IMG/VR virus record: IMGVR_UViG_2724679238_000015 | Coordinates: 1-35,486 of that record | DNA length: 35,486 bases | Source of the DNA: a virus | Taxonomy: Duplodnaviria > Heunggongvirae > Uroviricota > Caudoviricetes | Reading direction: 5' to 3' (one strand) | Shown here: in pieces, positions 1 to 35,486 of the stretch | How positions within the stretch are numbered: position 1 is the first letter of the stretch | How the letters are laid out: each line of letters begins with the position of its first letter | Made by a program: the position numbers and the translations under genes | The notes under the pieces: model-generated | Databases searched by the model: none | What the model was told of the DNA's origin: nothing | The model's input: the letters and a program-made list of their open reading frames with translations, nothing else

Positions 1-1002
1 TTACCCTCTATTGTCAAAAGGGTTCAATTCAACTGCAGCCTCTAAATGACCTGGAGCAAAATGCGCATAACGCATAGTCATTTTTATATCGCTATGCCCC
101 AGTATTTTTTGCAACACAAGAATATTTCCTCCCCGCATCATAAAATGACTGGCAAACGTGTGACGTAGCACATGAGTTAATTGCCCATCAGGAAGCTCGA
201 TCTTCGCTCTCTTAATTGCAGCGTCAAAAGCCTCATAACATGGTGAAAATAACGCTCCTCGTTTTTTAGGAAGCATAGCCTGCAATTGAGGTGAAATCGG
301 TACAGTGCGGTTCTTCTTTCCTTTAGTTTTAACAAATGTGATTCGACCGGGCAGCACTTGAGATTGCTTTAATCCTTCAGCTTCACTCCACCGAGCACCA
401 GTCGCAAGCCCAATACGGACAACAACCCCCAAATCTTTATTCCGTGACTCATCACACGCAATCAGAAGGCGTTCAATCTCATCTACATACAGAAACGCCA
501 ATTCCTTTTCTTCCTCACGAAACTTGCGAATGCCAGTCAGGGGGTTTTCACCAGACCACTCCCCAAGGCGCTTCAGTTCGGCAAAAACAGCATGTAGATA
601 TGACTGCTCGCGATTAACGGTTGCTTCACTAAGTTTTTTCTTCCCCTTGGGATTCCATTCTCCTGATAACCTCCTTTCCCGATAAGTAGCAAACATATTT
701 TTGTCAAACTGAGAAGCAAATGGATCTCCCAGCCTAGAACAAATAGACTCAAGTTTGACTTTGCGCTCTGCACCAGAGGACAAGGTTTTACCGTACATCT
801 CAAACCAACGAGCAACCAACTCAGAAAGACGAGGACCAGAACCATCTTGAAACTCGTCTCCAACTCTACTATTCATTAAACGGCGCTCATAAGAGAGCGC
901 CTCACTTTTTGTCGCAAACTGTTTACGAATACGTTTTCCCGATGCCCCGTAAGGATAACATTCGCAAAGCCATTTACCTGATGGAATCTTACGAACCGAC
1001 AT
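1..1002 (-). CDS. int: tyrosine integrase, phage 186/P2 family
   Basis: 333 aa. N-terminus MSVRKIPSGKW...GKRIRKQFATKSEA and C-terminus LTHVLRHTFASHFMMRGGNILVLQKILGHSDIKMTMRYAHFAP closely match my memory of phage 186 Int (catalytic R..H..R..Y region). Its stop codon is the first 3 bases of the window. Confidence 0.9.
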   Translation of the reverse strand: MSVRKIPSGKWLCECYPYGASGKRIRKQFATKSEALSYERRLMNSRVGDEFQDGSGPRLSELVARWFEMYGKTLSSGAERKVKLESICSRLGDPFASQFDKNMFATYRERRLSGEWNPKGKKKLSEATVNREQSYLHAVFAELKRLGEWSGENPLTGIRKFREEEKELAFLYVDEIERLLIACDESRNKDLGVVVRIGLATGARWSEAEGLKQSQVLPGRITFVKTKGKKNRTVPISPQLQAMLPKKRGALFSPCYEAFDAAIKRAKIELPDGQLTHVLRHTFASHFMMRGGNILVLQKILGHSDIKMTMRYAHFAPGHLEAAVELNPFDNRG

Positions 1003-1007
1003 TTTAG

Positions 1008-1355
1008 TTACTTATCACATAAATCAAATGCAGCCTTAGTGACATCTCCCAGATTCTTTTTTAACCCTGGGGCGGCATCATTATCCAGCCAAAATGGATT
1101 ATTGTTATCTAACGGTAACGCACCAAATGTTTTACCTTTTATTCGAGCCAAACCTGTAAGCGCATATAACTTATTATCGTCAAAATTCATCACATAAGGA
1201 TTACCATCTAGACACTGTAACTGAACCTCATCAGTATTAAATGGCCATACCCCATTGAAACTCTCACGTTCAATATTTTTAAAAGGCATTGCGACGGCAG
1301 AAAAAGAAAACATAGATAAAAAAGTAACTAATAGTTGAACCTTTTTTACTTTCAT
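1008..1355 (-). CDS. small secreted protein of unknown function (signal peptide), cargo in the repressor-int operon
   Basis: 115 aa. N-terminal MKVKKVQLLVTFLSMFSFSAVA looks like a Sec signal peptide. GAGGT RBS. Only 5 bp from the int start, so probably co-transcribed. Confidence 0.6.
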   Translation of the reverse strand: MKVKKVQLLVTFLSMFSFSAVAMPFKNIERESFNGVWPFNTDEVQLQCLDGNPYVMNFDDNKLYALTGLARIKGKTFGALPLDNNNPFWLDNDAAPGLKKNLGDVTKAAFDLCDK

Positions 1356-1384
1356 ACCATTACCTCAATTTAGCTCAAGTAAGA

Positions 1385-2035
1385 TTACAAATTAAAAAAC
1401 ATCCTAGAAATGGCACCACCTACCAAACCCCCTACGCAGATAAAGAATATTATTTCTTTTGGATAAAGTCGGATTAATTCTGAAGCACGAAGTCGGACTT
1501 CTGGTAAGGTCGAATTCTCTGTGTTGCTTGATACCGATTGTTGCTCTAACCACGACAATGCAGACTGCAACTGAGAACGAGTAAGATCGTTTAAACGTCC
1601 TGTACCGAAATTGATATGGCAATACCGCAGAAGTTTTTGTCGAAGTCCACAGTCTTCACTGTTACGTAGTAATAAACTTACAAGAGCCTTACAGGCATCA
1701 TGATCTTTACATCGCTCAAGCATTGCATGCAGAAAACTCTCCGCTGTTTTATATTGATTTACTGTCATATCATCAATACCAGCTACACCAATCTCCGCAT
1801 GTACTTTTTGCCAAATAATAAACGCTTCAGTATTGCTAGCTTCTGCAATAGCAGCAACCAAGCTATTTAGCTCCTTACGCTGAGCCTTAAGCAAAGGGCG
1901 ATCGTCATCATCATTATTCGAAGGGATTGCGATATTGACGGTATGAGAACCATCATATCGCCCTATCTGAATATTCTTTTCGTGAAAATCACGCCCAGCA
2001 ACGCGATTGTTTGAACCGTTTGAGTTGACGGCCAT
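1385..2035 (-). CDS. C-terminally membrane-anchored protein of unknown function, cargo in the repressor-int operon
   Basis: 216 aa. GGGAGG RBS 5 nt upstream. Single hydrophobic segment at the extreme C-terminus (IIFFICVGGLVGGAISRMFF). N-terminus carries the motif GSNNRVAGRDFHEKN also present at the C-terminus of the upstream HTH protein. Confidence 0.6.
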   Translation of the reverse strand: MAVNSNGSNNRVAGRDFHEKNIQIGRYDGSHTVNIAIPSNNDDDDRPLLKAQRKELNSLVAAIAEASNTEAFIIWQKVHAEIGVAGIDDMTVNQYKTAESFLHAMLERCKDHDACKALVSLLLRNSEDCGLRQKLLRYCHINFGTGRLNDLTRSQLQSALSWLEQQSVSSNTENSTLPEVRLRASELIRLYPKEIIFFICVGGLVGGAISRMFFNL

Positions 2036-2050
2036 GTCACCTCCCTACTA

Positions 2051-2455
2051 TCACCTACCCTTAGTTTCGTTATAGTCACGCCCAGCGATACGGTTATTAC
2101 CGCCAGAAATATTTAACTCACGTCCTGATGGCTGAGTTTCCTTTTCACTGGCCGCACCTTTTAAAGCCCCGATCACCGCGTTTTTCACATCTAACGAAGC
2201 TGCTCGAAAGCGAGTAATCAACTCCTGCTCATCATCGTTATAAGTTTCAGGTGAGTGAATTCCCAACACAACATACTGAACATCAAGGCCAAAACGAGAC
2301 AGCGCTGCCAAATACGCAGCATCAGGAAAGCTATCTCCTTTCTCATATCTAAGCTGAGTTAGCTTTTTGACTCCACCAATGTCGCTCATAGCAACTTGAC
2401 TAAGTCCCAATCTTTCCCTTTCCTCACGCAACCTCTGACCAATATCATTTTTCAT
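2051..2455 (-). CDS. XRE-family helix-turn-helix repressor, candidate immunity repressor
   Basis: 134 aa. N-terminal QRLREERERLGLSQVAMSDIGGVKKLTQLRYEKG is a typical XRE HTH. Divergent from the early operon across a 75-bp control region, the position of cI in 186-like phages. Confidence 0.7.
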   Translation of the reverse strand: MKNDIGQRLREERERLGLSQVAMSDIGGVKKLTQLRYEKGDSFPDAAYLAALSRFGLDVQYVVLGIHSPETYNDDEQELITRFRAASLDVKNAVIGALKGAASEKETQPSGRELNISGGNNRIAGRDYNETKGR

Positions 2456-2470
2456 ACAAAAACCTTGACA

Positions 2471-2488
2471 GGTATCTTTTTTGATACC
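2471..2488. promoter_or_regulatory. 18-bp palindrome GGTATC-N6-GATACC in the divergent control region; candidate operator next to a TTGACA -35-like hexamer (2465..2470)
   Basis: Perfect 6-bp inverted arms with a TTTTTT spacer, between the repressor start (2455) and the first early gene (2531). Seen directly in the sequence; function inferred. Confidence 0.3.
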
Positions 2489-2530
2489 AAAATGATTTCA
2501 CGAGCTATTAGATGATCACAATATATCACT

Positions 2531-2737
2531 ATGAAACAAGTTCTTCACGATACCAGATCACGCATTCCGCGTAACACCGCCACAGGTCCAAGACTGGCAC
2601 TTCGGCTGTCCCTCGAGGAGCGAGCCGTCATTGATGAAATGGCAGCTAAAGAACAACGCTCATCCTCTAACATGGCGCGCATGATCTTCCTTCGCGGCCT
2701 AGAGCTAACCCAGAAAGAACAAAACAAATCTTCCTGA
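2531..2737 (+). CDS. small ribbon-helix-helix-like DNA-binding protein, first gene of the early operon (Cro/Apl-like role inferred)
   Basis: 68 aa. RLALRLSLEERAVIDEMAAKEQRSSSNMARMIFLRG fits the beta-strand/helix pattern of Arc/CopG/MetJ-type proteins. No clear RBS, so the start is uncertain. Confidence 0.5.
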   Translation: MKQVLHDTRSRIPRNTATGPRLALRLSLEERAVIDEMAAKEQRSSSNMARMIFLRGLELTQKEQNKSS

Positions 2738-2753
2738 TCAGGAGGCTAATGGG

Positions 2754-2957
2754 ATGTCAGGTATAACCATCAATATCAATGTGAATGCCCCCTATGTATC
2801 CCTGCAGAAATATGCAGAGATAACAGGTATCCCTCTTAATACATGCAAAAAGATGTTGGCTGACGGTCGAATTATTATCCGACCCAAACGCGCCAAAATG
2901 GAAAAGCCTGAAGTAAACCTTGTGGCGATGTTAAAAGACGCTTTGGCTAACAGCTAA
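2754..2957 (+). CDS. small HTH protein, candidate excisionase/Cox-like regulator
   Basis: 67 aa. GGAGG RBS 8 nt upstream. YVSLQKYAEITGIPLNTCKKMLADGRI resembles a winged-helix excisionase-type DNA-binding motif. Confidence 0.5.
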   Translation: MSGITININVNAPYVSLQKYAEITGIPLNTCKKMLADGRIIIRPKRAKMEKPEVNLVAMLKDALANS

Positions 2958-2978
2958 AACAATGAACAGAGCATCATC

Positions 2979-3329
2979 ATGAAAAAAAACACTAATATTC
3001 CATACTCCAAATTTCGTAATGGCGTAGAACGCCACGCTAACCGTTTCGCTATCAGTACATCACGTAGCAACACTCGCTACAGCCTGAGCGAAACACACGC
3101 TACACCTGATGGCCATCCCGTAAAACAAATTGGTGAACACACCTGGCTGATTGAGAAAGCTGGAATCGTGGTTCACAGATGCCAACGCAACCCATTTACC
3201 GGAAACCGCATTTTTGCTCTGAGCAACGGCGACAATCAGTTTGGACAGGATTTCACGTTGTACGAAGCTCTGCGCACGGTTGATCGTCTGCTACGCGGAC
3301 AGAATTTCATTAAACAGGCTGATTTATAA
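2979..3329 (+). CDS. hypothetical early protein
   Basis: 116-aa ORF in the early operon; no recognisable motif. Confidence 0.45.
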   Translation: MKKNTNIPYSKFRNGVERHANRFAISTSRSNTRYSLSETHATPDGHPVKQIGEHTWLIEKAGIVVHRCQRNPFTGNRIFALSNGDNQFGQDFTLYEALRTVDRLLRGQNFIKQADL

Positions 3330-3339
3330 CAGGTGCTTT

Positions 3340-3618
3340 ATGACCAAAGACCATGCTCAGGGTGTATTTATCCGCTTTATTGATTTTCGCGGTGAGCTGT
3401 TGTTGCGCGCATCAGCTATTGATGGAGTGGTTCCGGTAGATAAAAGCACGGCCACTTACATTTATCTGAACGGCACACGCCTGACCGTAGAGATTCCATA
3501 TCAACCCGTATGCGAAATTATTAGCGAAGCTGAAAAAGCACGTCAGGTTAATGGCGATAAACCCTATCTCGAAATTATCTGCATGGATTCAGAAGCTGAA
3601 ATTCAGAAGGCAGATTAA
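3340..3618 (+). CDS. hypothetical early protein
   Basis: ORF-track frame 3241..3618; an ATG at 3340 preceded by AGGTG gives a 92-aa product that does not overlap the upstream gene. Confidence 0.45.
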   Translation: MTKDHAQGVFIRFIDFRGELLLRASAIDGVVPVDKSTATYIYLNGTRLTVEIPYQPVCEIISEAEKARQVNGDKPYLEIICMDSEAEIQKAD

Positions 3619-3629
3619 AGGGCGTTGCG

Positions 3630-3872
3630 ATGGATAAAGAATATAAAACTCTCGTCAATAAAGCACTTGAGCGCTTTCATTTTCGCTTAAACGCATCAGG
3701 CGCTCATGCTGAACGCGCAGCCCGAGAGTCATTGACCAGAGCTATCAAGAGTATATACGACACGGCTTTTTACGTTGACGACCCGGACGCGCTCGACGAG
3801 CTTTCCGTACTCGTCTGCGCCGCAGAAAACGGGGACCATATTGAGCCATATAAACTGGGAAATATTGCATGA
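3630..3872 (+). CDS. hypothetical early protein
   Basis: 80-aa ORF with AAAGGG RBS. Confidence 0.5.
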   Translation: MDKEYKTLVNKALERFHFRLNASGAHAERAARESLTRAIKSIYDTAFYVDDPDALDELSVLVCAAENGDHIEPYKLGNIA

Positions 3873-3982
3873 GTATATTTATCTCATGGCTTGTTCTGAT
3901 TATTTCGGTGGCCTGCGCTATTGGGATTATGCGAATTATTAATTCAGTAAAAAAGATTGAACGCTTTTTCACTGAAGAATAA
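3869..3982 (+). CDS. 37-aa hydrophobic peptide, predicted single transmembrane helix
   Basis: ATG at 3869 overlaps the upstream stop (ATGA). Translation MSIFISWLVLIISVACAIGIMRIINSVKKIERFFTEE. Too short for the ORF track. Confidence 0.3.
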   Translation: MSIFISWLVLIISVACAIGIMRIINSVKKIERFFTEE

Positions 3983-4068
3983 CCGCGCAAATAAGACTCC
4001 AGGTTAAATAAGAAAATGTGAAAACAATCCGCATTCGCGGAGGTATTCGCACACGCCAAGGAGGCGTA

Positions 4069-4272
4069 ATGGCAATTAAGCATTTTCCTGTCGTTCGTTT
4101 CACCTCCAGAGGACGTGAATACGAAGTTGACGAACGCCTGATTACCACAATCGACAAACACCGTTCAGAAAAGGATGCACATCACATCTATCTCACTGAC
4201 GGTACTTACTTCTGCGCCACCAACGTGGTGCAGGTGAATCTTATCAGACAGGTACAGGAGTCACGCAGATGA
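4069..4272 (+). CDS. hypothetical early protein
   Basis: ORF-track frame 4018..4272; ATG at 4069 has an AGGAGG RBS 4 nt upstream, giving 67 aa. Confidence 0.45.
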   Translation: MAIKHFPVVRFTSRGREYEVDERLITTIDKHRSEKDAHHIYLTDGTYFCATNVVQVNLIRQVQESRR

Positions 4273-4514
4273 CCATTCTGGACTACATCGCTGCCAATCC
4301 GGGTTGTAGCGGTGGAGAAATCGCCGCAGCACTGAATACACCAACCACAACCATTAATGCGGAACTACGCCGTCTCTGGCGCAGCGGTTCAGTCATAAGA
4401 AAAGAGCGCAAAACAGGCGGTCGCTTTTCTTATCAGGTAAACCCGATGCCGTTTGGGTGTAGCAACCCACTAACCCAGATGTTCAACCAGCTACTGAGGG
4501 AAATCAGAGCATGA
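4269..4514 (+). CDS. small winged-helix-like protein
   Basis: 81 aa. LDYIAANPGCSGGEIAAALNTPTTTINAELRRLWRSGSV looks like a winged-helix DNA-binding fold. Start overlaps the upstream stop. Confidence 0.45.
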   Translation: MTILDYIAANPGCSGGEIAAALNTPTTTINAELRRLWRSGSVIRKERKTGGRFSYQVNPMPFGCSNPLTQMFNQLLREIRA

Positions 4515-4655
4515 GCACCTCCTGCTGCCGGAAACCACGTCGGGCTTCAGCAGCTCATCCGGCAGCAAAACAAACTCCGTTAATTCCTGTTCCGGGCCTT
4601 TCCTGCACCTTGCGGCGGGAGGCCTTCGCACATCTGCAACAAGAGGATTGCCGCA

Positions 4656-5021
4656 ATGATTCTCGCCGAAGACTTTTTTGATTACCTGCTGAAAACCGAG
4701 CGCGATTTTGGTATTCGCGTTCTCGACCGCTATGCAATGTATCTGAAATCACTGCCGGAACAGCAGCTCCCGGACGGCCAGATTGTTATTGACGGGCGCT
4801 ACATGGTTGGTAGCTGCCAGGATGATTACACACTTTCCCGCATCGAAAGCGGCACGCCTTCCGTACTGGGTATTTACCAGCGAACTTCATTTCTGATTGC
4901 TGATGTAATTGCTGACAGCATTCGCATAACACACCGTTATGCCAGCACAGAGAGCACCATGCAGGAAATCCAGCGGCTGGCTACCGTCTGCCACAATGCA
5001 CTGAGCGGCAAGGCGGAGTAG
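4656..5021 (+). CDS. hypothetical early protein
   Basis: 121-aa ORF with AGAGGA RBS immediately upstream of gene A. Confidence 0.5.
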   Translation: MILAEDFFDYLLKTERDFGIRVLDRYAMYLKSLPEQQLPDGQIVIDGRYMVGSCQDDYTLSRIESGTPSVLGIYQRTSFLIADVIADSIRITHRYASTESTMQEIQRLATVCHNALSGKAE

Positions 5022-5026
5022 TCAGC

Positions 5027-7822
5027 GTGGCAACGGAGTACATCAGAAACTGGCAACAACCACGCCATGCAGTCGGTCGCGAGGGAACGGGGGAGCCTGT
5101 CCGCCCCTCCCTTCTTTCTTCCTGGCTGGATGCCTACCGGGCAGAGAACGAGCGCCGCCAGGAAATGGCTGATGCGGCGTTCTCCGCCACGCCGCTGGGC
5201 AATCTGATTAATAAAAACCTGGACGCACAGGAAAAACAGGACAAAGCCATCACACTGGCAAGAGAAGCCAGAAAACAGGCGTGTGGCGCGGTGGATGAAG
5301 CAATTGCCGCACTGCGCCTGCTGCCGTCCTATCTGCGAGATCCGCTTATCCGCCATCTCTCTTTCCTGCGCAAAAAACAGGAATCCGATCGTCAGAAAGG
5401 CAAAAAGAGCTGGCAGGCTGAACGCTACGCGCGCGGAACCCTGCGCAAAATATTCGAACGTCTGGAGCGCACCGACAGACGCTGGCTGACACCGGGTTAT
5501 CGCTCCCTTGCCGGGCGTGAACGCCTGGATGATTTACTTTACCTGCCGCAGCTCAACAAACACCAGATACAGACGCTGGCCGTCATGACAGCGGCGATGT
5601 TCAGCAGCACCTTCGAAAAACTCTGCGATGACTTTGGCGCGACCGATGGCGAGCTGACCATGGATATAACGCTGAAGGCGTATCAGATGCTGGCCCGCAT
5701 GGCGTTACATCTGCACACAGTGCCGCCGCATTATGACGCACTGACAACAGACAAAGACCGGAAGAACGAACCGGACACGGAGCTGCTGCCGGGTGCAATC
5801 CTCCGCCTGACCTGTGCGGACTGGTGGAAACGCAAATTGTGGCTTTTACGTTGCGAATGGAGAGAGGAACAACTCCGCGCTGCCTGTCTGGTTTCCAGAA
5901 AAACATCCCCCTATCTGAGTCAGGACGCATTAAGTGAATTTCGCGCACAGCGCGAGAAAACACGCGATTTCCTGAAAAGTTTCATGCTGGAAAATGAAGA
6001 CGGGTTCACGATTGATCTTGAGACGGTGTATTACGCGGGAGTAAGTAACCCGGTCCACCGTAAGGCAGAAATGATGGCCACCATGAAGGGGCTGGAACTT
6101 CTGGCCGAAGCCCGTGGCGACAAAGCGGTATTTCTGACCGTTACCTGCCCGTCAAAATATCACGCAACAACGGAGAACGGTCATCCGAATCCCAAATGGA
6201 ACGGCGCCACCATGCGCGATTCCAGCGATTACCTGGTTAACACTTTTTTTAAGGCAGTCCGCAAAAAACTGAACCGCGACGACCTGCGCTGGTATGGTAT
6301 CCGCACGGTGGAGCCACACCATGACGGCACCGTGCACTGGCACATGATGGTCTTTGCACATCCTGAAGAAATCGACAGCATCGTGGACATCACCCGTGAT
6401 ATTGCCATTCGCGAAGACCGCCACGAGCTGGGCAATGACATAACTCCGCGCTTTAAGGCAGAGTACGTCGACGGTTCGAAAGGTACGCCGACCAGCTACA
6501 TCGCCACCTACATCGGAAAGAACCTGGACAGCCGCGCCGTGGATGGCATTGACCCGAAAACAGGCAAGCCACGCGTTGATCACGAAACCGGAAAATCAAT
6601 GACCGAGAGCGTGGAACGCGCCATCGGCTGGGCGCGCCTTCACCGCGTCCGCCAGTTCCAGTTCTTTGGTATCCCCTCCCGTCAGGTATGGCGTGAACTC
6701 CGCCGCCTTGCCAGTCAGATGGCCCGCACCCCGGAAGGTCCACAACGTCTGGAAAATGACGCAATGGATGCGGTACTCGCTGCCGCTGATGCCGGGTGTT
6801 TTGCCACCTACATTGAGAAACAGGGGGGCGTACTTGTTCCACGCAAGGATTACCTGATTCGCACCGCCTACGACCTCGCAGAAGAGCTGAACGATTACGG
6901 CGAGCAAAGCGTACAGATTTACGGGATCTGGTCGCCACAAATCGGGGAATCTTCCCGCGTGTGCACGCACCCGGATAACTGGAAGCTGGTAAGACGTAAA
7001 CCGGAAGCGGAAGACAGCGCCCGCGAAAATGGTTTTGACCTTCAGGGCGGCCCTGCCGCCCCTTGGACTCGTGGCAATAACTGTCCCCGTGTACAGGAAA
7101 CAGGCAACAGCGGGACAGAACTGTCGGAAGAGCAACCAACACCGTGGCCGCAGATCCCTGACGGCGTTGATGTGGATGAATGGATGCGCTCACTGAAACG
7201 GCACGAACGTCGGGCGCTGATGCGTTCGCTTCGTAACAAACAGGCAAAAAACAACAGTGATGAAATGCAGAGCTGGACACAGAGCCGCAAACAGCCGCGG
7301 TCTTTGCCTGATAACCACGAGTTACTCGCTAAAGAATGGCGGGAGTCTGCCGAATCTCTCGGCCTGCATATCGGTGAACAACAGATGCTGCGCCTGTTAC
7401 GGGGCGGCAGTCTGTACGTTGACGGCAGCATCATTGCACCGCAGGGATTTGAAATTGTACGCAAACCGGATACCCGCCCGGACAGCCGAATCACGCAGCT
7501 CTGGCAGCGCCTGAGCCGTAATCACGGCGTAAGCAGCACGGAGATCCGTCATAACCCGATCGCCAGCTATCTGGAACAGCTGGGGGCATCAGACCCCGAA
7601 GCCGCCGTACGCCTGGCATCCACACTTCAGCAGGACCAGAACACCATGAAAACACCCGTTACCGTGCTTTCTGACATGCTGCGTGCCATCCGTGACGCAG
7701 AGCACGCACAGAGAATCAGTGAAACCACTGAACGCGCCCGCCGCAAAGCAGACCTGCTGCGGTGGCCTGACCAGCGGAAACAAAAAACAGACAGAAACGG
7801 GATTCACAAATCCCGTAAATGA
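5027..7822 (+). CDS. A: replication initiation protein, P2 gpA-like rolling-circle endonuclease
   Basis: 931 aa, GTG start. Contains the conserved metal-binding block VEPHHDGTVHWHMMVFAH and YIATYIGKN tyrosine region of the P2 A family. The C-terminal ~250 aa is a low-complexity R/Q/E-rich extension. Confidence 0.85.
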   Translation: MATEYIRNWQQPRHAVGREGTGEPVRPSLLSSWLDAYRAENERRQEMADAAFSATPLGNLINKNLDAQEKQDKAITLAREARKQACGAVDEAIAALRLLPSYLRDPLIRHLSFLRKKQESDRQKGKKSWQAERYARGTLRKIFERLERTDRRWLTPGYRSLAGRERLDDLLYLPQLNKHQIQTLAVMTAAMFSSTFEKLCDDFGATDGELTMDITLKAYQMLARMALHLHTVPPHYDALTTDKDRKNEPDTELLPGAILRLTCADWWKRKLWLLRCEWREEQLRAACLVSRKTSPYLSQDALSEFRAQREKTRDFLKSFMLENEDGFTIDLETVYYAGVSNPVHRKAEMMATMKGLELLAEARGDKAVFLTVTCPSKYHATTENGHPNPKWNGATMRDSSDYLVNTFFKAVRKKLNRDDLRWYGIRTVEPHHDGTVHWHMMVFAHPEEIDSIVDITRDIAIREDRHELGNDITPRFKAEYVDGSKGTPTSYIATYIGKNLDSRAVDGIDPKTGKPRVDHETGKSMTESVERAIGWARLHRVRQFQFFGIPSRQVWRELRRLASQMARTPEGPQRLENDAMDAVLAAADAGCFATYIEKQGGVLVPRKDYLIRTAYDLAEELNDYGEQSVQIYGIWSPQIGESSRVCTHPDNWKLVRRKPEAEDSARENGFDLQGGPAAPWTRGNNCPRVQETGNSGTELSEEQPTPWPQIPDGVDVDEWMRSLKRHERRALMRSLRNKQAKNNSDEMQSWTQSRKQPRSLPDNHELLAKEWRESAESLGLHIGEQQMLRLLRGGSLYVDGSIIAPQGFEIVRKPDTRPDSRITQLWQRLSRNHGVSSTEIRHNPIASYLEQLGASDPEAAVRLASTLQQDQNTMKTPVTVLSDMLRAIRDAEHAQRISETTERARRKADLLRWPDQRKQKTDRNGIHKSRK

Positions 7823-7888
7823 GCAAAAAACGCGCCGCGATATATGAAACGCGCACAAAACAGGCAAAAGCGGGATTTCAGAATCCCG
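7798..7888. promoter_or_regulatory. two 18-bp palindromes CGGGATT-N4-AATCCCG (7798..7815 and 7871..7888) flanking the parM-like promoter; candidate parC centromere/operator
   Basis: Both copies have perfect 7-bp arms and are followed by TAAA. Centres are 73 bp apart, about 7 helical turns. The second overlaps a plausible -35/-10 (TTCAGA at 7877..7882, then ATTAAT about 17 bp downstream). Confidence 0.4.
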
Positions 7889-7923
7889 TAAACGATTAAT
7901 TAATCAACATAAGGAAAATCGAC

Positions 7924-8883
7924 ATGAAAATTTGCATCGACGACGGCTCCACCAACATCAAGCTGGCATGGACTGAGAACGGCGAACGCCGCAACGCCAT
8001 CAGCCCGAACAGCTTCAAGTCGGAATGGTCTGCGCCGTTCGGTGGCACGCAGCCCGCGAACTACATGCTTGATGGCGTGCGCTATGGTTTTGATCCGGTC
8101 AGCGATCGCTTTGTCCAGACGACCGACACGCAATACCAGTACAGCGATGTGAATGTCATTGCCATTCATCACGCGCTGGTCAAATCAGGTATCACACCAC
8201 AGGAAGTGGACGTGGTTGTCACTCTGCCACTGAGCGAGTATTTCGATACAAACGCACAGCCGGACATGGCCAACATCAACCGCAAAAAAGCGAATGTCCT
8301 GCGCCCTGTGGAGTACCAGAACGGTGAAGCATTCACTATCCGCAACGTGCGGGTTATGCCTGAATCCATTCCGGCTGGCTTTAAGGCACTGGCTGACATG
8401 AGTCCGTTTGAATCCCTGCTGATTGTGGATTTAGGCGGAACAACGCTGGATGTGGCAAAGGTTCAGGGGCAACTGGCAGGCATCAGCCAGGTGTTTTGCG
8501 ATCCACACGTAGGCGTTTCCCTGATGGCTGATGCCGTGCTGTCGGTGCTGGCCACTAACGGTATGCGTACCAGTCACCACATCGCCAATACCATTATTGA
8601 GCACCGTCACGATGAAGCCTGGCTACGCCAGCACATTCACAATGACGCGCATTACAACAGCCTGATAGCGGTTATTCGTGAAAAGGAGGAGACACTGAAA
8701 CAACGCGTGATCCGCGCACTCGCGGGCTTTTCGGGTTACGGGCGGGTGCTGGTTGTCGGTGGAGGAGCGGAGATTGTGGCACCCGCAGTCCGTGAAGTCT
8801 ATGGAGTCAATGCGAATTTCATCACAGACGGGGTGCCACAGTTTGCTCTGGTTAACGGTCTGTACGCTATGGATAAGGAGTAA
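7924..8883 (+). CDS. parM: ParM/StbA-family actin-like segregation ATPase
   Basis: 319 aa. MKICIDDGSTNIKL..ISPNSFK..YSDVNVIAIHHALVKSGITPQEVDVVVTLPLSEY matches plasmid R1 ParM as I recall it (MLVFIDDGSTNIKLQW...ISPNSFK...QYSDVNVVAVHHALLTSG). AAGGA RBS. Confidence 0.8.
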   Translation: MKICIDDGSTNIKLAWTENGERRNAISPNSFKSEWSAPFGGTQPANYMLDGVRYGFDPVSDRFVQTTDTQYQYSDVNVIAIHHALVKSGITPQEVDVVVTLPLSEYFDTNAQPDMANINRKKANVLRPVEYQNGEAFTIRNVRVMPESIPAGFKALADMSPFESLLIVDLGGTTLDVAKVQGQLAGISQVFCDPHVGVSLMADAVLSVLATNGMRTSHHIANTIIEHRHDEAWLRQHIHNDAHYNSLIAVIREKEETLKQRVIRALAGFSGYGRVLVVGGGAEIVAPAVREVYGVNANFITDGVPQFALVNGLYAMDKE

Positions 8884-8889
8884 CCCTCC

Positions 8890-9201
8890 ATGGCGACATT
8901 AACCAGAAGAATAAGTTTCTATCTGAAGCCAGCCGCCGTCAAGAACGAAGGCAAAGCATGCGCCTGGCTGGACAGCCTTACACCAGAAGCCCGCAAAAGC
9001 GGCCAACGCGTGGCTTTTCTGCCCGGGCTGGCACTTCTGAAAATGAATCCGGCAGAGGCTTACCGACTGGCTGCATGGGCTGATGATGAGGCGTTATCAG
9101 TGACACAAACCAGGGCAGAACGCCACATGTTACAGCCAGCGCCCACCGCACAGATAACCAGTCAGCTAGCCGGAAATATCCGGGCGTTATTTCCCGAATA
9201 A
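8890..9201 (+). CDS. parR: ParR-like centromere-binding protein
   Basis: 103 aa, AAGGAG RBS, directly after parM. RISFYLKP, WLDSLTPEARKSGQRVAFLPGLAL and NIRALFPE resemble R1 ParR (IAFKLNP, TLDSIPQGERSRLNRAALTAGLAL, LRSLFPKE). Confidence 0.65.
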   Translation: MATLTRRISFYLKPAAVKNEGKACAWLDSLTPEARKSGQRVAFLPGLALLKMNPAEAYRLAAWADDEALSVTQTRAERHMLQPAPTAQITSQLAGNIRALFPE

Positions 9202-9264
9202 CACAACATCAGGGCGCATCCGCCCTGATGACTTTAATCCGGGAACATAAACAAGAGGGACACA

Positions 9265-9606
9265 ATGCAACACATTGACAGAGAAAAAGCGCAGCGACTG
9301 ATTGAGCGGATGGAAGCGCTGGCGAAAGAAGAAAATGTCAACATCCAAAAAATAGCAGAATGTGGCCAGATAGTTCTTCGTCGTGAAAAAGACATCAAGC
9401 AACTGATGTCTGGCGAAACCAGCAAAACACGGATTCCAGGCGAGAAAACGATTTATTGTAGCTTCTGCAATAAATCCCAGTACGAAGTCACAAAGGTGAT
9501 TGCCGGACCGTCTGTTTACATCTGCAATGAGTGCGTGGATTTGTGCAATGAAATTATCAGGAGAGAAGCGACTGACCATGAAGAAGCGCGGAGATGCAAC
9601 GATTAA
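9265..9606 (+). CDS. small protein with a C-terminal ClpX-type C4 zinc-finger domain
   Basis: 113 aa. [38 protein letters not shown] is near-identical in pattern to the ClpX N-terminal zinc-binding domain ([34 protein letters not shown]). Preceded by a charged, probably helical N-terminal half; no AAA+ domain. Confidence 0.7.
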
Positions 9607-9674
9607 GTCGGGTAATGATATTGAGCAGGCGACTCACTGGATGCCGATGCCAGAAGCGTTTCAGGAGGTTAACC

Positions 9675-9950
9675 GTGGCTAACCTGCAACTTGCCGTCAA
9701 AGGTGAATACTTCGATGCCATGATTCGCGGAGAGAAAACAGAAGAGTATCGCCTGGTTAATTCATACTGGTCTCGCCGTATATTGGATAAGAGCTATGAT
9801 CGATTGATTATTACTAAGGGGTATCCGAAACGCGACGATTTAAGCCGCAGAATTGATGTCCCATATGGGGGATATGAGATCAAGGTGATAACACATCCAC
9901 ATTTTGGACCAGAGCCAGTAAAAGTATTTGCTATTAAGTTGACTCAATGA
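9675..9950 (+). CDS. ASCH (PUA-like) domain protein
   Basis: ORF-track frame 9594..9950; GTG at 9675 has an AGGAGG RBS 6 nt upstream. VANLQLAVKGEYFDAMIRGEKTEEYR fits the N-terminal beta-strand/GxKTxExR signature of ASCH domains. Confidence 0.5.
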   Translation: MANLQLAVKGEYFDAMIRGEKTEEYRLVNSYWSRRILDKSYDRLIITKGYPKRDDLSRRIDVPYGGYEIKVITHPHFGPEPVKVFAIKLTQ

Positions 9951-10210
9951 CCGATACCACTAAGAAAAAGACGTTAAATAACATACATGAAAAGTATGAT
10001 TATTTTACGGATACCGCTTGCTTGCTGACATCTGAAGAACAAAAGATAGCCCAACTTTTAGGCGATGCATGGAACCTGTATTTAACATTGCCAGTTGAGC
10101 ATCCAATGGGTAGAGATGAATTTTGCCGGGCAATTCATCATTGCCAAAATATGGTGTTGGCACGCCCTGCCATCAGGGCGCTGGCCAGTAAGGGGCAAGG
10201 CTATAAATAG
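9947..10210 (+). CDS. hypothetical protein, last gene of the accessory island
   Basis: 87-aa ORF; start overlaps the ASCH stop (ATGA); followed by a terminator. Confidence 0.5.
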   Translation: MTDTTKKKTLNNIHEKYDYFTDTACLLTSEEQKIAQLLGDAWNLYLTLPVEHPMGRDEFCRAIHHCQNMVLARPAIRALASKGQGYK

Positions 10211-10218
10211 ATGAGCAA

Positions 10219-10245
10219 AACGCCCTCCTCCAGGGCGTTTATTTC
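10219..10245 (+). terminator. rho-independent terminator closing the accessory island
   Basis: Stem AACGCCCT / AGGGCGTT with CCTCC loop, followed by TATTTC. Confidence 0.5.
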
Positions 10246-10644
10246 AATGCACAATAGTGCACAAATTTGCACAATTTTTTTGAACAACTTTTTACCCTTC
10301 CGGCCCGCGTGGCGGCTGGATCCGTCAAGGATCCGTGCATGCACAAAAAAACGCGTTTTTTCTGCGCGCAGGTGACGGGGGAACAGCCCGCGTTTCAGGG
10401 GGTAAATAGCATTCCCTGAGCGATGTCGCAGCGACACAACAGAATGGCTGTATTTCTCACGCTGAGCGTGAAAAAGACGTAAGGGTTTTTGATTTGATGG
10501 GTTGAAAGGTAAGGCCGTCAAAATCGCACTGAGGCGGCGAGAACATACAGTCAACGCGGTGGGATTGCGTAAGAGTCTGACCGTCGATGGTGGCGATAAA
10601 CTGGAAGGCGTCGTGAAATTATCTGATTGATACGGAGCTGGAGA

Positions 10645-10672
10645 GTCGGGGCATAAATTTTTTATGCCCCGG
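10645..10672 (-). terminator. hairpin downstream of portal gene Q, probable terminator of the P-Q operon
   Basis: CGGGGCAT / ATGCCCCG stem around an A/T-rich loop, about 30 bp beyond the Q stop. Confidence 0.4.
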
Positions 10673-10697
10673 CGAAGCAGCAGACAAGCGAAGCGCG

Positions 10698-11744
10698 TCA
10701 GGCTGTGGGCTGGGTGTCTAACAGTGCGTAAGGGTTAAAGCGGATCACCTCTTCGCCCAGCCAGTCATTGATGTGCTTCATGGCCTCCATGACGGGCATC
10801 AGCTCGTTAATTGCGTAAACCCGCGCGGCCTTCTCCACATCACCAAACGCACTTTTTTCACCCGGCATCGCCCCCATCAGTTGCGGCGGAACGCGGTGCG
10901 CAGCCAGCACATCATCACGGGATGCCGCCTTAACATTCATGAACTCATCCTTTGCGGTGATCTGCTGGAACGGCAAAATTTGCACCCCCTCTTTGCCCCC
11001 GTTGGGCGCATGAATGAGCACGTTTTTAAACGCACCACCACCACGTGCCCCCTGTAGCGTTTCTTTCAGGGAGTCCATGCTTTCGCGGTTTACCTGCGCT
11101 GCACCGATGTAGATGATGCACCCGGCGTGGGATCCGTTGTCGTAATACAGTTTTCTGAACATGTCCGCCGAATGAGACAGGCTGGCCGAGAGTAATGCGC
11201 CGAGATATTCCGGCATGCCGTAGATTTCCTGGTTAATGTCAGGATTCATCAGGTGGCACACTTTGCCAGGGCGAAACTGAAACGCGTCCTTACCATCCTG
11301 CACATACCACCATGATTCAAGATCGCTTCCGCGTCGCATGTATTTCGCCAGGGCGTGCCGTAATTTAAGCGGTTCGCCGAGCATATTGCTTCGAAGCTCA
11401 AGGAATGCGTTACCGAACACAAACCAGTCCAGCGCCAGCGCCGAGAAATCCTGCCGGGAAAGCAGCGGGTGCGGAATATAGCAGCCGAGCAATACATTGC
11501 GCTTAAAGTAAAGCGCAGACTGATGCCAGGACGTTTGCCGGGCAGCTCTTGCCAGACCGTACCAGTCCACCGGGGTTTCATACCATCGCCCGTTATCGGC
11601 ACAGTACATATTGTCCAGTAAATCATGCCCGGTCAGGCGGTAAGGGCCGTCAAATGTGAATGCACTGAGCGATGATTCTTTCCTGAGCGCATCAGCGAGA
11701 TCAATGCGTGAACTCATGCGCACTTTTTTATTTTTTCTGCTCAT
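10698..11744 (-). CDS. Q: capsid portal protein (P2 gpQ homolog)
   Basis: 348 aa; size, position downstream of the terminase ATPase gene and overall similarity to P2 Q. ATG overlaps the P stop (ATGA). Confidence 0.85.
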   Translation of the reverse strand: MSRKNKKVRMSSRIDLADALRKESSLSAFTFDGPYRLTGHDLLDNMYCADNGRWYETPVDWYGLARAARQTSWHQSALYFKRNVLLGCYIPHPLLSRQDFSALALDWFVFGNAFLELRSNMLGEPLKLRHALAKYMRRGSDLESWWYVQDGKDAFQFRPGKVCHLMNPDINQEIYGMPEYLGALLSASLSHSADMFRKLYYDNGSHAGCIIYIGAAQVNRESMDSLKETLQGARGGGAFKNVLIHAPNGGKEGVQILPFQQITAKDEFMNVKAASRDDVLAAHRVPPQLMGAMPGEKSAFGDVEKAARVYAINELMPVMEAMKHINDWLGEEVIRFNPYALLDTQPTA

Positions 11745-13495
11745 CAGAACTCCATAACCGTGAAACGCTCGTTTTCTCCTTCGCCGCCAATCGGTTCGTT
11801 AATGACAGCAAGCATGGTTGCCCACGCAAGGTCGCCGTGGCTGATCCCCCTCGCGCGGTCCGTTTCGTAAGTGATAAAGCCGCCCGGTGTTTTCACCTTA
11901 CGCACGGCGTTAAAGGCCGCGACCAGCTCCCGTTCGGCACGATCGTATTCCCAGCGCCCGGCACGCATTATTTGCAGCATTTTCAGTACCAGCGACCGTT
12001 TTGATGACAGCGTGAAGGTGTACGGAATAGCAGCAGGGAAAAACCGTTTCACTATCTGATAAACAGCCTCCCCGTTCCCGCCCGTCACATCAATGCCGAT
12101 GTGTTCCACGTTGTAGCGATACGTAAACTCTTCAATGACTCTGGCCTGTTCTTCAAACTCCAGCCCCTGAACGCGTCGCGTCTCCACCGTTCGAAAACGG
12201 CCACCAGGAACAGCCGGAGGAACCACCACGGACACAGCGCCGCTGTCGCCGTTGCCACTGCTGCCGTTTGCGTCATACCCAATCCATACCGGGCGATTCC
12301 CCATCGGGCGGGGAGCAAAAGGTTTCCAGTCTTTCCAGTCGTCGTATCCGTCAACGCCGCAGCCAATCAGGATATTCAGGTTAAATGCCGATTCCCCTTC
12401 GCGGACAAACTCACACATATAGAGATTGAGGAACTCGTCTTCGGTGTTTTCATCACGAATTTCATCAATATCGGTGTGTTTCCAGCCGTGATTAACCACA
12501 TCTTCCAGCGTGACAATTTGCCGCCACGTCCGGTCAGGGCAGATAAGCCCGTTATGCAGCGTTTTCCAGTCAACAGAAAAACGCTGGCGTTTATGCGTGG
12601 CCTTTTTCTCATTCCAGCGGTCGCCGTTCCAGTAGGCGTATGCCTCGTGCGTTTCGGTGGATGGCGTGGAGAAGTAGGTGCGCCGCAGTCCGCTGAGGGT
12701 TGCCATAGCGCCAGCCACCTTGCGCAGTTCAGCAAAGCGACTGACCCAGAAAAATTCATCAAAATAAAAATTGCCCGTATAGGACTGTGCCGACGCAGCA
12801 GAAGTGCCGAGAAAATGCAGCTCTGCGCCGTTGGAGAGGATGATTTTATCGCCCCCTTTCAGCTCCACATCAACTTCAGCCGCGGCCTTCTGAATAATGC
12901 TTTTAAACTGGAACGCCTGACGACGCGACGCAGACAAAAAAATCTGGTTACGCTGGTAAGGTTGCGCCACATCGTCACGCAGCGCCATCAGCAGAGCTTC
13001 CTGTGCAAAATACCAGGTCGCCCCAATCTGTCGGGATTTCAGGATCATCCTGTTACGTATCCCGGCTTCCCTGCAAAGGGTCAGGGAGTCAAACCAGCCC
13101 CGCTGATGCCACTCCAGCCTGCTGATGATTTTTTCCCGCAGTGCGGCAATCTGTTCCGGCGTGAAATGATTTTTAAGTTTTTTCGCCCGGCCTTTCTTTC
13201 CTGTGGCCGTCGCATCCGGCTGGGCATCATGCAGTTTTTTAAGCTGCCGGGTCAGCAGGTCTATTTCCTTGAAGTCACCACCTGTTTTATTCTGTTTTTC
13301 AGTGAGCTGGATGAGGCGCGCATCGATGGACTGCGTGACACGCTGCACGGGTGGCGTTTCATCCCACTGGTCGCGTTTTTTCCACGCATAAATCGTGTTC
13401 GGGTTTATTCCCATCAGACGTGATATTTCTGCGGGCGGATAACCCTGCCAGTAAAGTTGTCGCGCACGCTGGCGCACAAAAGCGTCCTGAATCAT
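11744..13495 (-). CDS. P: terminase large (ATPase) subunit (P2 gpP homolog)
   Basis: 583 aa; N-terminal HTH-like MIQDAFVRQRARQLYWQGYPPAEISRLMGINPNTIYAWKKRDQW and a nuclease-like C-terminal half, as in P2 P. Confidence 0.85.
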   Translation of the reverse strand: MIQDAFVRQRARQLYWQGYPPAEISRLMGINPNTIYAWKKRDQWDETPPVQRVTQSIDARLIQLTEKQNKTGGDFKEIDLLTRQLKKLHDAQPDATATGKKGRAKKLKNHFTPEQIAALREKIISRLEWHQRGWFDSLTLCREAGIRNRMILKSRQIGATWYFAQEALLMALRDDVAQPYQRNQIFLSASRRQAFQFKSIIQKAAAEVDVELKGGDKIILSNGAELHFLGTSAASAQSYTGNFYFDEFFWVSRFAELRKVAGAMATLSGLRRTYFSTPSTETHEAYAYWNGDRWNEKKATHKRQRFSVDWKTLHNGLICPDRTWRQIVTLEDVVNHGWKHTDIDEIRDENTEDEFLNLYMCEFVREGESAFNLNILIGCGVDGYDDWKDWKPFAPRPMGNRPVWIGYDANGSSGNGDSGAVSVVVPPAVPGGRFRTVETRRVQGLEFEEQARVIEEFTYRYNVEHIGIDVTGGNGEAVYQIVKRFFPAAIPYTFTLSSKRSLVLKMLQIMRAGRWEYDRAERELVAAFNAVRKVKTPGGFITYETDRARGISHGDLAWATMLAVINEPIGGEGENERFTVMEF

Positions 13496-13649
13496 TGCTC
13501 CCCCTGAGTAATTACAGGAAGATTACCCGCGCGCGAAACCGTTCTCCTTAACCCCCTGTTCTGGCCGTTTTCTTACAACAAAAGCCCTTTGTATCAGCCT
13601 GTTACGCTTTGCCATCATGACTGAAGAACCAGTCAGAGGGGCAAAAACT

Positions 13650-14486
13650 ATGGCTAATGAAAAAAAGACATCCCGCAAAAAGTTTCGCGTGGCTGTCTCC
13701 GGTGTAACGGCAGACGGGCGCGAAATCAACGGCGACATGCTGAAAGCTGCCGCCACCAGTTATAACCCGTCCGTTTATGGTGCACGTGTGAATATTGAGC
13801 ACATCCTGTCACCACTCCCCGGTAGCGAGTTTTCCGCTATGGGCGATGTTGTGGGGTTGAGCACCGAAGACATAACCGATGGCCCGCTGGCAGGTCGCAC
13901 GGCACTGTATGCCGAAATTGAGCCGACCGCTCGCATGATGTCCCTGCTTAACGATGGTAAAAAAATTTACTCCAGTATTGAGCTGGAACCACAGTCAACC
14001 ATCACGGGAGGCCCTTACCTGCGCGGGCTGGCAATGACAGACACCCCCGCCAGCCTGGGCACGGAACGTCTGGCCTTTGCGGCACAACAACGTATGCAAC
14101 TGATGACATTCAACTGTCAGCAGGGAGACGTGGCGATGTTTACCGCCGCTATGGAGTCAGAACTTATCGAACTCACCGAACAACGTCAGGAAGAAGGCAC
14201 CCAGTGGTTTAACCGCGTTATGGGGATTATTGGCCGTGGCCGCAAAGCGGATGACGCCAGCTTTTCCCGTATTCAGGAAGCGGTGGAAGGCGTCGCAACG
14301 TCACAGGCCGACATTATCGACCGTTTTAATGTGCTGGAAACCCGCCATCAGCAGGACAGCCAGAAAATCACATTACTGACCACAGAGCTGGCAGCACTGA
14401 AGGAAAAACTGCGCACGCAGGACGGCGATCCGCAGAACCGGTTCACCGCAACAGGCGCAGCCTCCGACCAGCTGGCTGACTTCTGA
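13650..14486 (+). CDS. O: capsid scaffolding protein (P2 gpO homolog)
   Basis: ATG at 13650 with AGAGGGG RBS. MANEKKTSRKKFRVAVSGVTADGREI resembles the P2 O N-terminus. Divergent from P/Q as in P2. Confidence 0.8.
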   Translation: MANEKKTSRKKFRVAVSGVTADGREINGDMLKAAATSYNPSVYGARVNIEHILSPLPGSEFSAMGDVVGLSTEDITDGPLAGRTALYAEIEPTARMMSLLNDGKKIYSSIELEPQSTITGGPYLRGLAMTDTPASLGTERLAFAAQQRMQLMTFNCQQGDVAMFTAAMESELIELTEQRQEEGTQWFNRVMGIIGRGRKADDASFSRIQEAVEGVATSQADIIDRFNVLETRHQQDSQKITLLTTELAALKEKLRTQDGDPQNRFTATGAASDQLADF

Positions 14487-14509
14487 TAAGACAAAGGAGC
14501 AAATTTTTT

Positions 14510-15562
14510 ATGAATCTGGTGATGTCAGATATTACCCGCAACAAACTGGGTTGCTATATGGCGCAGCAGGCGTCGCTTAACAATATCCCGGTTTCTGCAC
14601 TGGTATCGCGATTTACCGTAGAACCCTCGGTGCAGCAGCGTTTTGAAAACGCAGTAAAGGAGAGCACTGAATTTACAAAAAAAATTAACGTGTTCGGTGT
14701 GACCGACCAGAAAGGCGAAAAAATCCTCCTGGACACCACCGGGCCGATTGCGCGCACGAATACCAGTTATGACGGCACAAAACGCCGTAACCCGAATAAC
14801 GTGGTTGATCTGAAAAACCGCAAATATCAGTGCGAACAGGTGAACTACGACACGTTTATTTCGTATCCGCAGCTTGATGCCTGGGCGGCACACCCTGATT
14901 TTCAGTCCCGCGTCAGCACACAGATTGCCCGGCAGGTGGCGCTTGACCGCATCATGATCGGTTTCAACGGCACGTCTCACGCAGATGAGTCCAACTTCAG
15001 CACCAACAAGCTGCTTCAGGACGTTAACGTGGGATGGCTGGAGCACATCAGAACCGACGCCAGCGAGCGCGTAATGAATGACGTGACGCTGACCTCCCGC
15101 AACATGGACAACACCGTGGCGCACGCAGGTAAGTATGCTAACGCTGATGCACTGGTACAGGACGCGCGCTCATCCCTGCTGGATGAATGGCACAAGGAAG
15201 CTGACGACCTCGTGGTGATTATGGGGCGCAACCTGTTTAACTCGCTGCGTCTGCCCGTGCTGAACAGCATCAGCGGCCAGAATCCCAATGCGGAATTACT
15301 TGCCGGACAGCTCATCCTGTCATCGCGCGCCATTGGCGGGCTGGATGTATTCCTTGCGCCGTTCTTCCCGGATGCAACGATGCTTATCACCTCGTTCAAC
15401 AACCTGTCAATTTACTGGCAGAAAGGAACAATGCGTCGCCTGATGAAAGACGAGCCGGAATACAACCGCATCGCCACCTACCAGTCCATCAACGATGCCT
15501 ATGTCGTTGAGGATTACGGCAAGTGCGCGATGGTCACTGGCCTGAAGTTCGCCGACAGCTAA
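14510..15562 (+). CDS. N: major capsid protein (P2 gpN homolog)
   Basis: 350 aa, AAGGAG RBS. KFTVEPSV, IGFNGT, LSIYW and YVVEDY blocks match P2 N. Confidence 0.9.
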   Translation: MNLVMSDITRNKLGCYMAQQASLNNIPVSALVSRFTVEPSVQQRFENAVKESTEFTKKINVFGVTDQKGEKILLDTTGPIARTNTSYDGTKRRNPNNVVDLKNRKYQCEQVNYDTFISYPQLDAWAAHPDFQSRVSTQIARQVALDRIMIGFNGTSHADESNFSTNKLLQDVNVGWLEHIRTDASERVMNDVTLTSRNMDNTVAHAGKYANADALVQDARSSLLDEWHKEADDLVVIMGRNLFNSLRLPVLNSISGQNPNAELLAGQLILSSRAIGGLDVFLAPFFPDATMLITSFNNLSIYWQKGTMRRLMKDEPEYNRIATYQSINDAYVVEDYGKCAMVTGLKFADS

Positions 15563-15607
15563 TCAACTCACGGTGGGCATCATGCCCGCCTGTAACGGAG
15601 AGAAAAA

Positions 15608-16405
15608 ATGATTACTCCTGCACAACAACACTGGCAGAACGTGATGGCACAGCGCGCAGGCCGGGCGAATGAAGGCGTGGACCACGCCGCGCGTACTGCG
15701 CATGAAGAGGTGCTGTATCGTCTGCGTCTGGCACAGGCCCGGCTTAAGGGCGTACAGGCCAGAAGCGCCAAAGCCGCCATCAAAAAAGAGTTGTTGCCGG
15801 ACTTTTCCGGCTGGATTGAAGGAACGCTGGAGGCTGACGGCGGGCAACAGGACGAAGTGATTGCCACGCTGATGGTGTGGGCGATTGACTGCGGCGATCT
15901 TCCGCTTGCGCTGCGTATTGGTGCGTATGTGGTCCGTCACAACCTCATCATGCCGGATAACTTTGGCCGTACTGCTGCCACAGTGCTGACCGAAGAAATC
16001 TGCAACCCGGTACTGACGCAGGCCGGGACGGATGCCGACGCGGATTTGTCAGCCTTTATCGAACCACTGGACACCCTCCGGGAGATTGTCACCGACCAGG
16101 ACATGCCGGACGAAGTGCGCGCCAAATTATGCAAGGCGTGCGCCTTTGCCCGTCGTGGTCTGACCGATGCAAACAACACGGCCTTATCACTGAAGCTGCT
16201 GCGCGAAGCGATGCACCTGAACCCGAACGCAGGTGTGAAACGCGAGATTGCAACCCTTTCCCGCGCCCTGAAAAAAGCCGATTCCGCAGCCGCACCAGTT
16301 GCCTGCGCACCGCAGGCGCAGGACGAAAGCAGCAAAAGTAAAAAGACAACGCGGAAGCCTGCAACACGAAAAACCACCGCGACGCAGAAGGCGAAGCGCG
16401 GTTAA
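15608..16405 (+). CDS. M: terminase small (endonuclease) subunit (P2 gpM homolog)
   Basis: 265 aa. DMPDEVRAKL and REIATLSRALK with a basic C-terminal tail, as in P2 M. Confidence 0.8.
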   Translation: MITPAQQHWQNVMAQRAGRANEGVDHAARTAHEEVLYRLRLAQARLKGVQARSAKAAIKKELLPDFSGWIEGTLEADGGQQDEVIATLMVWAIDCGDLPLALRIGAYVVRHNLIMPDNFGRTAATVLTEEICNPVLTQAGTDADADLSAFIEPLDTLREIVTDQDMPDEVRAKLCKACAFARRGLTDANNTALSLKLLREAMHLNPNAGVKREIATLSRALKKADSAAAPVACAPQAQDESSKSKKTTRKPATRKTTATQKAKRG

Positions 16406-16506
16406 CGACTGACCCCGTCAGCGGGCGGCGTGCGCGGTGTTCCGGTTTGACTCCGTGACCGTTTACACCACGCACCCACCGCCCGATTTTTTCAGGAGTG
16501 AACCCC

Positions 16507-17001
16507 ATGAGTATGGTTGCCAGAACCGAAACCCGCCCCGCAGAGGATGACATCACTGATACCGATGATGGCGATACCCGTATTTCTGCGGGGGCATTCT
16601 GGCCGGATATTGTGCTGCGTGAGCTGCGTCTGGCGGTACGACTGCCGGGCCGCGTGACCACCTCCCGCCTGCTGCATACCGCCACCGGGGCGGTGGCCCA
16701 CGTTACCCGTGAGCTGGAAGCGTGGCAGCAGGAACAGCAGGCAGCCGGACACGAAACACTGGCCGATGTCCCGGCGCCATTAATTAACGGAGAAAGCGTC
16801 AATCTCTGGCACTGGCGCAATGCGGTTTACACCGCCACCCGTGCCCTGATTCTGGAGCGTTACCGCGATGCGGACACAACGGATAAGGGCGAGCGCCGGG
16901 CAGATGCACTGGACGCACAGGCTGCGGACCTGTGGCGCGATGTGAGCTGGGCCATCTCTGACATTCTGGGAAGACCACGAATGTTTGCGGAGTTGTGCTG
17001 A
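16507..17001 (+). CDS. L: head completion/stabilisation protein (P2 gpL homolog)
   Basis: ATG at 16507 with AGGAG RBS (ORF-track frame from 16498). C-terminal DLWRDVSWAISDILGRPRMFAELC resembles P2 L. Confidence 0.8.
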   Translation: MSMVARTETRPAEDDITDTDDGDTRISAGAFWPDIVLRELRLAVRLPGRVTTSRLLHTATGAVAHVTRELEAWQQEQQAAGHETLADVPAPLINGESVNLWHWRNAVYTATRALILERYRDADTTDKGERRADALDAQAADLWRDVSWAISDILGRPRMFAELC

Positions 17002-17201
17002 TGAAAGTGAAGGCACTGGCAGGCGACACCGTGGATTCGCTCTGTTTCCGGTACTACGGCACGACGCAGGGCGTCACCGAAAAGGTGCTGGATGCCAACC
17101 CCGGACTCTGCCGACAGGTGTTTCTGGAAGCCGGGCAGGAAGTGGAAATGCCGGAGCCGGAGAAGAAGAAACGAGAAATGATTCAGTTGTGGGGGGAGTA
17201 G
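17001..17201 (+). CDS. X: tail protein X (P2 gpX homolog)
   Basis: ATG at 17001 overlapping the L stop. MKVKALAGDTVDSLCFRYYGTTQGVTEKVLDANPGL resembles P2 X, about 67 aa. Confidence 0.75.
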   Translation: MKVKALAGDTVDSLCFRYYGTTQGVTEKVLDANPGLCRQVFLEAGQEVEMPEPEKKKREMIQLWGE

Positions 17202-17203
17202 TA

Positions 17204-17527
17204 GTGAGCACCATTCAAACAGGGATCACAGAGCAGGTTATTGCGTGGCTCTTTGACCACCTGCCAACGGTGTACGCAGCAGGCGCGGCGGTCAGCATTT
17301 CCGCGCTGATGAGCCTTTATGACGGACGAACGCTGGTTCAGACCGTAACGGGATCGCTGGCGTGCGGCGTTCTTGCCATGGCCGTGGCCGGGTCGTTGCG
17401 CTTCTTCGGAGTTCCTGAAGATGCCGTGACGTTTTTCGGCGCATCTATCGGTTTTATGGGCGCAGAAAAAGCACGCGACAAGATCATTGCCGCCTTTAAC
17501 CGCATAACCCAAAAGGGAGATGAATAA
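17204..17527 (+). CDS. putative holin
   Basis: GTG at 17204 with GGGGGGAG RBS. About 107 aa with two or three hydrophobic helices, directly upstream of the endolysin. Confidence 0.5.
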   Translation: MSTIQTGITEQVIAWLFDHLPTVYAAGAAVSISALMSLYDGRTLVQTVTGSLACGVLAMAVAGSLRFFGVPEDAVTFFGASIGFMGAEKARDKIIAAFNRITQKGDE

Positions 17528-17581
17528 GTCTCAGGCTTAAAGCTGGTAATCACCATAAAAATCATTCACAGAGGTGGCGAA

Positions 17582-18127
17582 ATGAAATCGAAAGACGAAA
17601 TTTTTGATGCCGTTCTGGGCAAAGAAGGCGGCTACGTCAATCACCCGGATGACAAAGGCGGCCCGACAAAATGGGGCATCACTGAAAAGGTGGCACGGGC
17701 GCACGGATACCGTGGCGATATGCGTGATTTAACGCGCGGACAAGCACTGGAAATCCTTGAAGCTGATTACTGGTACGGACCGCGTTTTGATCAGATAGCG
17801 AAGCTGTCCCCGGATATTGCCGCAGAACTGTGTGACACCGGAGTAAATATGGGGCCGTCTGTGGCAACCAGAATGCTGCAGCGCTGGCTGAACGCATTCA
17901 ATCAGGGCGGGAAACTGTATCCCGATATGGACACGGACGGACGCACTGGCCCACGCACGATTAACGCATTGCGTGCATATCTGGAAAAACGCGGTAGGGA
18001 CGGCGAGATGGTGATGTTAGCAGCACTGAACTGTACACAGGGTGAACGCTATCTGGAGCTGGCGGAAAAACGCGAAGCCAACGAGTCGTTTGTCTACGGC
18101 TGGATAAAGGAACGCGTGGCAGCATGA
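17582..18127 (+). CDS. endolysin, GH108-type muramidase with peptidoglycan-binding region
   Basis: 181 aa. GGYVNHPDDKGGPTKWGIT and DYWYGPRFD are characteristic of the GH108/TtsA-like family. Confidence 0.75.
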   Translation: MKSKDEIFDAVLGKEGGYVNHPDDKGGPTKWGITEKVARAHGYRGDMRDLTRGQALEILEADYWYGPRFDQIAKLSPDIAAELCDTGVNMGPSVATRMLQRWLNAFNQGGKLYPDMDTDGRTGPRTINALRAYLEKRGRDGEMVMLAALNCTQGERYLELAEKREANESFVYGWIKERVAA

Positions 18128-18531
18128 GGTTATGGACTTCTCTGGGCGTCGCTTTTCTTCTGATTGCCGCATGGGGAGCATCCATGCGTCTGTCGTGGTC
18201 GCTGGGCCGGGAGAACGCCAGATACGAAGCGCAGGCCAGCACCCTGAGAAGTACCGTCGACACCATGAATATCATCAGCGCCGGGGTACAGGATCTGCAG
18301 CAGGTACTGGCACAACTCCGCGCGGAAAATCAGCAACGCAATCAGGACGGAGAGGCCAGACGTGAACAACTACGCAACGATATTGCAAAAGATGAATGCG
18401 CCCACGCTTTGCCTGACGCTCGTTTTACTGACAGGTTGCGCAGGCACGCAGAACGCGCCACTGCCAGCGCCGTCAGTCCGGCTTATACCGCAGACGCTGA
18501 CCATACCGGTAACGCCTCCCCCCTTCCCTGA
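18124..18531 (+). CDS. inner-membrane spanin (Rz/LysB-like)
   Basis: 135 aa. N-terminal TM (LWTSLGVAFLLIAAWGA) then a coiled-coil-like periplasmic region. Start overlaps the endolysin stop. Confidence 0.55.
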   Translation: MRLWTSLGVAFLLIAAWGASMRLSWSLGRENARYEAQASTLRSTVDTMNIISAGVQDLQQVLAQLRAENQQRNQDGEARREQLRNDIAKDECAHALPDARFTDRLRRHAERATASAVSPAYTADADHTGNASPLP

Positions 18532-18682
18532 TACTCCCACCTGGGGAAACCTCGGTATATGGGGCGACCGCCTTCTGGATGCACTGGAAACCTGTAACAC
18601 AGATAAACGGGCCATTGAATTACTGGAGCAGCGCAGACTGCAACGACTGAACAACGAGGACAACAGCCATGCTGAAAACTGA
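18392..18682 (+). CDS. outer-membrane spanin lipoprotein (Rz1/LysC-like)
   Basis: ATG at 18392 in the +1 frame inside the i-spanin gene. Lipobox LLTGC followed by a proline-rich stretch (PVTPPPFPDTP). Confidence 0.5.
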   Translation: MNAPTLCLTLVLLTGCAGTQNAPLPAPSVRLIPQTLTIPVTPPPFPDTPTWGNLGIWGDRLLDALETCNTDKRAIELLEQRRLQRLNNEDNSHAEN

Positions 18683-19136
18683 TTCCCTGCGTGAAGCCAT
18701 GACCCGTTCATGTCGATGGTGTCACGCCAACCCGGAGAAATTCACCATTTTCGTGGAGAGCGGCAACATTGAAACGACCGGAGAAACTCCCTCGTTTGCT
18801 TACCGCTATCAGATGGTGATGTTTGTCATGGATTACGCCGGGGAGCTTGACGACCTGACGCTGCCGCTGCTGGCGTGGTTGTCGGAGAATCAGCCACAGT
18901 TGTTGCTCAACCCTGAGCGTAATCAGGACATCAAATTTTCCGCCGTTATTAATGACGATGACAGCGCCGACATCCTGTTTACGCTGCCCCTGCGGGAGCG
19001 CGTTCGCGTCACGCGCAGCAGTCAGGGCACACCGCAGGCAGAACACCTGCCGGAGCCAAAACCCCGCATGCCCTCTTCCGAAGGCGACTGGTCACATGTA
19101 TTCCAGGATGTGACGTGGGGCGAAAGCGATGGATAA
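18669..19136 (+). CDS. R: tail completion protein (P2 gpR homolog)
   Basis: 155 aa. MLKTDSLREAMTRS...LPLLAWLSENQP matches P2 R (MLKPDSLRRAL...VPVLAWLRENQP). Confidence 0.85.
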   Translation: MLKTDSLREAMTRSCRWCHANPEKFTIFVESGNIETTGETPSFAYRYQMVMFVMDYAGELDDLTLPLLAWLSENQPQLLLNPERNQDIKFSAVINDDDSADILFTLPLRERVRVTRSSQGTPQAEHLPEPKPRMPSSEGDWSHVFQDVTWGESDG

Positions 19137-19764
19137 GGCATTCACCCGCGCGGATGAAACCTTCGAGGCTATCCGCGACAGCCTGAATCAGCAGGCCATC
19201 AATAACATCGCCAGAAGGCTGGCACAGGATTTACGCCGCGCCCAGCAGGCGCGCATCCGGTCACAGAAAGCACCGGACGGGACCGCATGGACACCACGCA
19301 GACGCCGCGTAACCCGGATACAGGAGCGCATTCGCTTTATCTGGAATAACGAAACACGCACGCTGAAAAACTGGCATCACGACACAGGGAAATACGGGCG
19401 AACTATTACCGGGTGGGATGAGGATAAAAACAATATCCGCACGTTTTACCGGGATGACATCGACCGTTTTCTGGAAATACGCACCCGGCGTATCAACCAG
19501 GACAGCACAAAGCACGTCCCCATGTTCGTAAAACTGCGCACCGCCCGTTACCTGAAAGCCCGCGCGGATGCCTCCGGTGTGACAGTAGGTTACAGCGGCG
19601 TGGCCGCACGTATTGCACGCGTTCATCAGCTCGGTGAACGCGATCAGGTTGCGCCGGGTATTTTCACCGATTACCCGGTACGTGAGCTGCTGGGTATCAG
19701 TCAGGCGGATGAGCGCCTGATTTATAACACGGTGCTGGGCCGGATTGCGGAGGCAGTACAGTGA
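19129..19764 (+). CDS. virion morphogenesis/tail completion protein (gpS position)
   Basis: 211 aa, between R and V homologs; assignment is by position only. Confidence 0.55.
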   Translation: MDKAFTRADETFEAIRDSLNQQAINNIARRLAQDLRRAQQARIRSQKAPDGTAWTPRRRRVTRIQERIRFIWNNETRTLKNWHHDTGKYGRTITGWDEDKNNIRTFYRDDIDRFLEIRTRRINQDSTKHVPMFVKLRTARYLKARADASGVTVGYSGVAARIARVHQLGERDQVAPGIFTDYPVRELLGISQADERLIYNTVLGRIAEAVQ

Positions 19765-20342
19765 ACGCAGAACTTATGAGACTGCTGAGCAATATCATCC
19801 GCACCGGGATCATCTCTGAAGTTGATGAGAAATCCTGGTGCGTGCGGGTCCTCAGCGGCGGACTGGAAACAGGCTGGTTGCGCTGGAACACCACGCGCGC
19901 GGGAGCCTTCAACGTGTGGCTGCCGCCATCAGTGGGCGAACAGGTGGCAATTGCCTGCATCGGCGGCAACCCGGAAACAGCCATGATAATTGGCAGCCTG
20001 TGGAGCGATGACATTCCGGCCCCCGGAAAAAACCTGAAAGAAATCGTGGTCAGCGCGCCGGATGGCGCGGTGTTCTGCTACGACGCGGACGCAGGCGCAC
20101 TGAGCGCCAGCGGCATGAAAACGGCCACCCTGCAGGCATCCGTCAGCGTGAAACTGGACACACCTGTCGTGGAGTGCACAAACCTTCTGAAAACAGCCGA
20201 GATTGACGTCACAAAAGGGGGAAAGATGAGCGGCAATATCACGCACAGCGGCGGCAATTTCACCTCAAACGGCATCACTGTGCATACGCATAAACACGGT
20301 GGCGTTAAAGGTGGCAGCGATTCGACAGGAGGACCGCAGTGA
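19761..20342 (+). CDS. V: baseplate spike protein (P2 gpV homolog)
   Basis: 193 aa. C-terminal GNITHSGGNFTSNGITVHTHKHGG matches the gpV spike signature. Confidence 0.85.
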   Translation: MNAELMRLLSNIIRTGIISEVDEKSWCVRVLSGGLETGWLRWNTTRAGAFNVWLPPSVGEQVAIACIGGNPETAMIIGSLWSDDIPAPGKNLKEIVVSAPDGAVFCYDADAGALSASGMKTATLQASVSVKLDTPVVECTNLLKTAEIDVTKGGKMSGNITHSGGNFTSNGITVHTHKHGGVKGGSDSTGGPQ

Positions 20343-20689
20343 CAACCCGCTACACAGGAATGAACCCGGACGGGACGGGAAACCTGAACGATATGGAGCA
20401 CCTGAAACAGTCAGTCAGGGACATCCTGACCACCCCGCTGGCCAGCCGGGTTATGCGACGGGAATATGGCAGTCTTGTCCCTGATTTGATTGACGAACCC
20501 ATGAATAACACTACGCGTCTGCAATGCATGAGCGCTGCTGTGATTGCACTGACACGATGGGAGCCACGCATTGCCCTGAACGCCATTGATGTTGTCTGGA
20601 AGGCGGGAGGCCGCGCCGGGGTGACACTATCAGGTACTGTCATTCAGACCATGCAGAATGTTGAATTAACCATCACGCTGAGGGAGTAA
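20339..20689 (+). CDS. W: baseplate wedge protein, gpW/gp25 family
   Basis: 116 aa; position and GPW/gp25-like pattern. Confidence 0.8.
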   Translation: MTTRYTGMNPDGTGNLNDMEHLKQSVRDILTTPLASRVMRREYGSLVPDLIDEPMNNTTRLQCMSAAVIALTRWEPRIALNAIDVVWKAGGRAGVTLSGTVIQTMQNVELTITLRE

Positions 20690-20692
20690 ATC

Positions 20693-21589
20693 ATGCCTGC
20701 CGTTGACCTTTCACAGTTACCGGAACCCGCCATCATCGCGGAGCCTGATTTTGAGGCAATTCTGGCTGACACAAAGGCCAGGATGATTGCGGCTTATCCC
20801 GCCGAACAGCGCGAAGCAGTCTCCGCCGCACTGGAGCTGGAATCGGAACCCCTGAACGTTATCGCCCAGACAACAGCGTTTCGTGAAATGCTGTTACGCC
20901 AGCGGGTCAACGAGGGCGCACGCGCCTGCATGTTAAGCCACAGCGCCGGGACAGACCTGGACAACCTCGCGGGTAATATGAACACAAAGCGCCTGGTTAT
21001 CACTCCGGCAACGGATACCACCGACGCGGTGATGGAAAGCGACACCTCACTGAGACTGCGGGCGCAGCGGGCGTACGACGGGCTGAGCGTTGCTGGCCCG
21101 TCAGGTGCATACGAGTATTTTGCCCGCAGTGCCAGCGGTCTGGTGCGTGATGCGCGGGCTATCAGTCCGTCTCCGGCAAATGTGACGGTTTCCATCCTGT
21201 CCACTGAAGGTGACGGCACAGCAACGGAGGCATTGCTCAATACCGTTCGCACTGCTCTGAACGCGGAGGACACCCGCCCGGTGGCCGACCGCCTGACCGT
21301 ACAGAGCGCCAGAATCGTGACATGGCGGCTGAATGCAAAACTGTACTTTTACCCCGGCCCGGAATCCGAACCTATTCTGGCCGCGGCGGAATCGTCATTC
21401 AGGAAGTGGCTGGCTGAACAGGGGCTTATCGGTCAGGACGTGGCGTTGTCCGCCATTGCTGCCGCACTTCATGTGCACGGCGTGCAACGCGTGGAGATAA
21501 TCGAACCCACCCAGAATCTGGCCATCAGCGACATACAGGCGGCGCGCTGTGAGTCATTTACCATCAGCGAAGGTGGGCGCAATGAGTAA
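20693..21589 (+). CDS. J: baseplate assembly protein (P2 gpJ homolog)
   Basis: 298 aa; follows W as in P2. Confidence 0.8.
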   Translation: MPAVDLSQLPEPAIIAEPDFEAILADTKARMIAAYPAEQREAVSAALELESEPLNVIAQTTAFREMLLRQRVNEGARACMLSHSAGTDLDNLAGNMNTKRLVITPATDTTDAVMESDTSLRLRAQRAYDGLSVAGPSGAYEYFARSASGLVRDARAISPSPANVTVSILSTEGDGTATEALLNTVRTALNAEDTRPVADRLTVQSARIVTWRLNAKLYFYPGPESEPILAAAESSFRKWLAEQGLIGQDVALSAIAAALHVHGVQRVEIIEPTQNLAISDIQAARCESFTISEGGRNE

Positions 21590-22112
21590 TTCACTGTTAC
21601 CGCCATCAGCCAGCAGTTTCATGCGTTGTGCCGAAGCTGTCGGAACGCGCATTACAGACATCCCGGTAGACCTCAACACGCTGTGGTCGCCGGACACCTG
21701 CCCGGTGCATCTGCTGCCTTATCTCGCCTGGGCGTTTTCCGTTGACCGCTGGGACCGCAACTGGCCGGAGGAAACAAAGCGCCAGGTGATTCGCGATGCG
21801 TGGCTGATACACCGACACAAGGGGACCATCAGCGCACTGCGCCGGGCCATTGAGCCGCTGGGATACCTCATTCGCGTGTCTGAGTGGTGGGAGTTCGGCG
21901 GAGAGCCGGGAACATTTACCGTTGAAGTCGGCACGCTGGACAGCGGTGTGACGGAGGAAATGTATCTGGAAATGGAGCGGTTGATTGCTGATGCCCGCCC
22001 GATCAGCCGCCACATGACAGGGCTGAATATCATTCAGGAAATCCCGGGGGATATTTTCGCAGCGGCGGCAACTTATGACGGTGAAGTTATTACCATTTAT
22101 CCAGGCGATTAA
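21582..22112 (+). CDS. I: baseplate/tail protein (P2 gpI homolog)
   Basis: ATG at 21582 overlapping the J stop; about 176 aa; position between J and H. Confidence 0.75.
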   Translation: MSNSLLPPSASSFMRCAEAVGTRITDIPVDLNTLWSPDTCPVHLLPYLAWAFSVDRWDRNWPEETKRQVIRDAWLIHRHKGTISALRRAIEPLGYLIRVSEWWEFGGEPGTFTVEVGTLDSGVTEEMYLEMERLIADARPISRHMTGLNIIQEIPGDIFAAAATYDGEVITIYPGD

Positions 22113-22114
22113 GC

Positions 22115-24343
22115 ATGAGCACCACAACACGAAAATTTAAAACCGTTATCACCGATACGGGTGCAAAAAAATTAGCACAGGCAGCCGCACCAGATGGCAA
22201 ACCCGTCCGCCTGACACATATGGCCGTGGGTGACGGCGGCGGTACTTTACCCACGCCAGACAGTAAGCAGACCCGTCTCGTGCATGAGGTGTGGCGACAT
22301 ACCGTTAATCGCGTCTTCCTGGACGCAACACATCAGAACCGCATTATTGCGGAGCTGGTTATTCCTCCAGAAACGGGCGGATTCTGGATCCGGGAAATTG
22401 GTGTGTTTGATGAGCACGGCGATTTAATCGCGGTGGGCAATACTGCCGAAAGTTACAAGCCAACCGTTGCCGAAGGGTCCGGGCGTGCGCAAACATTTCG
22501 CACCATCCTGACCGTATCCAGCACGGCCACCGTGGCGCTTACCGTGGATAACACCATGGTGATGGCCACAGTGGATTACGTGGATGACAAACTAAAAGAG
22601 CATGAACAGTCACGACGTCACCCGGATGCCTCGCTGACCGCAAAAGGCTTTACTCAGTTAAGCAGTGCGACCAACAGCACGTCTGAAGCACTGGCCGCAA
22701 CACCGAAAGCGGTAAAGGCTGCATATGACCTTGCTAGCAGGAAATATACCGCACAGGATGCCACCACAGAGCAAAAAGGCCTTGTCCAGCTCAGTAGCGC
22801 CACTAACAGCGTGTCTGAAACGATGGCGGCAACGCCGAAAGCGGTAAAGGCCGCCTATGACCTTGCTAACGGGAAATATACTGCACAGGACGCCACCACA
22901 GCGCGAAAAGGCCTTGTCCAGCTCAGTAGTGCAACCAACAGCCCGTCTGAAACGCTGGCTGCGACGCCAAAAGCTGTTAAGACGGTAATGGATGAAACGA
23001 ACAAGAAAGCGCCGCTGTCGAGTCCGGCACTCACCGGAACGCCAACCGCACCAACTGCGCCAAAGGGTACTAACAATACTCAGATAGCAAACACGGCGTT
23101 CGTTATGGCCGCGATTGCCGCACTTGTAGACTCATCACCTGACGCACTGAATACGCTGAACGAGCTGGCTGCGGCACTGGGCAATGACCCGAACTTTGCG
23201 ACTACTATGACCAACGCGCTTGCGGGCAAGCAGCCGAAAGACGCCACCCTGACGGCGCTGGCCGGGCTTGCTACTGCGGCAGACAGGTTTCCGTATTTTA
23301 CGGGGAATGACACTGCCAGCCTGGCAACTCTGACAAAAGTCGGGCGGGATATTCTGGCTCAAGCGACCGTTTCCGCCGTTATCGAATACCTCGGTTTGCA
23401 GGAAACGGTAAATCAGGCCGCTGGCGCATTGCAGAAAAACCAGAACGGCGCAGATATTCCAAACAAAGATAAATTTACGCAAACAATAGGTGCTTGCCGC
23501 TCTTTTCATAGCTCTATCAGCACAGGAGCAGGGAACTGGACAACGGCACAATTTATCGAATGGCTGGAATCTCAGTGGGCTTTCAATCATCCATACTGGC
23601 TGTGTAAATGCTCATGGTCATACGGCAATAATAAAATTATTACTGACACCGGATGTGGACTTATTCACCTTGCGGGTTGCGTTATTGAAGTTATGGGCAA
23701 TAAAGGCGCCATGACCATTCGTATAACCACACCGAGTACCTCTAGCGGTGGTGGCACCACTAATGCACAATTTATATATATTAACCACGGTTCAGAGTAT
23801 TTACCTGGCTGGCGACGTGACTACAACACGAAAAATCAGCAGGCCGCTTTTGCTTTAGGGATAACAGGAAGCACTGTCGGAAATGATAAAGCTGTTGGCT
23901 GGAACTGGAATAGCGGGGTATATAACGCAAATATTGGTGGCGCATCGACATTAATCCTCCACTTCAATATGAACGCGGGTAGCTGCCCTGCTGTACAGTT
24001 CCGCGTAAATTATAAGAACGGTGGGATTTATTATCGTTCAGCGCGTGATGGTTATGGCTTCGAGGCTGACTGGTCAGAGTTTTACACCACAACCAGAAAA
24101 CCTTCAGCAGCAGATGTTGGGGCATATACTAAAGCGGAATGTAATTCACGATTTATTACAGGTATTCGATTAGGTACAAAATCATCAGCGCAAACATGGA
24201 ATGGTCCTGGCTGGGGCGATAAATCTGGTTACGTTGTTACAGGTTCCGTTAACTCAAACAAAGATGAACTTATTGATACAACACAGGCAAGGCCAGTGCA
24301 ATATTGTATCAATGGCACCTGGTATAATGCGGGAAGTATTTAA
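22115..24343 (+). CDS. H: tail fibre protein (P2 gpH homolog) with phage tail-fibre repeats; C-terminal part lies inside an invertible segment
   Basis: 742 aa. Three tandem copies of the motif QLSSATNS.SE.(L/M)AATPKAVK. The C-terminal region after LGLQETV is the exchangeable receptor-binding part. Confidence 0.85.
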   Translation: MSTTTRKFKTVITDTGAKKLAQAAAPDGKPVRLTHMAVGDGGGTLPTPDSKQTRLVHEVWRHTVNRVFLDATHQNRIIAELVIPPETGGFWIREIGVFDEHGDLIAVGNTAESYKPTVAEGSGRAQTFRTILTVSSTATVALTVDNTMVMATVDYVDDKLKEHEQSRRHPDASLTAKGFTQLSSATNSTSEALAATPKAVKAAYDLASRKYTAQDATTEQKGLVQLSSATNSVSETMAATPKAVKAAYDLANGKYTAQDATTARKGLVQLSSATNSPSETLAATPKAVKTVMDETNKKAPLSSPALTGTPTAPTAPKGTNNTQIANTAFVMAAIAALVDSSPDALNTLNELAAALGNDPNFATTMTNALAGKQPKDATLTALAGLATAADRFPYFTGNDTASLATLTKVGRDILAQATVSAVIEYLGLQETVNQAAGALQKNQNGADIPNKDKFTQTIGACRSFHSSISTGAGNWTTAQFIEWLESQWAFNHPYWLCKCSWSYGNNKIITDTGCGLIHLAGCVIEVMGNKGAMTIRITTPSTSSGGGTTNAQFIYINHGSEYLPGWRRDYNTKNQQAAFALGITGSTVGNDKAVGWNWNSGVYNANIGGASTLILHFNMNAGSCPAVQFRVNYKNGGIYYRSARDGYGFEADWSEFYTTTRKPSAADVGAYTKAECNSRFITGIRLGTKSSAQTWNGPGWGDKSGYVVTGSVNSNKDELIDTTQARPVQYCINGTWYNAGSI
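22643..23000 (+). repeat. tandem 132-bp repeats (about 2.7 copies) inside the tail fibre gene
   Basis: Unit starts at 22643, 22775 and 22907 (AAAGGC...), each encoding a 44-aa repeat ending ...ATPKAVKAAYDLA. Confidence 0.6.
23379..23406. repeat. left crossover site of the invertible segment (gix/hix-like)
   Basis: TTATCGAATACCTCGGTTTGCAGGAAAC; 25 of 28 positions match the reverse complement of 26255..26282. Confidence 0.65.
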
Positions 24344-24345
24344 TT

Positions 24346-24879
24346 ATGATGCATTTAAAAAATATTAAAGCAGGAAACCCCAAAACCGTAGAACAATATG
24401 AATTAACACGACAATTTGGCGTTGTCTGGTTGTATTCTGATGACGGTAGAAACTGGTATGAGGAACAGAAAAACTTTCAGGAAGATACAATAAAAATTGC
24501 TTACACTGCCGATGGAATCATTGTGGCTGTAGATAAGGATGTATCGACAATTAATCCTGAAGGTTTAAGCGTTGTTGAGGTTCCTGATATTACAGCCAAT
24601 AGGCGGGTCGATATTTCTGGTAACTGGATGTTCAAAGATGGCGCAGTGATAAAGCGGGAATATACCGAAGAAGAACAGAGACAACAGGCGGAAAATGAGA
24701 AGCAAAACCTGTTACAACTCGTCAGAGATAAAACTCAGCTATGGGATTCTCAGCTACGACTTGGAATTATTTCTGCTGAGAATAAACAAAAATTGACCGA
24801 GTGGCTGCTCTACGCGCAGAAAGTAGAGTCTACGGATACCTCCGTCCTGCCAGTCACGTTCCCCGAACAACCAGAATGA
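24346..24879 (+). CDS. G: tail fibre assembly chaperone (P2 gpG homolog)
   Basis: 177 aa immediately after H. Confidence 0.8.
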   Translation: MMHLKNIKAGNPKTVEQYELTRQFGVVWLYSDDGRNWYEEQKNFQEDTIKIAYTADGIIVAVDKDVSTINPEGLSVVEVPDITANRRVDISGNWMFKDGAVIKREYTEEEQRQQAENEKQNLLQLVRDKTQLWDSQLRLGIISAENKQKLTEWLLYAQKVESTDTSVLPVTFPEQPE

Positions 24880-24882
24880 GAG

Positions 24883-24908
24883 AAGGCCCGTTCGGGCCTT
24901 ATTTTTTA
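24883..24908. terminator. bidirectional hairpin terminator between the convergent tfa and tfa' genes
   Basis: AAGGCCCG / CGGGCCTT stem followed by ATTTTTTATT on the plus strand and an A-rich run on the other side. Confidence 0.55.
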
Positions 24909-25319
24909 TTCAGGCTTTTGTGGCCATTCTGGATTTGCCGTATCCACGCGGCTGAGCAGAACGCTGTAACGCTCCCACGACTCCAGCATTTCTCGCTCAG
25001 CATCAGTAGCCATCCCCAGTTTTACGGCTCGCTCCAGTGGTAATATAAAAGATTCCGCTTCCGCCAGAAGTTTAGATTTTTGCCTCTCTGCTTGTCCTGT
25101 TAACTCTTCCTGAGTTGGCGGCTCTGGCTCTGTCACTACTGGCTGACCATATTCATTGATATTGATGGTTTTTCCTTCTGACTGCTTTTGCAAAAGATAG
25201 TTATACCATCGCTCTGATATTTCAGTAAGGTCTTCTGGCCATGAGTCATTATTCTGGTAGTCGTTTTTTAATTTATCGTCGTAAAAACCTTTCGTTGATG
25301 GGCTGTAATAAATCGTCAT
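24906..25319 (-). CDS. alternative tail fibre assembly chaperone (tfa')
   Basis: 137 aa ending ...NPEWPQKPE; convergent with G inside the invertible segment. Confidence 0.7.
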
Positions 25320-25320
25320 A

Positions 25321-26282
25321 TTAGTAACCTATAGCTGTCCAGTACATATTGCCATTACCTTCGCTGTTAAATTTCGCCCCGGTTCTGGATAGTGAGTTAA
25401 CAGCAATACTGTAGTCAAATCGCCCGTGTGCGTTAGTGATTGTTATGCTGGCACAGGCGGATGGAAAAGCCACCGGAAATGTTAATCCCGCTCCAGCGTT
25501 AGAAATATATCCCCACTGTGTAATAACTCCCGTAGAGGCATCTTTATGCCAGCCATTCGCCGCTTTGGACGCGGTATTTTTAGCCTGATAACGGGAATCA
25601 AAATTACCGTAATTAGATGGTATAACCTGACCAGTGACTCTGAGCGCATCAGACTTCAAAAACATCAGGTCTTTTGTTGTGCTTCCAGCCCTGATACGCC
25701 ATTTGAAATATTCATTGCCATTATCACCAGTTTCAAACCACAGGTATGAGTCAGTATCGGAATCTGAATCATTTTTAAATCCGATTTTCGCCCAGTCGGT
25801 GTTTCTTTCCCAAATCAGGAAGGAATCATTTATAAATTTAATACTCCCTGACATGCTACCGCCAGCTAATGCCAATACTGCGAGCTCTGCCGGGGTCGGT
25901 TTGCTTTGTGAATTATATTCTCGTGCCCACGGGGTCCATGGTTCTGATGAATATTTGCTACGTGACCACACTCTTGAGGAGTTATACACATGATAAATTT
26001 GTTTTACGCCAGCATTTTTTAACACAATTAAATTTCCGGCGTTATTCTCCGGGTAGTTTAATGCAGAGCTTGTATTAGCGTTAAGCGACTGATGGTACAG
26101 ACCAGGAGTCATATAATCATTTAAGTTTTGATTAGCACCAATAGAAATGCTCTGCCCATTAAAAATATCCTGTGAAGTAACATTTATATCACTGGTTAAC
26201 GCACGCCCGTTTACTTTGCGTGTTGCTGGCACCGCCCCTGCCGCTAACTCTACTGTTTCCTGTAAACCGAGGTTTTTGATAA
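25321..26282 (-). CDS. alternative tail fibre C-terminal cassette, start-less; would fuse to the H N-terminus after inversion
   Basis: Minus-strand reading frame continues through the right crossover site and encodes [14 protein letters not shown], matching YLGLQETVNQAAGA at the left site in H. No independent start is expected. Confidence 0.65.
26255..26282. repeat. right crossover site of the invertible segment
   Basis: Reverse complement reads TTATCAAAAACCTCGGTTTACAGGAAAC. Confidence 0.65.
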
Positions 26283-26312
26283 TGGTCGTTTCTGGCCCAC
26301 ATGGCATGATTT

Positions 26313-26936
26313 GTGCTTTTGAGCGGGAGATTCAACGTGCTGATTGGCTATGTACGCGTGTCAACAAATGACCAGAACACGGATTTGCAACGCAATGCGC
26401 TCAATAGCGCAGGATGTGAACTGATTTTTGAAGATAAAATCAGCGGAACAAAATCAGCCAGACCGGGATTGAAAAAACTGCTCAGAACGCTGTCAGAAGG
26501 CGATACGCTGGTTGTCTGGAAACTGGACAGGCTGGGCAGAAGCATGAAACACCTGATCACACTGATTGAGGAATTACGGGAAAAAGGTGTCAATTTTCGT
26601 AGTCTGACGGATTCAATTGATACCAGTACACCAATGGGGCGCTTTTTCTTCCACGTGATGGGCGCCCTGGCTGAAATGGAACGTGAATTAATTGTTGAGC
26701 GAACACTGGCCGGACTGGCAGCAGCACGCGCACAGGGGCGCATTGGTGGGCGTCGCCCGAAACTGACAAAAGAGCAACATGAGCAAATAGCAAGGCTGAT
26801 TAAAAACGGCCATGACAGAAAACAACTGGCCATAATTTACGGTATTGGTATATCGACGATTTATCGTTACCACCCCGCGGGAGAATCAACCGGAACAACA
26901 GAGAAGACCAGAGGAAACAAAAAACCGCTAATCTGA
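26313..26936 (+). CDS. serine recombinase DNA invertase (Gin/Hin/Cin/Pin family)
   Basis: LIGYVRVSTNDQNTDLQRNAL...GDTLVVWKLDRLGRS...MGRFFFHVMGALAEMERELIVERTLAGLAAARAQGRIGGRRP...AIIYGIGISTIYRY is the family signature (catalytic Ser in YVRVST). The conserved N-terminus corresponds to a GTG at 26337 in the same frame. Confidence 0.9.
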   Translation: MLLSGRFNVLIGYVRVSTNDQNTDLQRNALNSAGCELIFEDKISGTKSARPGLKKLLRTLSEGDTLVVWKLDRLGRSMKHLITLIEELREKGVNFRSLTDSIDTSTPMGRFFFHVMGALAEMERELIVERTLAGLAAARAQGRIGGRRPKLTKEQHEQIARLIKNGHDRKQLAIIYGIGISTIYRYHPAGESTGTTEKTRGNKKPLI

Positions 26937-26950
26937 TCATTAGCGGTTTT
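26921..26950. terminator. bidirectional terminator shared by the invertase gene and the convergent tail operon
   Basis: AAAA, stem CCGCTAAT / ATTAGCGG, TTTT. The invertase stop codon lies in the loop and the U stop is 12 bp away. Confidence 0.55.
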
Positions 26951-26958
26951 GCATTAAA

Positions 26959-27453
26959 TCAGAACAACCCTTTAACTGAACTGGTCGCGCTGTTAAGGGA
27001 TGCTGTCACCTTATCTTTAAGGCCGGACAGCATATCGCTGAACGATGAGGATTGCAGGCGTTCCCGCAAATCCTCATCACAGCGTTCAAGGGTCAGGGAA
27101 AACTCTATCTTTTTCGCTTTCCCGTAGCGATCCAGTTCAGAGCGGGTCGTGCTCGTTTCGGTCAGAACATACATGCCGTAAATCTGCCCGACGCCATCAA
27201 TCAGAGGCCACGGGCGTCCCGCATACGCCTGCGTGGTCAGCAGCGACAGCGACACTTCGCCGCCTGTAATCTCAGGATAAAGCACGCCAGAAAGAACGAT
27301 GCGATCATCACCTGCACCGATATACTGCCAGCTTGCTGAACGGTTAACGCGCTCGTTTTTCACATGTCGCCAGCTTTTGTTTTGCTGTAACTGCTGATGC
27401 GGCAACGTGCGCAGCTCAAAAACAAACATGCCGTAGATCATCATCATGGCCAT
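26959..27453 (-). CDS. U: tail protein (P2 gpU homolog)
   Basis: 164 aa, directly downstream of the tape measure gene on the minus strand. Confidence 0.8.
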   Translation of the reverse strand: MAMMMIYGMFVFELRTLPHQQLQQNKSWRHVKNERVNRSASWQYIGAGDDRIVLSGVLYPEITGGEVSLSLLTTQAYAGRPWPLIDGVGQIYGMYVLTETSTTRSELDRYGKAKKIEFSLTLERCDEDLRERLQSSSFSDMLSGLKDKVTASLNSATSSVKGLF

Positions 27454-27459
27454 GACTCC

Positions 27460-30297
27460 TCAATCTTTATCGTAAAAACTGCCACGCCCGGCACGGGTAC
27501 GCCGCTCCAGTTCTGCCCTGACCATTTCGCCGACCAGTTTCGCCAGTTCGCGGGGATTCTGCGTAACAACGTTATGCAGATGGACATGAATTTCACCACC
27601 AAATCCGGGGGTCGCAGCCTCCCGGCTGCGGGAAGATGCGGAAACGGGCGCAACTGGCGCACGTGCGGCCTCCACGACCGGACGGGAGCTTGCTGCAACA
27701 ACAGGGGGCAGCGCCGGAGATAACGGAGCCGGGGGCGCGGGAGTGATATTGATTGCAGGAAGAGCCTTGTTGCTCTGCGCAACCTTTCGCTCCTGCCACT
27801 CCCCACGAACAGCAAGCGCACGGGGCAAATTCTTAAAGACAATATCACCGGGGCCGATACGCTTTTTCGTCTCATCAACCAGCTTGCCTGTGTTATCTGC
27901 AATTTTGCTGAGCCTGCGCAGCGTGCCAGTGTTGTTGTCCGTGAGCGGCTTGTTGTCTTTAGGCTTATCGCCTCCGGTCCCTGTTTCCGCAGACTTCGGT
28001 GGATTGATTTTTGCCAGGTCCCCCTGAAGCAAAGCAACCTTGTCCTGAAGAATGGCCGCACGCTGCGCGTCTTCGATTTTCTTTCTCGCCCTTTCCGCTT
28101 CATCTGGAAGGACACCAAGTTTTTCCAGTATCCATGCCAGCGTATCCAGCAGCATTTTTGCAGGCGTCAGGACAAGCTGTAACGCACCGCCAAGAACGTT
28201 GCCGAATACCTCGCCAGCACTGGTGCATTTATCCAGCGTTTCCTTGCTGGATTCCATCGGTGACAGCAGCGATGTAAACCAGTTAAAGACCTGAATCACG
28301 CCATCACGAACCAGTTCGAAAACAGGGCCAAACCGTTCAAAGGTTTCGCGTAACGGGGCCAGCCGCTCCATAATCCCGCTGAACACCCCGGCAAAAAATG
28401 CCCTGATTGGGTCCCAGTATTTCCAGATGAGAACGGCAGCTCCGGCAAGCGCAGCTACGATAAGACCGACCGGGCTGAACAACGCCCCGATAGCGCCTCC
28501 CAGTAAAGAGACGGAACCCTCCACCATTCCCCACAGCGCTGGTAGGACCCTGACAGCATTCATTGATCCGGTCAGGAGGGAAAAACCAAGACGCAGTTTT
28601 GCCAGCGGGCCAGCAAGCACCCCAAGAGCCAGTGACAACGAGCCAACCGTTGCAGTCATTGCCAGCAGCGCACCGCCTGCAATCAGTAGCTGGCGCGTCA
28701 ATGCCGGATGGGCCTGCGCCAGCTCCGTCACCTTTGAGACCACCCGAGTGAGCCACTGCGTGACAGAGCGCAGCGGACCGTCAATCAGATCCGCAATGCG
28801 GATACGCAGCCCCTCCCATGCACTGCCGAGTGATTTCAGGTCGCCATCAAGGTTATTGGCCATAACCTTTGCCGTGCGTTCAGCCTCACCGCGTGCGCCT
28901 TCAAGTTCTTTTCTCAGTTTGGGCAGAGAACCGTCACCTGCCGCATCAACGAGGGCCATAAATGACGTGAAGGCCTCTTCTCCGGCTATGTCCTTAAAGA
29001 ACGATACCCGGTCAACTTCCCCGTATTTGCGGGTGGCTTTATAAAGGTCGGCCAGCACATCCTCCATCGGGCGCATTTTGCCGTTCGCATCAGAGACAGC
29101 CACACCAAGCTCTTTCAGCGCCTCTGCTGCCGCCTTTGGCGGTGATGCCAGACGAGCAAGGCTGGCACGCATTGCTGTCCCGGCATCACTCCCTCTGATA
29201 CCCATATTCGCCAGCACGCCCGCCATCGCTGCGGCCTGCTCCAGCGATATTCCCAGCTTACCCGCCACCGGACCTGCATATTTCATGGTTTCGCCCAGCG
29301 CGCGAAGGTCGGTGTTAGTACGGGTAAACGCCGCAGTAAGTGTGTCGCCGACCCGGTCCATCTGGTCAGCAGAGAGGCCGAACTGCGTCAGGATATTTGA
29401 GCCAATATCAGCCGTCTCGCCAAGGTCCATACCGCCAGCCGTTGCCATGCTCAGCACGCCGGGAAGCGCAGCCTGAATGGCTTCTGGTGTGAAGCCAGCC
29501 ATAGCAAGAAATGCCTGCCCACTGGCGGCATCACTCGCAGTAAACTGCGTTTCAGAGCCGAGCTTTAGCGCCTGCTCACGCAGCGCCTTAAACTGCGGGC
29601 TGTTCTGGTCAATTCGCGTCAGCGCCTGCACACGGGACATCTCTTTCCCGAATCCGATAGCGGGCTGCAAAAAACGCCCGGCAGCATAGCCGCCAGCCGC
29701 TGCCGCACCAGTTGCCAGCGCACCACCTGTTTTCAGTTTTCCCGCAGTTTCCTGCGCGCGTGAATACCGCTCACGCGCCCGCGTTACACGCGCAAGCGCC
29801 TGTCGTTCGCGTTCAAGCTGGTTGTTGTACTGTTCGGTGCGTCTGATGGCCTGCTGGATGGTGTTATCGCTGCCTGTCAGGGAAATACCGTGGCGTTTAA
29901 GCTCTCCGCCAAGCTCCCGCATTTTCTGAATTTCCCGCGTACGCGATTCATTCAGGCGTTCAAGCCGGGTGCTTAACTGCTGCATCAGCCTTTGTTGTTT
30001 TTCGCTGAGCACAGTACCCGTGCGTTGTAACTGATGAAGGGCGTTAAGCTGGCGTCGTGCTTTCACGATGCCAGCATCCGCTTTACTGACAGCATCGCGG
30101 GCGCGCTCAAATGAACGCGCCTGACGCTCGAGATTTTTGATCGCCCCCTGCGTTCGCTGGATGGAGTCACCAAACTGTCCCATCAGGCGGCGGGCGTTTT
30201 CGGCTGGCCGGGTCAGCCTGTCAACAGCACTGAAGGCGACCCGAATGTCAAGAGTCTTCATCGTCTGCATTCCCACTGCGAAGTGCCGCCCGCTCAC
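27460..30297 (-). CDS. T: tail tape measure protein (P2 gpT homolog)
   Basis: 945 aa, Ala/Gly-rich with long helical segments; position between E/E' and U. True start may be an internal Met. Confidence 0.85.
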   Translation of the reverse strand: MSGRHFAVGMQTMKTLDIRVAFSAVDRLTRPAENARRLMGQFGDSIQRTQGAIKNLERQARSFERARDAVSKADAGIVKARRQLNALHQLQRTGTVLSEKQQRLMQQLSTRLERLNESRTREIQKMRELGGELKRHGISLTGSDNTIQQAIRRTEQYNNQLERERQALARVTRARERYSRAQETAGKLKTGGALATGAAAAGGYAAGRFLQPAIGFGKEMSRVQALTRIDQNSPQFKALREQALKLGSETQFTASDAASGQAFLAMAGFTPEAIQAALPGVLSMATAGGMDLGETADIGSNILTQFGLSADQMDRVGDTLTAAFTRTNTDLRALGETMKYAGPVAGKLGISLEQAAAMAGVLANMGIRGSDAGTAMRASLARLASPPKAAAEALKELGVAVSDANGKMRPMEDVLADLYKATRKYGEVDRVSFFKDIAGEEAFTSFMALVDAAGDGSLPKLRKELEGARGEAERTAKVMANNLDGDLKSLGSAWEGLRIRIADLIDGPLRSVTQWLTRVVSKVTELAQAHPALTRQLLIAGGALLAMTATVGSLSLALGVLAGPLAKLRLGFSLLTGSMNAVRVLPALWGMVEGSVSLLGGAIGALFSPVGLIVAALAGAAVLIWKYWDPIRAFFAGVFSGIMERLAPLRETFERFGPVFELVRDGVIQVFNWFTSLLSPMESSKETLDKCTSAGEVFGNVLGGALQLVLTPAKMLLDTLAWILEKLGVLPDEAERARKKIEDAQRAAILQDKVALLQGDLAKINPPKSAETGTGGDKPKDNKPLTDNNTGTLRRLSKIADNTGKLVDETKKRIGPGDIVFKNLPRALAVRGEWQERKVAQSNKALPAINITPAPPAPLSPALPPVVAASSRPVVEAARAPVAPVSASSRSREAATPGFGGEIHVHLHNVVTQNPRELAKLVGEMVRAELERRTRAGRGSFYDKD

Positions 30298-30780
30298 GCC
30301 AGCTAACCACTTCGCCGGGCGTCATCATGAAGATTTCGGCGGGCGACCAGTTAAAAATAACGGCAATATCTGCCACAAAGTCTTCTATGTGCTCAAAGCA
30401 CACAACCGTGATCAGGCTTCCGTCGCCTGTTCGTTCTTCCCGCCAGAGTCCGCACCGCTCAAAAAATTTACGGCAACCACACATAACTGAATAAAGTCAC
30501 GGGATGCCATTTTTTTGATCGTCACTTCATCCAGTCGCGGTGATGTCACGCGTGACAACAGCGTAAACATGGATTCCGCTTTCAGATTCAGCACATCAGA
30601 CAGCGACAGACCACGCAGGGATCCAGCCTGCTCAATAGCCCCGGTGATCTCCACATACGTGATTTTTTCGTCGCCTCGCTCAATTGGCAGGGTAAGTTTT
30701 ACGCCGCGCTCGCTGGTTTCTTTCGCAGTATCAGCAACCACCACAGCGTTTTCAGTATCGGTATTTTTCGTCTCTTTCAT
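30248..30780 (-). CDS. E+E' frameshift product: E extended by a programmed -1 ribosomal frameshift
   Basis: Slippery heptamer UUUUUUG on the mRNA (plus-strand CAAAAAA at 30460..30466) near the end of E; the -1 frame stays open to 30248. Confidence 0.55.
30412..30780 (-). CDS. E: tail assembly chaperone (P2 gpE homolog)
   Basis: 122 aa upstream of T. Confidence 0.75.
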   Translation of the reverse strand: MKETKNTDTENAVVVADTAKETSERGVKLTLPIERGDEKITYVEITGAIEQAGSLRGLSLSDVLNLKAESMFTLLSRVTSPRLDEVTIKKMASRDFIQLCVVAVNFLSGADSGGKNEQATEA

Positions 30781-30834
30781 CAGAAAACTCCTTTCAGTCA
30801 GAGGCGACGCACTGCGCCGCCTGCATATTACTTA

Positions 30835-31347
30835 TCAGCCGAGCCCGAGCGCGGAGCGGATGCGGTCGGGTACAATGTCCTTGCCATCCTTCCGGTAGAT
30901 GTGGTTCACCAGGTCAATTTCCCACACCGGACGATCGTTAATACTCAGCTTGTAGTAGGTGTTTTTGACAGCGTAAGTGTGTGACGTGGCTTCGCCCTGT
31001 TTGGCCTCCCCCATATCAATTTCCGTCACACGCCCGCGCATCTCGATTTCATACAGGTCGCTTTCTGCATCGGTGTAGTATTCACCCGCAAAACGCAGCA
31101 GCGTGCCGTCCATTGTTCCGCCATATTTAAGGAACAGCGCACGAACGGCGCCACCCATGACAAAACTCGCATCAAGCGCGGAATCGTCCAGGCCGAGGTC
31201 GATACTCACCGCTCCCAGCATGCCACCACCACGATAGCTGTCGGTTTTACGCGTCAGTTTAGGCGGGGTGACAGACGTCACCTTACCCACTTCATTTTCA
31301 CCATCCACAAACAGCGTAAAAAAACGAAGATGTTTTGGTACGGCCAT
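30835..31347 (-). CDS. FII: tail tube protein (P2 gpFII homolog)
   Basis: 170 aa immediately downstream of the sheath gene. Confidence 0.85.
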   Translation of the reverse strand: MAVPKHLRFFTLFVDGENEVGKVTSVTPPKLTRKTDSYRGGGMLGAVSIDLGLDDSALDASFVMGGAVRALFLKYGGTMDGTLLRFAGEYYTDAESDLYEIEMRGRVTEIDMGEAKQGEATSHTYAVKNTYYKLSINDRPVWEIDLVNHIYRKDGKDIVPDRIRSALGLG

Positions 31348-32531
31348 TAAGCACCTCCAAGCACTGCAAATGCAGGACCAAAGAACTCATCAGTGAACGC
31401 CTGGTAAAGCTCCATATCTTCCAGCGGAGGAACGGGCGTATATTTATAGCGAATACGCACGCGCCCCTGTCGTAATTCTGTGGTGCTGTTATCCACGATG
31501 TCATACCAGCACGATGCGCCAATCAGTTTCCCGGCAGTAACCAGCGAATCCAGTTTTGCCCTGATGGCACTGATGACGTCCTTCACGTTCGCGGGCGTCA
31601 GTGGACTGTCGATGGTTTCAAACTGCGCTTCCGCAATTGAATCAGCCAGCACCTGTGCGGTTCGGGTATACACCTCAAAGATGTAGGCATTCGTTTCCGG
31701 TGTGCGGTTGCCCCAGAAGCGGAACCCGTTGCGGCGAATGATGGTTGTGATTTCTTTGTTGTTGAGGCTGTTGGCATCGCTGTCAGCAGCCTGCAACGAC
31801 CAGAACACATGCCTGGACATCCCCAGCACATTTTTGACCGGAACGTTGGACAGCGATTTGTGCCAGCCCTGCTCATGGTCAATGTACGCACGAAGGCCGC
31901 ACGCATAGGCTGGCGCGGGGAAAACCTCATTCTCGCCACTTTTCGGGTTGTAAGCGATGAAGTCCGGCCACAGGAGCATCAGCTCGCGTTCGTTGAATTT
32001 TTCACGGTATGCAATGGCTTCAGCCATCGTGTTACAGCCATGACAGGAGGCATACACAAACGCGCGCAGTTTACCTGCAATCACGCACAGGGATTTTGTC
32101 ACCGCCTCCGTGTCCAGCCCCGGCGCGGCCAGAATACGCGGACGGTATCCGATGCTTTCATCCTGCTCTGCAACAAGCAGCGCATACATCCCCGTATAGC
32201 TGCCGTCGGATTCAGAACCACCGATAACCAGTTGATCCTGTGTTTTTCCGTCTTCTTCTTTGTGTTCAGCCACGCGAACGACGATCACCTTTGTGCTCAC
32301 CTGGTCTGCAATGGGTTTCAGCGCACGGTACAGCGTCCCCGTTGTCCCGCATTTTCCCAGCACGTCATTGACGCGGGTCACTAATGCAGGCTTGTTCAGC
32401 GGGAACAGCTTCGCGTCCGCATCGTCCGCCGTTGCCACGATACCGATAACGCTGGAATCAACGTCGTTAATTGCTGTTACCAGGTCGGTACTTTCCGTAA
32501 CGCGGGCGCCATGAAAGCGAGTTTCACTCAT
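31347..32531 (-). CDS. FI: tail sheath protein (P2 gpFI homolog)
   Basis: Start at the Met of MSETRFHGARVTE (AAGGGG RBS), giving about 395 aa. LRAYIDHEQGWHKSLSNV and FRFWGNRT blocks match P2 FI. The ORF-track frame extends upstream to 32666. Confidence 0.85.
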   Translation of the reverse strand: MSETRFHGARVTESTDLVTAINDVDSSVIGIVATADDADAKLFPLNKPALVTRVNDVLGKCGTTGTLYRALKPIADQVSTKVIVVRVAEHKEEDGKTQDQLVIGGSESDGSYTGMYALLVAEQDESIGYRPRILAAPGLDTEAVTKSLCVIAGKLRAFVYASCHGCNTMAEAIAYREKFNERELMLLWPDFIAYNPKSGENEVFPAPAYACGLRAYIDHEQGWHKSLSNVPVKNVLGMSRHVFWSLQAADSDANSLNNKEITTIIRRNGFRFWGNRTPETNAYIFEVYTRTAQVLADSIAEAQFETIDSPLTPANVKDVISAIRAKLDSLVTAGKLIGASCWYDIVDNSTTELRQGRVRIRYKYTPVPPLEDMELYQAFTDEFFGPAFAVLGGA

Positions 32532-32686
32532 AGTTAGCCCCTTGTATCCGTTAAATGATTCGGCAACAATCATCACCCACCACGCGCGTAATCTCATCCC
32601 TGCGCCGTTCTTGCCGCCCGGCGACAACAAAAAGCAGTAACCCCGCCCGCACACACATGCGACCATGCTGCACAGGGAGGGAGCCG

Positions 32687-33787
32687 ATGATTGACACCAC
32701 CATGCAACTGTTCAACCAGAGTACTGACCCCGTGAAGATGCCTGATTTTGATATTCTCGCGGAGGGGAAAACGCTGTCCGGTGTGGCAGAACGCCTGATG
32801 AGCCTGTCACTGACCGACAACCGGGGATTTGAAGCAGACCAGCTCACCATCACGCTGGATGATGCTGATGGTCAGTTGCAGTTGCCGCCACGGGGCGCTC
32901 GCCTGACGGTTCTCATTGGCTGGAAAGGCGAACCGCTGACAGAAAAAGGCACTTACATTGTTGATGAAATTGCTCATGAAGGACCGCCCGACAGACTGAC
33001 CATTTCAGCCAGAAGCGCAGATTTTCGGGATGAATTTAACGTCAAGCGCGAAGTATCCTGGCATGATGTAACCGTTGAACGCGTGGTGTCTGCAATTGCT
33101 CACCGATACGGCCTGAAACCGCAAATCAGCGAAATGCTGATGGATATTGAAATCGACCACGCTGACCAGACCGAAGAAAGCGACATGTCCTTCCTTACAC
33201 GCATGGCGGAAATGCTGGGCGCAATCACCACGGTAAAAAGCGGTAATCTGTTATTCATCATGCCAGGTGGTGGCGTGAACGCGCAGGGAAAACCATTGCC
33301 ATCGTTTGCCATCACACGCAGCAGCGGCGATCGCCATCAGTTTCGCATTGCTGACCGCGAGGCGTATACAGGTGTACGCGCCTACTGGCTTGATCTTAAT
33401 TACGGGAAAAAGAAAAAAGTCAGCGTGAAACGCCGCAAACCGAAAAAGGAGAAAAGCAGCAGCCGGGAAGGCGACTATATGGCAGGCGCGGAAGGCAACG
33501 TGTTTGTGTTACGCAAGACTTATCAGAACGAGCAGGCAGCAAGACGCGCAGCGGCGGCAAAGTGGCAGCAGCTACAACGCGGAGCCGCATCATTCTCCAT
33601 CACGCTGGCACGTGGTCGCGCTGAACTCTACCCCGAAATGCATGGCACGGTGGCAGGCTTTAAAAGCGACATCGACAATCAGGACTGGATTATTGCAAAA
33701 GTTGAGCATTCTATTGATAACAGTGGTTTTACCACACAGCTTGAGCTTGAAGCAAAAATCCCGGAATGGATAGCAGAAACAGAGTGA
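32687..33787 (+). CDS. D: tail protein D (P2 gpD homolog)
   Basis: ATG at 32687 with GGGAGGG RBS; about 366 aa. Transcribed divergently from the FI-U block. Confidence 0.8.
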   Translation: MIDTTMQLFNQSTDPVKMPDFDILAEGKTLSGVAERLMSLSLTDNRGFEADQLTITLDDADGQLQLPPRGARLTVLIGWKGEPLTEKGTYIVDEIAHEGPPDRLTISARSADFRDEFNVKREVSWHDVTVERVVSAIAHRYGLKPQISEMLMDIEIDHADQTEESDMSFLTRMAEMLGAITTVKSGNLLFIMPGGGVNAQGKPLPSFAITRSSGDRHQFRIADREAYTGVRAYWLDLNYGKKKKVSVKRRKPKKEKSSSREGDYMAGAEGNVFVLRKTYQNEQAARRAAAAKWQQLQRGAASFSITLARGRAELYPEMHGTVAGFKSDIDNQDWIIAKVEHSIDNSGFTTQLELEAKIPEWIAETE

Positions 33788-33828
33788 GCAACTTAGAATA
33801 GCGGCAGCACTACGTTAAGGGGGTTGCC

Positions 33829-34089
33829 ATGTTCCGTTGTCCGCTTTGTGGCGCATCTGCCCGTATCCGCACCAGTCGTTCGGAAAATGATTCAGATACC
33901 GTACGGAAAAAATATTACCAGTGTAACAACCTGGAATGCGGCGTATGCTTCTCAACACTGGAGGCTTTCCATAAATTCACATCGAAACACGCCCCCGGCG
34001 TTCACTCTTCAGAGGGCATCCCGTGGAATGAGCTACCAGCTTCACACAGGGGAAACAACCAGATGAGTTTGCCCTTACCTCAGAATTAA
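33829..34089 (+). CDS. ogr: late gene transcription activator, zinc-finger Ogr/Delta family
   Basis: MFRCPLCGASARIRTSR...YYQCNNLECGVCFSTLEAF matches P2 Ogr (MFHCPLCQHAAHARTSR...YHQCQNVNCSATF) with the four-Cys zinc finger. Confidence 0.85.
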   Translation: MFRCPLCGASARIRTSRSENDSDTVRKKYYQCNNLECGVCFSTLEAFHKFTSKHAPGVHSSEGIPWNELPASHRGNNQMSLPLPQN

Positions 34090-34149
34090 CAGGCTGAATT
34101 GCCGGAGTAACAAAAAAGCGATAAATTACGCGCGGGTGCCTTTCGGCTG

Positions 34150-34362
34150 ATGGCTGGAGGGAATACCCGAAGGCCAGATGTGGAAAGGCCCCGGAAAACA
34201 TTTCTGTTTAACCGAGGCCCTGACCATCTAACCTTAGCAAGTGATAGGTTAGCGCCTCCCCAAAAAAGGAGCAAGCGCTATGTCGCAAAAATCGCTTATG
34301 GCCATCACGTTCTGCGTGACGGTAATCCTCATCATCTGGATGCTGCACGGTTCGCTGTGTGA
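34150..34362 (+). CDS. mok-like overlapping reading frame of the hok locus (tentative)
   Basis: 70-aa ORF in another frame overlapping the hok start, as mok does in hok/sok loci. Called by position only. Confidence 0.3.
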   Translation: MAGGNTRRPDVERPRKTFLFNRGPDHLTLASDRLAPPQKRSKRYVAKIAYGHHVLRDGNPHHLDAARFAV

Positions 34363-34420
34363 AATACGGATGAGCTTCTGGGGAGCGGAGTTTGCGGCGT
34401 TCTTACAGTGTAAGCAGTAA
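34280..34420 (+). CDS. hok: Hok/Gef-family small membrane toxin (type I toxin-antitoxin)
   Basis: 46 aa: MSQKSLMAITFCVTVILIIWMLHGSLCEIRMSFWGAEFAAFLQCKQ. N-terminal TM followed by the SLCEIR...E.AAF signature of the Hok/Gef family. Followed by a GC-rich fold-back hairpin. Confidence 0.65.
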   Translation: MSQKSLMAITFCVTVILIIWMLHGSLCEIRMSFWGAEFAAFLQCKQ

Positions 34421-34508
34421 GGAAACCGCGACGGGGGAGCAATCCCCCGTCAATCGGTTGCTAAGGCTGGCCGAAGTGGCACCCTATCCCATGGACACAA
34501 ACAAGAAA

Positions 34509-34540
34509 ACCCGCAGCGTAAAAACTGCGGGTTTTCTTTT
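34509..34540. terminator. bidirectional rho-independent terminator
   Basis: ACCCGCAG / CTGCGGGT stem flanked by AAGAAAA upstream and TTTTCTTTT downstream. Lies between the convergent hok locus and the minus-strand gene at 34612. Confidence 0.55.
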
Positions 34541-34611
34541 GGAGCTCTCACTTAGCTAAGGTACCGTTAACAACACACATAATGCTCGCAAAACAAACCA
34601 GTTAAAAGTGA

Positions 34612-34893
34612 TTACTCAGCATTCTCCTGCTTCCATTGCCGGATCATTTCATCCGTAACATCACTCTCATAACATACCACGTCATACCCTCCAGTACGGC
34701 TATATGCACTGCGTCTACCACATCTACTACCATTCCTTGCATGATTATAAGGACACGCACAATTGCCTGGATACGATTCAATGGATTCTTTAATTATTTC
34801 TTTCTTGATCTGAGCATCAGACTTTCCTGTTGCTGCATACCCACTAAAAGATACCAAACAAAAACAGATTGCCATTAATAAACCACATCGCAT
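34612..34893 (-). CDS. small secreted cysteine-containing protein of unknown function
   Basis: ORF-track frame extends to 35007; the internal Met at 34893 gives a signal peptide (MRCGLLMAICFCLVSFSGYA) and an ~73-aa mature part with four Cys. Confidence 0.45.
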   Translation of the reverse strand: MRCGLLMAICFCLVSFSGYAATGKSDAQIKKEIIKESIESYPGNCACPYNHARNGSRCGRRSAYSRTGGYDVVCYESDVTDEMIRQWKQENAE

Positions 34894-35140
34894 ACCGATA
34901 CACTCTATTACTAACCAATCATAACCCACATCATAAAATCGAGATGTGGAGTACAACACCTTTAACAAGAAGGTGTCATAACGATAATATGCCGTGCAAT
35001 TCATCAAAAAAAAGATCTATATCAAAGAGATAGAGCTCTTATCAGTGCTGCAGACATCGGCATTCGAGGCAGCAGAAAAACAGTAAATCTGACGAATTTG
35101 CCTTTTCTCAGGATGTTATCAGATTAAAAAAGACAGATTA

Positions 35141-35330
35141 GCGCAGGTACCTTTTGGTGGATGGCAGGAGGAAAAATGAAGTCGAGTGGAAAAATCCCAG
35201 AAAAATTTTTGTTTAACCGAGGTCCTAGTTCACTATGCGAAATACGGAGGAGCTGCAGGAGAATTCGGCTTCATCCTTAGAGTTTAAACAGCACGTGCAC
35301 TACTATTGTTTCTGCATATCGCCACACCAT
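35141..35330 (+). pseudogene. truncated hok-locus remnant: leader plus 3' end of hok, lacking the hok start and TM region
   Basis: 35150..35225 aligns to the leader at 34150..34225 (shared TGTTTAACCGAGG.CCT); the following sequence aligns to the hok 3' end (GAAATACGGA.GAGCT). About 140 bp with the start codon and TM is missing. Confidence 0.4.
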
Positions 35331-35364
35331 CGCCACTCCACCGCCATTGCACAAAATACAAATA

Positions 35365-35390
35365 CAAAAAAACCACCCGAAGGTGGTTTC
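35365..35390 (-). terminator. rho-independent terminator downstream of the tRNA gene
   Basis: ACCACC / GGTGGT stem with CGAA loop; on the minus strand it is followed by a T7 run, about 45 nt beyond the tRNA 3' end. Confidence 0.6.
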
Positions 35391-35432
35391 ACGACACTGC
35401 TTATTGCTTTGATTTTATTCTTATCTTCCCCA

Positions 35433-35486
35433 TGGTACCCGGAGCGGGACTTGAACCCGCACAGCGCGAACGCCGAGGGATTTTAA
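35433..35486 (-). tRNA. tRNA-Leu, 3' part only (truncated by the window edge); anticodon probably UAA
   Basis: Reverse complement reads ...TTAAAATCCCTCGGCGTTCGCGCTGTGCGGGTTCAAGTCCCGCTCCGGGTACCA: long variable arm, T-loop GGTTCAAGTCC, acceptor 3' strand plus CCA. Matches my recollection of enterobacterial leuZ. Confidence 0.75.

What the first reader, a model, noticed from the sequence alone, without database searches (positions are those of the whole stretch)
1008..2035. Two cargo genes between the repressor and integrase, likely expressed in the lysogen
Between the candidate immunity repressor (2051..2455) and int (1..1002), on the same strand with short intergenic gaps (15 and 5 bp), lie a 216-aa protein with a single C-terminal membrane anchor and a 115-aa protein with a Sec signal peptide. 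In 186-like phages the genes between cI and int are transcribed with the repressor in the lysogen. A membrane-anchored plus secreted pair in that position is typical of superinfection-exclusion or lysogenic-conversion functions.
Basis: inference. Interest (0 to 1): 0.55.

Follow-up and report, generated by a model that had tools for sequence, protein, structure and literature searches.

The report
Phage repressor with matched membrane partner
Of the two genes between the repressor and integrase of this P2-like prophage, the 216-aa one is not free cargo but a conserved membrane-anchored partner of the repressor, whose first ~20 residues mirror the repressor's last ~20, which suggests an undescribed way of controlling lysogeny; the 115-aa one is an ordinary swappable periplasmic accessory gene.

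Summary
Both ORFs are real and lie where stated. orf115 (1008-1355) is a signal-peptide-bearing YebY/DUF2511 protein. orf216 (1385-2035) has a disordered N-terminus, a Flk_N helical core and a C-terminal membrane anchor.

"Two cargo genes" is only half right. In 16 loci from 12+ enterobacterial genera, the slot before int holds at least 7 unrelated alternatives, so orf115 is cargo. The Flk_N gene always directly follows the repressor.

The repressor's tail (NISGGNNRIAGRDYNE) matches orf216's N-terminus (NSNGSNNRVAGRDFHE). The same repressor-plus-membrane-partner module occurs in Mu-like phages (B3, BcepMu, KS10; Pectobacterium and Gilliamella prophages). There the motif differs between lineages but still matches within each pair:
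- 14 non-redundant motif types: own-partner score 560 versus 342±35 when shuffled, 0 of 100,000 shuffles as high.
- 53% of identical residues use different codons, so this is not recent gene conversion.
- Two tail-less repressor homologs have no partner.

This signature resembles amyloid-signalling motif pairs (HET-s/NWD2, BASS, Bab/Agp).

Best reading: the two peptides pair directly, and orf216 tethers or switches the repressor at the inner membrane. No interaction was tested, and I found no literature on it. Function of orf115 is unknown; a periplasmic binding or protective role is most likely.

The parts
2051..2455 (-). Immunity repressor, 134 aa: N-terminal Xre-type HTH, a conserved helix, then the C-terminal tail.
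   Evidence: Pfam HTH_31/HTH_3 and PHROG repressor families. It is divergent from the early operon. Homologs occupy the repressor position in P2-like and Mu-like phages.
2054..2113 (-). Repressor C-terminal tail motif, residues 115-134: LNISGGNNRIAGRDYNETKGR, ending in basic residues.
   Evidence: Matches the orf216 N-terminus at 10 of 16 residues, 6 of them with different codons. Conserved in all repressors that have a partner.
2036..2050 (-). 15-nt spacer reading TAG TAG GGA GGT GAC on the - strand. It follows the repressor's TGA stop (2051-2053) and carries the GGAGG ribosome-binding site (2040-2044) of orf216.
   Evidence: Read from the sequence. TGA plus two in-frame TAG codons rule out read-through fusion. 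In other loci the spacing is not always in frame.
1385..2035 (-). orf216: membrane-anchored partner of the repressor, made of N-terminal motif, Flk_N core and C-terminal anchor.
   Evidence: NCBIfam Flk E 4e-16; precomputed Pfam PF27202 Flk_N; phrog_5825; always adjacent to the repressor.
1925..2026 (-). orf216 N-terminal motif region, residues 4-37: NSNGSNNRVAGRDFHEKNIQI followed by a degenerate second copy, GRYDGSHTVNIAI.
   Evidence: pLDDT below 50, so predicted disordered as a monomer. Mirrors the repressor tail. The second GRD(F/V/L) pseudo-repeat is clear in relatives (one search list: L070, L084, L087, L097, L022).
1523..1900 (-). Flk_N helical core, residues 46-171.
1394..1462 (-). C-terminal transmembrane anchor, residues 192-214, with an invariant G202-x3-G206.
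   Evidence: Hydropathy, AF2 helix, invariant glycines in a 17-sequence alignment.
1008..1355 (-). orf115: exported YebY/DUF2511-family protein occupying the variable cargo slot.
   Evidence: Pfam PF10709 25.7 bits against a cut-off of 21; PDB 7n0j YebY E 0.009; 35% identity to K-12 YebY, E 3e-8; W37, C48 and C113 invariant, as in the YebY structure paper PMC8689200.
1287..1355 (-). Predicted Sec signal peptide of orf115, residues 1-23, with cleavage after AVA.
   Evidence: By inspection. The family is periplasmic (PMC8689200). No predictor was available.
1..1002 (-). Tyrosine integrase, last gene of the leftward operon.
   Evidence: Pfam Int_N and Phage_integrase.
2465..2493 (+). Early (lytic) promoter-like site TTGACA-17-CAAAAT. 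It encloses the inverted repeat GGTATC-N6-GATACC (2471-2488), a candidate operator.
   Evidence: These are consensus matches only.

Best explanation
The region holds two different things.

(1) orf216 is the dedicated membrane partner of the immunity repressor. It is a tail-anchored inner-membrane protein. Its cytoplasmic part begins with a roughly 20-35-residue disordered peptide that mirrors the repressor's C-terminal tail. I infer that the two peptides pair directly, by beta-strand zippering and possibly cross-beta (amyloid-like) stacking. The partner would then tether, sequester or conformationally switch a fraction of the repressor at the membrane and so tune maintenance of lysogeny or induction. 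Longer relatives of the partner span the membrane and carry a periplasmic Cys-containing domain, so signalling from the envelope towards the repressor is the more likely direction. The Flk_N core (ORF6C/antirepressor-like) would be the regulatory or docking part.

(2) orf115 is an independent accessory gene: a periplasmic YebY-family protein in a swappable slot, expressed from the same transcript. It most likely binds some periplasmic ligand or incoming molecule, giving a protective or lysogenic-conversion function.

Shown: gene anatomy, strict synteny, motif matching, co-variation, co-absence and slot variability. Inferred: physical pairing, direction of signalling and effect on the repressor.
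For: - Synteny. The repressor is followed by a Flk_N protein, with only the gene after it changing, in 16 loci from 12+ genera.
- Portability. The same module occurs in Mu-like prophages and in the isolated phages B3, BcepMu and KS10.
- Motif matching in the window. 10 of 16 residues are identical and 6 of those use different codons.
- Co-variation. The motif differs between lineages but matches within each pair. For 14 non-redundant types the own-partner score sum is 560 against 342±35 for shuffled pairing, with no shuffle of 100,000 reaching it. The own partner ranks first in 7 of 14.
- Protein-level selection. Over 17 pairs, 70 of 133 identical residues use different codons.
- Partner diversity. 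Partners have different cores (Flk_N, a 150-aa two-TM form, a CxxC form, 260-340-aa forms). All of those scored have TM segments and all carry the matching N-terminal peptide. KS10 gp12 is an exception on the TM point.
- Family-wide rule. Nearly every full-length phage-type Flk_N representative listed in a 1.84-billion-protein search opens with such a motif (a few carry it about 30-45 residues in), whereas chromosomal Flk proteins start MQPxSGP instead.
- Co-absence. Two repressor homologs without the tail have no partner.
- Disorder. The N-terminal 40 residues are predicted disordered, as expected for an interaction or templating peptide.
- Core domain. It gives weak hits to antirepressor C-terminal modules (phrog_245 E 0.004) and to an ORF6C protein.
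- orf115. Family membership and at least 7 alternative occupants of its slot.
Against: - No interaction was tested.
- Within the common motif type, position-by-position co-variation is weak. Only the Y/F position stands out, at p about 0.006, uncorrected for phylogeny.
- In 2 of the 14 types the own partner ranks poorly (9th and 12th).
- The motif is fairly charged (R, D, E, K), which is less typical of amyloid cores.
- KS10 gp12 shows no TM segment, and L113/L116 seem to have a truncated partner.
- The loci are related by descent, so the permutation test overstates independence.
- Co-transcription with the repressor is unusual for an antagonist, so the partner could instead stabilise repression.
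- The AF2 model of orf115 was poor (pLDDT 55.8), so its fold was not confirmed.
Confidence: 0.5

Rival explanations
1. Both genes are lysogen-expressed cargo acting on the envelope: superinfection exclusion or lysogenic conversion by a membrane protein and a secreted protein, independent of the repressor.
For: Same operon as the repressor with no terminator. One product is in the membrane and one in the periplasm. The slot before int is an accessory or defence hotspot. A gene co-transcribed with the repressor that acts in defence is known: bstA in prophage BTP1 (PMC7067206).
Against: orf216 is invariant next to the repressor while orf115 is replaced by unrelated genes, so they are not a pair. 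orf216's soluble domain is cytoplasmic. The motif shared with the repressor is left unexplained. There are no PADLOC hits. This view remains reasonable for orf115 alone.
Confidence: 0.15
2. An abortive-infection pair built like Bab/Agp or HET-S/NWD2. One protein senses, the motif is templated, and the membrane protein (through its GxxxG transmembrane helix) oligomerises and damages the membrane, killing the infected cell.
For: Matched terminal motifs in adjacent genes are the hallmark of amyloid-signalling cell-death systems, one of which works in an E. coli prophage (bioRxiv 10.1101/2024.11.07.622273). orf216 has an invariant G-x3-G in its anchor.
Against: The protein carrying the C-terminal motif is the only candidate immunity repressor of the phage, not a Bell/HeLo pore domain. 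The protein carrying the N-terminal motif has no NTPase or NLR part. Many partners have only a 16-20-residue tail anchor. No PADLOC hits.
Confidence: 0.12
3. The shared peptide is a common handle for a third factor, such as a protease (ClpXP, FtsH, Lon) or a phage antirepressor. Repressor and partner would then compete for it or be degraded together, rather than binding each other.
For: Repressor tails end in basic clusters (KK, KKNK, RRRKTK, GKKKK). From my own knowledge, these resemble the MuA-type C-terminal ClpX signal, and the Mu repressor is controlled through its C-terminal ClpX determinant. The window encodes a protein with a ClpX zinc finger at 9265-9606 (E 9e-18). A relative carries a Tum-like 'Derepression' gene.
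Against: Host proteases are conserved, so they do not explain lineage-specific co-variation of the motif. The partner's copy is N-terminal, where a C-terminal degron cannot act. This could still be a downstream step of the best explanation.
Confidence: 0.13
4. orf216 works like chromosomal Flk: it acts on the flagellar type III export gate and changes motility of the lysogen.
For: Flk_N homology (E 4e-16; 28% identity, E 2e-10). Same tail-anchored, cytoplasm-facing design as Flk (PMC13344023).
Against: It scores 59 bits against an equivalog cut-off of 353. It has one Flk_N copy instead of two and a different N-terminus. The module is common in Klebsiella, which from my own knowledge is normally non-flagellate. 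Some partners lack Flk_N altogether yet keep the motif.
Confidence: 0.05

Closest known systems
Amyloid-signalling motif pairs: fungal HET-S/NWD2, bacterial BASS1-10, E. coli Bab/Agp (BASS11)
   Same: A short G/N/Q-rich peptide sits at the C-terminus of one protein and at the N-terminus of the product of the adjacent gene. It differs between lineages but matches within each pair and is disordered in the monomer. One member, Bab/Agp, lies in an E. coli prophage.
   Different: Here the carrier of the C-terminal motif is a DNA-binding repressor, not a pore-forming Bell/HeLo domain. The carrier of the N-terminal motif is a small membrane protein, not an NLR/STAND or TPR sensor. The motif is more charged. 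Fibril formation is untested. The expected output is gene regulation, not cell death.
Flk (Fluke/RflH) of Salmonella and E. coli
   Same: Flk_N helical domain, a C-terminal membrane anchor and cytoplasmic orientation.
   Different: One Flk_N copy against two. 216 aa against about 331-333 aa. Flk lacks the repressor-matching N-terminal motif and starts with a Pro/Gly-rich segment. orf216 is prophage-encoded next to a repressor. A flagellar role is unlikely.
Phage antirepressors (P22 Ant, 186 Tum, Gifsy antirepressors) and regulator-sequestering membrane proteins
   Same: A small phage protein whose proposed target is the phage's own repressor. The core gives weak ORF6C/Ant-like similarity.
   Different: Known antirepressors are soluble and are expressed only on induction (LexA- or lytic-promoter-controlled). 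This one is membrane-anchored, co-transcribed with the repressor, and recognises it, if at all, through a mirrored terminal peptide.
YebY (E. coli yobA-yebZ-yebY operon) and MlbQ (lantibiotic self-resistance), family DUF2511/PF10709
   Same: orf115 has the signal peptide, the conserved Trp37 and the Cys48-Cys113 pair at the same positions, with 35% identity to YebY.
   Different: It is encoded in a prophage cargo slot, not with CopC/CopD homologs. It forms a separate small clade of 17 clusters, found in this slot in every context examined. Function is unknown.
Repressor-linked accessory genes: lambda rexAB, BTP1 bstA, and mycobacteriophage defence genes between repressor and integrase
   Same: Genes placed downstream of the repressor and transcribed with it in the lysogen (PMC7067206; the other examples are from my own knowledge).
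   Different: Those are swappable morons with no sequence link to the repressor. That description fits orf115's slot but not orf216.

Membership tests
Flk (NCBIfam NF007987 / PRK10715, equivalog) | Whole-protein score at or above the curated cut-off of 353 bits | tested here: not met
   59.2 bits, E 4.1e-16, covering residues 36-169 only.
Flk (NCBIfam NF007987 / PRK10715, equivalog) | Contains the Flk_N domain (PF27202) | tested here: met
   Precomputed PF27202 on all close homologs. BLASTP to K-12 Flk residues 26-146, E 2e-10.
Flk (NCBIfam NF007987 / PRK10715, equivalog) | Two tandem Flk_N-like repeats, about 330 aa, Pro/Gly-rich N-terminus | tested here: not met
   Single copy, 216 aa, N-terminus MAVNSNGSNNRVAGRDF.
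Flk (NCBIfam NF007987 / PRK10715, equivalog) | Cytoplasmic protein held by one C-terminal transmembrane anchor | tested here: met
   Flk description in PMC13344023.
Flk (NCBIfam NF007987 / PRK10715, equivalog) | Blocks premature late-substrate (FlgM) secretion by the flagellar export apparatus | not testable with these tools
   Genetic phenotype only.
YebY / DUF2511 (PF10709) | Score above the Pfam gathering threshold | tested here: met
   25.7 bits against 21, E 1.6e-5, profile positions 3-87 of 87.
YebY / DUF2511 (PF10709) | Signal peptide, conserved Trp and the strictly conserved Cys pair that forms the disulfide | tested here: met
   W37, C48 and C113 are invariant in 13 sequences. They are aligned with YebY W37 and C113 (Cys48-Cys113 disulfide in PMC8689200). 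The signal peptide was judged by inspection.
YebY / DUF2511 (PF10709) | Four-stranded sheet plus helices fold of YebY/MlbQ | tested here: inconclusive
   AF2 model mean pLDDT 55.8, too poor for fold search.
YebY / DUF2511 (PF10709) | Encoded with CopC/CopD homologs (AZY operon). This is not universal in the family. | tested here: not met
   Found in the prophage slot between the Flk_N gene and int in every context examined.
Amyloid-signalling motif pair (HET-s/NWD2, BASS) | The same short motif at the C-terminus of one protein and the N-terminus of the adjacent gene's product | tested here: met
Amyloid-signalling motif pair (HET-s/NWD2, BASS) | Motif varies between lineages but matches within each pair | tested here: met
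   Permutation test, 0 of 100,000 shuffles. Synonymous divergence.
Amyloid-signalling motif pair (HET-s/NWD2, BASS) | Carrier of the N-terminal motif is an NLR/STAND-type or comparable sensor | tested here: not met
   Partners are small membrane proteins of 118-341 aa. No NTPase or sensor domain was found for orf216 by Pfam or NCBIfam. The other partners were screened only with the Flk_N profile and hydropathy.
Amyloid-signalling motif pair (HET-s/NWD2, BASS) | Carrier of the C-terminal motif is a membrane-targeting cell-death domain (HeLo, Bell, Babybell) | tested here: not met
   It is an Xre-type HTH repressor.
Amyloid-signalling motif pair (HET-s/NWD2, BASS) | The peptides form cross-beta fibrils and template one another | not testable with these tools
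   Needs peptides with ThT, EM or ssNMR, or at least multimer modelling.
Known anti-phage defence or superinfection-exclusion systems (PADLOC-DB v2) | Sequence match to a known defence protein model | tested here: not met
   0 families for orf216 and orf115 at E up to 1.
Phage antirepressors (Ant/ORF6C-containing) | Recognisable Ant/KilAC/ORF6C module | tested here: inconclusive
   phrog_245 E 0.0042, phrog_2127 E 0.045. BFVD ORF6C protein E 2.6e-3, TM-score only 0.26-0.30.

The most novel reading that the evidence does not exclude
The mirrored peptides are a true amyloid-like (cross-beta, self-templating) signalling motif. A membrane-anchored phage protein would convert the tail of the phage's own immunity repressor into an aggregated state, or hold it there. 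The lysis-lysogeny switch of many P2-like and Mu-like phages, including B3 and BcepMu, would then be controlled from the inner membrane by prion-like templating. This would be the first amyloid-signalling pair whose output is transcriptional derepression rather than cell death.
Probability: 0.22. Interest if true: 0.92.

Novelty: new variant of a known kind. Interest (0 to 1): 0.75.

Why it matters
Lysogeny control in P2-like and Mu-like phages is explained today by repressors, Cox/Ner-type counter-repressors, soluble antirepressors and proteolysis. A membrane-anchored partner that carries a mirror copy of the repressor's tail, co-inherited and co-varying with it across two unrelated phage lifestyles and across gamma- and beta-proteobacteria, would add a new layer. 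It could link the state of the cell envelope to prophage maintenance or induction.

The module sits in about 10% of complete E. coli genomes (the 1048-bp orf115-orf216 region) and in cultivable phages (B3, BcepMu, KS10), so it can be tested directly. It also suggests where the enigmatic flagellar regulator Flk came from: a phage-type Flk_N protein that lost the motif. It would extend matched-terminal-motif (amyloid-signalling) logic beyond NLR-type cell-death systems.

For annotation, genes next to a repressor should not automatically be called cargo. Here, the true cargo slot starts one gene further on.

Tried and rejected
- **Read-through or frameshift fusion of repressor and orf216.** Rejected. 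TGA, TAG and TAG lie in frame between them, and the spacing is out of frame in other genera.
- **Recent DNA duplication or gene conversion as the source of the shared motif.** Rejected. Nucleotide identity is 29/48, and 6 of 10 identical residues in the window use different codons, as do 70 of 133 over 17 pairs.
- **AF2 of the two proteins as one chain, to test pairing.** No multimer tool was available.
- **AF2 of orf115.** Too poor (pLDDT 55.8), so no fold search was run on it.
- **PADLOC.** No hit for either protein.
- **PDB sequence search for orf216.** Only chance hits at E above 1.
- **Weak Pfam hits for orf216** (ELYS, zf-P11; below threshold). Dismissed as noise.
- **GenBank phage genomes.** orf216 occurs in one phage only, where it is frameshifted and unannotated.
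- **Fine-scale co-variation inside the commonest motif type.** Mostly uninformative, because the motif is nearly invariant there.
- **Literature searches** (amyloid signalling with prophage repressor; Flk with prophage; BcepMu gp17/gp18; membrane-anchored antirepressor). Nothing on this pairing was found.
- **Flagellar (Flk-like) role.** Considered and judged unlikely; see the rival explanations.
Full report
**What is there**

The window is a P2-like prophage, 99% identical over 2.8 kb to Escherichia phage 520873 (genus Xuanwuvirus, family Peduoviridae). On the - strand lie int (1-1002), orf115 (1008-1355), orf216 (1385-2035) and a 134-aa Xre-type HTH protein (2051-2455). The HTH gene is divergent from an early operon that starts with Arc-like and Cox-like genes.

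The gaps are 5, 29 and 15 bp. orf216 and orf115 each have a Shine-Dalgarno sequence. No terminator-like site lies on the - strand, so one leftward transcript from the repressor promoter through int is plausible. The deposited phage record leaves both genes unannotated. The 1048-bp stretch occurs in 519 of 5426 complete E. coli genomes.

**orf115**

orf115 passes the Pfam threshold for YebY/DUF2511 (25.7 bits against a cut-off of 21). It hits the YebY crystal structure sequence 7n0j (E 0.009) and is 35% identical to K-12 YebY (E 3e-8).

Trp37, Cys48 and Cys113 are invariant in its clade. In YebY, Cys48 and Cys113 form the disulfide, and the family is exported (PMC8689200). Its N-terminus has the n-h-c layout of a Sec signal ending in A-V-A. 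The AF2 model was too poor to use (pLDDT 55.8).

Only 17 clusters of this phage-type YebY were found, and every context examined is this same slot.

**orf216**

NCBIfam matches residues 36-169 to the flagellar regulator Flk (E 4e-16), far below the equivalog cut-off. Close homologs carry the precomputed Pfam domain PF27202, Flk_N.

AF2 with 17 sequences (mean pLDDT 72) gives three parts:
- a disordered N-terminus, residues 1-40, pLDDT below 50;
- a helical core, residues 46-171, pLDDT 80-88;
- a C-terminal helix, residues 192-214, which coincides with the only hydrophobic segment and contains an invariant G-x3-G.

The protein is therefore tail-anchored and faces the cytoplasm, like Flk (PMC13344023). 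Unlike Flk it has one Flk_N copy rather than two, and a different N-terminus.

**The two genes are not a pair**

In Klebsiella, Serratia, Citrobacter, other E. coli, Rosenbergiella, Mixta, Izhakiella, Enterobacter, Kosakonia, Buttiauxella, Hafnia and others, the order is always repressor, then the Flk_N protein 8-25 bp later, then a variable gene, then int.

The variable slot holds any of the following, or nothing:
- YebY;
- DUF8087;
- a BRCT-containing 288-aa protein;
- a 291-aa protein resembling the defence candidate PDC-S48 (E 1.4e-8);
- membrane proteins of 242-244 aa;
- a Zn-ribbon protein plus an XhlA-like protein.

So orf115 is cargo in an accessory hotspot, while orf216 belongs with the repressor.

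**The mirrored peptide**

The repressor ends ...LNISGGNNRIAGRDYNETKGR. orf216 begins MAVNSNGSNNRVAGRDFHEKNIQI. Ten of 16 aligned residues are identical, six of them with different codons, and nucleotide identity is 29/48. Three in-frame stop codons separate the genes. The similarity is therefore neither a fusion artefact nor a recent duplication.

All enterobacterial pairs show the same match.

The repressor family shares the HTH and a helix (...APLAVKAAALAALTAG), followed by tails of different types that end in basic residues. I looked up loci for the other tail types and scanned IMG/VR with the repressor profile. In Mu-like transposable prophages the same repressor is again followed by a membrane protein whose N-terminus matches that lineage's tail:

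| Source | Repressor tail | Partner N-terminus | Partner |
|---|---|---|---|
| Pectobacterium | QIFNGDISGQFAGNQIIN | QEFNGTAQGQFSSRDIIN | Flk_N, 194 aa |
| Gilliamella | GEGQIAGGNIYTT | AEQIAGRDIYNIT | Flk_N, 194 aa |
| Gilliamella | QIINGSVNGQISAGNIYN | QNFNDRVEQVAGENIIN | 152 aa, two TM, no Flk_N |
| L102 | QVFHGAVSGGVAARDIIN | QEFQGNVDGGVAGRDIVN | 269 aa |
| L105 | QVFHGSVGQVVEGSITN | QDFHGDVGQVAGEKIVN | 160 aa |

The isolated phages show it too:
- Pseudomonas phage B3: ORF18 tail ISVTGDGNRTAGRDFHE against ORF20 IEVTGSNNIVAGRDFIE.
- BcepMu: gp17 against the gp18 'membrane protein'.
- KS10: gp13 against gp12.

**Statistics and controls**

- For 14 non-redundant tail types, the summed local alignment score of each tail against its own partner is 560. 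Shuffled pairing gives 342±35 (maximum 514 in 100,000 shuffles). The own partner ranks first in 7 of 14.
- Over 17 pairs, 70 of 133 identical residues use different codons.
- All partners scored have one or two predicted TM segments. Some 260-340-aa forms add a conserved periplasmic Cys-containing domain.
- A Flk_N profile search of 1.84 billion representative proteins finds only 137 clusters. Chromosomal Flk proteins start MQPxSGP, whereas nearly every full-length phage-type member listed opens with a tail-like motif.
- Two repressor homologs that lack the tail have no such partner downstream.

Caveats:
- The loci share ancestry.
- Position-level co-variation inside the commonest type is weak.
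- KS10 gp12 shows no TM segment.
- L113 and L116 appear to have a truncated partner.

**Interpretation**

A short, disordered, G/N/Q-rich peptide sits at the C-terminus of one protein and at the N-terminus of the neighbouring gene's product, and it differs between lineages but matches within pairs. That is the signature used to define amyloid-signalling motifs (Dyrka et al.). One such pair, Bab/Agp, acts in an E. coli prophage.

Here the carriers are different: a repressor and a small membrane protein. The most economical reading is that the two peptides pair directly and that the partner tethers or switches the repressor at the inner membrane. The periplasmic domains of the longer partners favour signalling from the envelope to the repressor.

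Whether pairing is a simple beta-zipper or true templating, and whether it weakens or stabilises repression, is not known. I found no publication on this.

The rival explanations are:
- classical exclusion or conversion cargo;
- a Bab/Agp-like abortive system;
- a shared handle for a protease or antirepressor (the basic tail ends and a ClpX-zinc-finger ORF at 9265-9606, keep this alive);
- a Flk-like flagellar role.

**Verdict**

The unexpected result is a widespread, undescribed repressor-plus-membrane-partner module with mirrored terminal peptides. It is a new variant of matched-motif signalling and of repressor accessory factors, and it can be tested directly in cultivable phages.

Noticed in passing
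window 9265-9606 (+): A 113-aa ORF whose C-terminal part is a ClpX-type C4 zinc finger (PF06689, E 9.4e-18). A phage-encoded copy of the ClpX N-domain could interfere with ClpX substrate or adaptor recognition. This may be relevant because the repressor tails end in basic clusters.
   Followed up: partly
window 7924-8883 and 8890-9201 (+): A ParM-like actin ATPase (so annotated in the near-identical phage record) and a Plasmid_stab_B (StbB-like) gene (E 3e-23) sit inside a P2-like prophage, after the replication gene. That is a plasmid-type partition module in an integrating phage.
   Followed up: partly
window 2465-2493 (+), 2471-2488: The early-promoter-like site TTGACA-17-CAAAAT encloses a perfect inverted repeat, GGTATC-N6-GATACC. 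This is a candidate operator for the repressor.
   Followed up: partly
L001/L032 (NC_049344.1) 2039-3081: The only GenBank phage genome carrying these genes leaves both unannotated, and its int is split in two. orf216 aligns there in 4 pieces, so the record seems to contain frameshifts.
   Followed up: partly
L099, L102, L103, L104, L112; BcepMu gp18 (L120 2863-3645): Long partner variants (260-340 aa) carry a conserved domain of about 55 aa after the TM segment, with two Cys (C.F.G..Y..G.....N..APD..C). It is presumably periplasmic and could be a sensor domain.
   Followed up: partly
L002 6647-7513; L018 4663-5538; L025 4609-5257; L122 3357-4132: The slot before int holds varied accessory genes in other prophages: a BRCT (plus weak WYL) protein, a PDC-S48-like defence candidate (E 1.4e-8), and a Zn-ribbon plus XhlA-like tail-anchored pair. 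This is a small, apparently undescribed accessory hotspot of P2-like prophages.
   Followed up: partly
L021 (Candidatus Symbiopectobacterium) 3605-6010: In this symbiont the Flk_N gene and int are both broken by frameshifts, and the repressor tail motif is mutated (AGNNF instead of AGRD[FY]). The module is decaying together.
   Followed up: no
repressor tails, (window 2054-2068): Nearly all repressor tails end in a cluster of Lys/Arg (NENKK, KKNK, RRRKTK, GKKKK, GKGKKRK). This could be a membrane- or DNA-binding patch, an aggregation gatekeeper, or a MuA-like ClpX signal.
   Followed up: no
L026 (E. coli K-12 flk, 3951-4946): Chromosomal Flk looks like a duplicated phage-type Flk_N protein that has lost the repressor-matching N-terminal motif. 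This suggests a prophage origin for this poorly understood flagellar regulator.
   Followed up: partly
window 2531-2737 (+): A 68-aa ORF, annotated as Arc-like in the reference phage record, precedes the Cox-like gene as the first gene of the early operon. It has no Pfam hit. That is an extra small regulator compared with P2.
   Followed up: no

Follow-up and report, generated by a model that had tools for sequence, protein, structure and literature searches.

The parC site of plasmid R1 consists of ten 11-bp iterons, and the C-terminal peptide of R1 ParR binds ParM (PDB 4A62). [quoted passage not shown] The srpMRC locus of the SXT/R391 ICE stabilises the excised, rolling-circle-replicating form of the element (Carraro et al. 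2015, PMC4489591), and AlpC/AlpA/alpS of the C. glutamicum prophage CGP3 is required for efficient phage DNA replication (PMC4446434, PMC5539076). For phage P88, Pfeifer et al. 2021 counted plasmid-like replication genes and suggested both an episomal and an integrative state (PMC7969092). The cassette described here is one of the core genes sets of P88-like (Xuanwuvirus) phages; it is real and already annotated, and it is not new. The novelty implied by the initial annotation is therefore not supported, because P88 and over 1300 E. coli genomes have the cassette annotated and the idea of a dual state has been published for P88 (PMC7969092). What is contributed here is the recognition of a single phage ParM clade, the purifying selection, the alignment of the ParR C-terminus and the conserved two-site arrangement upstream of parM.

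Setting and gene content of the parMR cassette

The window, which is the whole stretch of 35,486 nucleotides analysed, is a P88-like (Xuanwuvirus, Peduoviridae) P2-like prophage of E. coli. Window positions 3027-34540 align with P88 positions 2089-35187 at about 88-95% nucleotide identity, and the P2-type order of gene A, portal and terminase genes is present; the immunity region differs from that of P88. The prophage is integrated, because the window runs at its right end into E. coli chromosomal DNA next to tRNA-Leu/Cys/Gly-pgsA-uvrC (99.2% identity), and the integrase reported by the initial annotation is indeed present. The relevant features are as follows.

1..1002: integrase
5027..7822, plus strand: gene A, replication, rolling-circle initiator, 931 aa (Pfam Phage_GPA, 1.3e-129)
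7781..7822: candidate parC repeat unit 1, made of an A-rich tract, palindrome CGGGATTCACAAATCCCG (7798-7815) and TAAATGA; overlaps the last gene A codons
7854..7895: candidate parC repeat unit 2, made of an A-rich tract, palindrome CGGGATTTCAGAATCCCG (7871-7888) and TAAACGA
7877..7904, plus strand: weak candidate parM promoter found by eye, TTCAGA (7877-7882), 16-nt spacer, ATTAAT (7899-7904), matching at 4/6 and 4/6 positions
7911-7915: Shine-Dalgarno sequence AAGGA ahead of parM
7924..8883, plus strand: parM, actin-like segregation ATPase, 319 aa (profile, PDB-sequence and R1-type comparison)
8890..9201, plus strand: parR, adaptor of the StbB/ParR family, predicted to bind the centromere, 103 aa (Pfam Plasmid_stab_B, PHROG 2515)
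9207..9230: GC-rich hairpin with a 10-bp stem directly 3' of parR, terminator-like, scored on the minus strand
10698..11744, minus strand: portal gene

The parMR genes lie between gene A and the portal gene on the same strand as gene A, and a terminator scan predicts no plus-strand terminator between gene A and parMR. The portal-terminase operon is transcribed toward the cassette region. The hairpin at 9207..9230 probably either terminates parMR transcription or blocks leftward late transcription. The P2-type gene A product (Phage_GPA) is the sole replication protein among the scanned early-region ORFs.

Both ORFs lie at the coordinates given in the initial annotation and carry the sequence motifs quoted for them there; the annotation had also proposed profile searches, and these match both proteins. 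The ParM ORF matches Pfam StbA_N (7.2e-82) and the ParM C-terminal domain (2.8e-66), as well as the sequences of the R1 ParM crystal structures 1mwk/1mwm in the PDB (1.8e-92). It is 47% identical to R1-type ParM over its full length, and the IDDGSTNIK, PESIPAG, DLGGTTLD and GGGAE segments are conserved in the alignment to R1 ParM. As judged from these alignments, 7924-8883 encodes a full-length ParM with intact nucleotide-binding motifs. The gene is intact in 82 of 83 relatives with a dN/dS of 0.07, and it is under strong purifying selection.

The parR gene starts 6 nt past the parM stop codon. Its product matches Pfam Plasmid_stab_B (PF10784) at 3.1e-23, which exceeds the 25-bit cutoff, and BLASTP aligns it with R1-type ParR at 32% identity over 56 aa (E 1e-7); a PDB sequence search with ParR gave no match. 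The N-terminal segment TRRISFYLKP is kept and is almost invariant across the window, Hafnia and Plesiomonas phages, the linker varies, and the C-terminal helix ends in NIRALFPE. When R1-type ParR is aligned with the phage proteins, residues R6, F10, L12 and P14 and, at the C-terminus, N96 and L100 do not vary. All phage ParRs end in [KR]xN[AI]xxLFPx, which aligns with the R1 ParR C-terminus KKNAMKLIN. The AF2 monomer has a mean pLDDT of 52.5, too low for a fold search, and its secondary structure places the C-terminal helix at residues 89-100 with low confidence. With predicted helices after it, the TRRISFYLKP segment would fit an RHH fold, whose proteins are obligate dimers. The parR gene is intact in 81 of 83 relatives, with a dN/dS of 0.41.

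The cassette is widespread. P88 carries cassette DNA about 94% identical to that of the window under genes annotated as ParM and partitioning/stability protein, and 1304 of 5426 complete E. coli genomes carry cassette DNA, at 1452 places of which 1450 are chromosomal. A further count of P88-like matches in complete E. coli genomes finds 1766 of 1768 places to be chromosomal, and up to 3-5 such matches co-occur in one genome. One complete P88-like genome, NZ_CP148288.1, is a 34,461-bp circular replicon deposited as a plasmid; PLSDB gives no replicon type for it, and over a 6-kb stretch spanning gene A to parR it matches a chromosomal prophage of another strain at 100% identity. The remaining six 'plasmid' records that bear the cassette are either large replicons or a linear fragment riddled with IS elements. 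Outside E. coli, prophage ParMs of Hafnia, Plesiomonas, Serratia and Enterobacter are 53-63% identical to the window ParM, and in every one of these prophages parMR follows gene A on the same strand and precedes the portal gene. All phage-context ParMs, from five enterobacterial lineages, group in a single clade that is separate from R1 ParM and from non-phage ParMs. The genes 3' of parR are variable cargo, which in relatives includes HicAB and a KAP NTPase.

Repeats upstream of parM

The two 18-bp palindromes described in the initial annotation, of which the first overlaps the final gene A codons, are present upstream of parM as CGGGATT-N4-AATCCCG, and their start-to-start distance is 73 bp. 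Exactly two copies, at 7798-7815 and 7871-7888, occur in the 35.5-kb window, against 0.15 matches expected in the shuffled window; two were reached in one of 100 shuffles. Each palindrome sits within a 42-nt direct repeat (7781-7822 and 7854-7895), and the repeats are 79% identical. Among 84 close relatives, variation falls mostly in the central 4 nt of the palindromes and the arms are largely kept, the arm variant GGGACT at palindrome 1 being found in 37 of the 84. The arrangement extends to more distant phages: the two sites lie at -126/-53 relative to the parM ATG in the window, at -129/-56 in Hafnia and at -132/-60 in Plesiomonas, which gives spacings of 73, 73 and 72 bp, and a GGGA core is common to all. 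The conserved arms and the 72-73 bp spacing in relatives support the earlier proposal of a candidate centromere, and the two palindromes are likely to be ParR-binding sites.

The second palindrome is located 36-53 nt ahead of the parM ATG. It had been described as overlapping a plausible parM promoter, but no sigma-70 promoter was picked up ahead of parM by a consensus scan, and what is left is the weak candidate seen by eye, which scores below the scan threshold and whose -35 box would fall inside the palindrome. The Hafnia and Plesiomonas loci also keep the AT-rich TTAATCAA box. Repeat unit 2 of the candidate parC probably doubles as an operator.

Possible roles of the cassette

Profile, PDB-sequence and comparative evidence supports the earlier assignment of a type II parC-parM-parR locus in an integrated P2-like prophage. 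Both proteins are homologous to partition proteins, their genes are intact and under purifying selection, and the gene position and the repeat architecture are conserved. On balance, the cassette is somewhat more probably than otherwise a working type II (ParMRC) partition module that acts on a circular extrachromosomal form of the phage; we infer the DNA binding by ParR, the filament-driven movement and the timing of action. ParR dimers would bind the two phased 18-bp palindromes (parC) upstream of parM, and bound ParR would also repress the weak parM promoter overlapping palindrome 2. The conserved C-terminal helix of ParR may then capture the ends of ATP-ParM filaments, so that filament growth between two parC-bearing circles would push the circles apart. 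The substrate would be the circular, rolling-circle-replicating genome driven by gene A rather than the integrated prophage, and such a circle would exist after infection before integration and again after excision. Because an unintegrated, repressed P2-type genome would not replicate, partition alone cannot maintain it, and the benefit must therefore come from short extrachromosomal phases. If this is true, both daughter cells would keep phage circles, thereby raising lysogenisation and reducing loss. The action of srpMRC on the excised form of SXT/R391 ICEs offers a precedent (PMC4489591), and the 34,461-bp circular P88-like record speaks for a circular form. Counting against a partition module are the restriction of maintenance just mentioned, the visibility of only two candidate ParR sites compared with ten in R1 parC, the low-confidence AF2 model and missing PDB match of ParR, the lack of a consensus promoter and the chromosomal location of 1450 of 1452 places. 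The searchable literature yielded no experiment on this cassette for any P88-like phage.

The palindromes could instead act as RNA hairpins that form barriers to leftward late transcription, or as sites of another phage regulator, the real ParR sites lying elsewhere. Both palindromes score as terminator-like on the minus strand, owing to the A-rich tracts that precede them on the plus strand, and the portal-terminase operon points toward them. However, the stronger hairpin at 9207-9230 already stands between the late genes and parR, the GGGACT arm breaks the stem in its 37 carriers without a compensating change, and the Plesiomonas sites keep their spacing and direct-repeat identity, but the stem that they can form is just 4 bp long, with a loop of 10 nt. 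The palindromes keep their place and phase with respect to the parM ATG, as an operator or a centromere should, and no Rfam family matches; this explanation is improbable. Another possibility, rather unlikely but deserving some weight, is that the cassette serves lytic development, in which ParM filaments tethered through ParR and parC would move or position replicating circles, be it apart from one another or to where replication and packaging take place, and thereby increase replication efficiency and burst size. P2 replicates into monomeric circles, which are the packaging substrate and fit such a role. In the window no plus-strand terminator is predicted between gene A and parMR, and the location of parMR directly 3' of gene A recurs in all five lineages, which makes co-expression with the early replication operon plausible. 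AlpAC of CGP3, likewise from an integrated prophage, is a precedent with experimental support (PMC4446434, PMC5539076). On the other hand, the proteins are close to bona fide plasmid partition proteins, as the identity to R1-type ParM indicates. Lytic and inheritance roles are mutually compatible.

P88-like phages might also be true phage-plasmids, for which a stably replicating episome kept by ParMRC can be the normal prophage state and integration the alternative. Pfeifer et al. 2021 put P88 among putative phage-plasmids (PMC7969092), the P2-like KS14 is a plasmid prophage (PMC3091744), a Plesiomonas relative lies on a phage-sized contig of 32,167 bp with the integrase gene near one end, and NZ_CP148288.1 is a circular P88-like genome of 34.5 kb. 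Against this stand the almost exclusively chromosomal places in both counts, the integration of the window prophage itself beside tRNA-Leu and the nature of the other six 'plasmid' records. Moreover, the circular record has no typed plasmid replicon and may stem from spontaneous induction, and the RepB and ParA of KS14 are probably lacking in the window phage, whose scanned early-region ORFs include gene A as the only replication protein. This lifestyle is thus very improbable for the group; the episomal phase suggested by the initial annotation is compatible with one phage-sized circular record, set against the 1450 of 1452 chromosomal places. It is likewise very improbable that the cassette is a weapon or a shield, with prophage-made ParR/ParM or the chromosomal parC copy interfering with how related plasmids or superinfecting phages are partitioned (partition incompatibility). 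On the P2 gene map, the exclusion genes tin and old occupy the interval from gene A to the portal gene, and the cargo 3' of parR varies among relatives, HicAB and the KAP NTPase included. However, parMR is conserved and monophyletic in the clade and is not itself variable cargo, and PADLOC gave no match for ParM, ParR and the three downstream proteins at E <= 0.01. A tblastn search with phage-type ParR matched no genuine plasmid; together with the short 32% alignment to R1-type ParR (56 residues), this makes cross-reaction with plasmid systems unlikely. Furthermore, UTI89 carries the prophage cassette together with the stable, ParM-stabilised plasmid pUTI89 (PMC5381267), and several P88-like matches can share one genome.

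Comparison with known systems

The cassette is closest to that of P88 and the other Xuanwuvirus phages. The gene order (gene A, parM, parR, ClpX zinc-finger gene, portal) is the same, the ParM proteins are about 97% identical, and the upstream palindromes are alike but for a few substitutions; palindrome 1 is perfect in the window and reads GGGACT...AATCCC in P88. RefSeq records of the P88 group annotate ParM together with a partition or partitioning/stability protein. The window allele differs from that group in that its best ParR match is 92% and no identical database entry exists. ParMRC (StbA-StbB) of R1/NR1 shares with the window the order of cis site (in the window a candidate parC), parM and parR, the Pfam family of ParR and the N- and C-terminal ParR motifs. 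However, it is plasmid-borne whereas the window cassette is on an integrating phage, its iteron array contrasts with two 18-bp palindromes 73 bp apart, its ParR of 116 aa is longer than the window ParR of 103 aa, which is without part of the linker, and the phage ParMs form a clade separate from R1 ParM.

The srpMRC system resembles the window cassette in being type II-like and carried by a normally integrated element, where it acts on a transient excised circle replicating in rolling-circle fashion through an HUH nuclease, and in having repeats upstream of the ParM gene, which in srpMRC are bound by the adaptor (PMC4489591). It differs in its ICE host and in that SrpM and SrpR are distant from R1 ParM and ParR, SrpR being without a recognisable ParR domain; its function was shown by experiment (PMC4489591), whereas that of the window cassette is predicted from sequence. 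CGP3, likewise an integrated prophage, combines an actin-like ATPase with cis sites and an adaptor that binds DNA, but it has a distant actin-like family, a Gram-positive host and an unrelated phage type. The P1-like phage-plasmid D6 encodes a StbA-type ParM homologue 46.9% identical to the window ParM, and KS14 (P2-like, RepB and ParA) indicates that a P2-like virion module can accompany a plasmid prophage state (PMC3091744). Both are kept as plasmids with plasmid-type replication, whereas the window phage is an integrated one that encodes an integrase and, among its scanned early-region ORFs, only the P2-type gene A initiator.

ParM and ParR proteins of the cassette

The initial annotation read two ORFs directly downstream of gene A, which encodes a P2-type rolling-circle replication initiator, as a ParM/ParR pair. 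Both ORFs lie precisely where they were described, and profile matches show their identification to be correct. The cassette region contains the following features:

5027-7822, plus strand: gene A
7781-7822 and 7854-7895: 42-nt direct repeats, 79% identical and 73 bp apart, each with a palindrome as its core
7924-8883, plus strand: parM, 319 aa
8890-9201, plus strand: parR, 103 aa
9207-9230: strong hairpin after parR, from a terminator scan
9265-9606, plus strand: stand-alone ClpX C4 zinc-finger protein, directly after parR

ParM matches the Pfam families StbA_N (7e-82) and ParM C-terminal domain (3e-66), PHROG 691 'partition protein' and the R1 ParM sequences of PDB entries 1mwk and 1mwm (1.8e-92). 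It shares 47% identity over its full length with R1-type ParM of an IncFII plasmid and keeps the nucleotide-binding segments IDDGSTNIK, PESIPAG, DLGGTTLD and GGGAE. ParM is intact in 82 of 83 close relatives with a dN/dS of 0.07, and parM is under strong purifying selection.

ParR matches Pfam Plasmid_stab_B (StbB/ParR; PF10784) with 3e-23 as well as PHROG 2515, and is intact in 81 of the 83 close relatives (dN/dS 0.41). A PDB sequence search with ParR returned zero matches. Structure prediction of ParR is poor: its AF2 monomer model has a pLDDT of 52 and was set aside for the fold search. This would be unsurprising if ParR acts as a dimer, like known ParR proteins. A multiple alignment of R1-type ParR, four distant phage ParRs and the window ParR shows that both ends are conserved, namely an N-terminal segment (TRRISFYLKP in the window, RRTIAFKLNP in R1) and the extreme C-terminus ([KR]xN[AI]xxLFPx in phages, KKNAMKLIN in R1). 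The linker between them varies, with the P88 type having the shortest one. In R1, this C-terminal peptide of ParR is the part that binds ParM, as seen in the R1 ParM-ParR peptide structure. The idea of a phage ParR without a ParM-binding tail was dropped in view of this alignment.

Candidate centromere upstream of parM

The pattern CGGGATT-N4-AATCCCG occurs exactly twice in the 35.5-kb window, at 7798-7815 and 7871-7888, 73 bp apart as first noted. The number of matches expected from shuffled sequences is 0.15, and two matches were reached in 1 of 100 shuffles. Every 42-nt repeat has an A-rich tract to the left of its palindrome and TAAA(T/C)GA to the right. Palindrome 1 does lie within the final codons of gene A, as had been claimed. 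The gene A product is 931 aa long; its Phage_GPA domain is limited to residues 179-503, P2 gpA can be aligned only to residues 77-744 (31.5% identity), and no function is assigned to the long C-terminal portion of the gene A product. The further claim that palindrome 2 overlaps a plausible parM promoter is not confirmed: scanning for consensus sigma-70 promoters gave no match ahead of parM. Only a weak candidate, TTCAGA-16-ATTAAT at 7877-7904, can be picked out by eye, and its -35 element would fall within palindrome 2.

A comparison of 84 close relatives shows that the arms GGGATT/AATCC(C/T)G are largely preserved and that variation is mostly found in the central 4 nt (CACA, CACG, TCAG, TAAA and others). 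Conserved arms around a variable centre are what a site bound by a dimer should show. The arm variant GGGACT is present in 37 of the 84 relatives with no compensating change in the opposite arm, and is therefore evidence against selection for an RNA hairpin. Consistently, Rfam detects no RNA family in the cassette region or the whole window.

The two sites are placed similarly in more distant phages. The window palindromes are at -126 and -53 from the parM ATG with a spacing of 73 bp; the Hafnia phage sites TGGGATTGAGGAAACCCA and CGGGTTCATTAAATCCCA are at -129 and -56 (73 bp), and the Plesiomonas phage sites CGGGACAACAAAAACCCG and CGGGACAACACTAACCCA at -132 and -60 (72 bp). Serratia and Enterobacter phages differ in having two inverted arms of roughly 20 nt that start with GGGAAC, plus a third half-site. 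The GGGA core and the N-terminal segment of ParR are conserved together. The palindromes are putative binding sites of ParR. E. coli P88-like prophages carry two ParR alleles with a mutual identity of about 50% (window 8890-9201; comparison locus L002, 3691-4005), the other allele being carried by about half of the matching genomes. Allele similarity ends about 55 nt into parR, and the C-terminal LFPE is identical. As the alleles also agree in their N-terminal 17 residues and have unchanged upstream palindromes, covariation between ParR and the palindromes is uninformative in E. coli.

Prophage context and distribution

The initial annotation had described an integrated P2-like prophage with an integrase, and this is borne out. 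The integrase gene forms the left end of the window, and Escherichia phage P88 (Peduoviridae, Xuanwuvirus) aligns to 3027-34540 with about 88-95% identity. At the right end the window runs into E. coli chromosomal sequence (ogr and hok/gef, followed by tRNA-Leu/Cys/Gly-pgsA-uvrC; 99.2% identity), which makes it an integrated E. coli prophage. A Hok/Gef family toxin gene lies after ogr near the right prophage end, at about 34280-34420 by alignment to positions 1982-2122 of comparison locus L109; no Sok/antisense RNA scores above the Rfam threshold anywhere in the window. A P88 match is absent from positions 1-3000, which hold the immunity region and left arm. The first two of the following genes lie between the integrase and the repressor, and are possible lysogen-expressed cargo:

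1008-1355, minus strand: DUF2511 protein
1385-2035, minus strand: 216-aa ORF of no clear family
2051-2455, minus strand: HTH repressor

The cassette region (7700-9300) is ~94% identical to P88, PhiR44_2, Citrobacter phage Shae_phiSM and others, and is matched in 1304 of 5426 complete E. coli genomes, about a quarter. In the RefSeq records listed, its genes are named 'plasmid segregation protein ParM' and 'plasmid partitioning/stability family protein'. The cassette is a standard feature, already annotated, of a prophage group that is very common in E. coli. Of the 384 deposited phage records that contain a gene A homologue, 14 have this ParM, all of them P88-like; it is not found in P2, Wphi, PSP3 or L-413C. 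This E. coli-type phage region (ParM 95% and portal protein 99.7% identical) also occurs on the contig NZ_JBQPOM010000071.1, labelled Vagococcus sp. WN89Y, where it probably reflects contamination of the assembly with enterobacterial DNA.

ParM relatives with 53-63% identity are present in Hafnia, Plesiomonas, Serratia and Enterobacter, all within P2-like prophages. Their gene order is gene A, same-strand parM, a PF10784 ParR, variable cargo and the portal-terminase genes, and no gene A or portal gene lies within 5 kb of ParMs that are 52% identical or less. In a neighbour-joining tree without bootstrap values, all phage-context ParMs form one clade separate from other ParMs and R1 ParM. Across these lineages ParM is more conserved than gene A (31-53% identity). 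Because of this conserved position, single clade and conservation of ParM, together with the intact, low-dN/dS genes, sequence comparison indicates that the cassette is an old, selected, core module of the phage lineage and not recent cargo. The slot after parR is occupied by a HicAB toxin-antitoxin in Serratia (L007, 7450-8084) and a KAP NTPase in Enterobacter (L008, 7411-8757), and therefore a variable hotspot begins downstream of parR. The zinc-finger protein of the window (Pfam zf-C4_ClpX, 9e-18; PHROG 6797) might act as a mimic or an adaptor of ClpX.

Role of the cassette

Partition systems are seen as belonging to plasmids. A working ParMRC system is the best-supported reading of the cassette. 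ParR dimers would bind the two phased palindromes to form a partition complex and, from the same palindromes, repress the weak parM promoter. The C-terminal helix of ParR would couple this complex to ParM filaments, which would push two parC-bearing molecules apart. Since essentially every complete genome carries the prophage in integrated form, the system must act on the circular phage genome in its extrachromosomal phases, when it is replicated by the gene A rolling-circle initiator encoded just upstream. That P88-like prophages run such a system on rolling-circle circles in extrachromosomal phases, or position DNA in lytic growth, is a tentative proposal with slightly less than an even chance of being right; the extrachromosomal phase meant here is a real, selectable establishment, post-excision or carrier state.

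In the main rival, which is not exclusive, the cassette would help to replicate or position phage DNA in the lytic cycle, by analogy with AlpC of the Corynebacterium glutamicum prophage CGP3 (PMC4446434). Expression with the early operon is favoured, as parMR are co-oriented with gene A and the scan predicts no terminator on the plus strand before parM begins. A stable phage-plasmid lifestyle as the main state is unlikely, since 1450 of the 1452 cassette-region places in complete E. coli genomes are chromosomal and the window itself is integrated. One complete P88-like genome, NZ_CP148288.1 (1-34461), has been deposited as a circular 'plasmid' of 34,461 bp from E. coli Z1323PEC0009; over a 6-kb stretch from gene A to parR it shows 100% identity with an integrated prophage of strain Z1323HEC0067. 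An E. coli collection search with this circular phage returned a sister strain with the phage integrated and no full-length match from the Z1323PEC0009 assembly. The Plesiomonas shigelloides contig WEKF01000002.1 (32,167 bp, about phage-genome size, with an integrase gene near one end) might be an excised or episomal form, or result from assembly breakage at att repeats. A 26.7-kb Shigella boydii 'plasmid' match is uninformative, as it is a linear phage fragment riddled with IS elements. That the cassette makes plasmids incompatible through partition is also unlikely, because among 72,556 plasmids the phage ParR matches phage-bearing records only, its identity to R1-type ParR is 32% over 56 residues, and UTI89 holds the prophage cassette together with a stable ParM-stabilised plasmid. 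PADLOC gave no defence-system match.

Finding the cassette by genome scan adds little, as its genes are already annotated as ParM/ParR-family and the dual lifestyle is in print for P88. Pfeifer et al. 2021 listed P88 among putative phage-plasmids owing to its partition and replication genes (PMC7969092); this is the only relevant remark that literature searches on ParMR in P88-like or P2-like phages turned up, and no paper testing the P88-type cassette or describing its palindromes was found. The functional ideas of the initial annotation are reasonable, but had already been voiced. Whether it segregates phage circles or positions phage DNA in lytic growth, the cassette, if it works, would be the first type II partition system shown to be functional in an integrating tailed phage of Enterobacteria, with an unusually minimal centromere of two palindromes. 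Testing is easy in an E. coli host with P88, a phage that can be induced and engineered, and all assays are available from the R1 system.

For the P2-like phage KS14 a plasmid prophage state is proven (PMC3091744); however, it uses RepB and ParA, in contrast to the ParM-type cassette of P88-like phages, whereas the phage-plasmid D6 has a StbA-type ParM like theirs. The closest functional precedent is srpMRC, which stabilises the excised, relaxase-replicated circle of the otherwise integrated SXT/R391 element (PMC4489591). The strict conservation of partition genes in an integrating phage lineage, under strong purifying selection, argues that a temperate phage's extrachromosomal phases last long enough, or carry enough risk, to require active segregation, in parallel with the findings for SXT/R391 ICEs.

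Follow-up and report, generated by a model that had tools for sequence, protein, structure and literature searches.

A ParMR Partition Backbone and a Variable Cargo Slot Between gpA and gpQ in a P88-Like Prophage

Introduction

At the gpA-gpQ locus, about a quarter of P2-like phages have genes for a putative plasmid partitioning system, and one arrangement listed in Table S5A of the same study is StbA + Plasmid_stab_B + zf-C4_ClpX + hypothetical (Rousset et al., 2022, section 10; PMC9122126). P2 itself has no parMR. It carries A and orf91 (DUF3850/ASCH clan) on the forward strand, followed by tin and old on the reverse strand with their own leftward promoter. An actin-like ATPase and a DNA-binding adaptor, AlpA/AlpC, have been described for the integrated Corynebacterium prophage CGP3; the adaptor has its binding site upstream of the operon that encodes it, and the excised CGP3 circle depends for efficient replication on the AlpAC genes, which are induced early (Donovan et al., 2015; PMC4446434).

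Here we analyzed IMG/VR record IMGVR_UViG_2724679238_000015 (the window, 35,486 nucleotides) with respect to region 7795-10245. Overall, the arrangement is an ordinary and already known one.

Results

The following features were assigned:

5027-7822, forward: gpA, replication endonuclease of 931 aa, P88 type, left flank (Pfam Phage_GPA, 1.3e-129)
7781-7895, no strand: candidate parC / parMR operator, two 42-nt repeat copies (repeat finder)
7924-8883, forward: parM, actin-like partition ATPase of 319 aa (Pfam StbA_N, 7e-82; ParM_N, 3e-66)
8890-9201, forward: parR, adaptor of 103 aa, Plasmid_stab_B (Pfam, 3e-23), final backbone gene
9207-9230, no strand: 10-bp GC-rich hairpin, T-rich on the minus side only, 5' edge of the ClpX zinc-finger (ClpX-ZF) cassette
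9265-9606, forward: ClpX N-domain (ZBD) mimic of 113 aa (Pfam zf-C4_ClpX, 9e-18)
9586-9682, forward: 3' remnant of a DUF551/EaA-type gene, ending in THWMPMPEAFQEVNRG before the stop (nucleotide and tail alignment)
9675-9950, forward: ASCH-fold protein of 91 aa (phrog_625, 2.7e-43)
9947-10210, forward: orf87, small protein of 87 aa, no domain
10217-10247, forward: terminator-like hairpin of the intrinsic type, AAACGCCCT-cctcc-AGGGCGTTT, with a T-rich tail (read from sequence)
10248-10697, no strand: conserved non-coding cos-proximal region, 94-99% identity in all siblings
10698-11744, reverse: gpQ portal protein, right flank (Pfam Phage_portal, 4.5e-18)
34280-34420, forward: hok/gef-family toxin ORF (Pfam HOK_GEF, 30.3 bits, cut-off 22)

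The gene content reported by a first-pass annotation (ParM and ParR, one protein with a ClpX zinc finger, one with an ASCH fold and one of 87 aa) was confirmed, while its description of the hotspot as holding one accessory island was not. Homology to 80 IMG/VR relatives was continuous across gpA, parM and parR, broke exactly at the parR stop at 9201 and resumed at 10248 past the terminator (10248-10249 for all siblings). The variable slot is therefore 9202-10247, and 7795-9201 is conserved backbone. The region is a composite of a ParMR partition backbone and a cargo slot of about 1 kb, the latter being the true gpA-gpQ hotspot.

The order gpA-parM-parR-slot-Q was maintained in the 80 loci wherever the contig extends, with gpQ downstream in 77 of the 77 relatives whose contigs were long enough to tell. 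In every P88-like relative examined, parMR was located between gpA and the portal gene, and it was retained in the cargo-less deletion derivatives L017 and L018. Every P88-group phage isolate that tblastn recovered carried parM. In a search of 5426 complete E. coli genomes, P88-type gpA (at least 80% cover) was found in 1321 and parMR in 1278. The parMR genes are near-universal within the P88-like (Xuanwuvirus) lineage and belong to its backbone, not to the hotspot cargo.

The earlier proposal that the hotspot carries maintenance functions was borne out, but these are already published. Locus, Pfam pair (StbA + Plasmid_stab_B) and neighbors (zf-C4_ClpX + hypotheticals) are the same as in Rousset et al. 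(2022; PMC9122126), and the prevalence of about 24% in complete genomes agrees with the quarter of P2-like phages given there. There is no substantive difference from that system; whereas Rousset et al. took parMR as hotspot content, it is here an invariant backbone of the P88 lineage, with the hotspot starting after parR.

ParM aligned end to end with R1 ParM (PDB 1mwk, E 1.8e-92), and the phosphate-binding and catalytic motifs IDDGSTNIK, MPESIPAG and DLGGTTLD were identical or near-identical in the alignment. Its dN/dS of 0.07 (62 pairs) was below that of gpA (0.16; phrog_91, "nicking at origin"), and ParM is under strong purifying selection. ParR (phrog_2515, 8.6e-54; dN/dS 0.36) exists as two alleles that are 52% identical; both keep residues 5-18, presumed to be the DNA-reading strand, and the C-terminal NIxxLFPE tail. 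Judged by sequence, parM and parR form a genuine partition pair of the R1 type (type II, actin-like). It shares with R1 ParMRC (parA locus) the parM-parR order, a Plasmid_stab_B ParR and a DNA repeat immediately upstream of parM. Unlike the R1 locus, it resides in an integrating P2-family phage, directly 3' of gpA. No ParR homologue was detectable on ordinary plasmids in PLSDB.

The 42-nt repeat copies upstream of parM are located at 7781-7822, overlapping the last gpA codons, and at 7854-7895. Each contains one 8-4-8 palindrome, ACGGGATTcacaAATCCCGT at 7797-7816 and gCGGGATTtcagAATCCCGT at 7870-7889, with a spacing of 73 bp, and the only two exact matches to CGGGATTN4AATCCCG within 35 kb are these. 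The element was kept in nine relatives, which at 97% similarity are too close for covariation, and also in prophages with the second ParR allele. R1 parC is a multi-iteron array, whereas the element here has only the two palindromes of 20 bp; neither an iteron array nor iteron periodicity above shuffles was detected. We infer that it is a candidate centromere; ParR most likely binds both palindromes and may autoregulate the parMR operon.

The slot varied from 528 to 4173 bp in about 47 arrangements among the 80 loci. Some siblings had an empty slot, while others carried the known defence genes AbiLi/ii, IetA/IetS, RmrA-like or PDC-M04A, or genes of the Fic/Doc-family, Ead/Ea22 and Mom-like types. 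Comparison across prophages, as suggested in the first-pass annotation, revealed variable cargo, including defence genes in siblings, next to a constant parMR. The ClpX-ZF gene was present in 33 of the 80 loci, ASCH in 3 and orf87 in 7, and 30 of the 33 ClpX-ZF loci had neither ASCH nor orf87. The five genes of the window do not behave as a single unit. The hairpin at 9207-9230 was assigned to the cargo, since homology to other siblings stops at 9201.

P88-type homology stops at 9576, leaving the last ~10 codons of the ClpX mimic gene chimeric. Positions 9586-9942 were 81.6% identical to phage 933W (3' end of L0065 plus L0064), and the tail of the DUF551 remnant aligned with the intact DUF551 protein of strain TUM1880, ending in INWMPLPEPPKEVNRG before the stop. 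The remnant marks the recombination joint with a lambdoid early-left fragment. About 290 phage records, most of them of Stx converting phages, matched the stretch with the remnant and the ASCH gene, and lambdoid Stx phages have the ASCH gene on its own. The cargo is a patchwork in which a cassette of P88 type and the lambdoid fragment were joined by illegitimate or homologous recombination.

The ASCH gene likely begins at the GTG codon at 9675 and then encodes 91 aa, against 118 aa for the mechanical ORF, which begins at 9594. This ORF had no Pfam match, and a marginal match to Pfam ASCH was found in 4 of 46 relatives. Homologues are named ASCH by NCBI, and the family comprises 735 representative clusters at E<=1e-3. 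The AlphaFold (AF2) model had a pLDDT of 92.8, and the top 13 Foldseek hits in PDB were all ASCH/PUA (3iuw, 2z0t, ZmASCH, YqfB), but with E of 0.04-0.3. The predicted beta-barrel thus matches ASCH proteins first (E. coli YqfB, Zymomonas ZmASCH, PDB 3IUW), while the protein is shorter than these and below the Pfam ASCH threshold. It has a weak N-terminal motif in common with P2 orf91 (pairwise E 6e-4, hhalign probability 50%). For orf87 no match was found in Pfam, PADLOC, NCBIfam or PDB; its homologues form just 22 clusters, Enterobacterales throughout, and in some siblings it is fused to the N-terminus of another gene.

All three cargo genes are on the forward strand, in the direction of the early lytic operon. 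A scan of the forward strand of 7600-10750 gave no promoter-like site, and a terminator-like hairpin was read only downstream of orf87. This hairpin lies at the right edge of the slot, and rightward early transcription would end there; transcription of the early operon probably continues into the cargo genes. The region 10248-10697 corresponds by position to P2 cos and is conserved even in the cargo-less L017 and L018.

The ClpX N-domain mimic is the sole fresh item of the interval. Its gene lies 66-70 nt downstream of parR in the relatives carrying it, and shows no nucleotide-level similarity to host clpX. The protein has a helical hairpin (residues 6-48), a disordered linker and a C4 zinc domain (residues 62-101). 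Over 40 residues this domain shares 78% identity with the E. coli ClpX ZBD, and its rmsd to 2ds5 is 0.8 A (Foldseek). It has the same fold as the ClpX ZBD (PDB 1OVX, 2DS5-2DS8) and retains each of the four zinc cysteines as well as ECVDLCNxIIR, the C-terminal helix. In contrast to ClpX, there is no AAA+ module and the zinc domain is C-terminal, after the helical hairpin.

Discussion

The explanation that we prefer, with a probability of about 0.75, is a ParMR backbone serving the episomal phage genome, followed by accessory cargo of the early operon in the hotspot. It includes that the two layers, 7795-9201 and 9202-10247, are unrelated to each other, and that the prophage simply has no recognisable defence system at its main hotspot. 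ParMR immediately follows gpA, the replication nickase, in the distal part of what would be the rightward early operon. As the cassette has this position and the element is nearly always integrated, its job would concern the transient episomal genome, which ParMR most likely organises and segregates between infection and integration, and again following excision or in early replication. ParM filaments would push or position circular phage genomes. AlpA/AlpC/alpS of CGP3 is proposed as the functional model (Donovan et al., 2015; PMC4446434). The likeness is one of function, not of homology beyond the actin fold, and host phylum and phage type differ. The cargo would act in phage development, in host takeover or accessory roles, as a counterpart of the forward-strand orf91 of P2. 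The orf91-tin-old region is the same genomic slot, and the window lacks an equivalent of the reverse-strand tin/old.

The first-pass annotation found no recognisable defence genes and raised the possibility of an undescribed exclusion system; such an anti-phage system could comprise the whole interval or the 9202-10247 cargo. The absence of recognisable defence genes was borne out at HMM level, as a PADLOC-DB search (E<=1) gave no match besides one chance-level 12.6-bit match; 19% of P2-like elements are without identifiable defence genes (PMC13586616). Missing HMM matches do not prove missing defence, because six of eight tested P4 hotspot loci of unknown content proved defensive, and that most such uncharacterised P4-satellite loci proved protective when tested speaks for exclusion (PMC13586616). 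So do the enrichment of the gpA-gpQ hotspot in defence systems (PMC9122126), with AbiL, IetAS and RmrA-like genes there in siblings, the PUA/ASCH-like folds of modification-sensing nucleases (MspJI was low in the fold list), and P2 orf91, an ASCH-clan neighbor of tin, ASCH-clan genes accompanying tin/old in P2. We nevertheless consider an exclusion system quite improbable. In addition to the PADLOC result, parMR is backbone, the three cargo genes do not travel as a set, members of the ASCH family are common in other prophages, and none of the cargo proteins (87-113 aa) has a domain of the nuclease, NTPase, transmembrane or toxin kind. The cassette has visibly been pieced together by recombination and includes a gene remnant, and its genes are all co-directional with the early lytic operon with no promoter of their own detected, unlike the reverse-strand tin/old. 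A somewhat better, still tentative, case can be made for counter-defence or host-takeover factors, with the mimic reprogramming ClpXP by heterodimerising with ClpX N-domains or competing for their ligands, stabilising a phage or antitoxin substrate. The conserved zinc domain and helix support this, as do the many ligands of the ClpX N-domain (SspB, UmuD', lambda O, MuA, FtsZ and the MqsA degron; PMC8808172), a dN/dS of 0.33, two diverged mimic alleles at the same position after parR, homologues among early accessory genes of 90-110 kb plasmids resembling phage-plasmids, and the likewise forward Mom-like (sub-threshold Pfam match) and Ead/Ea22 early genes of siblings. However, a literature search found no support for such reprogramming, and the gene is missing from 47 of 80 siblings and hence dispensable. 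ClpX L12, L13 and H23 are needed for MqsA-degron recognition, H23 being also implicated in SspB-tail binding (PMC8808172); because these ligand-pocket residues are T62, I63 and Y73 in the mimic, simple decoy activity for either ligand is doubtful.

Plasmid R1 carries parMRC and hok/sok. The window has both kinds of stability locus, and its ParM and ParR are close to those of R1. Together with the constraint on ParM, this argues for a role of parMRC and hok/gef mainly in persistence as a stable low-copy plasmid prophage, as suggested by Rousset et al. (2022). A circular record annotated as a plasmid, NZ_CP148288 (34,461 bp), is a complete P88-like genome, and this 34.5-kb record and hok/gef fit stable plasmid carriage as well as a transient role. 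The record could, however, be an excised, replicating phage caught by assembly, and among the 1451 places of the cassette in the 5426 genomes 1449 were chromosomal against 2 on plasmids. In PLSDB the cassette was on only 7 of 72,556 plasmids, five of them large replicons (228 kb-1.4 Mb), i.e., integrated copies. The phage retains an integrase, and a tRNA fragment adjoins it in the window. Finally, rolling-circle replication of the gpA type, as in P2, is not known to give a controlled plasmid copy number. Stable plasmid carriage as the main role is therefore unlikely. Under the preferred transient role, ParMR may still allow occasional plasmid-like carriage, helped by the hok/gef gene.

With the hok/gef gene, far from 7795-10245, the prophage has a second stability element of plasmid type. 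No Sok RNA was found by Rfam. A mok-like ORF (34150-34362) overlaps the hok/gef ORF, and hok/gef is also annotated in P88 and in NZ_CP148288.

Layout of the prophage

The window is an integrated P88-like prophage (Peduoviridae, genus Xuanwuvirus). Phage P88 covers 79% of the studied region at 94% identity, and many E. coli prophages match it as well. ARAGORN found no intact tRNA in the window, the far end of which carries only the 3' part of a tRNA gene. The features referred to below are:

1-1002, minus strand: integrase
1008-1355, minus strand: DUF2511 protein, in the low-GC stretch 1008-2455
1385-2035, minus strand: 216-aa protein with a partial match to the flagellar regulator Flk, in the same stretch
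5027-7822, rightward: replication nickase gpA, end of the early operon
7781-7895: 42-nt direct repeat, two copies, upstream of parM; the first copy encodes the last residues of gpA
7924-8883, rightward: parM
8890-9201, rightward: parR
9265-9606, rightward: ClpX zinc-finger (ClpX-ZF) protein
9675 (probable start), rightward: ASCH-like gene
9947-10210, rightward: orf87
10698-11744, minus strand: portal gene
11744-13495, minus strand: terminase, with the late genes after it
33829-34089: Ogr-like activator
34150-34362: mok-like 70-aa ORF overlapping hok/gef
34280-34420: Hok/Gef-family toxin ORF (PF01848, 30.3 bits, cut-off 22)
far end: tRNA gene, 3' part only

The partition genes are backbone and the cargo begins after parR

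The first-pass annotation described 7795-10245 as a single accessory island with parM-parR, a ClpX zinc-finger gene, an ASCH gene and a hypothetical gene. All five genes were found, with domain matches for ParM, ParR and ClpX-ZF. They do not form one island, as parMR is an invariant backbone and only 9202-10247 varies. This was seen in 80 IMG/VR loci retrieved through ParR. gpA lies upstream in 75 of 75 and the portal gene downstream in 77 of 77 loci whose contigs extend that far. In these 77 loci the parR and portal stops are separated by 528 to 4173 bp, and about 47 different ORF arrangements occur. In pairwise alignments homology to the window ends exactly at the parR stop (9200/9201) and restarts at 10248/10249, past a terminator-like hairpin. 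The hypervariable slot is therefore 9202-10247, while 7795-9201 is conserved. The proposed comparison of gene content across related prophages thus revealed variation for the former stretch and none for the latter, and only 9202-10247 both lies between gpA and cos/gpQ and differs among close relatives.

Two relatives, L017 and L018, have an essentially empty slot and retain parMR. A deletion between short repeats (…CAGGGCGC / GCGCTGGCC…, at 6310-6340 of these loci) joins the equivalents of 9217 and 10171 and took out ClpX-ZF, ASCH and most of orf87, and the entire cargo is therefore dispensable.

The backbone status of parMR is independent of how the 80 loci were chosen, as seen from these emptied slots and three other results. 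Among 5426 complete E. coli genomes, P88-type gpA (at least 80% cover) was present in 1321 and the segment with the candidate parC and parMR in 1278. parM was present in all 14 P88-group phage records found by tblastn. The median dN/dS was 0.07 for ParM, 0.16 for gpA and 0.36 for ParR, so that ParM is under stronger purifying selection than gpA. The partition cassette is found in 24% of the complete genomes, consistent with the frequency published by Rousset et al. (PMC9122126). In P88-like phages the left border of the hotspot is best set at the parR stop; with a border at gpA, partition genes would be counted wrongly as cargo.

An R1-type partition pair with a candidate centromere

ParM matches Pfam StbA_N (7e-82) and ParM_N (3e-66). 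In its alignment with R1 ParM (PDB 1mwk, E 1.8e-92), which spans residues 2-316, the nucleotide-binding motifs are intact. The actin-fold ATPase of a type II (ParMRC) system is thus present. It is followed directly by the adaptor gene, parR (Plasmid_stab_B, 3e-23), which starts 7 nt past the parM stop codon; the spacing is 8-10 nt by tblastn matches in all 80 relatives. Kinship between this ParR and R1 ParR is indicated by Pfam family membership; neither the PDB (no match) nor 72,556 plasmids (P88-like insertions only) could show it. In P88 records parR is labelled 'recombinase', a label for which no search gave support.

Two ParR alleles, 52% identical, circulate in P88-like prophages (L007 2094-2408 and L097 4594-4908 compared to 8890-9201 of the window). 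They exchange along with the final ~100 nt of parM, nucleotide homology stopping at query position 1150 of 1407. Both alleles share residues 5-18, the C-terminal NIxxLFPE tail and identical palindromes upstream of parM. These palindromes (7797-7816 and 7870-7889, 73 bp apart) are perfect 8-4-8 repeats, one in each copy of the 42-nt direct repeat. They are the sole exact matches to that pattern in the window and are kept in all relatives examined. Because such diverged alleles have these elements in common, the data fit a ParR that would read the palindromes with its N-terminus and contact ParM with its tail. The sequences are too similar for covariation and the palindromes are candidate sites; a genome-contig search with the single ParM protein gave only three near-identical loci, of no use for covariation.

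An R1-like iteron array was sought upstream of parM and rejected, since periodicity and information content over 7770-7925 were no better than in shuffles; the two palindromes alone stood out in the scan. Hand-picked -35/-10 candidates overlapping the second palindrome were too weak to count as features. On the minus strand both palindromes score as terminator-like hairpins.

Role of the partition cassette in an integrating phage

The suggestion that the hotspot carries maintenance functions was borne out by the R1-type ParMR pair, but this is not new: a partition cassette of textbook type between gpA and gpQ is already catalogued and published (PMC9122126). According to that study, gpA-gpQ holds a putative partition system in about a quarter of P2-like phages, and its Table S5A includes the arrangement StbA + Plasmid_stab_B + zf-C4_ClpX + hypothetical.

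Plasmid R1 is known for both kinds of stability locus, partition and toxin-antitoxin. The prophage also has both, parMR and a Hok/Gef toxin. As in hok/sok type I systems, the toxin ORF is accompanied by an overlapping mok ORF; no Rfam family, Sok antisense RNA included, reached its gathering score anywhere in the window. hok/gef is also found in P88 and in L013 (NZ_CP148288.1). The latter, a circular E. coli record of 34,461 bp entered as a plasmid, is in fact a whole P88-like phage genome and encodes an integrase, parMR, hok/gef and a Com/DNA-methyltransferase pair. A degenerate second hok/gef copy ('FLFNRGP…SLCEIR') was observed at 35161-35280, near the attachment-site end.

A circular record of this kind would fit stable plasmid lysogeny as well as a transient circular phase. 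As the main purpose of ParMR such lysogeny is less likely, because the cassette is chromosomally biased. It was chromosomal in 1449 of its 1451 places in the complete E. coli genomes and occurred in only 7 of the 72,556 plasmids of PLSDB, five of these being large replicons, of 228 kb to 1.4 Mb, into which a copy has inserted. By analogy we favour a role in which ParMR would handle the phage genome while it is transiently circular, both following infection or excision and during early replication. In the integrated prophage CGP3 such handling is the task of the actin-like AlpC with its adaptor AlpA (PMC4446434). Plasmid-like carriage may also occur on occasion, as a secondary possibility. An integrating lineage has retained, under strong purifying selection, a putative actin-type segregation machine together with hok/gef.

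The slot is a patchwork of early-type genes

The 1-kb slot is a patchwork. Its left part, 9202-9576, is a P88-type ClpX-ZF cassette, found 66-70 nt past parR in 33 of 80 relatives. Most siblings have a partner gene of 104-112 aa (MNRKQKQ…) next after this cassette; the window lacks it. Beginning at 9586, a segment with 81.6% identity to the early-left region of Stx phage 933W holds the final 16 codons of a DUF551/EaA-type gene (…HWMPMPEAFQEVNRG*) along with the ASCH gene L0064, and orf87 comes next. The exact arrangement of the window was found in only 3 of 80 loci, and only 15 complete E. coli genomes match at least 80% of the 7795-10700 query.

For the ASCH gene, GTG 9675 is the probable start, giving 91 aa, since RefSeq homologues and a PHROG match point there. 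Its ORF had no Pfam match and did not reach the PF04266 threshold, and among relatives only 4 of 46 matched, at E-values of 0.003-0.01. NCBI names the homologues ASCH, and in a PDB fold search with the AlphaFold model (pLDDT 92.8) the top 13 matches were all ASCH/PUA, although weakly (TM about 0.5, E 0.04-0.3). Beside the ASCH gene of phage 933W, L0063 (L014 4434-4745) has a C-x2-C…C-x2-C-V-D pattern and a sub-threshold zf-C4_ClpX match (E 0.015); in lambdoid phages, too, an ASCH-like gene and a ClpX-finger-like gene may thus lie side by side.

No domain was detected in orf87. Its PHROG label 'DNA ligase' found no support in Pfam, NCBIfam or the PDB and was taken as annotation noise. In other prophages orf87 is fused in frame to the N-terminus of the partner gene missing from the window: four loci (L035, L040, L087 and L089, at about 6697-7106) have 135-aa ORFs consisting of the N-terminal 54 aa of the partner and residues 10-87 of orf87. 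Judged from their sequences, the fusions are evidence of recurrent recombination inside these small genes.

The three cargo genes are all rightward. A sigma-70 promoter scan found nothing on the plus strand between 7600 and 10750, and the sole convincing terminator lies after orf87. Directly after parR, as part of the ClpX-ZF cassette, a perfect 10-bp GC-rich hairpin was observed at 9207-9230. It could stop leftward transcription from reaching parMR, as it is T-rich on the minus-strand side only.

The cargo is not recognisable as a defence system

The absence of recognisable defence genes was confirmed at HMM level. When six proteins were run against the HMMs of PADLOC-DB with hmmscan, the sole match was to HEC-01B at 12.6 bits (E 0.021), and no known or candidate defence model was otherwise hit. 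A 2026 survey found 19% of P2-like elements to be without identifiable defence genes (PMC13586616). The window prophage is one of these roughly one in five elements that lack recognisable defence at the main hotspot.

A lack of known models would also be seen if the cargo were an undescribed exclusion system, as had been proposed. We consider a novel multi-gene system of this kind improbable to a high degree, because the cargo genes do not co-occur as a unit and have no effector-type domains; a defensive role of a single cargo gene is possible. Of 80 loci, 33 have ClpX-ZF, 3 have ASCH and 7 have orf87, and these genes occur apart from one another in other places too, while parMR is invariant; they do not travel together in the way expected of an anti-phage defence system.

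Sibling slots do carry recognised defence genes, including AbiLi/AbiLii, IetA/IetS, an RmrA-like protein with a PIN-like protein, and PDC-M04A. Others hold a Fic/Doc-family gene beside a small upstream ORF resembling a Phd-type antitoxin, or DUF4760 membrane proteins, as annotated. A further class consists of forward-strand early-type genes, e.g., Ead/Ea22 and a Mom-like protein (sub-threshold Pfam match), and the window cargo belongs with these. The strand seems to be informative: forward genes after gpA/parR resemble early-operon accessory genes, like the forward-strand ASCH-clan orf91 of P2 that overlaps the end of A, whereas the proven defence genes of P2, tin and old, are read leftward from a mapped promoter of their own. 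The locus is an ordinary member of a catalogued arrangement, and the original observation was right in content and wrong in framing.

A ClpX N-domain protein in the cargo

The ClpX-ZF protein (113 aa) matches zf-C4_ClpX at 9e-18, and its residues 62-101 are 78% identical to residues 12-51 of E. coli ClpX. Superposition of the model on PDB 2ds5 gives an rmsd of 0.8 Å. The four zinc cysteines and the helix ECVDLCNxIIR are all retained, giving a ClpX C4 zinc-binding domain that is C-terminal here and N-terminal in ClpX. It is preceded by a helical hairpin (residues 6-48) and a disordered linker. ClpX models were matched at positions ~3-54 only and no AAA+ ATPase module is present in the 113 aa; the protein is therefore a domain mimic and not a ClpX.

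In ClpX the N-domain docks SspB, UmuD', lambda O, MuA, FtsZ and the MqsA degron (PMC8808172). A phage-made copy of this substrate- and adaptor-docking domain, joined to a helical hairpin, might redirect or block ClpXP proteolysis during phage development; from sequence and models we give this a probability of roughly one in four. The protein could do so by inserting into the N-domain dimers of ClpX or by competing with these dimers, and a possible effect would be to shield a replication, partition or antitoxin protein. Recognition of the MqsA degron needs ClpX L12, L13 and H23, and H23 is also implicated in binding of the SspB tail (PMC8808172). The corresponding residues of the window protein are T62, I63 and Y73, and these ligand-pocket residues are thus not preserved; some family members retain H at the H23 position. 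Because of these changes a simple decoy for ligands that depend on L12/L13/H23, such as the MqsA degron and the SspB tail, is doubtful. The protein may instead heterodimerise through the conserved helix or bind a new ligand.

Full-length members of the family have a narrow distribution (Escherichia and Salmonella), with identities as low as 42%. In another P88-like prophage (NZ_CP080223) the position after parR is taken by a 53%-identical allele, and homologues are found among early accessory genes of 90-110 kb plasmids resembling phage-plasmids, one of which carries P1-type icd and ref genes. Since two diverged alleles recur directly after parR and the gene is also carried on phage-plasmid-like plasmids, there are hints of a link with an episomal lifestyle. 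A recent capture of E. coli clpX was rejected: a blastn search (word size 11) of 5426 genomes with the DNA coding for the zinc-binding domain returned phage and plasmid paralogues only, with clpX unmatched. The GenBank label of the P88 gene, 'carboxylate-amine ligase', has no support in Pfam, NCBIfam or the PDB and was regarded as annotation noise; it is widespread in annotations of relatives. No paper on such ClpX N-domain proteins was found. The mimic is a candidate modulator of host proteolysis.

Other low-GC genes in the prophage

A low-GC ORF lies on the minus strand between hok and the tRNA fragment (34612-35007). Read from an internal ATG, its product has 93 aa, is rich in Cys, has an N-terminus that resembles a signal/lipobox sequence (MRCGLLMAICFCLVSFSG…) and matched no family. 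Neither this ORF nor the left-end ORFs in 1008-2455 had PADLOC matches, and they were dismissed as hidden defence genes. The stretch 1008-2455 (minus strand, GC 0.35-0.44) follows the integrase and includes an HTH repressor-like gene (2051-2455) at its far side. At the corresponding int-proximal place P88 has the C repressor only, whereas the window also has the DUF2511 and Flk-like genes, and 1008-2455 may be a second, int-proximal cargo site.

Follow-up and report, generated by a model that had tools for sequence, protein, structure and literature searches.

P2-like phages have an accessory hotspot in the interval between gpA and gpQ (Rousset et al. 2022, PMC9122126). In P2 itself this interval contains orf91, tin and old. 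A partition system is present in about a quarter of the P2-like hotspot loci, and the supplement to the survey has loci written as 'StbA + Plasmid_stab_B + zf-C4_ClpX + hypothetical...' (PMC9122126). For many of the P2 hotspot genes without known function, a defensive role has been predicted or demonstrated (PMC13586616). The other relevant group of described systems is the ASCH proteins, recognized by the octapeptide GxKxx[E/T/S]xR following helix 1 (definition from the preprint 10.64898/2026.02.27.708502). According to the same preprint, ASCH proteins of the glutamate type remove N4-acetylcytidine (ac4C) from tRNA, and the lysine and glutamate of the octapeptide are essential; this work relies on overexpression, and the proteins tested include no phage protein.

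The window considered here, a 35.5-kb stretch of DNA (35,486 nucleotides), is, in essence, an entire P2-like prophage; it belongs to the P88 type (genus Xuanwuvirus). Its region 7850-10700 is 92-94% identical to phage P88 and relatives over the common parts (megablast). In the ORF list, five ORFs, all co-directional with gpA, lie between the gpA gene encoding the replication protein (5027-7822, plus strand) and the portal gene (10698-11744, minus strand), beyond which the large terminase gene is situated (11744-13495, minus strand). The five plus-strand ORFs encode ParM (7924-8883; Pfam StbA_N, E = 7e-82; ParM C-terminal domain, E = 3e-66), a StbB/ParR-like partition protein (8890-9201; Pfam Plasmid_stab_B, E = 3e-23), a ClpX-type C4 zinc-finger protein of 113 aa whose gene has a chimeric 3' end (9265-9606; Pfam zf-C4_ClpX, E = 9.4e-18), and two small proteins, ORF1 (9675-9950) and ORF2 (9947-10210). 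The latter two sit between gpA and gpQ at the far end of the hotspot as defined in PMC9122126. The preliminary description took all five genes for a single island. This does not hold: ParM and StbB are common to every P88-like relative examined, the zinc-finger gene is present in only some of these relatives, and the genes 3' of it vary from phage to phage.

Two copies of a 42-nt direct repeat (7781-7822 and 7854-7895, 79% identical), each with the palindrome ACGGGATT-N4-AATCCCGT, extend over the terminal part of gpA and the spacer that separates it from parM. They form a candidate parC-like centromere or a ParR-binding and promoter region of the partition cassette. A hairpin CATCAGGGCG-CATC-CGCCCTGATG is located between the stbB-like and zinc-finger genes (9207-9230; -18.4 kcal/mol, z = -4.0) and is retained in P88, TUM1880 and CMZE065. 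It has no U-tract on the plus strand and is terminator-like on the minus strand according to the terminator scan. This hairpin may attenuate read-through or stabilize the par transcript.

ORF1 starts at GTG 9675, preceded with a 6-nt spacer by the Shine-Dalgarno box AGGAGG (9663-9668), both as initially read, and ends at TGA 9948-9950; it is 91 aa long. A longer version of ORF1 starting from ATG 9594 (118 aa) is present in the ORF list. It was rejected, as the extra codons read through the remnant of a DUF551 gene out of its frame, are not conserved as coding sequence, and are missing in the homologues, which start with MANLQ. The ATGA overlap of the two genes (9947-9950), in which ATG 9947 overlaps the TGA of ORF1, is present as claimed, and so is the second ORF of 87 aa, which ends at TAG 10208-10210. 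The start of ORF2 has no Shine-Dalgarno sequence, and therefore its translation probably depends on the ATGA overlap. Comparison of ORF1 with its homologue from phage 933W yields dN 0.14 and dS 0.98, and comparison of ORF2 with a Hafnia homologue yields dN 0.10 and dS 1.70 (dN/dS about 0.06). Since dN is well below dS in each comparison, both ORFs are real genes under purifying selection.

The junctions were mapped on an alignment of five sequences, that is, the window, P88, TUM1880, CMZE065 and 933W. Resemblance to the zinc-finger alleles of P88 and TUM1880 is gradually lost around 9576-9586. The sequence starting with 9587 can be aligned to the 3' terminus of the EaA/DUF551-like gene L0065 of 933W and then, across the L0065/L0064 junction, to L0064, the ASCH homologue. 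Therefore the zinc-finger gene ends in foreign sequence, with the last ~10 codons and the stop (9576-9606) coming from an out-of-frame remnant, and what is left in 9587-9682 (plus strand) is the 3' part of a DUF551/EaA-like gene of lambdoid origin. The zinc-finger protein has 113 aa here as compared to 110 aa in P88 and TUM1880. The frame of the remnant ends at TAA 9680-9682, producing an 8-nt overlap with the start of ORF1, and the intact DUF551 gene of TUM1880 has the same 8-nt overlap with the ASCH gene. On identical contigs, gene callers place at the remnant a 44-aa ORF with a weak match to Pfam DUF551. The remnant marks the lambdoid origin of ORF1.

The similarity to 933W stops near 9936. 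The short segment 9937-9971 is common only to TUM1880 among the five aligned sequences, and from about 9972 the match is to the ORF2 core of the CMZE065 type. The boundary between ORF1 and ORF2 is itself a recombination junction. From about 10212 the sequence, both downstream hairpins included, is the backbone common to P88, TUM1880 and CMZE065.

The terminator that had been noted after the two ORFs does exist as a hairpin with a U-rich tail, but it belongs to this backbone and not to the cargo. The 9-bp GC-rich hairpin AAACGCCCU / AGGGCGUUU with the loop CCUCC (10218-10226/10232-10240, plus strand; -15.2 kcal/mol, z = -3.5 versus shuffles) is followed by AUUUC, and together they form a probable intrinsic terminator (10218-10245). 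The hairpin is kept in P88, TUM1880 and CMZE065 regardless of the upstream cargo. It falls just under the limit of the simple terminator scan, which yielded instead the hairpin 10257-10272 followed by AATTTTTTT. This second backbone hairpin, GTGCACAAATTTGCAC followed by AATTTTTTTG (10257-10282, plus strand), has a run of seven T after it and is conserved in the same three sequences.

Between the terminator and the portal gene there are approximately 450 non-coding nucleotides (10245-10697), highly conserved across P88-like prophages and containing a hairpin CGGGGCATAAATTTTTTATGCCCCG near the portal stop codon. This region presumably contains cos. The P2 cos sequence (a 19-mer) has no credible match in the window at up to five mismatches, and the cos of P88-like phages presumably differs from that of P2.

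The ASCH signature ascribed to the N-terminus of ORF1 is real, but weak at the level of sequence. The Pfam domain PF04266 (ASCH) matches only residues 6-28, with E = 0.062 and 14.4 bits, below the cut-off of 21.2 bits. Similar weak matches were observed in 15 of 32 ORF1 homologues, the best E-value being 0.032. No model for ORF1 was found in the NCBIfam scan, and the search of PDB sequences with the ORF1 family profile produced chance-level matches only, with no ASCH chain among them. ORF1 matches PHROG 625, labelled as function unknown. By contrast, the predicted structure of ORF1 is a PUA-like beta-barrel with flanking helices, in agreement with the initial assignment; entries listed with this fold are the EVE-related 1wmm and 6yex and the YTH domain. 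Following helix 1, ORF1 has the complete octapeptide G19-E-K21-T-E-E24-Y-R26 (GxKxxExR), in which G19, K21, E24 and R26 are invariant in the 32 homologues. The numbering of the motif in E. coli YqfB gives the same K21 and R26 (preprint 10.64898/2026.02.27.708502). K21 and E24 occupy the places reported as catalytic in ASCH enzymes with this type of motif. Thus ORF1 is an ASCH-fold protein, as follows from the structure and the motif rather than from the sequence profile. The name is not new, as PGAP already labels such genes 'ASCH domain-containing protein'.

A direct homologue of ORF1 is L0064 of phage 933W, with 82% amino-acid and about 84% nucleotide identity. Matches at about 84% nucleotide identity occur in roughly 140 Stx phages, where the gene is adjoined by EaA/DUF551 genes and has xis-int downstream. 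The Shine-Dalgarno sequence AGGAGGTTAACCGTG is identical in 933W and TUM1880. The central part of ORF1 is matched in 1332 of 5426 complete E. coli genomes, with at most four copies per genome. The neighbours of these relatives are mostly lambdoid accessory genes, e.g. DUF551, DUF4752, DUF550 and Ea22.

ORF2, initially considered to have no recognizable motif, has a conserved core motif and belongs to a large family, PHROG 13916 (E = 4.6e-30). It consists of a variable N-terminus (residues 1-26) and a conserved three-helix core (about 27-81) with the pattern W-N...L-P-x-E-H-P...E-F...I-H..Q..V..R. All core residues are present, E31, L38, W42, N43, L48, P49, E51, H52, P53, E58, F59, H64, Q67, R73 and R77, and these are invariant or at least 90% conserved among 51 diverse members of the family. 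In the structure model the core has pLDDT 93-98, with helices at 29-46, 55-71 and 73-81. The family comprises 2567 clusters at 50% identity, and the PHROG 13916 profile (67 positions) is matched by ORF2 and by all ten diverse relatives tested. No matches to ORF2 were found in the Pfam, NCBIfam and PADLOC scans. The family profile has only chance-level matches in PDB sequences, and the structural search yielded no informative match.

No domain fusions were found by Pfam in the longest relatives of ORF2 (up to 233 aa). The relative P0263 (233 aa) contains three tandem copies of the core domain. In P0304 (129 aa), the core is followed by a C-terminal Cys-rich segment of the CxxCxGxG type with a weak match to Q-like antiterminators (PHROG 127, E = 1.7e-5). 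Neither architecture suggests a function for ORF2. The helical domain of ORF2 comprises about 55 residues, and our guess is that it serves as a binding module.

PHROG 13916 carries the label 'DNA ligase', which we reject. No nucleotidyltransferase or adenylation domain was found for ORF2 in Pfam or in PDB sequences, the Pfam ligase domain is absent in the longer relatives as well, and ~55 residues folded into three helices cannot make up a ligase. The label has spread to GenBank records of Pseudomonas putida phages whose proteins have no ligase domain, an example being gene 46 of Pseudomonas phage Peetri (Peetri_00046; L008 2201-2680).

The ORF2 core was found in 113 of the 5426 complete E. 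coli genomes, always in a single copy. In the inspected E. coli loci it occupies the gpA-gpQ slot, where its most common form is a 135-aa protein with the core fused to an N-terminal segment of unrelated sequence. Among other P2-like elements, a Yersinia phage has an ORF2 relative directly 3' of gpA, and a Hafnia prophage has one behind a DNA methyltransferase-like gene. In T5-like phages the relatives lie within the tRNA gene clusters, and in Pseudomonas phages of roughly 200 kb they adjoin dihydrofolate reductase. In phiPSA1-like phages the portal gene is on one side and the protease gene on the other. Pseudomonas prophages carry the relative behind an integrase-like gene, and in Enterobacter prophages it is flanked by glycosyltransferase genes and an HNH-terminase pair. 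A further neighbour is a tail-completion gene. No constant neighbour of the ORF2 relatives was found in the seven contexts considered.

Several of these loci have features of their own. In the Pseudomonas prophages L011, L013, L014, L033 and L034, the gene 3' of the ORF2 relative belongs to an uncharacterised family, PHROG 3412 (the PHROG was checked for L011 and L033 only). Its product has 187 aa in most of these prophages and 228 aa in L014. This gene lies between replication/nin-like genes and lysis genes, which is the position of lambdoid late regulators. In prophage-like contigs of Pseudomonas syringae (L035, L036 2202-4174) the portal protein has a match to Pfam Acb1 (anti-CBASS), and the beginning of the gene for a 57-aa ORF2 relative lies within the portal gene. 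In the hotspot of the Hafnia P2-like prophage (L019 5578-6329), a Fic-domain gene and a gene for a 114-aa partner, both on the opposite strand, adjoin the ORF2 relative in the gpA-portal slot. They are probably a toxin-antitoxin or defence pair.

Both genes under consideration are situated at the tail of early operons, 3' of gpA in the window and upstream of xis-int in 933W. No sigma-70-like site was found on the plus strand of 7700-10800 in a simple promoter consensus scan. The position and the scan taken together suggest that both genes are probably made during lytic growth or induction and are silent in the uninduced prophage. A point against this timing is that the par genes upstream may have their own autoregulated promoter active in lysogens.

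The explanation that we consider likely as a whole treats the segment 9587-10245 as a recombination patchwork carrying cargo and not as a system; it makes up the variable distal part of the gpA-gpQ hotspot in a P88-like prophage. As the mapped junctions show, a minimal ASCH gene came from the lambdoid early-left accessory region together with the last ~95 nt of the preceding DUF551 gene. At the left join, the incoming ASCH fragment is attached to the resident ClpX-zinc-finger gene at its 3' end. At the right join, the ASCH gene meets the PHROG 13916 gene, the usual occupant of this part of the slot in P2-like prophages of E. coli. Downstream of ORF2 comes the conserved terminator of the backbone. 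By analogy with the characterized ASCH proteins, ORF1 would most likely bind RNA and hydrolyse a modified base using K21 and E24, the best precedent being the removal of N4-acetylcytidine from tRNA. The arrangement is ordinary phage mosaicism, a mosaic cargo in a known hotspot, and not a new system. The hotspot, the PGAP naming of the ASCH genes and the catalogue entry PHROG 13916 (an uncharacterised family) are known already.

One alternative is that the two genes work together as a module, for example, as a toxin-antitoxin system with an ASCH ribonuclease as the toxin and a small helical antitoxin. The ATGA overlap and the sizes of the proteins would fit such a module. However, the two genes are not conserved together, which is one half of the refuting condition set in the preliminary description. 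Of the 5426 complete E. coli genomes, only that of strain TUM1880 has them side by side, and there too they are at the distal end of the slot of a P88-like prophage. The exact arrangement of the window recurs in many draft assemblies, the exact ORF2 protein being present in 158 blocks, with the same gene order in all eight places listed; this is one circulating recombinant and not independent evidence of linkage. As 1332 genomes have ORF1 relatives and 113 have the ORF2 core, with this single case of adjacency, and as the ORF2 relatives have unrelated neighbours, the two genes move independently of each other. Moreover, the genes 3' of ORF1 in lambdoid phages are unrelated, the ORF2 core in other P2-like prophages stands alone or is fused to the unrelated N-terminal segment, and the boundary between the two genes is a recombination junction. 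Thus the toxin-antitoxin module is already largely refuted by the distribution, and we regard a two-gene module of any kind as extremely improbable. It is also improbable, to a lesser degree, that the pair or the whole five-gene block is anti-phage defence cargo expressed in lysogens, similar to tin and old of P2 in the same slot. The location in the hotspot, where defence has been predicted or demonstrated for many genes without known function (PMC13586616), agrees with this possibility. On the other hand, no PADLOC-DB family was found at E <= 0.1 for any of the five proteins, and ORF1 has no fused or adjacent effector. Most relatives of ORF1 belong to the lambdoid early-left operon, which is repressed in lysogens. 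The genes considered here run in the direction of the early replication operon, and no separate promoter was found for them, whereas tin and old of P2 are on the opposite strand and have their own mapped transcript starts. Finally, relatives of ORF2 are present in virulent T5-like phages and in the roughly 200-kb Pseudomonas phages, where defence in the style of prophages makes little sense.

The same operon-end positions are compatible with early-lytic counter-defence or host takeover by one or both genes, with ORF2 as an inhibitor binding a host protein and ORF1 as an enzyme removing a host-imposed or host-required modification of nucleic acids. The ORF2 family is restricted to phages and prophages, its members are small and helical and occupy moron-like positions, and they are found in both temperate and virulent phages of Enterobacterales and Pseudomonas; one of them adjoins the portal gene with the Acb1 domain. 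The ability of ASCH proteins to remove ac4C from tRNA (preprint 10.64898/2026.02.27.708502) points in the same direction. However, there is no similarity to characterised anti-defence proteins, structural matches to the Acb2/Tad1 hairpin are not significant (E > 2), and the counter-defence role overlaps the patchwork explanation, to which it only adds a purpose. We thus treat it as a tentative and unlikely possibility. Its bolder version is that ORF1 is an early-lytic eraser of a host RNA mark (e.g. ac4C34 of elongator tRNA-Met) or of a base modification imposed by a defence system, and/or that PHROG 13916 is a widespread unrecognized module of host takeover or counter-defence; this seems unlikely as well. 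Patchwork cargo in the variable end of the hotspot is the explanation that we prefer.

The main consequence is a correction of annotation. The 'ASCH' label of ORF1, unjustified by sequence profiles alone, is backed by structure and motif, the 'DNA ligase' label of PHROG 13916 is shown to be unsupported, and the route of a lambdoid early gene into a P2-like hotspot is mapped. The ORF2 family is large, phage-confined, uncurated and has no Pfam model. ASCH-superfamily genes are carried via lambdoid prophages by about a quarter of complete E. coli genomes. To our knowledge, no phage ASCH protein has a known role. The recent work on ASCH tRNA deacetylases offers a direct assay for such a role.

ORF1 can be compared to the known members of the ASCH superfamily (PF04266), including E. 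coli YqfB (9kyf), the Enterococcus protein 3iuw, PH0355 of Pyrococcus (2z0t) and ZmASCH of Zymomonas (5guq). With its 91 aa it is among the shortest, and it is phage-borne. Unlike those proteins, it has no sequence similarity detectable to the solved ASCH chains and falls below the Pfam gathering threshold. Its direct homologues are L0064 of 933W and the equivalent genes in Stx-converting and other lambdoid prophages (PHROG 625). L0064 shares with ORF1 the ribosome-binding site and the way in which the start overlaps the preceding DUF551/EaA gene. However, genes of the L0064 type reside in the early-left accessory region upstream of xis-int, whereas ORF1 resides in the gpA-gpQ hotspot of a P2-like phage, and its last residues have been replaced at the junction with ORF2.

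A similar position is occupied in P2 by Orf91 (NP_046796, DUF3850/ASCH), also a small ASCH-superfamily protein encoded co-directionally with gpA and downstream of it in the same hotspot. Its gene directly follows gene A (L032 2817-3146, corresponding to 30316-30645 of the phage P2 genome NC_001895). However, Orf91 and ORF1 belong to different families: Orf91 exceeds the Pfam thresholds for both DUF3850 and ASCH, and in the comparison of profiles only 24 residues around the octapeptide align, with the probability of 8.5%. As P2 Orf91 passes both thresholds, ASCH-superfamily genes from different families recur at the start of the P2-like hotspot, directly 3' of gpA, as exemplified by P2 Orf91 and ORF1. 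Finally, the location is the same as in the gpA-gpQ hotspot survey (PMC9122126), in which the distal genes are 'hypothetical', whereas here they are placed in an ASCH-fold family and in the PHROG 13916 family, respectively, and the junctions are mapped.

Follow-up and report, generated by a model that had tools for sequence, protein, structure and literature searches.

The repeats and their setting

What function do the phased copies of TGCACAA serve that lie in the non-coding interval beside the portal gene of this phage? The window, which is the whole stretch of 35,486 nucleotides that was analysed, carries this heptamer at 10248-10254, 10258-10264, 10268-10274 and 10340-10346, each time on the plus strand. 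These coordinates had been proposed in an earlier sequence-only reading, and they were confirmed by direct reading and by a pattern search. Over the whole window, TGCACAA is no commoner than expected (9 copies observed, 9.2 expected). It is the sole 7-mer in the window with three copies at a phasing of 9-12 bp, and no phased 7-mer triple turned up when the window was simulated 1000 times with a first-order Markov model. By Poisson statistics, four copies on one strand would fall within 100 nt with a probability of about 3e-6. Two further elements had been pointed out between the third and fourth copies. The GGATCCGT direct repeat is indeed present, at 10318-10325 and 10329-10336; with three copies in the window against about one expected, a number reached in 12 of 100 shuffles, its count alone is not significant. 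The GC-rich sequence CGCGTGGCGG is present as well, its exact place being 10306-10315, one base to the left of the ~10307 given before. The interval is composed of the following elements:

10248-10274, plus strand: three phased TGCACAA copies 10 bp apart (-122, -112 and -102 relative to the predicted cut), the distal repeats that terminase is proposed to recognise
10275-10298, plus strand: T-rich tract (T7 ... T5) directly after the array, kept as TTTTT(TT)GA..TTTTT in the compared sister lineages and in Klebsiella-type relatives
10299-10339, plus strand: variable spacer holding CGCGTGGCGG (10306-10315) and the GGATCCGT pair (10318 and 10329); its length is conserved, its sequence is not
10340-10352, plus strand: fourth TGCACAA with an A-run (TGCACAAAAAAAC), the proximal repeat at -30; left edge of a 55-bp cos-core homologue

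The 601 bases around the interval match Escherichia phage P88, Citrobacter phage phiSM, P88_4B11 and others at 92-97%, and judged by this match the host element is a P88-like (genus Xuanwuvirus, Peduoviridae) phage or prophage of the P2 family. Its relevant genes and signals are:

5027-7822: gpA replication protein, first in the gene order (ORF map and Pfam)
7924-10210: accessory island, rightward, between gpA and the non-coding interval (ORF map and Pfam)
7924-9201: ParM and StbB (ParR-like) homologues within the accessory island
10218-10240, plus strand: hairpin of an intrinsic terminator belonging to the accessory (hotspot) operon, which runs rightward; RNA fold of -15.2 kcal/mol, z = -4.66, with 0 of 200 shuffles as good
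10698-11744, minus strand: portal gene, gpQ homologue (PF04860, E = 4.5e-18)
11744-13495, minus strand: terminase large subunit, gpP homologue, with an N-terminal helix-turn-helix (HTH) (PF03237, PF17289 and PF06056, plus HTH_23)
15608-16405, plus strand: terminase small subunit, gpM homologue (PF05944, E = 5.6e-37)

The scaffold and capsid genes beyond the large terminase gene (TerL) lie on the plus strand, as does the small terminase gene. The repeats occupy a convergent intergenic region, bounded on one side by the accessory-operon terminator and on the other by the end of the minus-strand portal gene at 10698. The hairpin at 10218-10240 marks where the variable island ends and lies outside cos. 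Neither Rfam families nor sigma-70 promoters were found in 10150-10750. In P2-like phages the interval from gpA to Q is a known accessory hotspot that adjoins cos (PMC9122126). The position in the window corresponds to this arrangement, as the repeats are in non-coding DNA that has portal gene Q, and with it the end of the Q-P operon, on one side and the gpA-side accessory hotspot on the other, and both a gpM-type small and a gpP-type large terminase subunit are encoded nearby. The suggestion that this is a P2-family cos region, placed between the gpA-side hotspot and portal gene Q, was borne out, since genetic context and the cos-core homology described below agree. The comparison thus supports the view that the TGCACAA interval is the cos region of a P88-like prophage of the P2 family.

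The cos-core homologue and the predicted cohesive end

A profile built from the mapped cores of P2, P4, 186 and phiCTX alone found its best match in the 35-kb window at 10344-10384, and this match was weak (E = 0.78). The assignment of cos therefore depends on intermediates. Relatives were fetched by exact patterns, which yielded P2-family phages at ever greater distance from the window, all still carrying the TGCACAA array. In all of these the portal and TerL genes lie immediately to the right of the array, and their proteins are 67-78% identical to those of the window. In the TGCACAA-bearing relatives, the left flank ends in TAGCGCGCA before the cohesive end GGCGAGGCGGGGGAGCAAG and the following CGCGCGC; in the most divergent ones, of the Klebsiella phage 3LV2017 type, GTGCACAAAAAGAGGTCGGTTTAGCGCGCA is followed by GGCGAGGCGGGGGAGCAAG and then by CGCGCGC. 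These Klebsiella-type sequences match the annotated, mapped cosR flank of phiCTX with E = 2e-8, and their GGCGAGGCGGGGGAGCAAG with its flank is nearly the same as the P2 cohesive end with its flank (GGCGAGGCGGGGAAAGCAC followed by TGCGCGC). At the equivalent position the window reads TGCACAAAAAAACGCGTTTTTTCTGCGCGCA, then GGTGACGGGGGAACAGCCC, then GCG. Via the Klebsiella-type intermediates, the left flank of the mapped phiCTX cos, GCAGAAAGTGCAGAAAAAGAGGTCTATTTAGAGCGG, aligns with TGCACAAAAAAACGCGTTTTTTCTGCGCGCA of the window.

When the profile combined the mapped cores with these intermediates, and with the distal triplet excluded, its sole significant match in the window on either strand was 10340-10396. 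An alignment to the mapped P2 and 186 cos sites, which had been suggested as a check on the earlier placement, therefore puts the core homologue there and not at ~10307; only the first 7 bases of 10340-10396 fall inside the interval noted before. The elements of the core are:

10340-10396, plus strand: 55-bp P2-family cos-core homologue (profile of mapped cores plus Klebsiella-type intermediates, E = 5.7e-4)
10364-10369: left half-site GCGCGC (-7..-2), with counterparts in P2 (GCGGGC) and in the phages of Klebsiella type, read from the alignments
10371-10389 (+-2), plus strand: predicted cohesive end GGTGACGGGGGAACAGCCC, with the predicted top-strand cut between 10370 and 10371; start and length uncertain by ~2-3 nt

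Supporting this placement, 10371-10389 is identical to the P2 cohesive end in 13 of 19 positions without a gap. We also determined how variable the stretch is among 106 distinct window-type sequences, a set for which 10371-10389 had not been used as a search pattern. Just 1 of its 19 columns varied, while 39-72% of the columns were variable in neighbouring stretches. A GC-rich cohesive end of about 19 nt of the GGYGAGGCGGGG... type and a 55-bp core are both found in the window, with the caveats that the mapped cores by themselves score the match at E = 0.78 and that the right half-site is displaced. Specifically, the canonical right-hand GCGCGC (+21..+26) is absent, and GCCCGCG is found at +16..+22 instead. 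In addition, the repeats of the window lie 2 nt farther from the predicted cut than those of the mapped phages. In view of the displaced half-site and the 2-nt shift, the top-strand nick could fall anywhere within 10368-10371, with an overhang of 16-19 nt. From the alignments, the cut is most likely at about 10370/10371, which would leave a 5′ cohesive end of roughly 19 nt, GGTGACGGGGGAACAGCCC, and the cutting site most likely lies ~25-45 bases to the right of where it had been placed before. Three pattern scans of IMG/VR yielded no contig that starts or stops at the site; almost all were integrated prophages. Nor did the collections searched contain a P88-like record whose ends are physically defined.

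Repeat geometry and probable recognition by terminase

For records with a defined cos, the ends were joined and the positions of the repeat cores were taken relative to the cut. This gave the following series:

P2, unit TGCAT: -122, -110, -100, -28
P4, unit TGCAT: -123, -110, -100, -28
186, unit TGCAT: -123, -110, -100, -28
phiRSA1 (RSA1), unit TGCAT: -128, -109, -99, -28
phiCTX, unit GCAG(A/G): -109, -99, -37, -28
Smp131, unit GCAG(A/G): -111, -101, -28
Window, predicted cut 10370/10371, unit TGCACAA: -122, -112, -102, -30

From the last distal to the proximal copy the distance is 72+-1 bp in all compared phages and 72 bp in the window, and the geometry of the window as a whole stays within 2 nt of that of the mapped phages. 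For the mapped enterobacterial phages, none of 5000 shuffles gave the repeat pattern. Within one phage the distal and proximal copies always share the same unit (GCAT, GCAC or GCAG), while the unit differs between lineages. The geometry was defined here from P2, P4, 186, RSA1, phiCTX and Smp131 and not taken from a published definition; the window conforms to it.

The cos sites of P2, 186 and P4, with their 19-nt 5′ ends, resemble that of the window in their place beside portal gene Q and the hotspot and in the gpM and gpP families of their terminases. They also share with it the GC-rich end, a left GCGCGC-type half-site at -7..-2, the TGCAxxAAAA motif and three distal repeats on the same strand. 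They differ in that their unit is TGCAT rather than TGCACAA and in that their distal copies are 12-13 and 10 bp apart, against exactly 10 bp in the window; moreover, the ends of P2, P4 and 186 have been mapped, whereas that of the window is predicted from sequence. The counterpart of TGCACAAAAAAAC is TGCATTAAAACC in P2, 186, P4 and RSA1, and TGCAGAAAAAG in phiCTX and Smp131. PhiCTX departs further from the window through its GCAG(A/G)(A/G) unit, two tandem proximal copies (-37 and -28), a cohesive end annotated as 21 nt, and the ctx gene between cos and the portal gene. Its record AB008550 annotates a 'region 3 containing R4, R5, R6 repeats' across cos, so that repeats beside cos were already known in the P2 family.

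The Klebsiella 3LV2017-type and other Enterobacterales prophages (groups B-D) have the TGCACAA unit, the array positions and the proximal motif of the window, next to a spacer unrelated to that of the window and packaging proteins that are 58-78% identical. In group B, and likewise in loci L210-L229, the cohesive end is identical to that of the window; groups C and D have the P2-like end GGCGAGGCGGGGGAGCAAG and the canonical right half-site.

Since two of the retrieval patterns overlapped the repeats, each element was re-examined in loci that had been fetched by another pattern. In these loci, copies 2 and 3 were essentially invariant and copy 1 varied at one position, with substitutions falling in the 3-nt spacers between copies. 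Seventeen further lineages, retrieved by the cohesive-end sequence only, carry (T/C)GCACAA three times, unchanged in phasing and position, and have TGCACAAAAA at -30 as well, whereas the stretch from -95 to -40 differs completely from one to another. Alignment A1 has its invariant columns concentrated in four places: the GCAC cores, the T-run, all of the fourth copy, and CGCGC together with the cohesive end. Specifically, T46, T47 and T49 of the T-run are invariant and T50 and T51 at least 90% conserved, the tract being found also in groups C and D; the fourth copy, in which T110-A116, A118 and A119 are invariant, does not vary in any of the lineages compared. By comparison, a single column is invariant in CGCGTGGCGG and not one in the first copy of GGATCCGT. 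At the second GGATCCGT copy the block is semi-conserved among sister lineages, which read GGATCGG there. The alignments suggest that the GGATCCGT pair arose in the lineage of the window by a local duplication of 11 bp, and its first copy is lineage-specific. Together, these comparisons support the phased TGCACAA copies as selectively conserved, cos-associated repeats.

P4 offers a further comparison, as this satellite is packaged by the P2 terminase and has only cos in common with P2 (PMC9122126). Around cos, the repeats, the core and the cohesive end of P4 and P2 are alike, while the sequence between them is unrelated. That sharing is limited to these elements is the strongest available sign that the terminase reads the repeats. 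As quoted from Ziermann and Calendar (1990) by PMC5694545 and PMC3931495, the classical core of 55 bp leaves out the distal triplet; that the triplet is needed is accordingly inferred from its conservation only.

On these grounds we consider it probable, at roughly 0.7, that the interval is the right-arm half of a P88-like cos that is cut at about 10370/10371 and that its four TGCACAA copies are terminase recognition elements. The four same-strand copies would then act as sequence-specific recognition elements for the phage terminase, read either by the gpM-type small subunit or by the N-terminal HTH of the gpP-type large subunit. The fourth copy, at -30, follows the third at a distance of 72 bp, some seven turns of the helix. 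A terminase bound to the triplet on one side of the spacer and to the proximal copy on the other, possibly with bending or looping of the DNA, would have its nuclease placed over the GCGCGC-flanked cut; the length of this spacer is fixed, its sequence free. The T-rich tract at 10275-10298 may contribute to such bending.

The idea that the helically phased repeats are terminase sites thus holds as the best reading, given their conservation and a geometry that matches mapped cuts; the more specific proposal that the small subunit reads them was not singled out, the HTH of the large subunit being the other candidate. An HTH at the N-terminus of the large terminase is noted in the 186 record as well. 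Comparison of the two proteins with the repeat unit for co-variation gave a mixed picture. Within the GCAC group this HTH is conserved at 77-90%, against 67-77% for the rest of TerL, and the GCAG pair shows 77 against 72; between P2 and RSA1, which both have GCAT, the values are 52 for the HTH and 60 for the rest. The N-terminus of the small subunit (TerS) shows the pattern opposite to that of the TerL HTH. A search for solved structures returned none related to the TerS family and nothing informative for the TerL HTH. IHF had also been named as a candidate ligand; reading both strands of 10268-10340 by eye revealed no good match to the IHF consensus WATCAANNNNTTR.

The cos site of lambda is organised as cosQ-cosN-cosB, with R3, R2 and R1 sites for gpNu1 and an IHF site. 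In outline it is like that of the window, with a nicking site of partial two-fold symmetry, several flanking copies of a short sequence for terminase recognition and a conserved geometry. It differs in its small subunit, which has no relation in sequence or protein family to that of the window, and in the arm on which the repeats lie relative to the terminase genes, the window having them on the opposite one. The P2 family reportedly packages from monomeric circles. This difference in arms raises the possibility that the repeats serve termination, or form a boundary for hotspot recombination, in the manner of lambda cosQ, and not the initial binding of terminase. The repeats are on the virion right-end arm, away from the terminase genes, and cosB of lambda is on the arm next to Nu1/A. 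The boundary of the hotspot, moreover, coincides with the first TGCACAA copy: the sequence to the left of 10248 is unrelated among relatives, and most of the sampled matches in E. coli genomes begin at window position 10248 (query position 13), exactly where the first repeat starts. Exchange at the hotspot has been suggested to be driven by recombination in sequence next to cos (PMC9122126). Against this, P4 has no recognisable shared element on the other arm beyond about +27, so that specific recognition, if any, must use the repeat arm, and oligomeric small terminases typically bind to arrays in which a single unit is repeated in phase. We therefore regard a cosQ-like role as unlikely.

Other readings of the interval and its meaning for the family

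The sequence-only reading had placed the cohesive end differently, at the GC-rich stretch that begins with CGCGTGGCGG (10306-10324), with the TGCACAA triplet to its left and the GGATCCGT pair and fourth TGCACAA to its right as terminase or IHF sites. The likeness to the 186 cohesive end on which this was based comes down to one shared 9-mer (GCGTGGCGG), and direct comparison of the 19-mer at 10306 with the 186 end gives 11 of 19 identities. As 11/19 with 186 and 13/19 with P2 are too close to tell apart, the placement of the end rests on flanks, conservation and geometry and not on the identity of a 19-mer alone. An equally good chance match to the 186 end, the 10-mer GGCGTGGCGG, occurs inside gene A (5193-5180). 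Within the conserved block, it is the region of CGCGTGGCGG that varies most, the highest value of all (72% of columns variable among the 106 relatives) being that of CCGGCCCGCGTGGCGGCT at 10300-10317, and it is unrelated in sister lineages that have the same terminase type and an identical GGTGACGGGGGAACAGCCC. The cos profiles never score this stretch, and it has neither a TGCAxxAAAA motif at -28 nor a GCGCGC half-site.

A second point in favour of CGCGTGGCGG appeared to come from record LR595891 (P88_4B11), a linear sequence that starts 13 nt upstream of the stretch and whose ends join at window positions 10292 and 10293, inside the repeat interval. P2-type records from the same project do start at or near the true cos. 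According to the paper on LR595891, however, terminal repeats were removed and the 'nt 1 position' was set relative to references (PMC6969025); its first base was thus picked 'relative to reference genomes' and not mapped. In addition, no bases are duplicated or missing at the junction when it is compared with prophage copies. In view of this clean junction and the editorial choice of start, we rejected window position 10293 as a physical end. It is very unlikely that the end lies at 10306-10324, and CGCGTGGCGG as the cohesive end is probably wrong. Instead, we propose that both the stretch of CGCGTGGCGG and the first copy of GGATCCGT belong to the spacer and have no family-wide role.

That copies 2 and 3 with the T-run form an intrinsic terminator (GTGCA..TGCAC plus T7), which would back up termination of the accessory operon and make the repetition incidental, is highly improbable. 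A terminator-like scan does flag 10257-10272 followed by AATTTTTTTG. The hairpin, however, comprises 5 bp at -6.1 kcal/mol with 62 of 200 shuffles as good, and it is no more stable than its composition predicts (z = -0.34, against -4.66 for the strong terminator that is already present at 10218-10240). The equivalent repeats in P2, 186 and P4 have no T-run, and a terminator would leave copies 1 and 4 and the fixed distance to cos unexplained. Likewise, the RNA hairpin of the spacer at 10299-10339 does not surpass those of shuffled sequences (z = -0.44).

The homologues at 7924-9201, and the composition of ParR centromeres from arrays of ~10-bp direct repeats, might point to a parC-like centromere, or to an operator, serving the upstream ParM/StbB cassette. 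This reading can be dismissed. The array does not travel with parM-parR, as it occurs at 65 loci of relatives that have ParM and at 44 loci of relatives that lack it, and it lies not upstream of the cassette but 1 kb downstream, past three genes and a terminator. In addition, parM has its own upstream pair of 42-nt repeats (7781-7895), and P2, 186, P4, RSA1 and phiCTX carry an array of their own unit at the same distance from cos.

With terminase recognition as the preferred reading, the TGCACAA copies are, as far as the comparison of sequences goes, the version of the P2-family repeat scaffold that belongs to the lineage of the window, in an otherwise standard cos site of a lineage for which such a site had not been described. 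No description of a P88-like packaging site was found in the literature searched, and cos is nowhere mentioned in a 2026 survey that covered 5945 P2-like genomes. The interval is present in 1142 of 5426 complete E. coli genomes (~21%). No satellite with the cos type of the window was found among the fetched loci or, at the sensitivity used, in the 5426 genomes, where the count of places was 1309 core-only and 1308 full-interval; one candidate, locus L090, was rejected as a satellite, being a deletion derivative.

Tentatively, these comparisons might be extended to the whole family, a generalisation that we regard as possible but doubtful. Recognition of cos would use a fixed scaffold in which three phased distal repeats are separated from one proximal repeat, about seven turns away and 28-30 bp from the nick, by a spacer that is constant in length but not in sequence; the distal triplet would be required, and the lineage-specific unit (GCAT, GCAC or GCAG) would serve as a code for packaging specificity. 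The P88 type, with GCAC and GGTGACGGGGGAACAGCCC, would then be a distinct and apparently satellite-free type, found in about a fifth of E. coli genomes.

A correct placement of cos fixes the true genome ends of prophages that reside in ~21% of complete E. coli genomes, as well as the boundary of the adjacent defence and accessory hotspot. For those who build cosmids or transducing particles, as has been done with P2/P4, it delimits the ~160 bp to clone (~10245-10400). Finally, the family comparison suggests a testable rule for the packaging compatibility of helpers and satellites: if true, the unit code would decide which helper packages which genome or satellite.

The right half-site of cos, record starts and the terminase

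In the P2-family phages P2, P4, 186, phiCTX, RSA1 and Smp131, as well as in the relatives of the Klebsiella phage 3LV2017 type, a right-hand GCGCGC half-site is found at positions +21 to +26 relative to the cos cut. By contrast, the window-type cos, predicted to be cut at 10370|10371, lacks this canonical half-site at +21 to +26 and carries GCCCGCG at +16 to +22 instead (10386-10392). The overhang in the window-type lineage may be shorter than 19 nt. Record starts were also compared with the true cos in the P2-type phage records of the project that produced P88_4B11. The start lies exactly at the true cos in LR595885 and LR595887, at about -21 in both LR595869 and LR595870, and at +20 in LR595883. 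Record starts in this series are unreliable as markers of physical ends.

The large terminase subunit TerL (gpP-type, 11744-13495) has an N-terminal HTH domain at residues 1-63. Among phages with the TGCACAA unit, the short repeat found at the predicted cos, this domain is more conserved than the remaining protein (77-90% versus 67-77%); against phages with other units it is less conserved (36-44%, with 45-48% for the remaining protein).

The repeats in a deletion derivative and in an unrelated contig

A viral locus of 14437 nt (L090, IMGVR_UViG) represents the same prophage after deletion: within its positions 7143-9207, window position 10715 is fused directly to 30071, such that cos and the repeats are retained while the portal, the terminase and most structural genes are gone. 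L139, an unrelated viral contig, carries four 10-bp units in tandem at ~3840-3880 on the minus strand (TTTGCACAAA / TTTGCACGAA). Neither a P2-type cos nor a portal was found near this array. In another element, the repeat unit may function as an iteron-like array.

The interval between cos and the portal

From the predicted cos to the portal stop codon, ~260 bp of non-coding DNA (10390-10650) are present in the window, compared with only ~170 bp between cos and portal in P2 and 186. This interval is 93-97% conserved across more than 1100 E. coli genomes, and neither an Rfam match nor a promoter-like site was detected in it. LR595891 annotates a 42-aa ORF here (window 10502-10630). A hairpin follows:

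10647-10671, perfect hairpin with an 11-bp stem, CGGGGCATAAA-TTT-TTTATGCCCCG, just past the portal stop codon

It occupies the place that tQ has in P2 and tW in 186; the terminator scan did not call it.

The accessory hotspot between gpA and cos

An actin-type partition cassette is encoded in this hotspot (7781-9201), and further island genes lie between it and cos:

7781-7822 and 7854-7895, 42-nt repeat pair upstream of the parM/StbB cassette
7924-8883, ParM (PF06406/PF21523)
8890-9201, StbB/ParR-like protein (PF10784)
9265-9606, island protein (113 aa) whose C4 zinc finger is of the ClpX type (PF06689, E = 9e-18)

Neither of the two island ORFs that come after the zinc-finger ORF, 9594-9950 and 9947-10210, matched a Pfam family. 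Both 42-nt repeats contain a ACGGGATT..AATCCCGT hairpin, and the pair (7781-7895) is a plausible candidate for a centromere or operator. ParM was found in 65 of the 109 relatives that show the entire island. This P2-family prophage carries a segregation system of plasmid type, consisting of ParM and a StbB/ParR-like protein.

Follow-up and report, generated by a model that had tools for sequence, protein, structure and literature searches.

We suggest that the tail-fibre operon of a P88-like prophage carries a two-site inversion switch of the Gin type, a reading to which we give a probability of roughly 93%. The window (the whole stretch of DNA analysed here, 35,486 nucleotides long) holds all the elements of a Mu G-segment-type system, as the original prediction had it, and both orientations of the segment occur among close relatives, the breakpoints lying inside the inverted repeats. 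The segment is a functional and ordinary copy of the flip-switch known from Mu and P1, and the finding as such is already known: existing annotations of relatives include two fibre genes and a DNA invertase. A literature search on accession CP034162 found nothing.

The element is a Xuanwuvirus (P88-like, P2-related Peduoviridae) prophage of E. coli. Its first 12 kb are 97% identical to phage 520873 over 91%, and 92–95% identical to P88, 503458 and Shae_phiSM; it is collinear with all four of these phages, including ParM and the reversed FI-U operon, with the same order of genes around the cassette. With genes for head, tail, lysis, replication and an integrase in place, the prophage seems to be complete. 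ARAGORN returned no tRNA in the window, and the right end of the window falls inside a gene annotated in E. coli as tRNA-Leu. In P2, H, G and fun(Z) are located on the minus strand and FI...U, D and ogr all on the plus strand, whereas here the tail operon of FI, FII, E, T and U (26959-32531) is encoded on the minus strand and converges with H-G, with D/ogr on the plus strand. The invertase gene therefore adjoins the 3' end of U and not FI. The cassette had been predicted to fill the slot that in P2 holds Z/fun, and it does follow G as expected, but with the tail operon reversed its neighbour is a different one from that in P2. Reversal of FI-U is a trait of the Xuanwuvirus lineage, present too in relatives devoid of the invertase; this, together with the lack of further gix sites in the window, rules out a second invertase-driven inversion as its source.

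The segment is bracketed by 28-bp repeats in inverted orientation, TTATCGAATACCTCGGTTTGCAGGAAAC on the left (23379-23406) and TTATCAAAAACCTCGGTTTACAGGAAAC on the right (reverse complement of 26255-26282), identical at 25 of 28 bases. This pair, whose positions and degree of match are those originally predicted, was ranked top in the repeat search and stretches to 57 nt at lower identity. Analytically, the chance expectation for 28-mers matching at 25 or more of 28 positions is 2e-5 in the 6-kb region and 8e-4 in the whole window. Each repeat contains a 26-bp gix-like site of imperfect dyad symmetry (Table 1; the reference gix sites were read from the phage Mu record), and the two sites are inverted with respect to each other and share an identical centre (TC/GA), as sites of Gin/Cin/Pin/Hin invertases require. 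The longest perfect run common to both is 10 nt (ACCTCGGTTT), followed by one of 8 nt, in the window as well as in relatives 99.8–100% identical to it. The heptapeptide LGLQETV is encoded in frame at both crossover sites, as residues 425-431 of H and at the 5' end of the minus-strand ORF 25321-26307, so the ORF translations agree with the prediction on this point as well. No third gix-like site was found on either strand of the whole window using the Mu gix and hix 26-mers with up to 7 of 26 mismatches. A multiple-inversion system, such as Min of p15B, a shufflon or the three-repeat locus of an EPEC P2-like prophage, needs more than two sites and is therefore ruled out.

Table 1. Features of the invertible tail-fibre locus (coordinates are positions in the window)
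Feature	Position	Strand	Basis and remarks
H, constant N-terminal part, residues 1 to ~421	22115..23378	+	Pfam Phage_tail_fib and Phage_fiber_2; collar domain and three 132-bp fibre repeats
Left gix-like site, 26 bp	23379..23404	+	Central dinucleotide TC at 23391-23392; 3 mismatches to gix of the Mu record
Sv, variable fibre C-terminus, joined to H in the window orientation	23405..24343	+	Pfam gp37_C; Mu S'-type tip
G, assembly chaperone for Sv, 177 aa	24346..24879	+	Pfam Caudo_TAP, E 1.5e-34
GC-rich hairpin between the convergent chaperone genes	24883..24900		Terminator scan and sequence; T-run next to it on the plus strand
G', alternative chaperone, 137 aa	24906..25319	-	Pfam Caudo_TAP, E 7.7e-30; silent in the window orientation
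Sv', alternative fibre C-terminus	25321..26256 (end approximate)	-	Pfam Gp53-like_C; unfused to H and silent here
Right gix-like site, 26 bp	26257..26282	-	Central dinucleotide at 26269-26270; 1 mismatch to Mu gix
Serine DNA invertase, Gin/Cin/Pin/Hin group, 199 aa	26337..26936 (probable start)	+	Pfam Resolvase and HTH_7
Enhancer-homologous stretch in the invertase gene, nt 19-90	26355..26426	+	Homology to the recombinational enhancer annotated in P1 cin

As in the Mu G segment, a constant fibre part outside the segment can be fused in frame to either of two alternative C-termini, and each tip is followed by its own chaperone, with the two cassettes convergent. The constant part of H, with tandem repeats at 22642-23037, is collinear with all relatives regardless of segment orientation. 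In the window orientation the H-Sv fibre is 742 aa long and reads through LGLQETV. In-silico inversion at the central TC produces an in-frame alternative fibre of 741 aa, again through LGLQETV, with the start of G' located 2 nt past its stop codon; gene calls in flipped relatives (L143, L149 and L151) include this same 741-aa fibre. Together with the Pfam matches, this bears out the prediction of two fibre C-termini on opposite strands, each with a chaperone. The tips carry different C-terminal domains. Sv is 83% identical at the amino acid level to the C-terminal part of Mu S', and its region is ~80% identical at the nucleotide level to the Mu, D108 and P1 segments, while G is 81% identical (aa) to Mu U'. 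Sv' has no S' match in Mu, where its best hit is a partial alignment to S (53% over 139 residues), and no full-length match to it was found among isolated phages; this tip may possibly recognise an uncharacterised receptor. NCBIfam gave zero matches to the fibres and chaperones. Whichever orientation is present, the silent cassette forms an ORF with an ATG of its own, in the window the 328-aa minus-strand ORF that holds Sv' (26307-25321, ATG at 26307). Only one strand provides a good T-run at the hairpin that separates the chaperone genes; judging by its sequence, this hairpin is probably the terminator of the fibre operon.

Beyond the right repeat lies the predicted serine invertase, now backed by Resolvase (E 2e-51) and HTH_7 (E 3e-13) matches. 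Its ORF extends from 26313 to 26936, but the true start is most probably the GTG at 26337, since the resulting 199-aa protein shares its N-terminus with Gin and Cin and its length with the gene calls of relatives. The protein is 72.5% identical to Gin and 74% to Cin; its N-terminal sequence (VLIGYVRVSTNDQNTDLQRNAL) is identical to that of Gin, as is the N-terminal active-site segment YVRVSTNDQ, and its best matches among solved structures are those of Gin (4M6F and 3UJ3; residues 1-182, E 8e-90). A resolvase catalytic domain, a serine nucleophile in YVRVST, a C-terminal helix-turn-helix and a length of ~190–200 aa, by which we defined the Gin/Cin/Pin/Hin group, are all present; NCBIfam yielded no specific family for the invertase, with all matches under the curated cut-off. 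The distance of 67 bp from the site centre to the invertase start is identical in Mu. Near the 5' end of the gene, where Gin and Cin systems have a Fis-dependent enhancer in cis, and as far from the site as in Mu, 58 of 72 bases (81%) are identical to the annotated P1 enhancer, compared with 67% for the gene as a whole. Because the protein is at its most conserved here too, conservation of this stretch is no independent evidence of an enhancer. Fis sites in enhancers of this kind are 48 bp apart. Candidate G-N13-C 15-mers occur at gene positions 22 and 71, at a spacing of 49 bp, and are not conserved in cin; we do not claim them as Fis sites.

The main evidence that the segment inverts comes from natural copies. 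An exact-protein look-up of the invertase and IMG/VR were used to find flipped copies. Ten public contigs encode an identical invertase, six with the segment in the window orientation and four with it flipped. Two of the six (L145 and L150) match the window at 100% identity, and the flipped copies are 99.8–99.9% identical to it; in L143 and L151, both flipped, the left flank is 99.9% and the segment 99.8% identical. That copies identical at 99.8–100% exist in both orientations means that inversion happened very recently. The segment is also flipped in an IMG/VR relative (L005), and of two isolated phages, 503458 has its homologous segment in one orientation and Shae_phiSM in the other. The breakpoints of all four flipped contigs fall within 23379-23410 and 26251-26285, where the two sites form exact reciprocal hybrids, the outer half remaining at the flank while the inner half travels with the segment. 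The crossover is thus confined to the 10 nt of ACCTCGGTTT around the central TC. On this comparative evidence, the segment inverts by exchange at the site centre. A search of 5,426 complete E. coli genomes with the in-silico junction between the constant part of H and Sv' returned no place covering at least 80% of the query, compared with 21 places for the native junction; an H fusion of this Sv' allele is simply absent from the collection.

These observations bear on two other explanations. The locus could be a frozen relic, in which repeats and invertase were inherited from a Mu/P1-like ancestor, recombination was lost and the second cassette is dead cargo. The left site is indeed three bases away from Mu gix, most relatives in the phage lineage lack the invertase cassette, and two of them (L006 and L007) hold a fixed Sv'-G' tip with no invertase. 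A relic is nonetheless highly improbable given near-identical copies in both orientations with reciprocal hybrid sites, five ORFs that are all intact, a silent cassette conserved at 99.8% among copies and an invertase with the same catalytic motifs as Gin. Alternatively, RecA-dependent homologous recombination between the repeats might flip the segment, the invertase being incidental. Inverted repeats of any kind can in principle recombine, and in three relatives (L142, L147 and L148) the repeat reaches ~60–90 nt further at 85–92% identity. Efficient RecA recombination, however, needs roughly 20–30 bp, far more than the longest identical run in the window and its closest relatives; further to that, the crossover maps exactly to the core that holds the gix central dinucleotide, and the locus follows the Gin system in its sites, its spacing and its enzyme. 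We therefore regard a RecA-driven flip as scarcely credible.

In the inversion switch that we propose, the invertase would pair the two gix-like sites, probably assisted by host Fis bound to an enhancer in the 5' end of the invertase gene. Both sites would then be cut at the central TC and the strands rotated, flipping the 2.9-kb segment. The promoter, the start and the first ~430 codons of H lie outside the segment, so that each orientation fuses the shaft in frame to one tip and sets the matching chaperone directly 3' of it, giving the virion one of two unrelated receptor-binding parts: a Mu S'/U'-type tip on the 742-aa fibre in the window orientation and a Gp53-like_C tip on the 741-aa fibre in the flipped one. 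We infer that the catalyst is this invertase, rather than a host Pin-type enzyme acting in trans, and Fis is likely to be required for inversion. The dissimilarity of the tip sequences suggests that the two forms differ in host range. With two orientations and two fibre tips, virions of two kinds, each with its own host range, are therefore to be expected from a lysogen population.

A further possibility is that the main selected role lies in the lysogen, with the invertase acting in trans on invertible Pin-type loci of the host, or with inversion yielding fibre-derived proteins that block the adsorption of other phages; the silent 328-aa ORF, for instance, could supply a free fibre-tip protein that masks the receptor and excludes phages. 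Pin-type invertases do cross-act on each other's sites, the silent cassette has its own ATG, and there is a precedent in PinQ-driven inversion of e14, which creates the adsorption-blocking chimera StfE2 (PMC12529663). Against this, the prophage appears complete, and a scan upstream of the silent ORF revealed no promoter-like site. Both lysogen roles seem rather unlikely to us, and either would supplement the host-range switch and not supplant it. As the fibre and both chaperones are intact, host-range switching of the virion is the simplest reading.

As a means of bet-hedging on host range by a phage, the switch is of the textbook kind, and it has little significance past correct annotation. 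Annotators should regard a "second tail fibre protein" encoded on the opposite strand as the silent half of a switch, and in host-range engineering with P88-like phages or fibres, lysates of mixed specificity should be expected. The Mu/P1 fibre-switch module moves as a cassette among unrelated backbones, including P2-like prophages, Mu, P1 and a RepA phage-plasmid.

The locus is most similar to the Mu G segment with Gin, in which a constant part, a site, Sv with its chaperone, a convergent chaperone with Sv', a second site and an invertase transcribed away from the segment follow in the same order. Its sites match gix at all but 1 and 3 of their 26 bases, the 67-bp spacing is shared, and the invertase (72.5%) and Sv and G (83% and 81% to S' and U') are close to their Mu counterparts. 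Mu is a transposable phage, whereas the backbone here is that of a P2-related myovirus. The constant fibre part is of the P2 H type and contains Phage_fiber_2 repeats, Sv' differs from Mu S in being a mosaic that ends in Gp53-like_C, G' is short (137 aa) and the invertase has a C-terminal tail ~17 aa longer than that of Gin. The C segment of P1/P7 with Cin is similar in its invertase (74%), in nt 19-90 of the invertase gene (81% to the P1 enhancer) and in parts of Sv and G (~79% at the nucleotide level), but cin lies on the other side of the segment relative to the constant part of S, and the cix sites of P1 are further diverged from the sites described here than Mu gix. Phages 503458 and Shae_phiSM share the order I, H, G, G', Sv', invertase, followed by U-T-E-FII-FI on the opposite strand, with flanks 88–97% identical, whereas the named isolates have a tip pair unlike that in the window. 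Invertible fibre segments of P2-like prophages and tailocins are also represented by Fels-2 fin, prophages of EPEC E2348/69 and carotovoricin Er; inversion has been demonstrated by sequencing and PCR in the EPEC P2-like prophages (PMC4272514) and inferred for Fels-2 fin (PMC7953296). One of the EPEC prophages has a locus with three repeats and four variants (PMC4272514), in contrast to the two sites of the present switch. The P segment of e14 with Pin, and PinQ/PinR, share the invertase family and an inversion that fuses alternative fibre C-termini (PMC4272514, PMC12529663); e14, however, is a defective element, whereas the switch described here resides in an apparently complete prophage.

We conclude that inversion of the fibre segment is well supported on comparative evidence, namely the presence of both orientations among close relatives, and that it would yield an alternative fibre read in frame. 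As originally predicted, open reading frame and Pfam searches place pairs of fibre tip and chaperone on opposite strands, Sv and G as the continuation of the fibre gene H and the silent alternatives Sv' and G' facing them, with an invertase beyond the right repeat. The inverted repeats likewise lie where they had been predicted, at 23379-23406 (TTATCGAATACCTCGGTTTGCAGGAAAC) and 26255-26282 (TTATCAAAAACCTCGGTTTACAGGAAAC as the reverse complement), with 25 of 28 positions identical, and in the reading frame of the fibre each site is translated as LGLQETV.

Features of the fibre cassette and of the neighbouring tail genes
Feature	Position	Strand	Description
H	22115-24343	+	742 aa; Pfam Phage_tail_fib, three Phage_fiber_2 repeats, gp37_C
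H tandem repeats	22642-23037	+	three 132-bp units encoding Phage_fiber_2
G	24346-24879	+	Pfam Caudo_TAP
GC-rich hairpin	24883-24900		between convergent chaperone genes G and G'
G'	24906-25319	-	Pfam Caudo_TAP; 137 aa
Silent ORF including Sv'	25321-26307	-	328 aa; Gp53-like_C at end
Invertase ORF	26313-26936	+	Pfam Resolvase and HTH_7
Tail operon FI, FII, E, T, U	26959-32531	-	
D	~32690-33787	+	
ogr-like zinc-finger ORF	33829-34089	+	

This pair was the top inverted repeat in a search of 22000-28000, where it reaches 57 nt at lower identity; the chance expectation for a match of at least 25/28 is ~2e-5 in the 6-kb region and 8e-4 in the whole window. Both gix sites in the phage Mu record read TTATCCAAAACCTCGGTTTACAGGAA, from which the right site differs by one base and the left by three, and all share the central TC. 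No further gix-like site was found at ≤7/26 mismatches in the whole 35.5-kb window, and the switch is therefore a simple two-site one. Recombinant products can be told apart because the left and right sites carry different bases at positions 6 and 9, in the outer halves, at position 20, in the inner half, and immediately past the inner end.

An exact-protein look-up with the invertase returned ten contigs, which were aligned to the window by blastn: six carry the segment oriented as in the window (native) and four the opposite way (flipped), thus bearing out, at sequence level, the expectation that both orientations exist. Among the native contigs, L145 and L150 are 100% identical to the window over 20337-32936 and 23263-32936, respectively, L144 is 99.99% identical and L146 99.5%. 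The flipped contigs L143 and L151 match at 99.9% in the left flank and 99.8% in the segment, and L149 at 98.8% and 99.8%. L148 (native) and L147 (flipped) form a second such pair at ~97% identity, with a variant Sv' allele. This variant, also present in L142, has an N-terminal part copying that of Sv, leaves window positions 25613-26251 unmatched and adds ~60-90 nt to the inverted repeat at 85-92% identity; the silent ORF of L148 is 370 aa. The IMG/VR relative L005 (94-98% identical) is flipped as well, and the homologous segments of the isolated phages 503458 and Shae_phiSM lie in opposite orientations.

In the flipped copies, the overlap at the blastn breakpoints is confined to 23379-23410 and 26251-26285. 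Their left site reads TTATCGAATACCTCGGTTTACAGGAA and continues with ACAG, and their right site, read as the reverse complement, is TTATCAAAAACCTCGGTTTGCAGGAA and continues with ACGG. Each is an exact hybrid of the two sites of the window, reciprocal to the other, which places the exchange within ACCTCGGTTT, 10 nt holding the central TC. RecA recombination between the repeats could also have produced flipped copies, but is unlikely given that these 10 nt are the longest perfect identity between the sites. It is also improbable that the flipped copies are assembly artefacts, since the "k111" names of the metagenome contigs suggest a k-mer much longer than the repeats, and reads must therefore have crossed the junctions.

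Site-specific inversion by the adjacent enzyme agrees with the features of the invertase gene. Its start is most probably GTG 26337, with GGGAG upstream, giving a protein of 199 aa, a length in agreement with gene calls in relatives; the N-terminus, VLIGYVRVSTNDQNTDLQRNAL, is identical to that of Gin. The protein shares 72.5% identity with Gin and 74% with Cin, and its closest solved structures are those of Gin (4M6F and 3UJ3, E 8e-90, residues 1-182). The distance from site centre to invertase start, 67 bp, is exactly that of Mu. The annotated recombinational enhancer stretch of P1 cin is identical at 58/72 positions to nt 19-90 of the invertase gene (26355-26426), against 67% for the whole gene, and the protein is most conserved over the same stretch. 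No Fis sites could be convincingly defined, so that a recombinational enhancer in the 5' part of the gene is putative. The tail operon probably terminates at a hairpin (26921-26950) with a 12-bp stem and a minus-strand T-run, which overlaps the final codons of the invertase gene where this gene and U converge.

When 23391-26270 was inverted in silico, cutting at the central dinucleotide, H continued across the hybrid site and on into the ORF of the minus strand to give a 741-aa fibre, with the 137-aa G' beginning 2 nt past its stop. Each orientation would therefore yield a complete pair of fibre and chaperone. In the window, H is fused to a tip of the Mu G(-) type: Sv shares 83% identity with the C-terminal portion of Mu S', and G shares 81% with Mu U'. 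Sv' is a mosaic of an N-terminal stretch of ~100 residues resembling the fibres of phages Chuche and STYP1 (70% identity), a middle part (residues 102-215) resembling P2 H (82%) and a terminal Gp53-like_C domain; among isolated phages it has no full-length match. Two loci, L006 and L007, carry Sv' (98% identical) and G' (90%) joined to a related fibre shaft; no matches to Sv, G or the invertase were found in the L006/L007 DNA examined. In L142, H is 654 aa and the alignment to the window breaks in the repeat region (~22717-22902; L142 2441-2519), so fibre shaft length varies by repeat number.

The window represents a prophage of the P88-like genus Xuanwuvirus (family Peduoviridae). Escherichia phage 520873 is 97% identical to it over 91% of the first 12 kb, and P88, 503458 and Shae_phiSM are 92-95% identical. 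An integrase lies at the left end, and the right end matches the E. coli chromosome beside a tRNA-Leu gene at 99.8% identity. The chromosome that matches the right flank (34200-35486) carries a Hok/Gef gene, and the window stops inside the tRNA-Leu gene, which is probably where the phage attaches. Beside the integrase, two small minus-strand ORFs (1008-2035), one a DUF2511 protein and one of 216 aa with no significant family match, may be cargo genes. A plasmid-type partition pair, ParM (StbA_N and ParM C-terminal domain, E 7e-82) and a Plasmid_stab_B protein, is encoded at 7924-9201 inside this integrase-bearing P2-like prophage; ParM is also annotated in the P88, 520873 and Shae_phiSM records.

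The cassette had been assigned to the slot between G and the tail genes that holds Z/fun in P2. This holds only approximately: the cassette does follow G, but its other neighbour is the 3' end of U, owing to the strand of the tail operon. In P2, the minus strand encodes H, G and fun(Z) and the plus strand FI...U, D and ogr, whereas here FI-FII-E-T-U is reversed and separated from D/ogr, converging on the fibre operon and diverging from D. The convergent layout is common among Enterobacterales gpU relatives, with an invertase beside U in ~9 of ~50 loci and in none of the rest; the cassette is therefore an accessory insert where two operons converge. Xuanwuvirus phages and many invertase-less Enterobacterales prophages share this layout, which therefore characterises the lineage and did not arise through the switch. 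A gpU 95% identical to that of the window, flanked by enterobacterial P2-like fibre genes, occurs in NZ_JBQPOM010000071.1, a contig of 226 kb whose label, Vagococcus sp., is that of a Gram-positive genus; that assembly is probably contaminated or mislabelled.

All defining features of a Gin/Cin/Pin-type fibre switch that were tested are present, and judged from sequence the cassette is an invertible segment of this type, predicted function and family membership coinciding. This supports the reading first proposed; a Fis-dependent enhancer, catalysis by this invertase and a difference in host range between the two orientations are predicted. The type of system is already known. GenBank relatives carry an annotated "DNA invertase" between two fibre/chaperone pairs, and a predicted DNA invertase is among the genes given in the PhiSM paper (PMC6456863). 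Inversion of a fibre segment was shown by sequencing and PCR in P2-like prophages of EPEC E2348/69 (PMC4272514) and inferred in Fels-2, with the pin homologue fin (PMC7953296), both papers citing the case of carotovoricin Er. Two fibre/chaperone cassettes and a separate recombinase also lie at 7345-12226 of pCREC-544_3 (NZ_CP024829.1), a circular plasmid of E. coli (32 kb) that encodes RepA, ParB and a complete complement of phage head and tail proteins. Its junction between constant and variable fibre parts is 96% identical to that of the window; the switch module thus also occurs on an unrelated phage-plasmid backbone. By analogy with PinQ and StfE2 in e14 (PMC12529663), such cassettes might act in the lysogen too.

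What the first reader, a model, noticed from the sequence alone, without database searches (positions are those of the whole stretch)
26921..32686. Tail sheath-to-U block is inverted relative to canonical P2 order
In P2 the late genes FI-FII-E-E'-T-U-D-ogr are all transcribed in the same direction after H and G. Here FI, FII, E/E', T and U lie on the minus strand, converging on the invertase gene across a shared bidirectional terminator (26921..26950), while D and ogr are on the plus strand and diverge from FI across a 155-bp intergenic region (32532..32686). Intact RBSs, overlapping start/stop codons and the purpose-built terminator argue for a functional, evolved arrangement rather than misassembly. 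It implies that D has its own late promoter and that the tail operon promoter is divergent from it.
Basis: partly seen in the sequence, partly recalled or inferred. Interest (0 to 1): 0.5.

Follow-up and report, generated by a model that had tools for sequence, protein, structure and literature searches.

The report
Lineage-typical inverted P2-like tail operon
The tail sheath-to-U gene block really is flipped relative to phage P2, but the flip is the normal, long-fixed gene order of a large and common branch of P2-like phages (the P88 and SEN4 groups), so it is ordinary.

Summary
U, T, E/E', FII and FI lie on the minus strand (26959-32531). A hairpin at 26921-26950 separates them from the invertase gene, and a 155-bp gap (32532-32686) separates them from D and ogr on the plus strand.

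It is neither a misassembly nor a peculiarity of this genome. The window is a P88-like (Xuanwuvirus) prophage. The same order is found in P88, P884B11, Shae_phiSM and SEN4. The FI|D junction occurs in 1358 of 5426 complete E. coli genomes. All 106 classifiable related loci whose D protein is at least about 59% identical to the window's share the order, and they form one clade. P2, Fels-2 and six more distant loci keep the canonical order.

What the comparison adds is the FI|D gap. It holds one conserved Ogr-type dyad (TGT-N12-ACA; TCT-N12-ACA here, 32609-32626). Conserved -10-like hexamers sit 44-49 bp from its centre on both sides. This predicts two divergent late promoters about 111 bp apart that share one activator site, as P2's P/O promoter pair is annotated. 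That part is inferred from sequence only.

Interest is low.

The parts
26337..26936 (+). Serine DNA invertase (Gin/Cin/Pin/Hin type). It converges on the tail operon and serves the neighbouring invertible tail-fibre segment, not the FI-U block.
   Evidence: Pfam Resolvase 1.9e-51 plus HTH_7 2.8e-13. Crossover-type inverted repeats lie at 23376-23432 and 26229-26285.
26921..26950 (-). Hairpin terminator at the end of the U-T-E-FII-FI operon. It is shared head-to-head with the 3' end of the invertase gene.
   Evidence: 12-bp stem, -15.6 kcal/mol, z-score -3.3 to -3.8, with a U6GU3 tail on the minus strand. The same hairpin is conserved in P88-like relatives, and other hairpins follow U in lineages lacking the invertase.
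26959..27453 (-). gpU tail protein
   Evidence: Pfam Phage_P2_GpU 5.8e-39.
27460..30297 (-). gpT tape measure protein. The exact start codon is uncertain.
   Evidence: Pfam PhageMin_Tail 4.9e-59.
30248..30780 (-). gpE (30412-30780) and the E' extension reached by a -1 frameshift. The slippery heptamer TTTTTTG is at 30460-30466.
   Evidence: ORFs, sequence, tblastn matches to the E gene of relatives and the split E/E' annotation in P88.
30835..31347 (-). gpFII tail tube
   Evidence: Pfam Phage_tube 1.6e-45.
31347..32531 (-). gpFI tail sheath
   Evidence: Pfam Phage_sheath_1, Gp18_domIII_N and Phage_sheath_1C.
32569..32574 (-). Predicted -10 hexamer (GATGAT) of the leftward FI late promoter. The predicted transcription start is near 32562.
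   Evidence: The plus-strand pattern AT..TC is the most conserved element on the FI side, at 44-49 bp from the dyad centre in 29 diverse lineages. Inferred; no start site has been mapped.
32609..32626 (.). Ogr-type activator dyad TCT-N12-ACA (consensus TGT-N12-ACA), centre 32617.5, apparently shared by the FI and D promoters.
   Evidence: A single dyad sits at a fixed position, 80-86 bp from the FI ATG, in 32 of 33 representative lineages, while the N12 spacer varies freely. The extended motif TCT-N12-ACAACAAAA occurs only here and in the window's P|O gap.
32661..32666 (+). Predicted -10 hexamer (GACCAT) of the rightward D(-ogr) late promoter. The predicted transcription start is near 32673.
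   Evidence: A conserved xAxxAT hexamer lies 44-49 bp to the right of the dyad centre, preceded by a conserved CGCGCGCG block. Inferred.
32687..33787 (+). gpD (baseplate hub / late control D)
   Evidence: Pfam Phage_GPD 8.2e-18. 97% identical to P88 gpD.
33794..33799 (+). Candidate Ogr-independent -10 (TAGAAT) of ogr's own promoter.
   Evidence: A strong -10-like hexamer (TAGAAT, TAAAAT, CATAAT, TATACT or TATAAT) lies about 30 nt upstream of the ogr ATG in 19 diverse relatives. P2 has an annotated ogr promoter in the equivalent place.
33829..34089 (+). ogr-type zinc-finger late activator
   Evidence: Pfam Ogr_Delta 2.4e-14.

Best explanation
The window is a P88-like (Xuanwuvirus) P2-family prophage.

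In an ancestor of a large branch of Peduoviridae, a single inversion flipped the segment that runs from the PF activator site through FI, FII, E/E', T and U. That branch includes Xuanwuvirus, Senquatrovirus and many Enterobacterales prophages. The inversion became fixed, and every sampled member of the branch has it. It is not an invertase-driven switch and not an assembly error.

The inversion uncoupled D from the F operon. Expression is now organised around the 155-bp FI|D gap. One palindromic Ogr-binding dyad (32609-32626) sits about 56 bp upstream of a leftward promoter for FI-FII-E/E'-T-U, which terminates at the 26921-26950 hairpin. The same dyad sits about 56 bp upstream of a mirror-image rightward promoter for D, with probable read-through into ogr. 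P2's divergent P and O late promoters are annotated with the same design.

Shown here: the gene order, its distribution, and the conserved sequence elements. Inferred: the transcription start sites, Ogr binding, and sharing of the site.
For: Gene identities and strands.

Distribution:
- One-piece colinear megablast matches (invertase through ogr, 90-93% identity) to P88, P884B11, Shae_phiSM and others, with matching annotation.
- The first 25 kb of the window is 87% covered at 95.5% identity by phage 520873 and 76% at 93% by P88.
- The FI|D junction is in 1358 of 5426 complete E. coli genomes and the invertase|U junction in 621.
- 34 of 34 informative genome loci and 74 of 74 viral contigs with D at least about 59% identical are inverted. 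All 6 viral contigs at 57% or below, plus P2 and Fels-2, are canonical.
- In a neighbour-joining tree of D, the 102 distinct inverted-type sequences form one clade that excludes all 8 canonical ones.
- SEN4, a phage with contractile tails seen by electron microscopy, has the same order (PMC5261728). P88 is an induced phage that lyses hosts (abstract of PMC5285337).

Promoter model:
- A single TGT-N12-ACA dyad lies 80-86 bp from the FI ATG across lineages, with a variable spacer.
- Conserved -10-like hexamers lie 44-49 bp from the dyad centre on both sides.
- In P2 the PF site-to-FI-ATG distance is 83 bp. P2's P and O start sites are 111 bp apart around one annotated activator site.
- The TGT-N12-ACA consensus comes from PMC3931495.
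- The scan found no sigma-70 consensus promoter in the gap.
Against: - No transcript or binding data exist for this lineage, so the start sites, Ogr dependence and site sharing are inferred from sequence conservation only.
- The window's dyad is a 5/6 match (TCT, not TGT).
- The -10 candidates are weak (GATGAT, GACCAT), as expected for activator-dependent promoters but also easy to find by chance in a single sequence.
- Conservation on the D side is blurred by 1-3 nt indels in the gap-free stack.
- Sampling of relatives was ranked by similarity to the query, so a canonical-order member inside the clade could have been missed.
- The neighbour-joining tree has no support values.
Confidence: 0.85

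Rival explanations
1. Assembly artefact: the FI-U block was flipped by a misjoin at the two junctions.
For: None found. Only the a priori expectation from P2 gene order.
Against: Both junctions are reproduced colinearly in isolated phage genomes. They also appear in 1358 (FI|D) and 621 (invertase|U) complete E. coli genomes and in more than 100 independent loci. Regulatory elements in the FI|D gap are conserved.
Confidence: 0.01
2. A programmed invertible segment: the adjacent serine invertase flips FI-U on and off, or between two orientations, as it does the tail-fibre segment.
For: An invertase gene abuts one end of the block.
Against: - No inverted repeats flank the block.
- The best match to the phage's own 26-bp crossover sites in either junction has 9 to 13 mismatches.
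- Most relatives with the same order have no invertase next to U.
- Fels-2 has the invertase but the canonical order.
- No clade member was seen in the other orientation (0 of 106).
Confidence: 0.02
3. The order is lineage-typical, but the dyad activates only the FI promoter. D is transcribed from a separate promoter, either Ogr-independent or using an unrecognised second site, or mainly with different timing.
For: The start sites are unmapped. The D-side -10 is weak (GACCAT). D-side conservation is lower in the gap-free stack. ogr just downstream appears to have its own -10.
Against: Only one dyad is conserved in the gap. The D-side hexamer sits at the mirror-image distance (+44 to +49) and is preceded by a conserved CGCGCGCG block that also precedes the predicted P promoter of this phage and P2's PP. 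No sigma-70 consensus promoter was found in the gap. D is a structural tail gene that should be expressed late with the rest.
Confidence: 0.2
4. A recent inversion specific to this strain, and therefore a noteworthy rearrangement. This is the novelty the reader implied.
For: It differs from P2, 186-type and Fels-2 order.
Against: The order is shared down to about 60% D identity, across at least two ICTV genera and about 15 host genera, and is monophyletic.
Confidence: 0.01

Closest known systems
Escherichia phage P88 and other Xuanwuvirus (P884B11, Shae_phiSM, phages 520873, 500465-2 and 503458, Chuche)
   Same: Identical gene order and strands: invertase(+) | U T E FII FI (-) | D ogr (+). Identity is 90-93% across the region. 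The same terminator hairpin and the same FI|D gap are present.
   Different: Only mosaic differences, in the tail-fibre ends and invertible segment, the immunity region, the cargo after ogr, and IS100 insertions in some relatives.
Salmonella phage SEN4 (Senquatrovirus) and Klebsiella, Serratia, Pantoea, Erwinia and Symbiopectobacterium prophages of the same clade
   Same: The same inverted FI-U block and divergent FI|D gap, with a perfect TGT-N12-ACA dyad at the same position.
   Different: D is only 60-78% identical. Most have no invertase next to U, and their terminators differ.
Phage P2 F operon (PF: FI-FII-E-E'-T-U-D, then ogr) and Fels-2
   Same: The same gene set, the same E/E' frameshift heptamer, and the same spacing from activator site to FI ATG (83 bp in P2, 86.5 bp here). 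ogr follows D.
   Different: In P2 and Fels-2 all genes are co-directional, U overlaps D, and one promoter serves them all. Here FI-U is inverted and D is a separate transcription unit.
P2 divergent late promoters PP and PO
   Same: Two back-to-back late promoters whose start sites are 111 bp apart around one annotated activator-binding site. The FI|D gap predicts starts about 111 bp apart around one dyad. The window's own P|O gap carries the same extended motif.
   Different: The P/O design is annotated in the P2 RefSeq record with mapped start sites. The FI|D version is only predicted here.

Membership tests
Peduoviridae genus Xuanwuvirus (P88-like phages) | High nucleotide similarity across the genome to P88-type phages (genus-level criterion of about 70%) | tested here: met
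   Window 1-25000 is 87% covered at 95.5% identity by phage 520873 and 76% at 93.1% by P88. Window 24300-34300 is 80% covered at 91.5% by P88. This is an approximate product of coverage and identity, not a formal VIRIDIC value.
Peduoviridae genus Xuanwuvirus (P88-like phages) | Gene order H G | inverted fibre cassette | invertase | U T E FII FI (opposite strand) | D ogr | tested here: met
   Annotation of NC_026014 and OR565851 compared with the window ORFs.
Canonical P2 F operon | FI, FII, E/E', T, U and D co-directional in one operon, with U and D abutting | tested here: not met
   FI-U lie on the minus strand and D on the plus strand, separated by a 155-bp divergent gap. P2 and Fels-2 are co-directional.
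Canonical P2 F operon | Orthologous gene content, including the E/E' -1 frameshift | tested here: met
   Pfam hits for FI, FII, T, U and D. TTTTTTG lies about 46 nt before the E stop codon, with an overlapping -1 frame ORF.
P2-type Ogr/Delta/B-dependent late promoter | TGT-N12-ACA dyad upstream of the promoter | tested here: met
   The window has TCT-N12-ACA (5/6) at 32609-32626. Most relatives have a 6/6 match at the same position. The consensus is taken from PMC3931495.
P2-type Ogr/Delta/B-dependent late promoter | Dyad centred near -55 from the transcription start | tested here: inconclusive
   Conserved -10-like hexamers 44-49 bp from the dyad centre on both sides predict starts at about +/-56. 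No start site has been mapped.
P2-type Ogr/Delta/B-dependent late promoter | Cognate Ogr/Delta zinc-finger activator encoded by the phage | tested here: met
   Pfam Ogr_Delta 2.4e-14 for 33829-34089.
P2-type Ogr/Delta/B-dependent late promoter | Transcription requires the activator and its contact with the RNA polymerase alpha subunit | not testable with these tools
   Needs reporter assays, in vitro transcription or a DNA-binding footprint.
Din-family (Gin/Cin/Pin/Hin) invertible segment, considered for the FI-U block | Segment bounded by inverted 26-bp crossover sites | tested here: not met
   No inverted repeat flanks 26950-32600. The best match to a crossover site at the junctions has 9 to 13 mismatches out of 26. 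The true sites, at 23379-23404 and 26257-26282, bound the fibre cassette only.
Din-family (Gin/Cin/Pin/Hin) invertible segment, considered for the FI-U block | Both orientations found among closely related genomes | tested here: not met
   All 106 classifiable loci in the clade have one orientation.

The most novel reading that the evidence does not exclude
The ancestral inversion carried the palindromic PF activator site along with FI and set it down in front of D. One Ogr dyad now drives two mirror-image late promoters, with start sites about 111 bp apart. This creates a new late operon (D, reading into ogr) and with it a direct positive-feedback loop on the activator. It would be a worked example of how a symmetric activator site lets an operon survive being split by an inversion. 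None of the four papers I opened mentions the inversion or this promoter design for the P88/SEN4 lineage; this was not a full literature search.
Probability: 0.55. Interest if true: 0.3.

Novelty: already known. Interest (0 to 1): 0.15.

Why it matters
It matters little as a discovery. The gene order is the standard layout of a named, widespread phage lineage and is already visible in annotated public genomes.

It is useful as a caution for annotation. 'P2 order' is not universal within Peduoviridae, so synteny-based prophage callers should not flag this layout as a rearrangement or misassembly.

The one modestly interesting by-product is the predicted bidirectional late promoter built around a single Ogr-type dyad. 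It is cheaply testable. It would explain how D, and late read-through into ogr, stayed under late control after being cut off from the F operon.

Tried and rejected
1. Invertase-mediated origin or switching. I scanned for inverted repeats around the block and for pseudo-crossover sites at both junctions. Nothing was found, and most relatives lack the invertase there.

2. Strict regular-expression search for TGT-N12-ACA in the window. It gave five hits, all outside the two divergent intergenic gaps, and missed the real site because the window carries the TCT variant. A 6-base motif is not statistically informative in 35 kb, so the site is supported by cross-lineage conservation, not by enrichment. 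The two-hit result for the extended motif is partly circular, because the pattern was derived from those two sites.

3. The short word GACAACAAA alone is not enriched (12 hits against 11.2 expected).

4. The sigma-70 consensus scan found no promoter in the FI|D gap.

5. Rfam at gathering thresholds found nothing anywhere in the window, so no Sok-like RNA was confirmed for the hok-like locus.

6. Literature searches on P88, SEN4, Xuanwuvirus and 'opposite orientation' found no paper that discusses the inversion. One search failed on a term that was too short.

7. The P|O gap at first looked incompatible with a dyad at -55 for O. This was resolved by moving the O start codon to 13650.
Full report
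**1. Observation**

The window is a complete P2-like prophage. It runs from the integrase gene at 1-1002 through ogr and some cargo genes.

In the region of the finding, Pfam and the ORF table give the following:
- H 22115-24343 (+) and G 24346-24879 (+).
- An inverted second assembly gene (24906-25319, -) and an alternative fibre C-terminus (25321-26307, -).
- A serine invertase (26337-26936, +).
- U 26959-27453, T 27460-30297, E 30412-30780, FII 30835-31347 and FI 31347-32531, all on the minus strand.
- D 32687-33787 and ogr 33829-34089, on the plus strand.

E has no Pfam hit. It matches the E gene of relatives by tblastn and carries the P2 slippery heptamer TTTTTTG at 30460-30466, with an overlapping -1 frame ORF.

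The FI|D gap is exactly 32532-32686.

The hairpin at 26921-26950 is real, with a 12-bp stem and -15.6 kcal/mol. It is a convincing intrinsic terminator on the minus strand, where a U6GU3 tail follows. It is weaker on the plus strand, where only four U follow. The invertase stop codon lies in its loop.

P2 and Fels-2 have FI through ogr co-directional, and Fels-2 also has an invertase upstream of FI. The description 'inverted relative to P2' is therefore correct.

**2. What it is**

A 10-kb query across the region gave single-piece, colinear matches from the invertase to ogr at 90-93% identity. The matches were to Escherichia phage P88, Xuanwuvirus P884B11, Citrobacter phage Shae_phiSM, phages 520873, 500465-2 and 503458, Chuche and PhiR44_2. 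The deposited annotations show the same strands.

The first 25 kb of the window is 87% covered at 95.5% identity by phage 520873, and 76% at 93% by P88. The window is therefore a member of the P88-like genus Xuanwuvirus.

The FI|D junction (window 32200-33000) is present at 80% coverage or more in 1358 of 5426 complete E. coli genomes. The invertase|U junction is present in 621.

A scan of one genome per species with the D protein returned 36 loci from about 15 Enterobacterales genera. These include Salmonella, Serratia, Klebsiella, Enterobacter, Pantoea, Erwinia, Pectobacterium, Brenneria, Kosakonia and Symbiopectobacterium. All 34 informative loci read U- T- E- FII- FI- | D+ ogr+.

A scan of viral contigs with a D alignment that included P2 and Fels-2 returned 80 loci. 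All 74 loci with D at least about 59% identical to the window are inverted. All 6 loci at 57% or below are canonical.

Salmonella phage SEN4 belongs to a different genus (Senquatrovirus) and its D is 63% identical. It has the same order.

In a neighbour-joining tree of D, the 102 distinct inverted-type sequences form one clade that excludes all 8 canonical ones.

The inversion is therefore old, fixed, probably of single origin, and typical of a large branch of P2-like phages. Members of the branch are viable phages. P88 is an induced phage that lyses hosts (abstract of PMC5285337), and SEN4 virions have contractile tails (PMC5261728).

**3. It is not an invertase switch or an artefact**

No inverted repeats flank the block. 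The phage's own 26-bp crossover sites, at 23379-23404 and 26257-26282, bound only the fibre cassette. The best look-alikes at the block's junctions have 9 to 13 mismatches out of 26.

Most relatives with the same order have no invertase beside U. No clade member shows the other orientation.

**4. How it most likely works**

D faces away from FI, so it must be transcribed from the 155-bp gap. I compared the gap across lineages in an alignment and then in a gap-free stack of 29 diverse lineages anchored on the dyad. Three things stand out.

- *One dyad.* There is a single TGT-N12-ACA dyad, with a freely varying spacer. It sits 80-86 bp from the FI ATG and 66-83 bp from the D ATG in most lineages. 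Here it reads TCTTGCCGCCCGGCGACA (32609-32626), with its centre at 32617.5.
- *The FI side.* The most conserved element on the FI side is the plus-strand pattern AT..TC at 44-49 bp from the centre. On the FI strand this reads GAxxAT, a -10-like hexamer. In the window it is GATGAT at 32574 to 32569. A conserved CACG lies at 20-23 bp.
- *The D side.* A conserved xAxxAT hexamer lies at the mirror position, +44 to +49. In the window it is GACCAT at 32661-32666. A conserved CGCGCGCG block precedes it.

If each hexamer is placed at -12 to -7, the predicted start sites are near 32562 (minus strand) and 32673 (plus strand). Each is about 56 bp from the dyad centre, and they are about 111 bp apart.

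TGT-N12-ACA is the published consensus for Ogr-dependent P2 late promoters (PMC3931495). The P2 RefSeq record annotates the divergent P and O promoters with start sites 111 bp apart (3016 and 3127) around one activator-binding feature (3057-3087). It places the PF site 83 bp from the FI ATG, against 86.5 bp here.

The window's own P|O gap carries the same extended motif, TCT-N12-ACAACAAAA at 13560-13583. This is the only other occurrence in the window. Its distances to the two start codons are comparable once O is taken to start at 13650.

The simplest history is one inversion with two breakpoints. One breakpoint lay just upstream of the PF activator site and the other at the U/D boundary. The inversion would have set the palindromic site down in front of D, which then needed only a -10 element at the right distance.

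ogr lies 41 nt after D. It probably receives late read-through, as it does from PF in P2. It also has a conserved -10 of its own, TAGAAT at 33794-33799, which avoids a bootstrapping problem.

All of this is inference from conservation. No transcript or binding data were available.

**5. Comparison with what is known, and novelty**

The layout is the same as in P88-type and SEN4-type phages, whose genomes are public and annotated. It differs from P2, 186-type and Fels-2 phages only in the orientation of FI-U and in D being a separate unit.

I found no paper that comments on the inversion. The arrangement itself is nonetheless already on record, so I rate it 'already known'.

The predicted shared-dyad bidirectional late promoter is a small, testable addition.

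**6. Verdict**

The arrangement is functional and evolved, and D has its own divergent late promoter. It is not unusual.
- Interest is low (0.15).

Noticed in passing
window 34150-34421 (+): A Hok/Gef-type toxin ORF at 34281-34421 (MSQKSLMAITFCVTVILIIWMLHGSLCEIRMSF...) carries the SLCEIR motif. An overlapping mok-like ORF lies upstream at 34150-34362. This is a cargo gene after ogr, and P88 annotates a 'MokW-like host killing' gene at the same place. Pfam found nothing for the mok-like frame, and Rfam found no Sok RNA at gathering score.
   Followed up: partly
window 13496-13650: The P|O gap has the same extended dyad as the FI|D gap, TCT-N12-ACAACAAAA at 13560-13583. The mechanical O ORF start at 13617 is probably wrong. 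The ATG at 13650 (MANEKKTSRKKFRV...) follows a Shine-Dalgarno sequence AGAGGGG, aligns with the P2 gpO N-terminus, and restores a -55 geometry.
   Followed up: partly
window 23376-26307: An invertible tail-fibre cassette. Gix/cix-like crossover sites lie at 23379-23404 (inside H) and 26257-26282. They bracket the current H C-terminus plus G, and an inverted alternative H C-terminus (25321-26307) plus a second assembly gene (24906-25319). A strong hairpin at 24883-24900 lies between the two assembly genes.
   Followed up: partly
window 33794-33799: A -10-like hexamer (TAGAAT) lies about 30 nt upstream of ogr. It is conserved as TAGAAT, TAAAAT, CATAAT, TATACT or TATAAT across relatives with 60-97% D identity, and has no consistent -35. 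It is probably ogr's own Ogr-independent promoter, as in P2.
   Followed up: partly
L005 (Vagococcus sp. WN89Y contig) and L039 (Planococcaceae MAG contig): Assemblies labelled as Firmicutes carry this enterobacterial prophage region with D 94-96% identical to the window's. This looks like contamination or mis-binning in those records.
   Followed up: no
L008, L009 and L012 (Symbiopectobacterium purcellii); L023, L024 and L040 (Symbiopectobacterium sp. RP): Single Symbiopectobacterium genomes hold several copies of this prophage type. Some copies have truncated FI, T or D, which suggests decaying prophages in insect symbionts.
   Followed up: no
Phage 520873 (NC_049344) and phage 503458 (NC_049341), matches H4 and H13: These close relatives carry an IS100 (IS21-family) insertion within the matched invertase-to-ogr region. 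The alignment is split into pieces there.
   Followed up: no
window 18669-20342: The genes from O through G (13650-24879) overlap or abut, with no intergenic gap where P2 has its separate PV promoter between S and V. This lineage may run head, lysis, baseplate and fibre genes as one long late operon, or may use an internal promoter.
   Followed up: no
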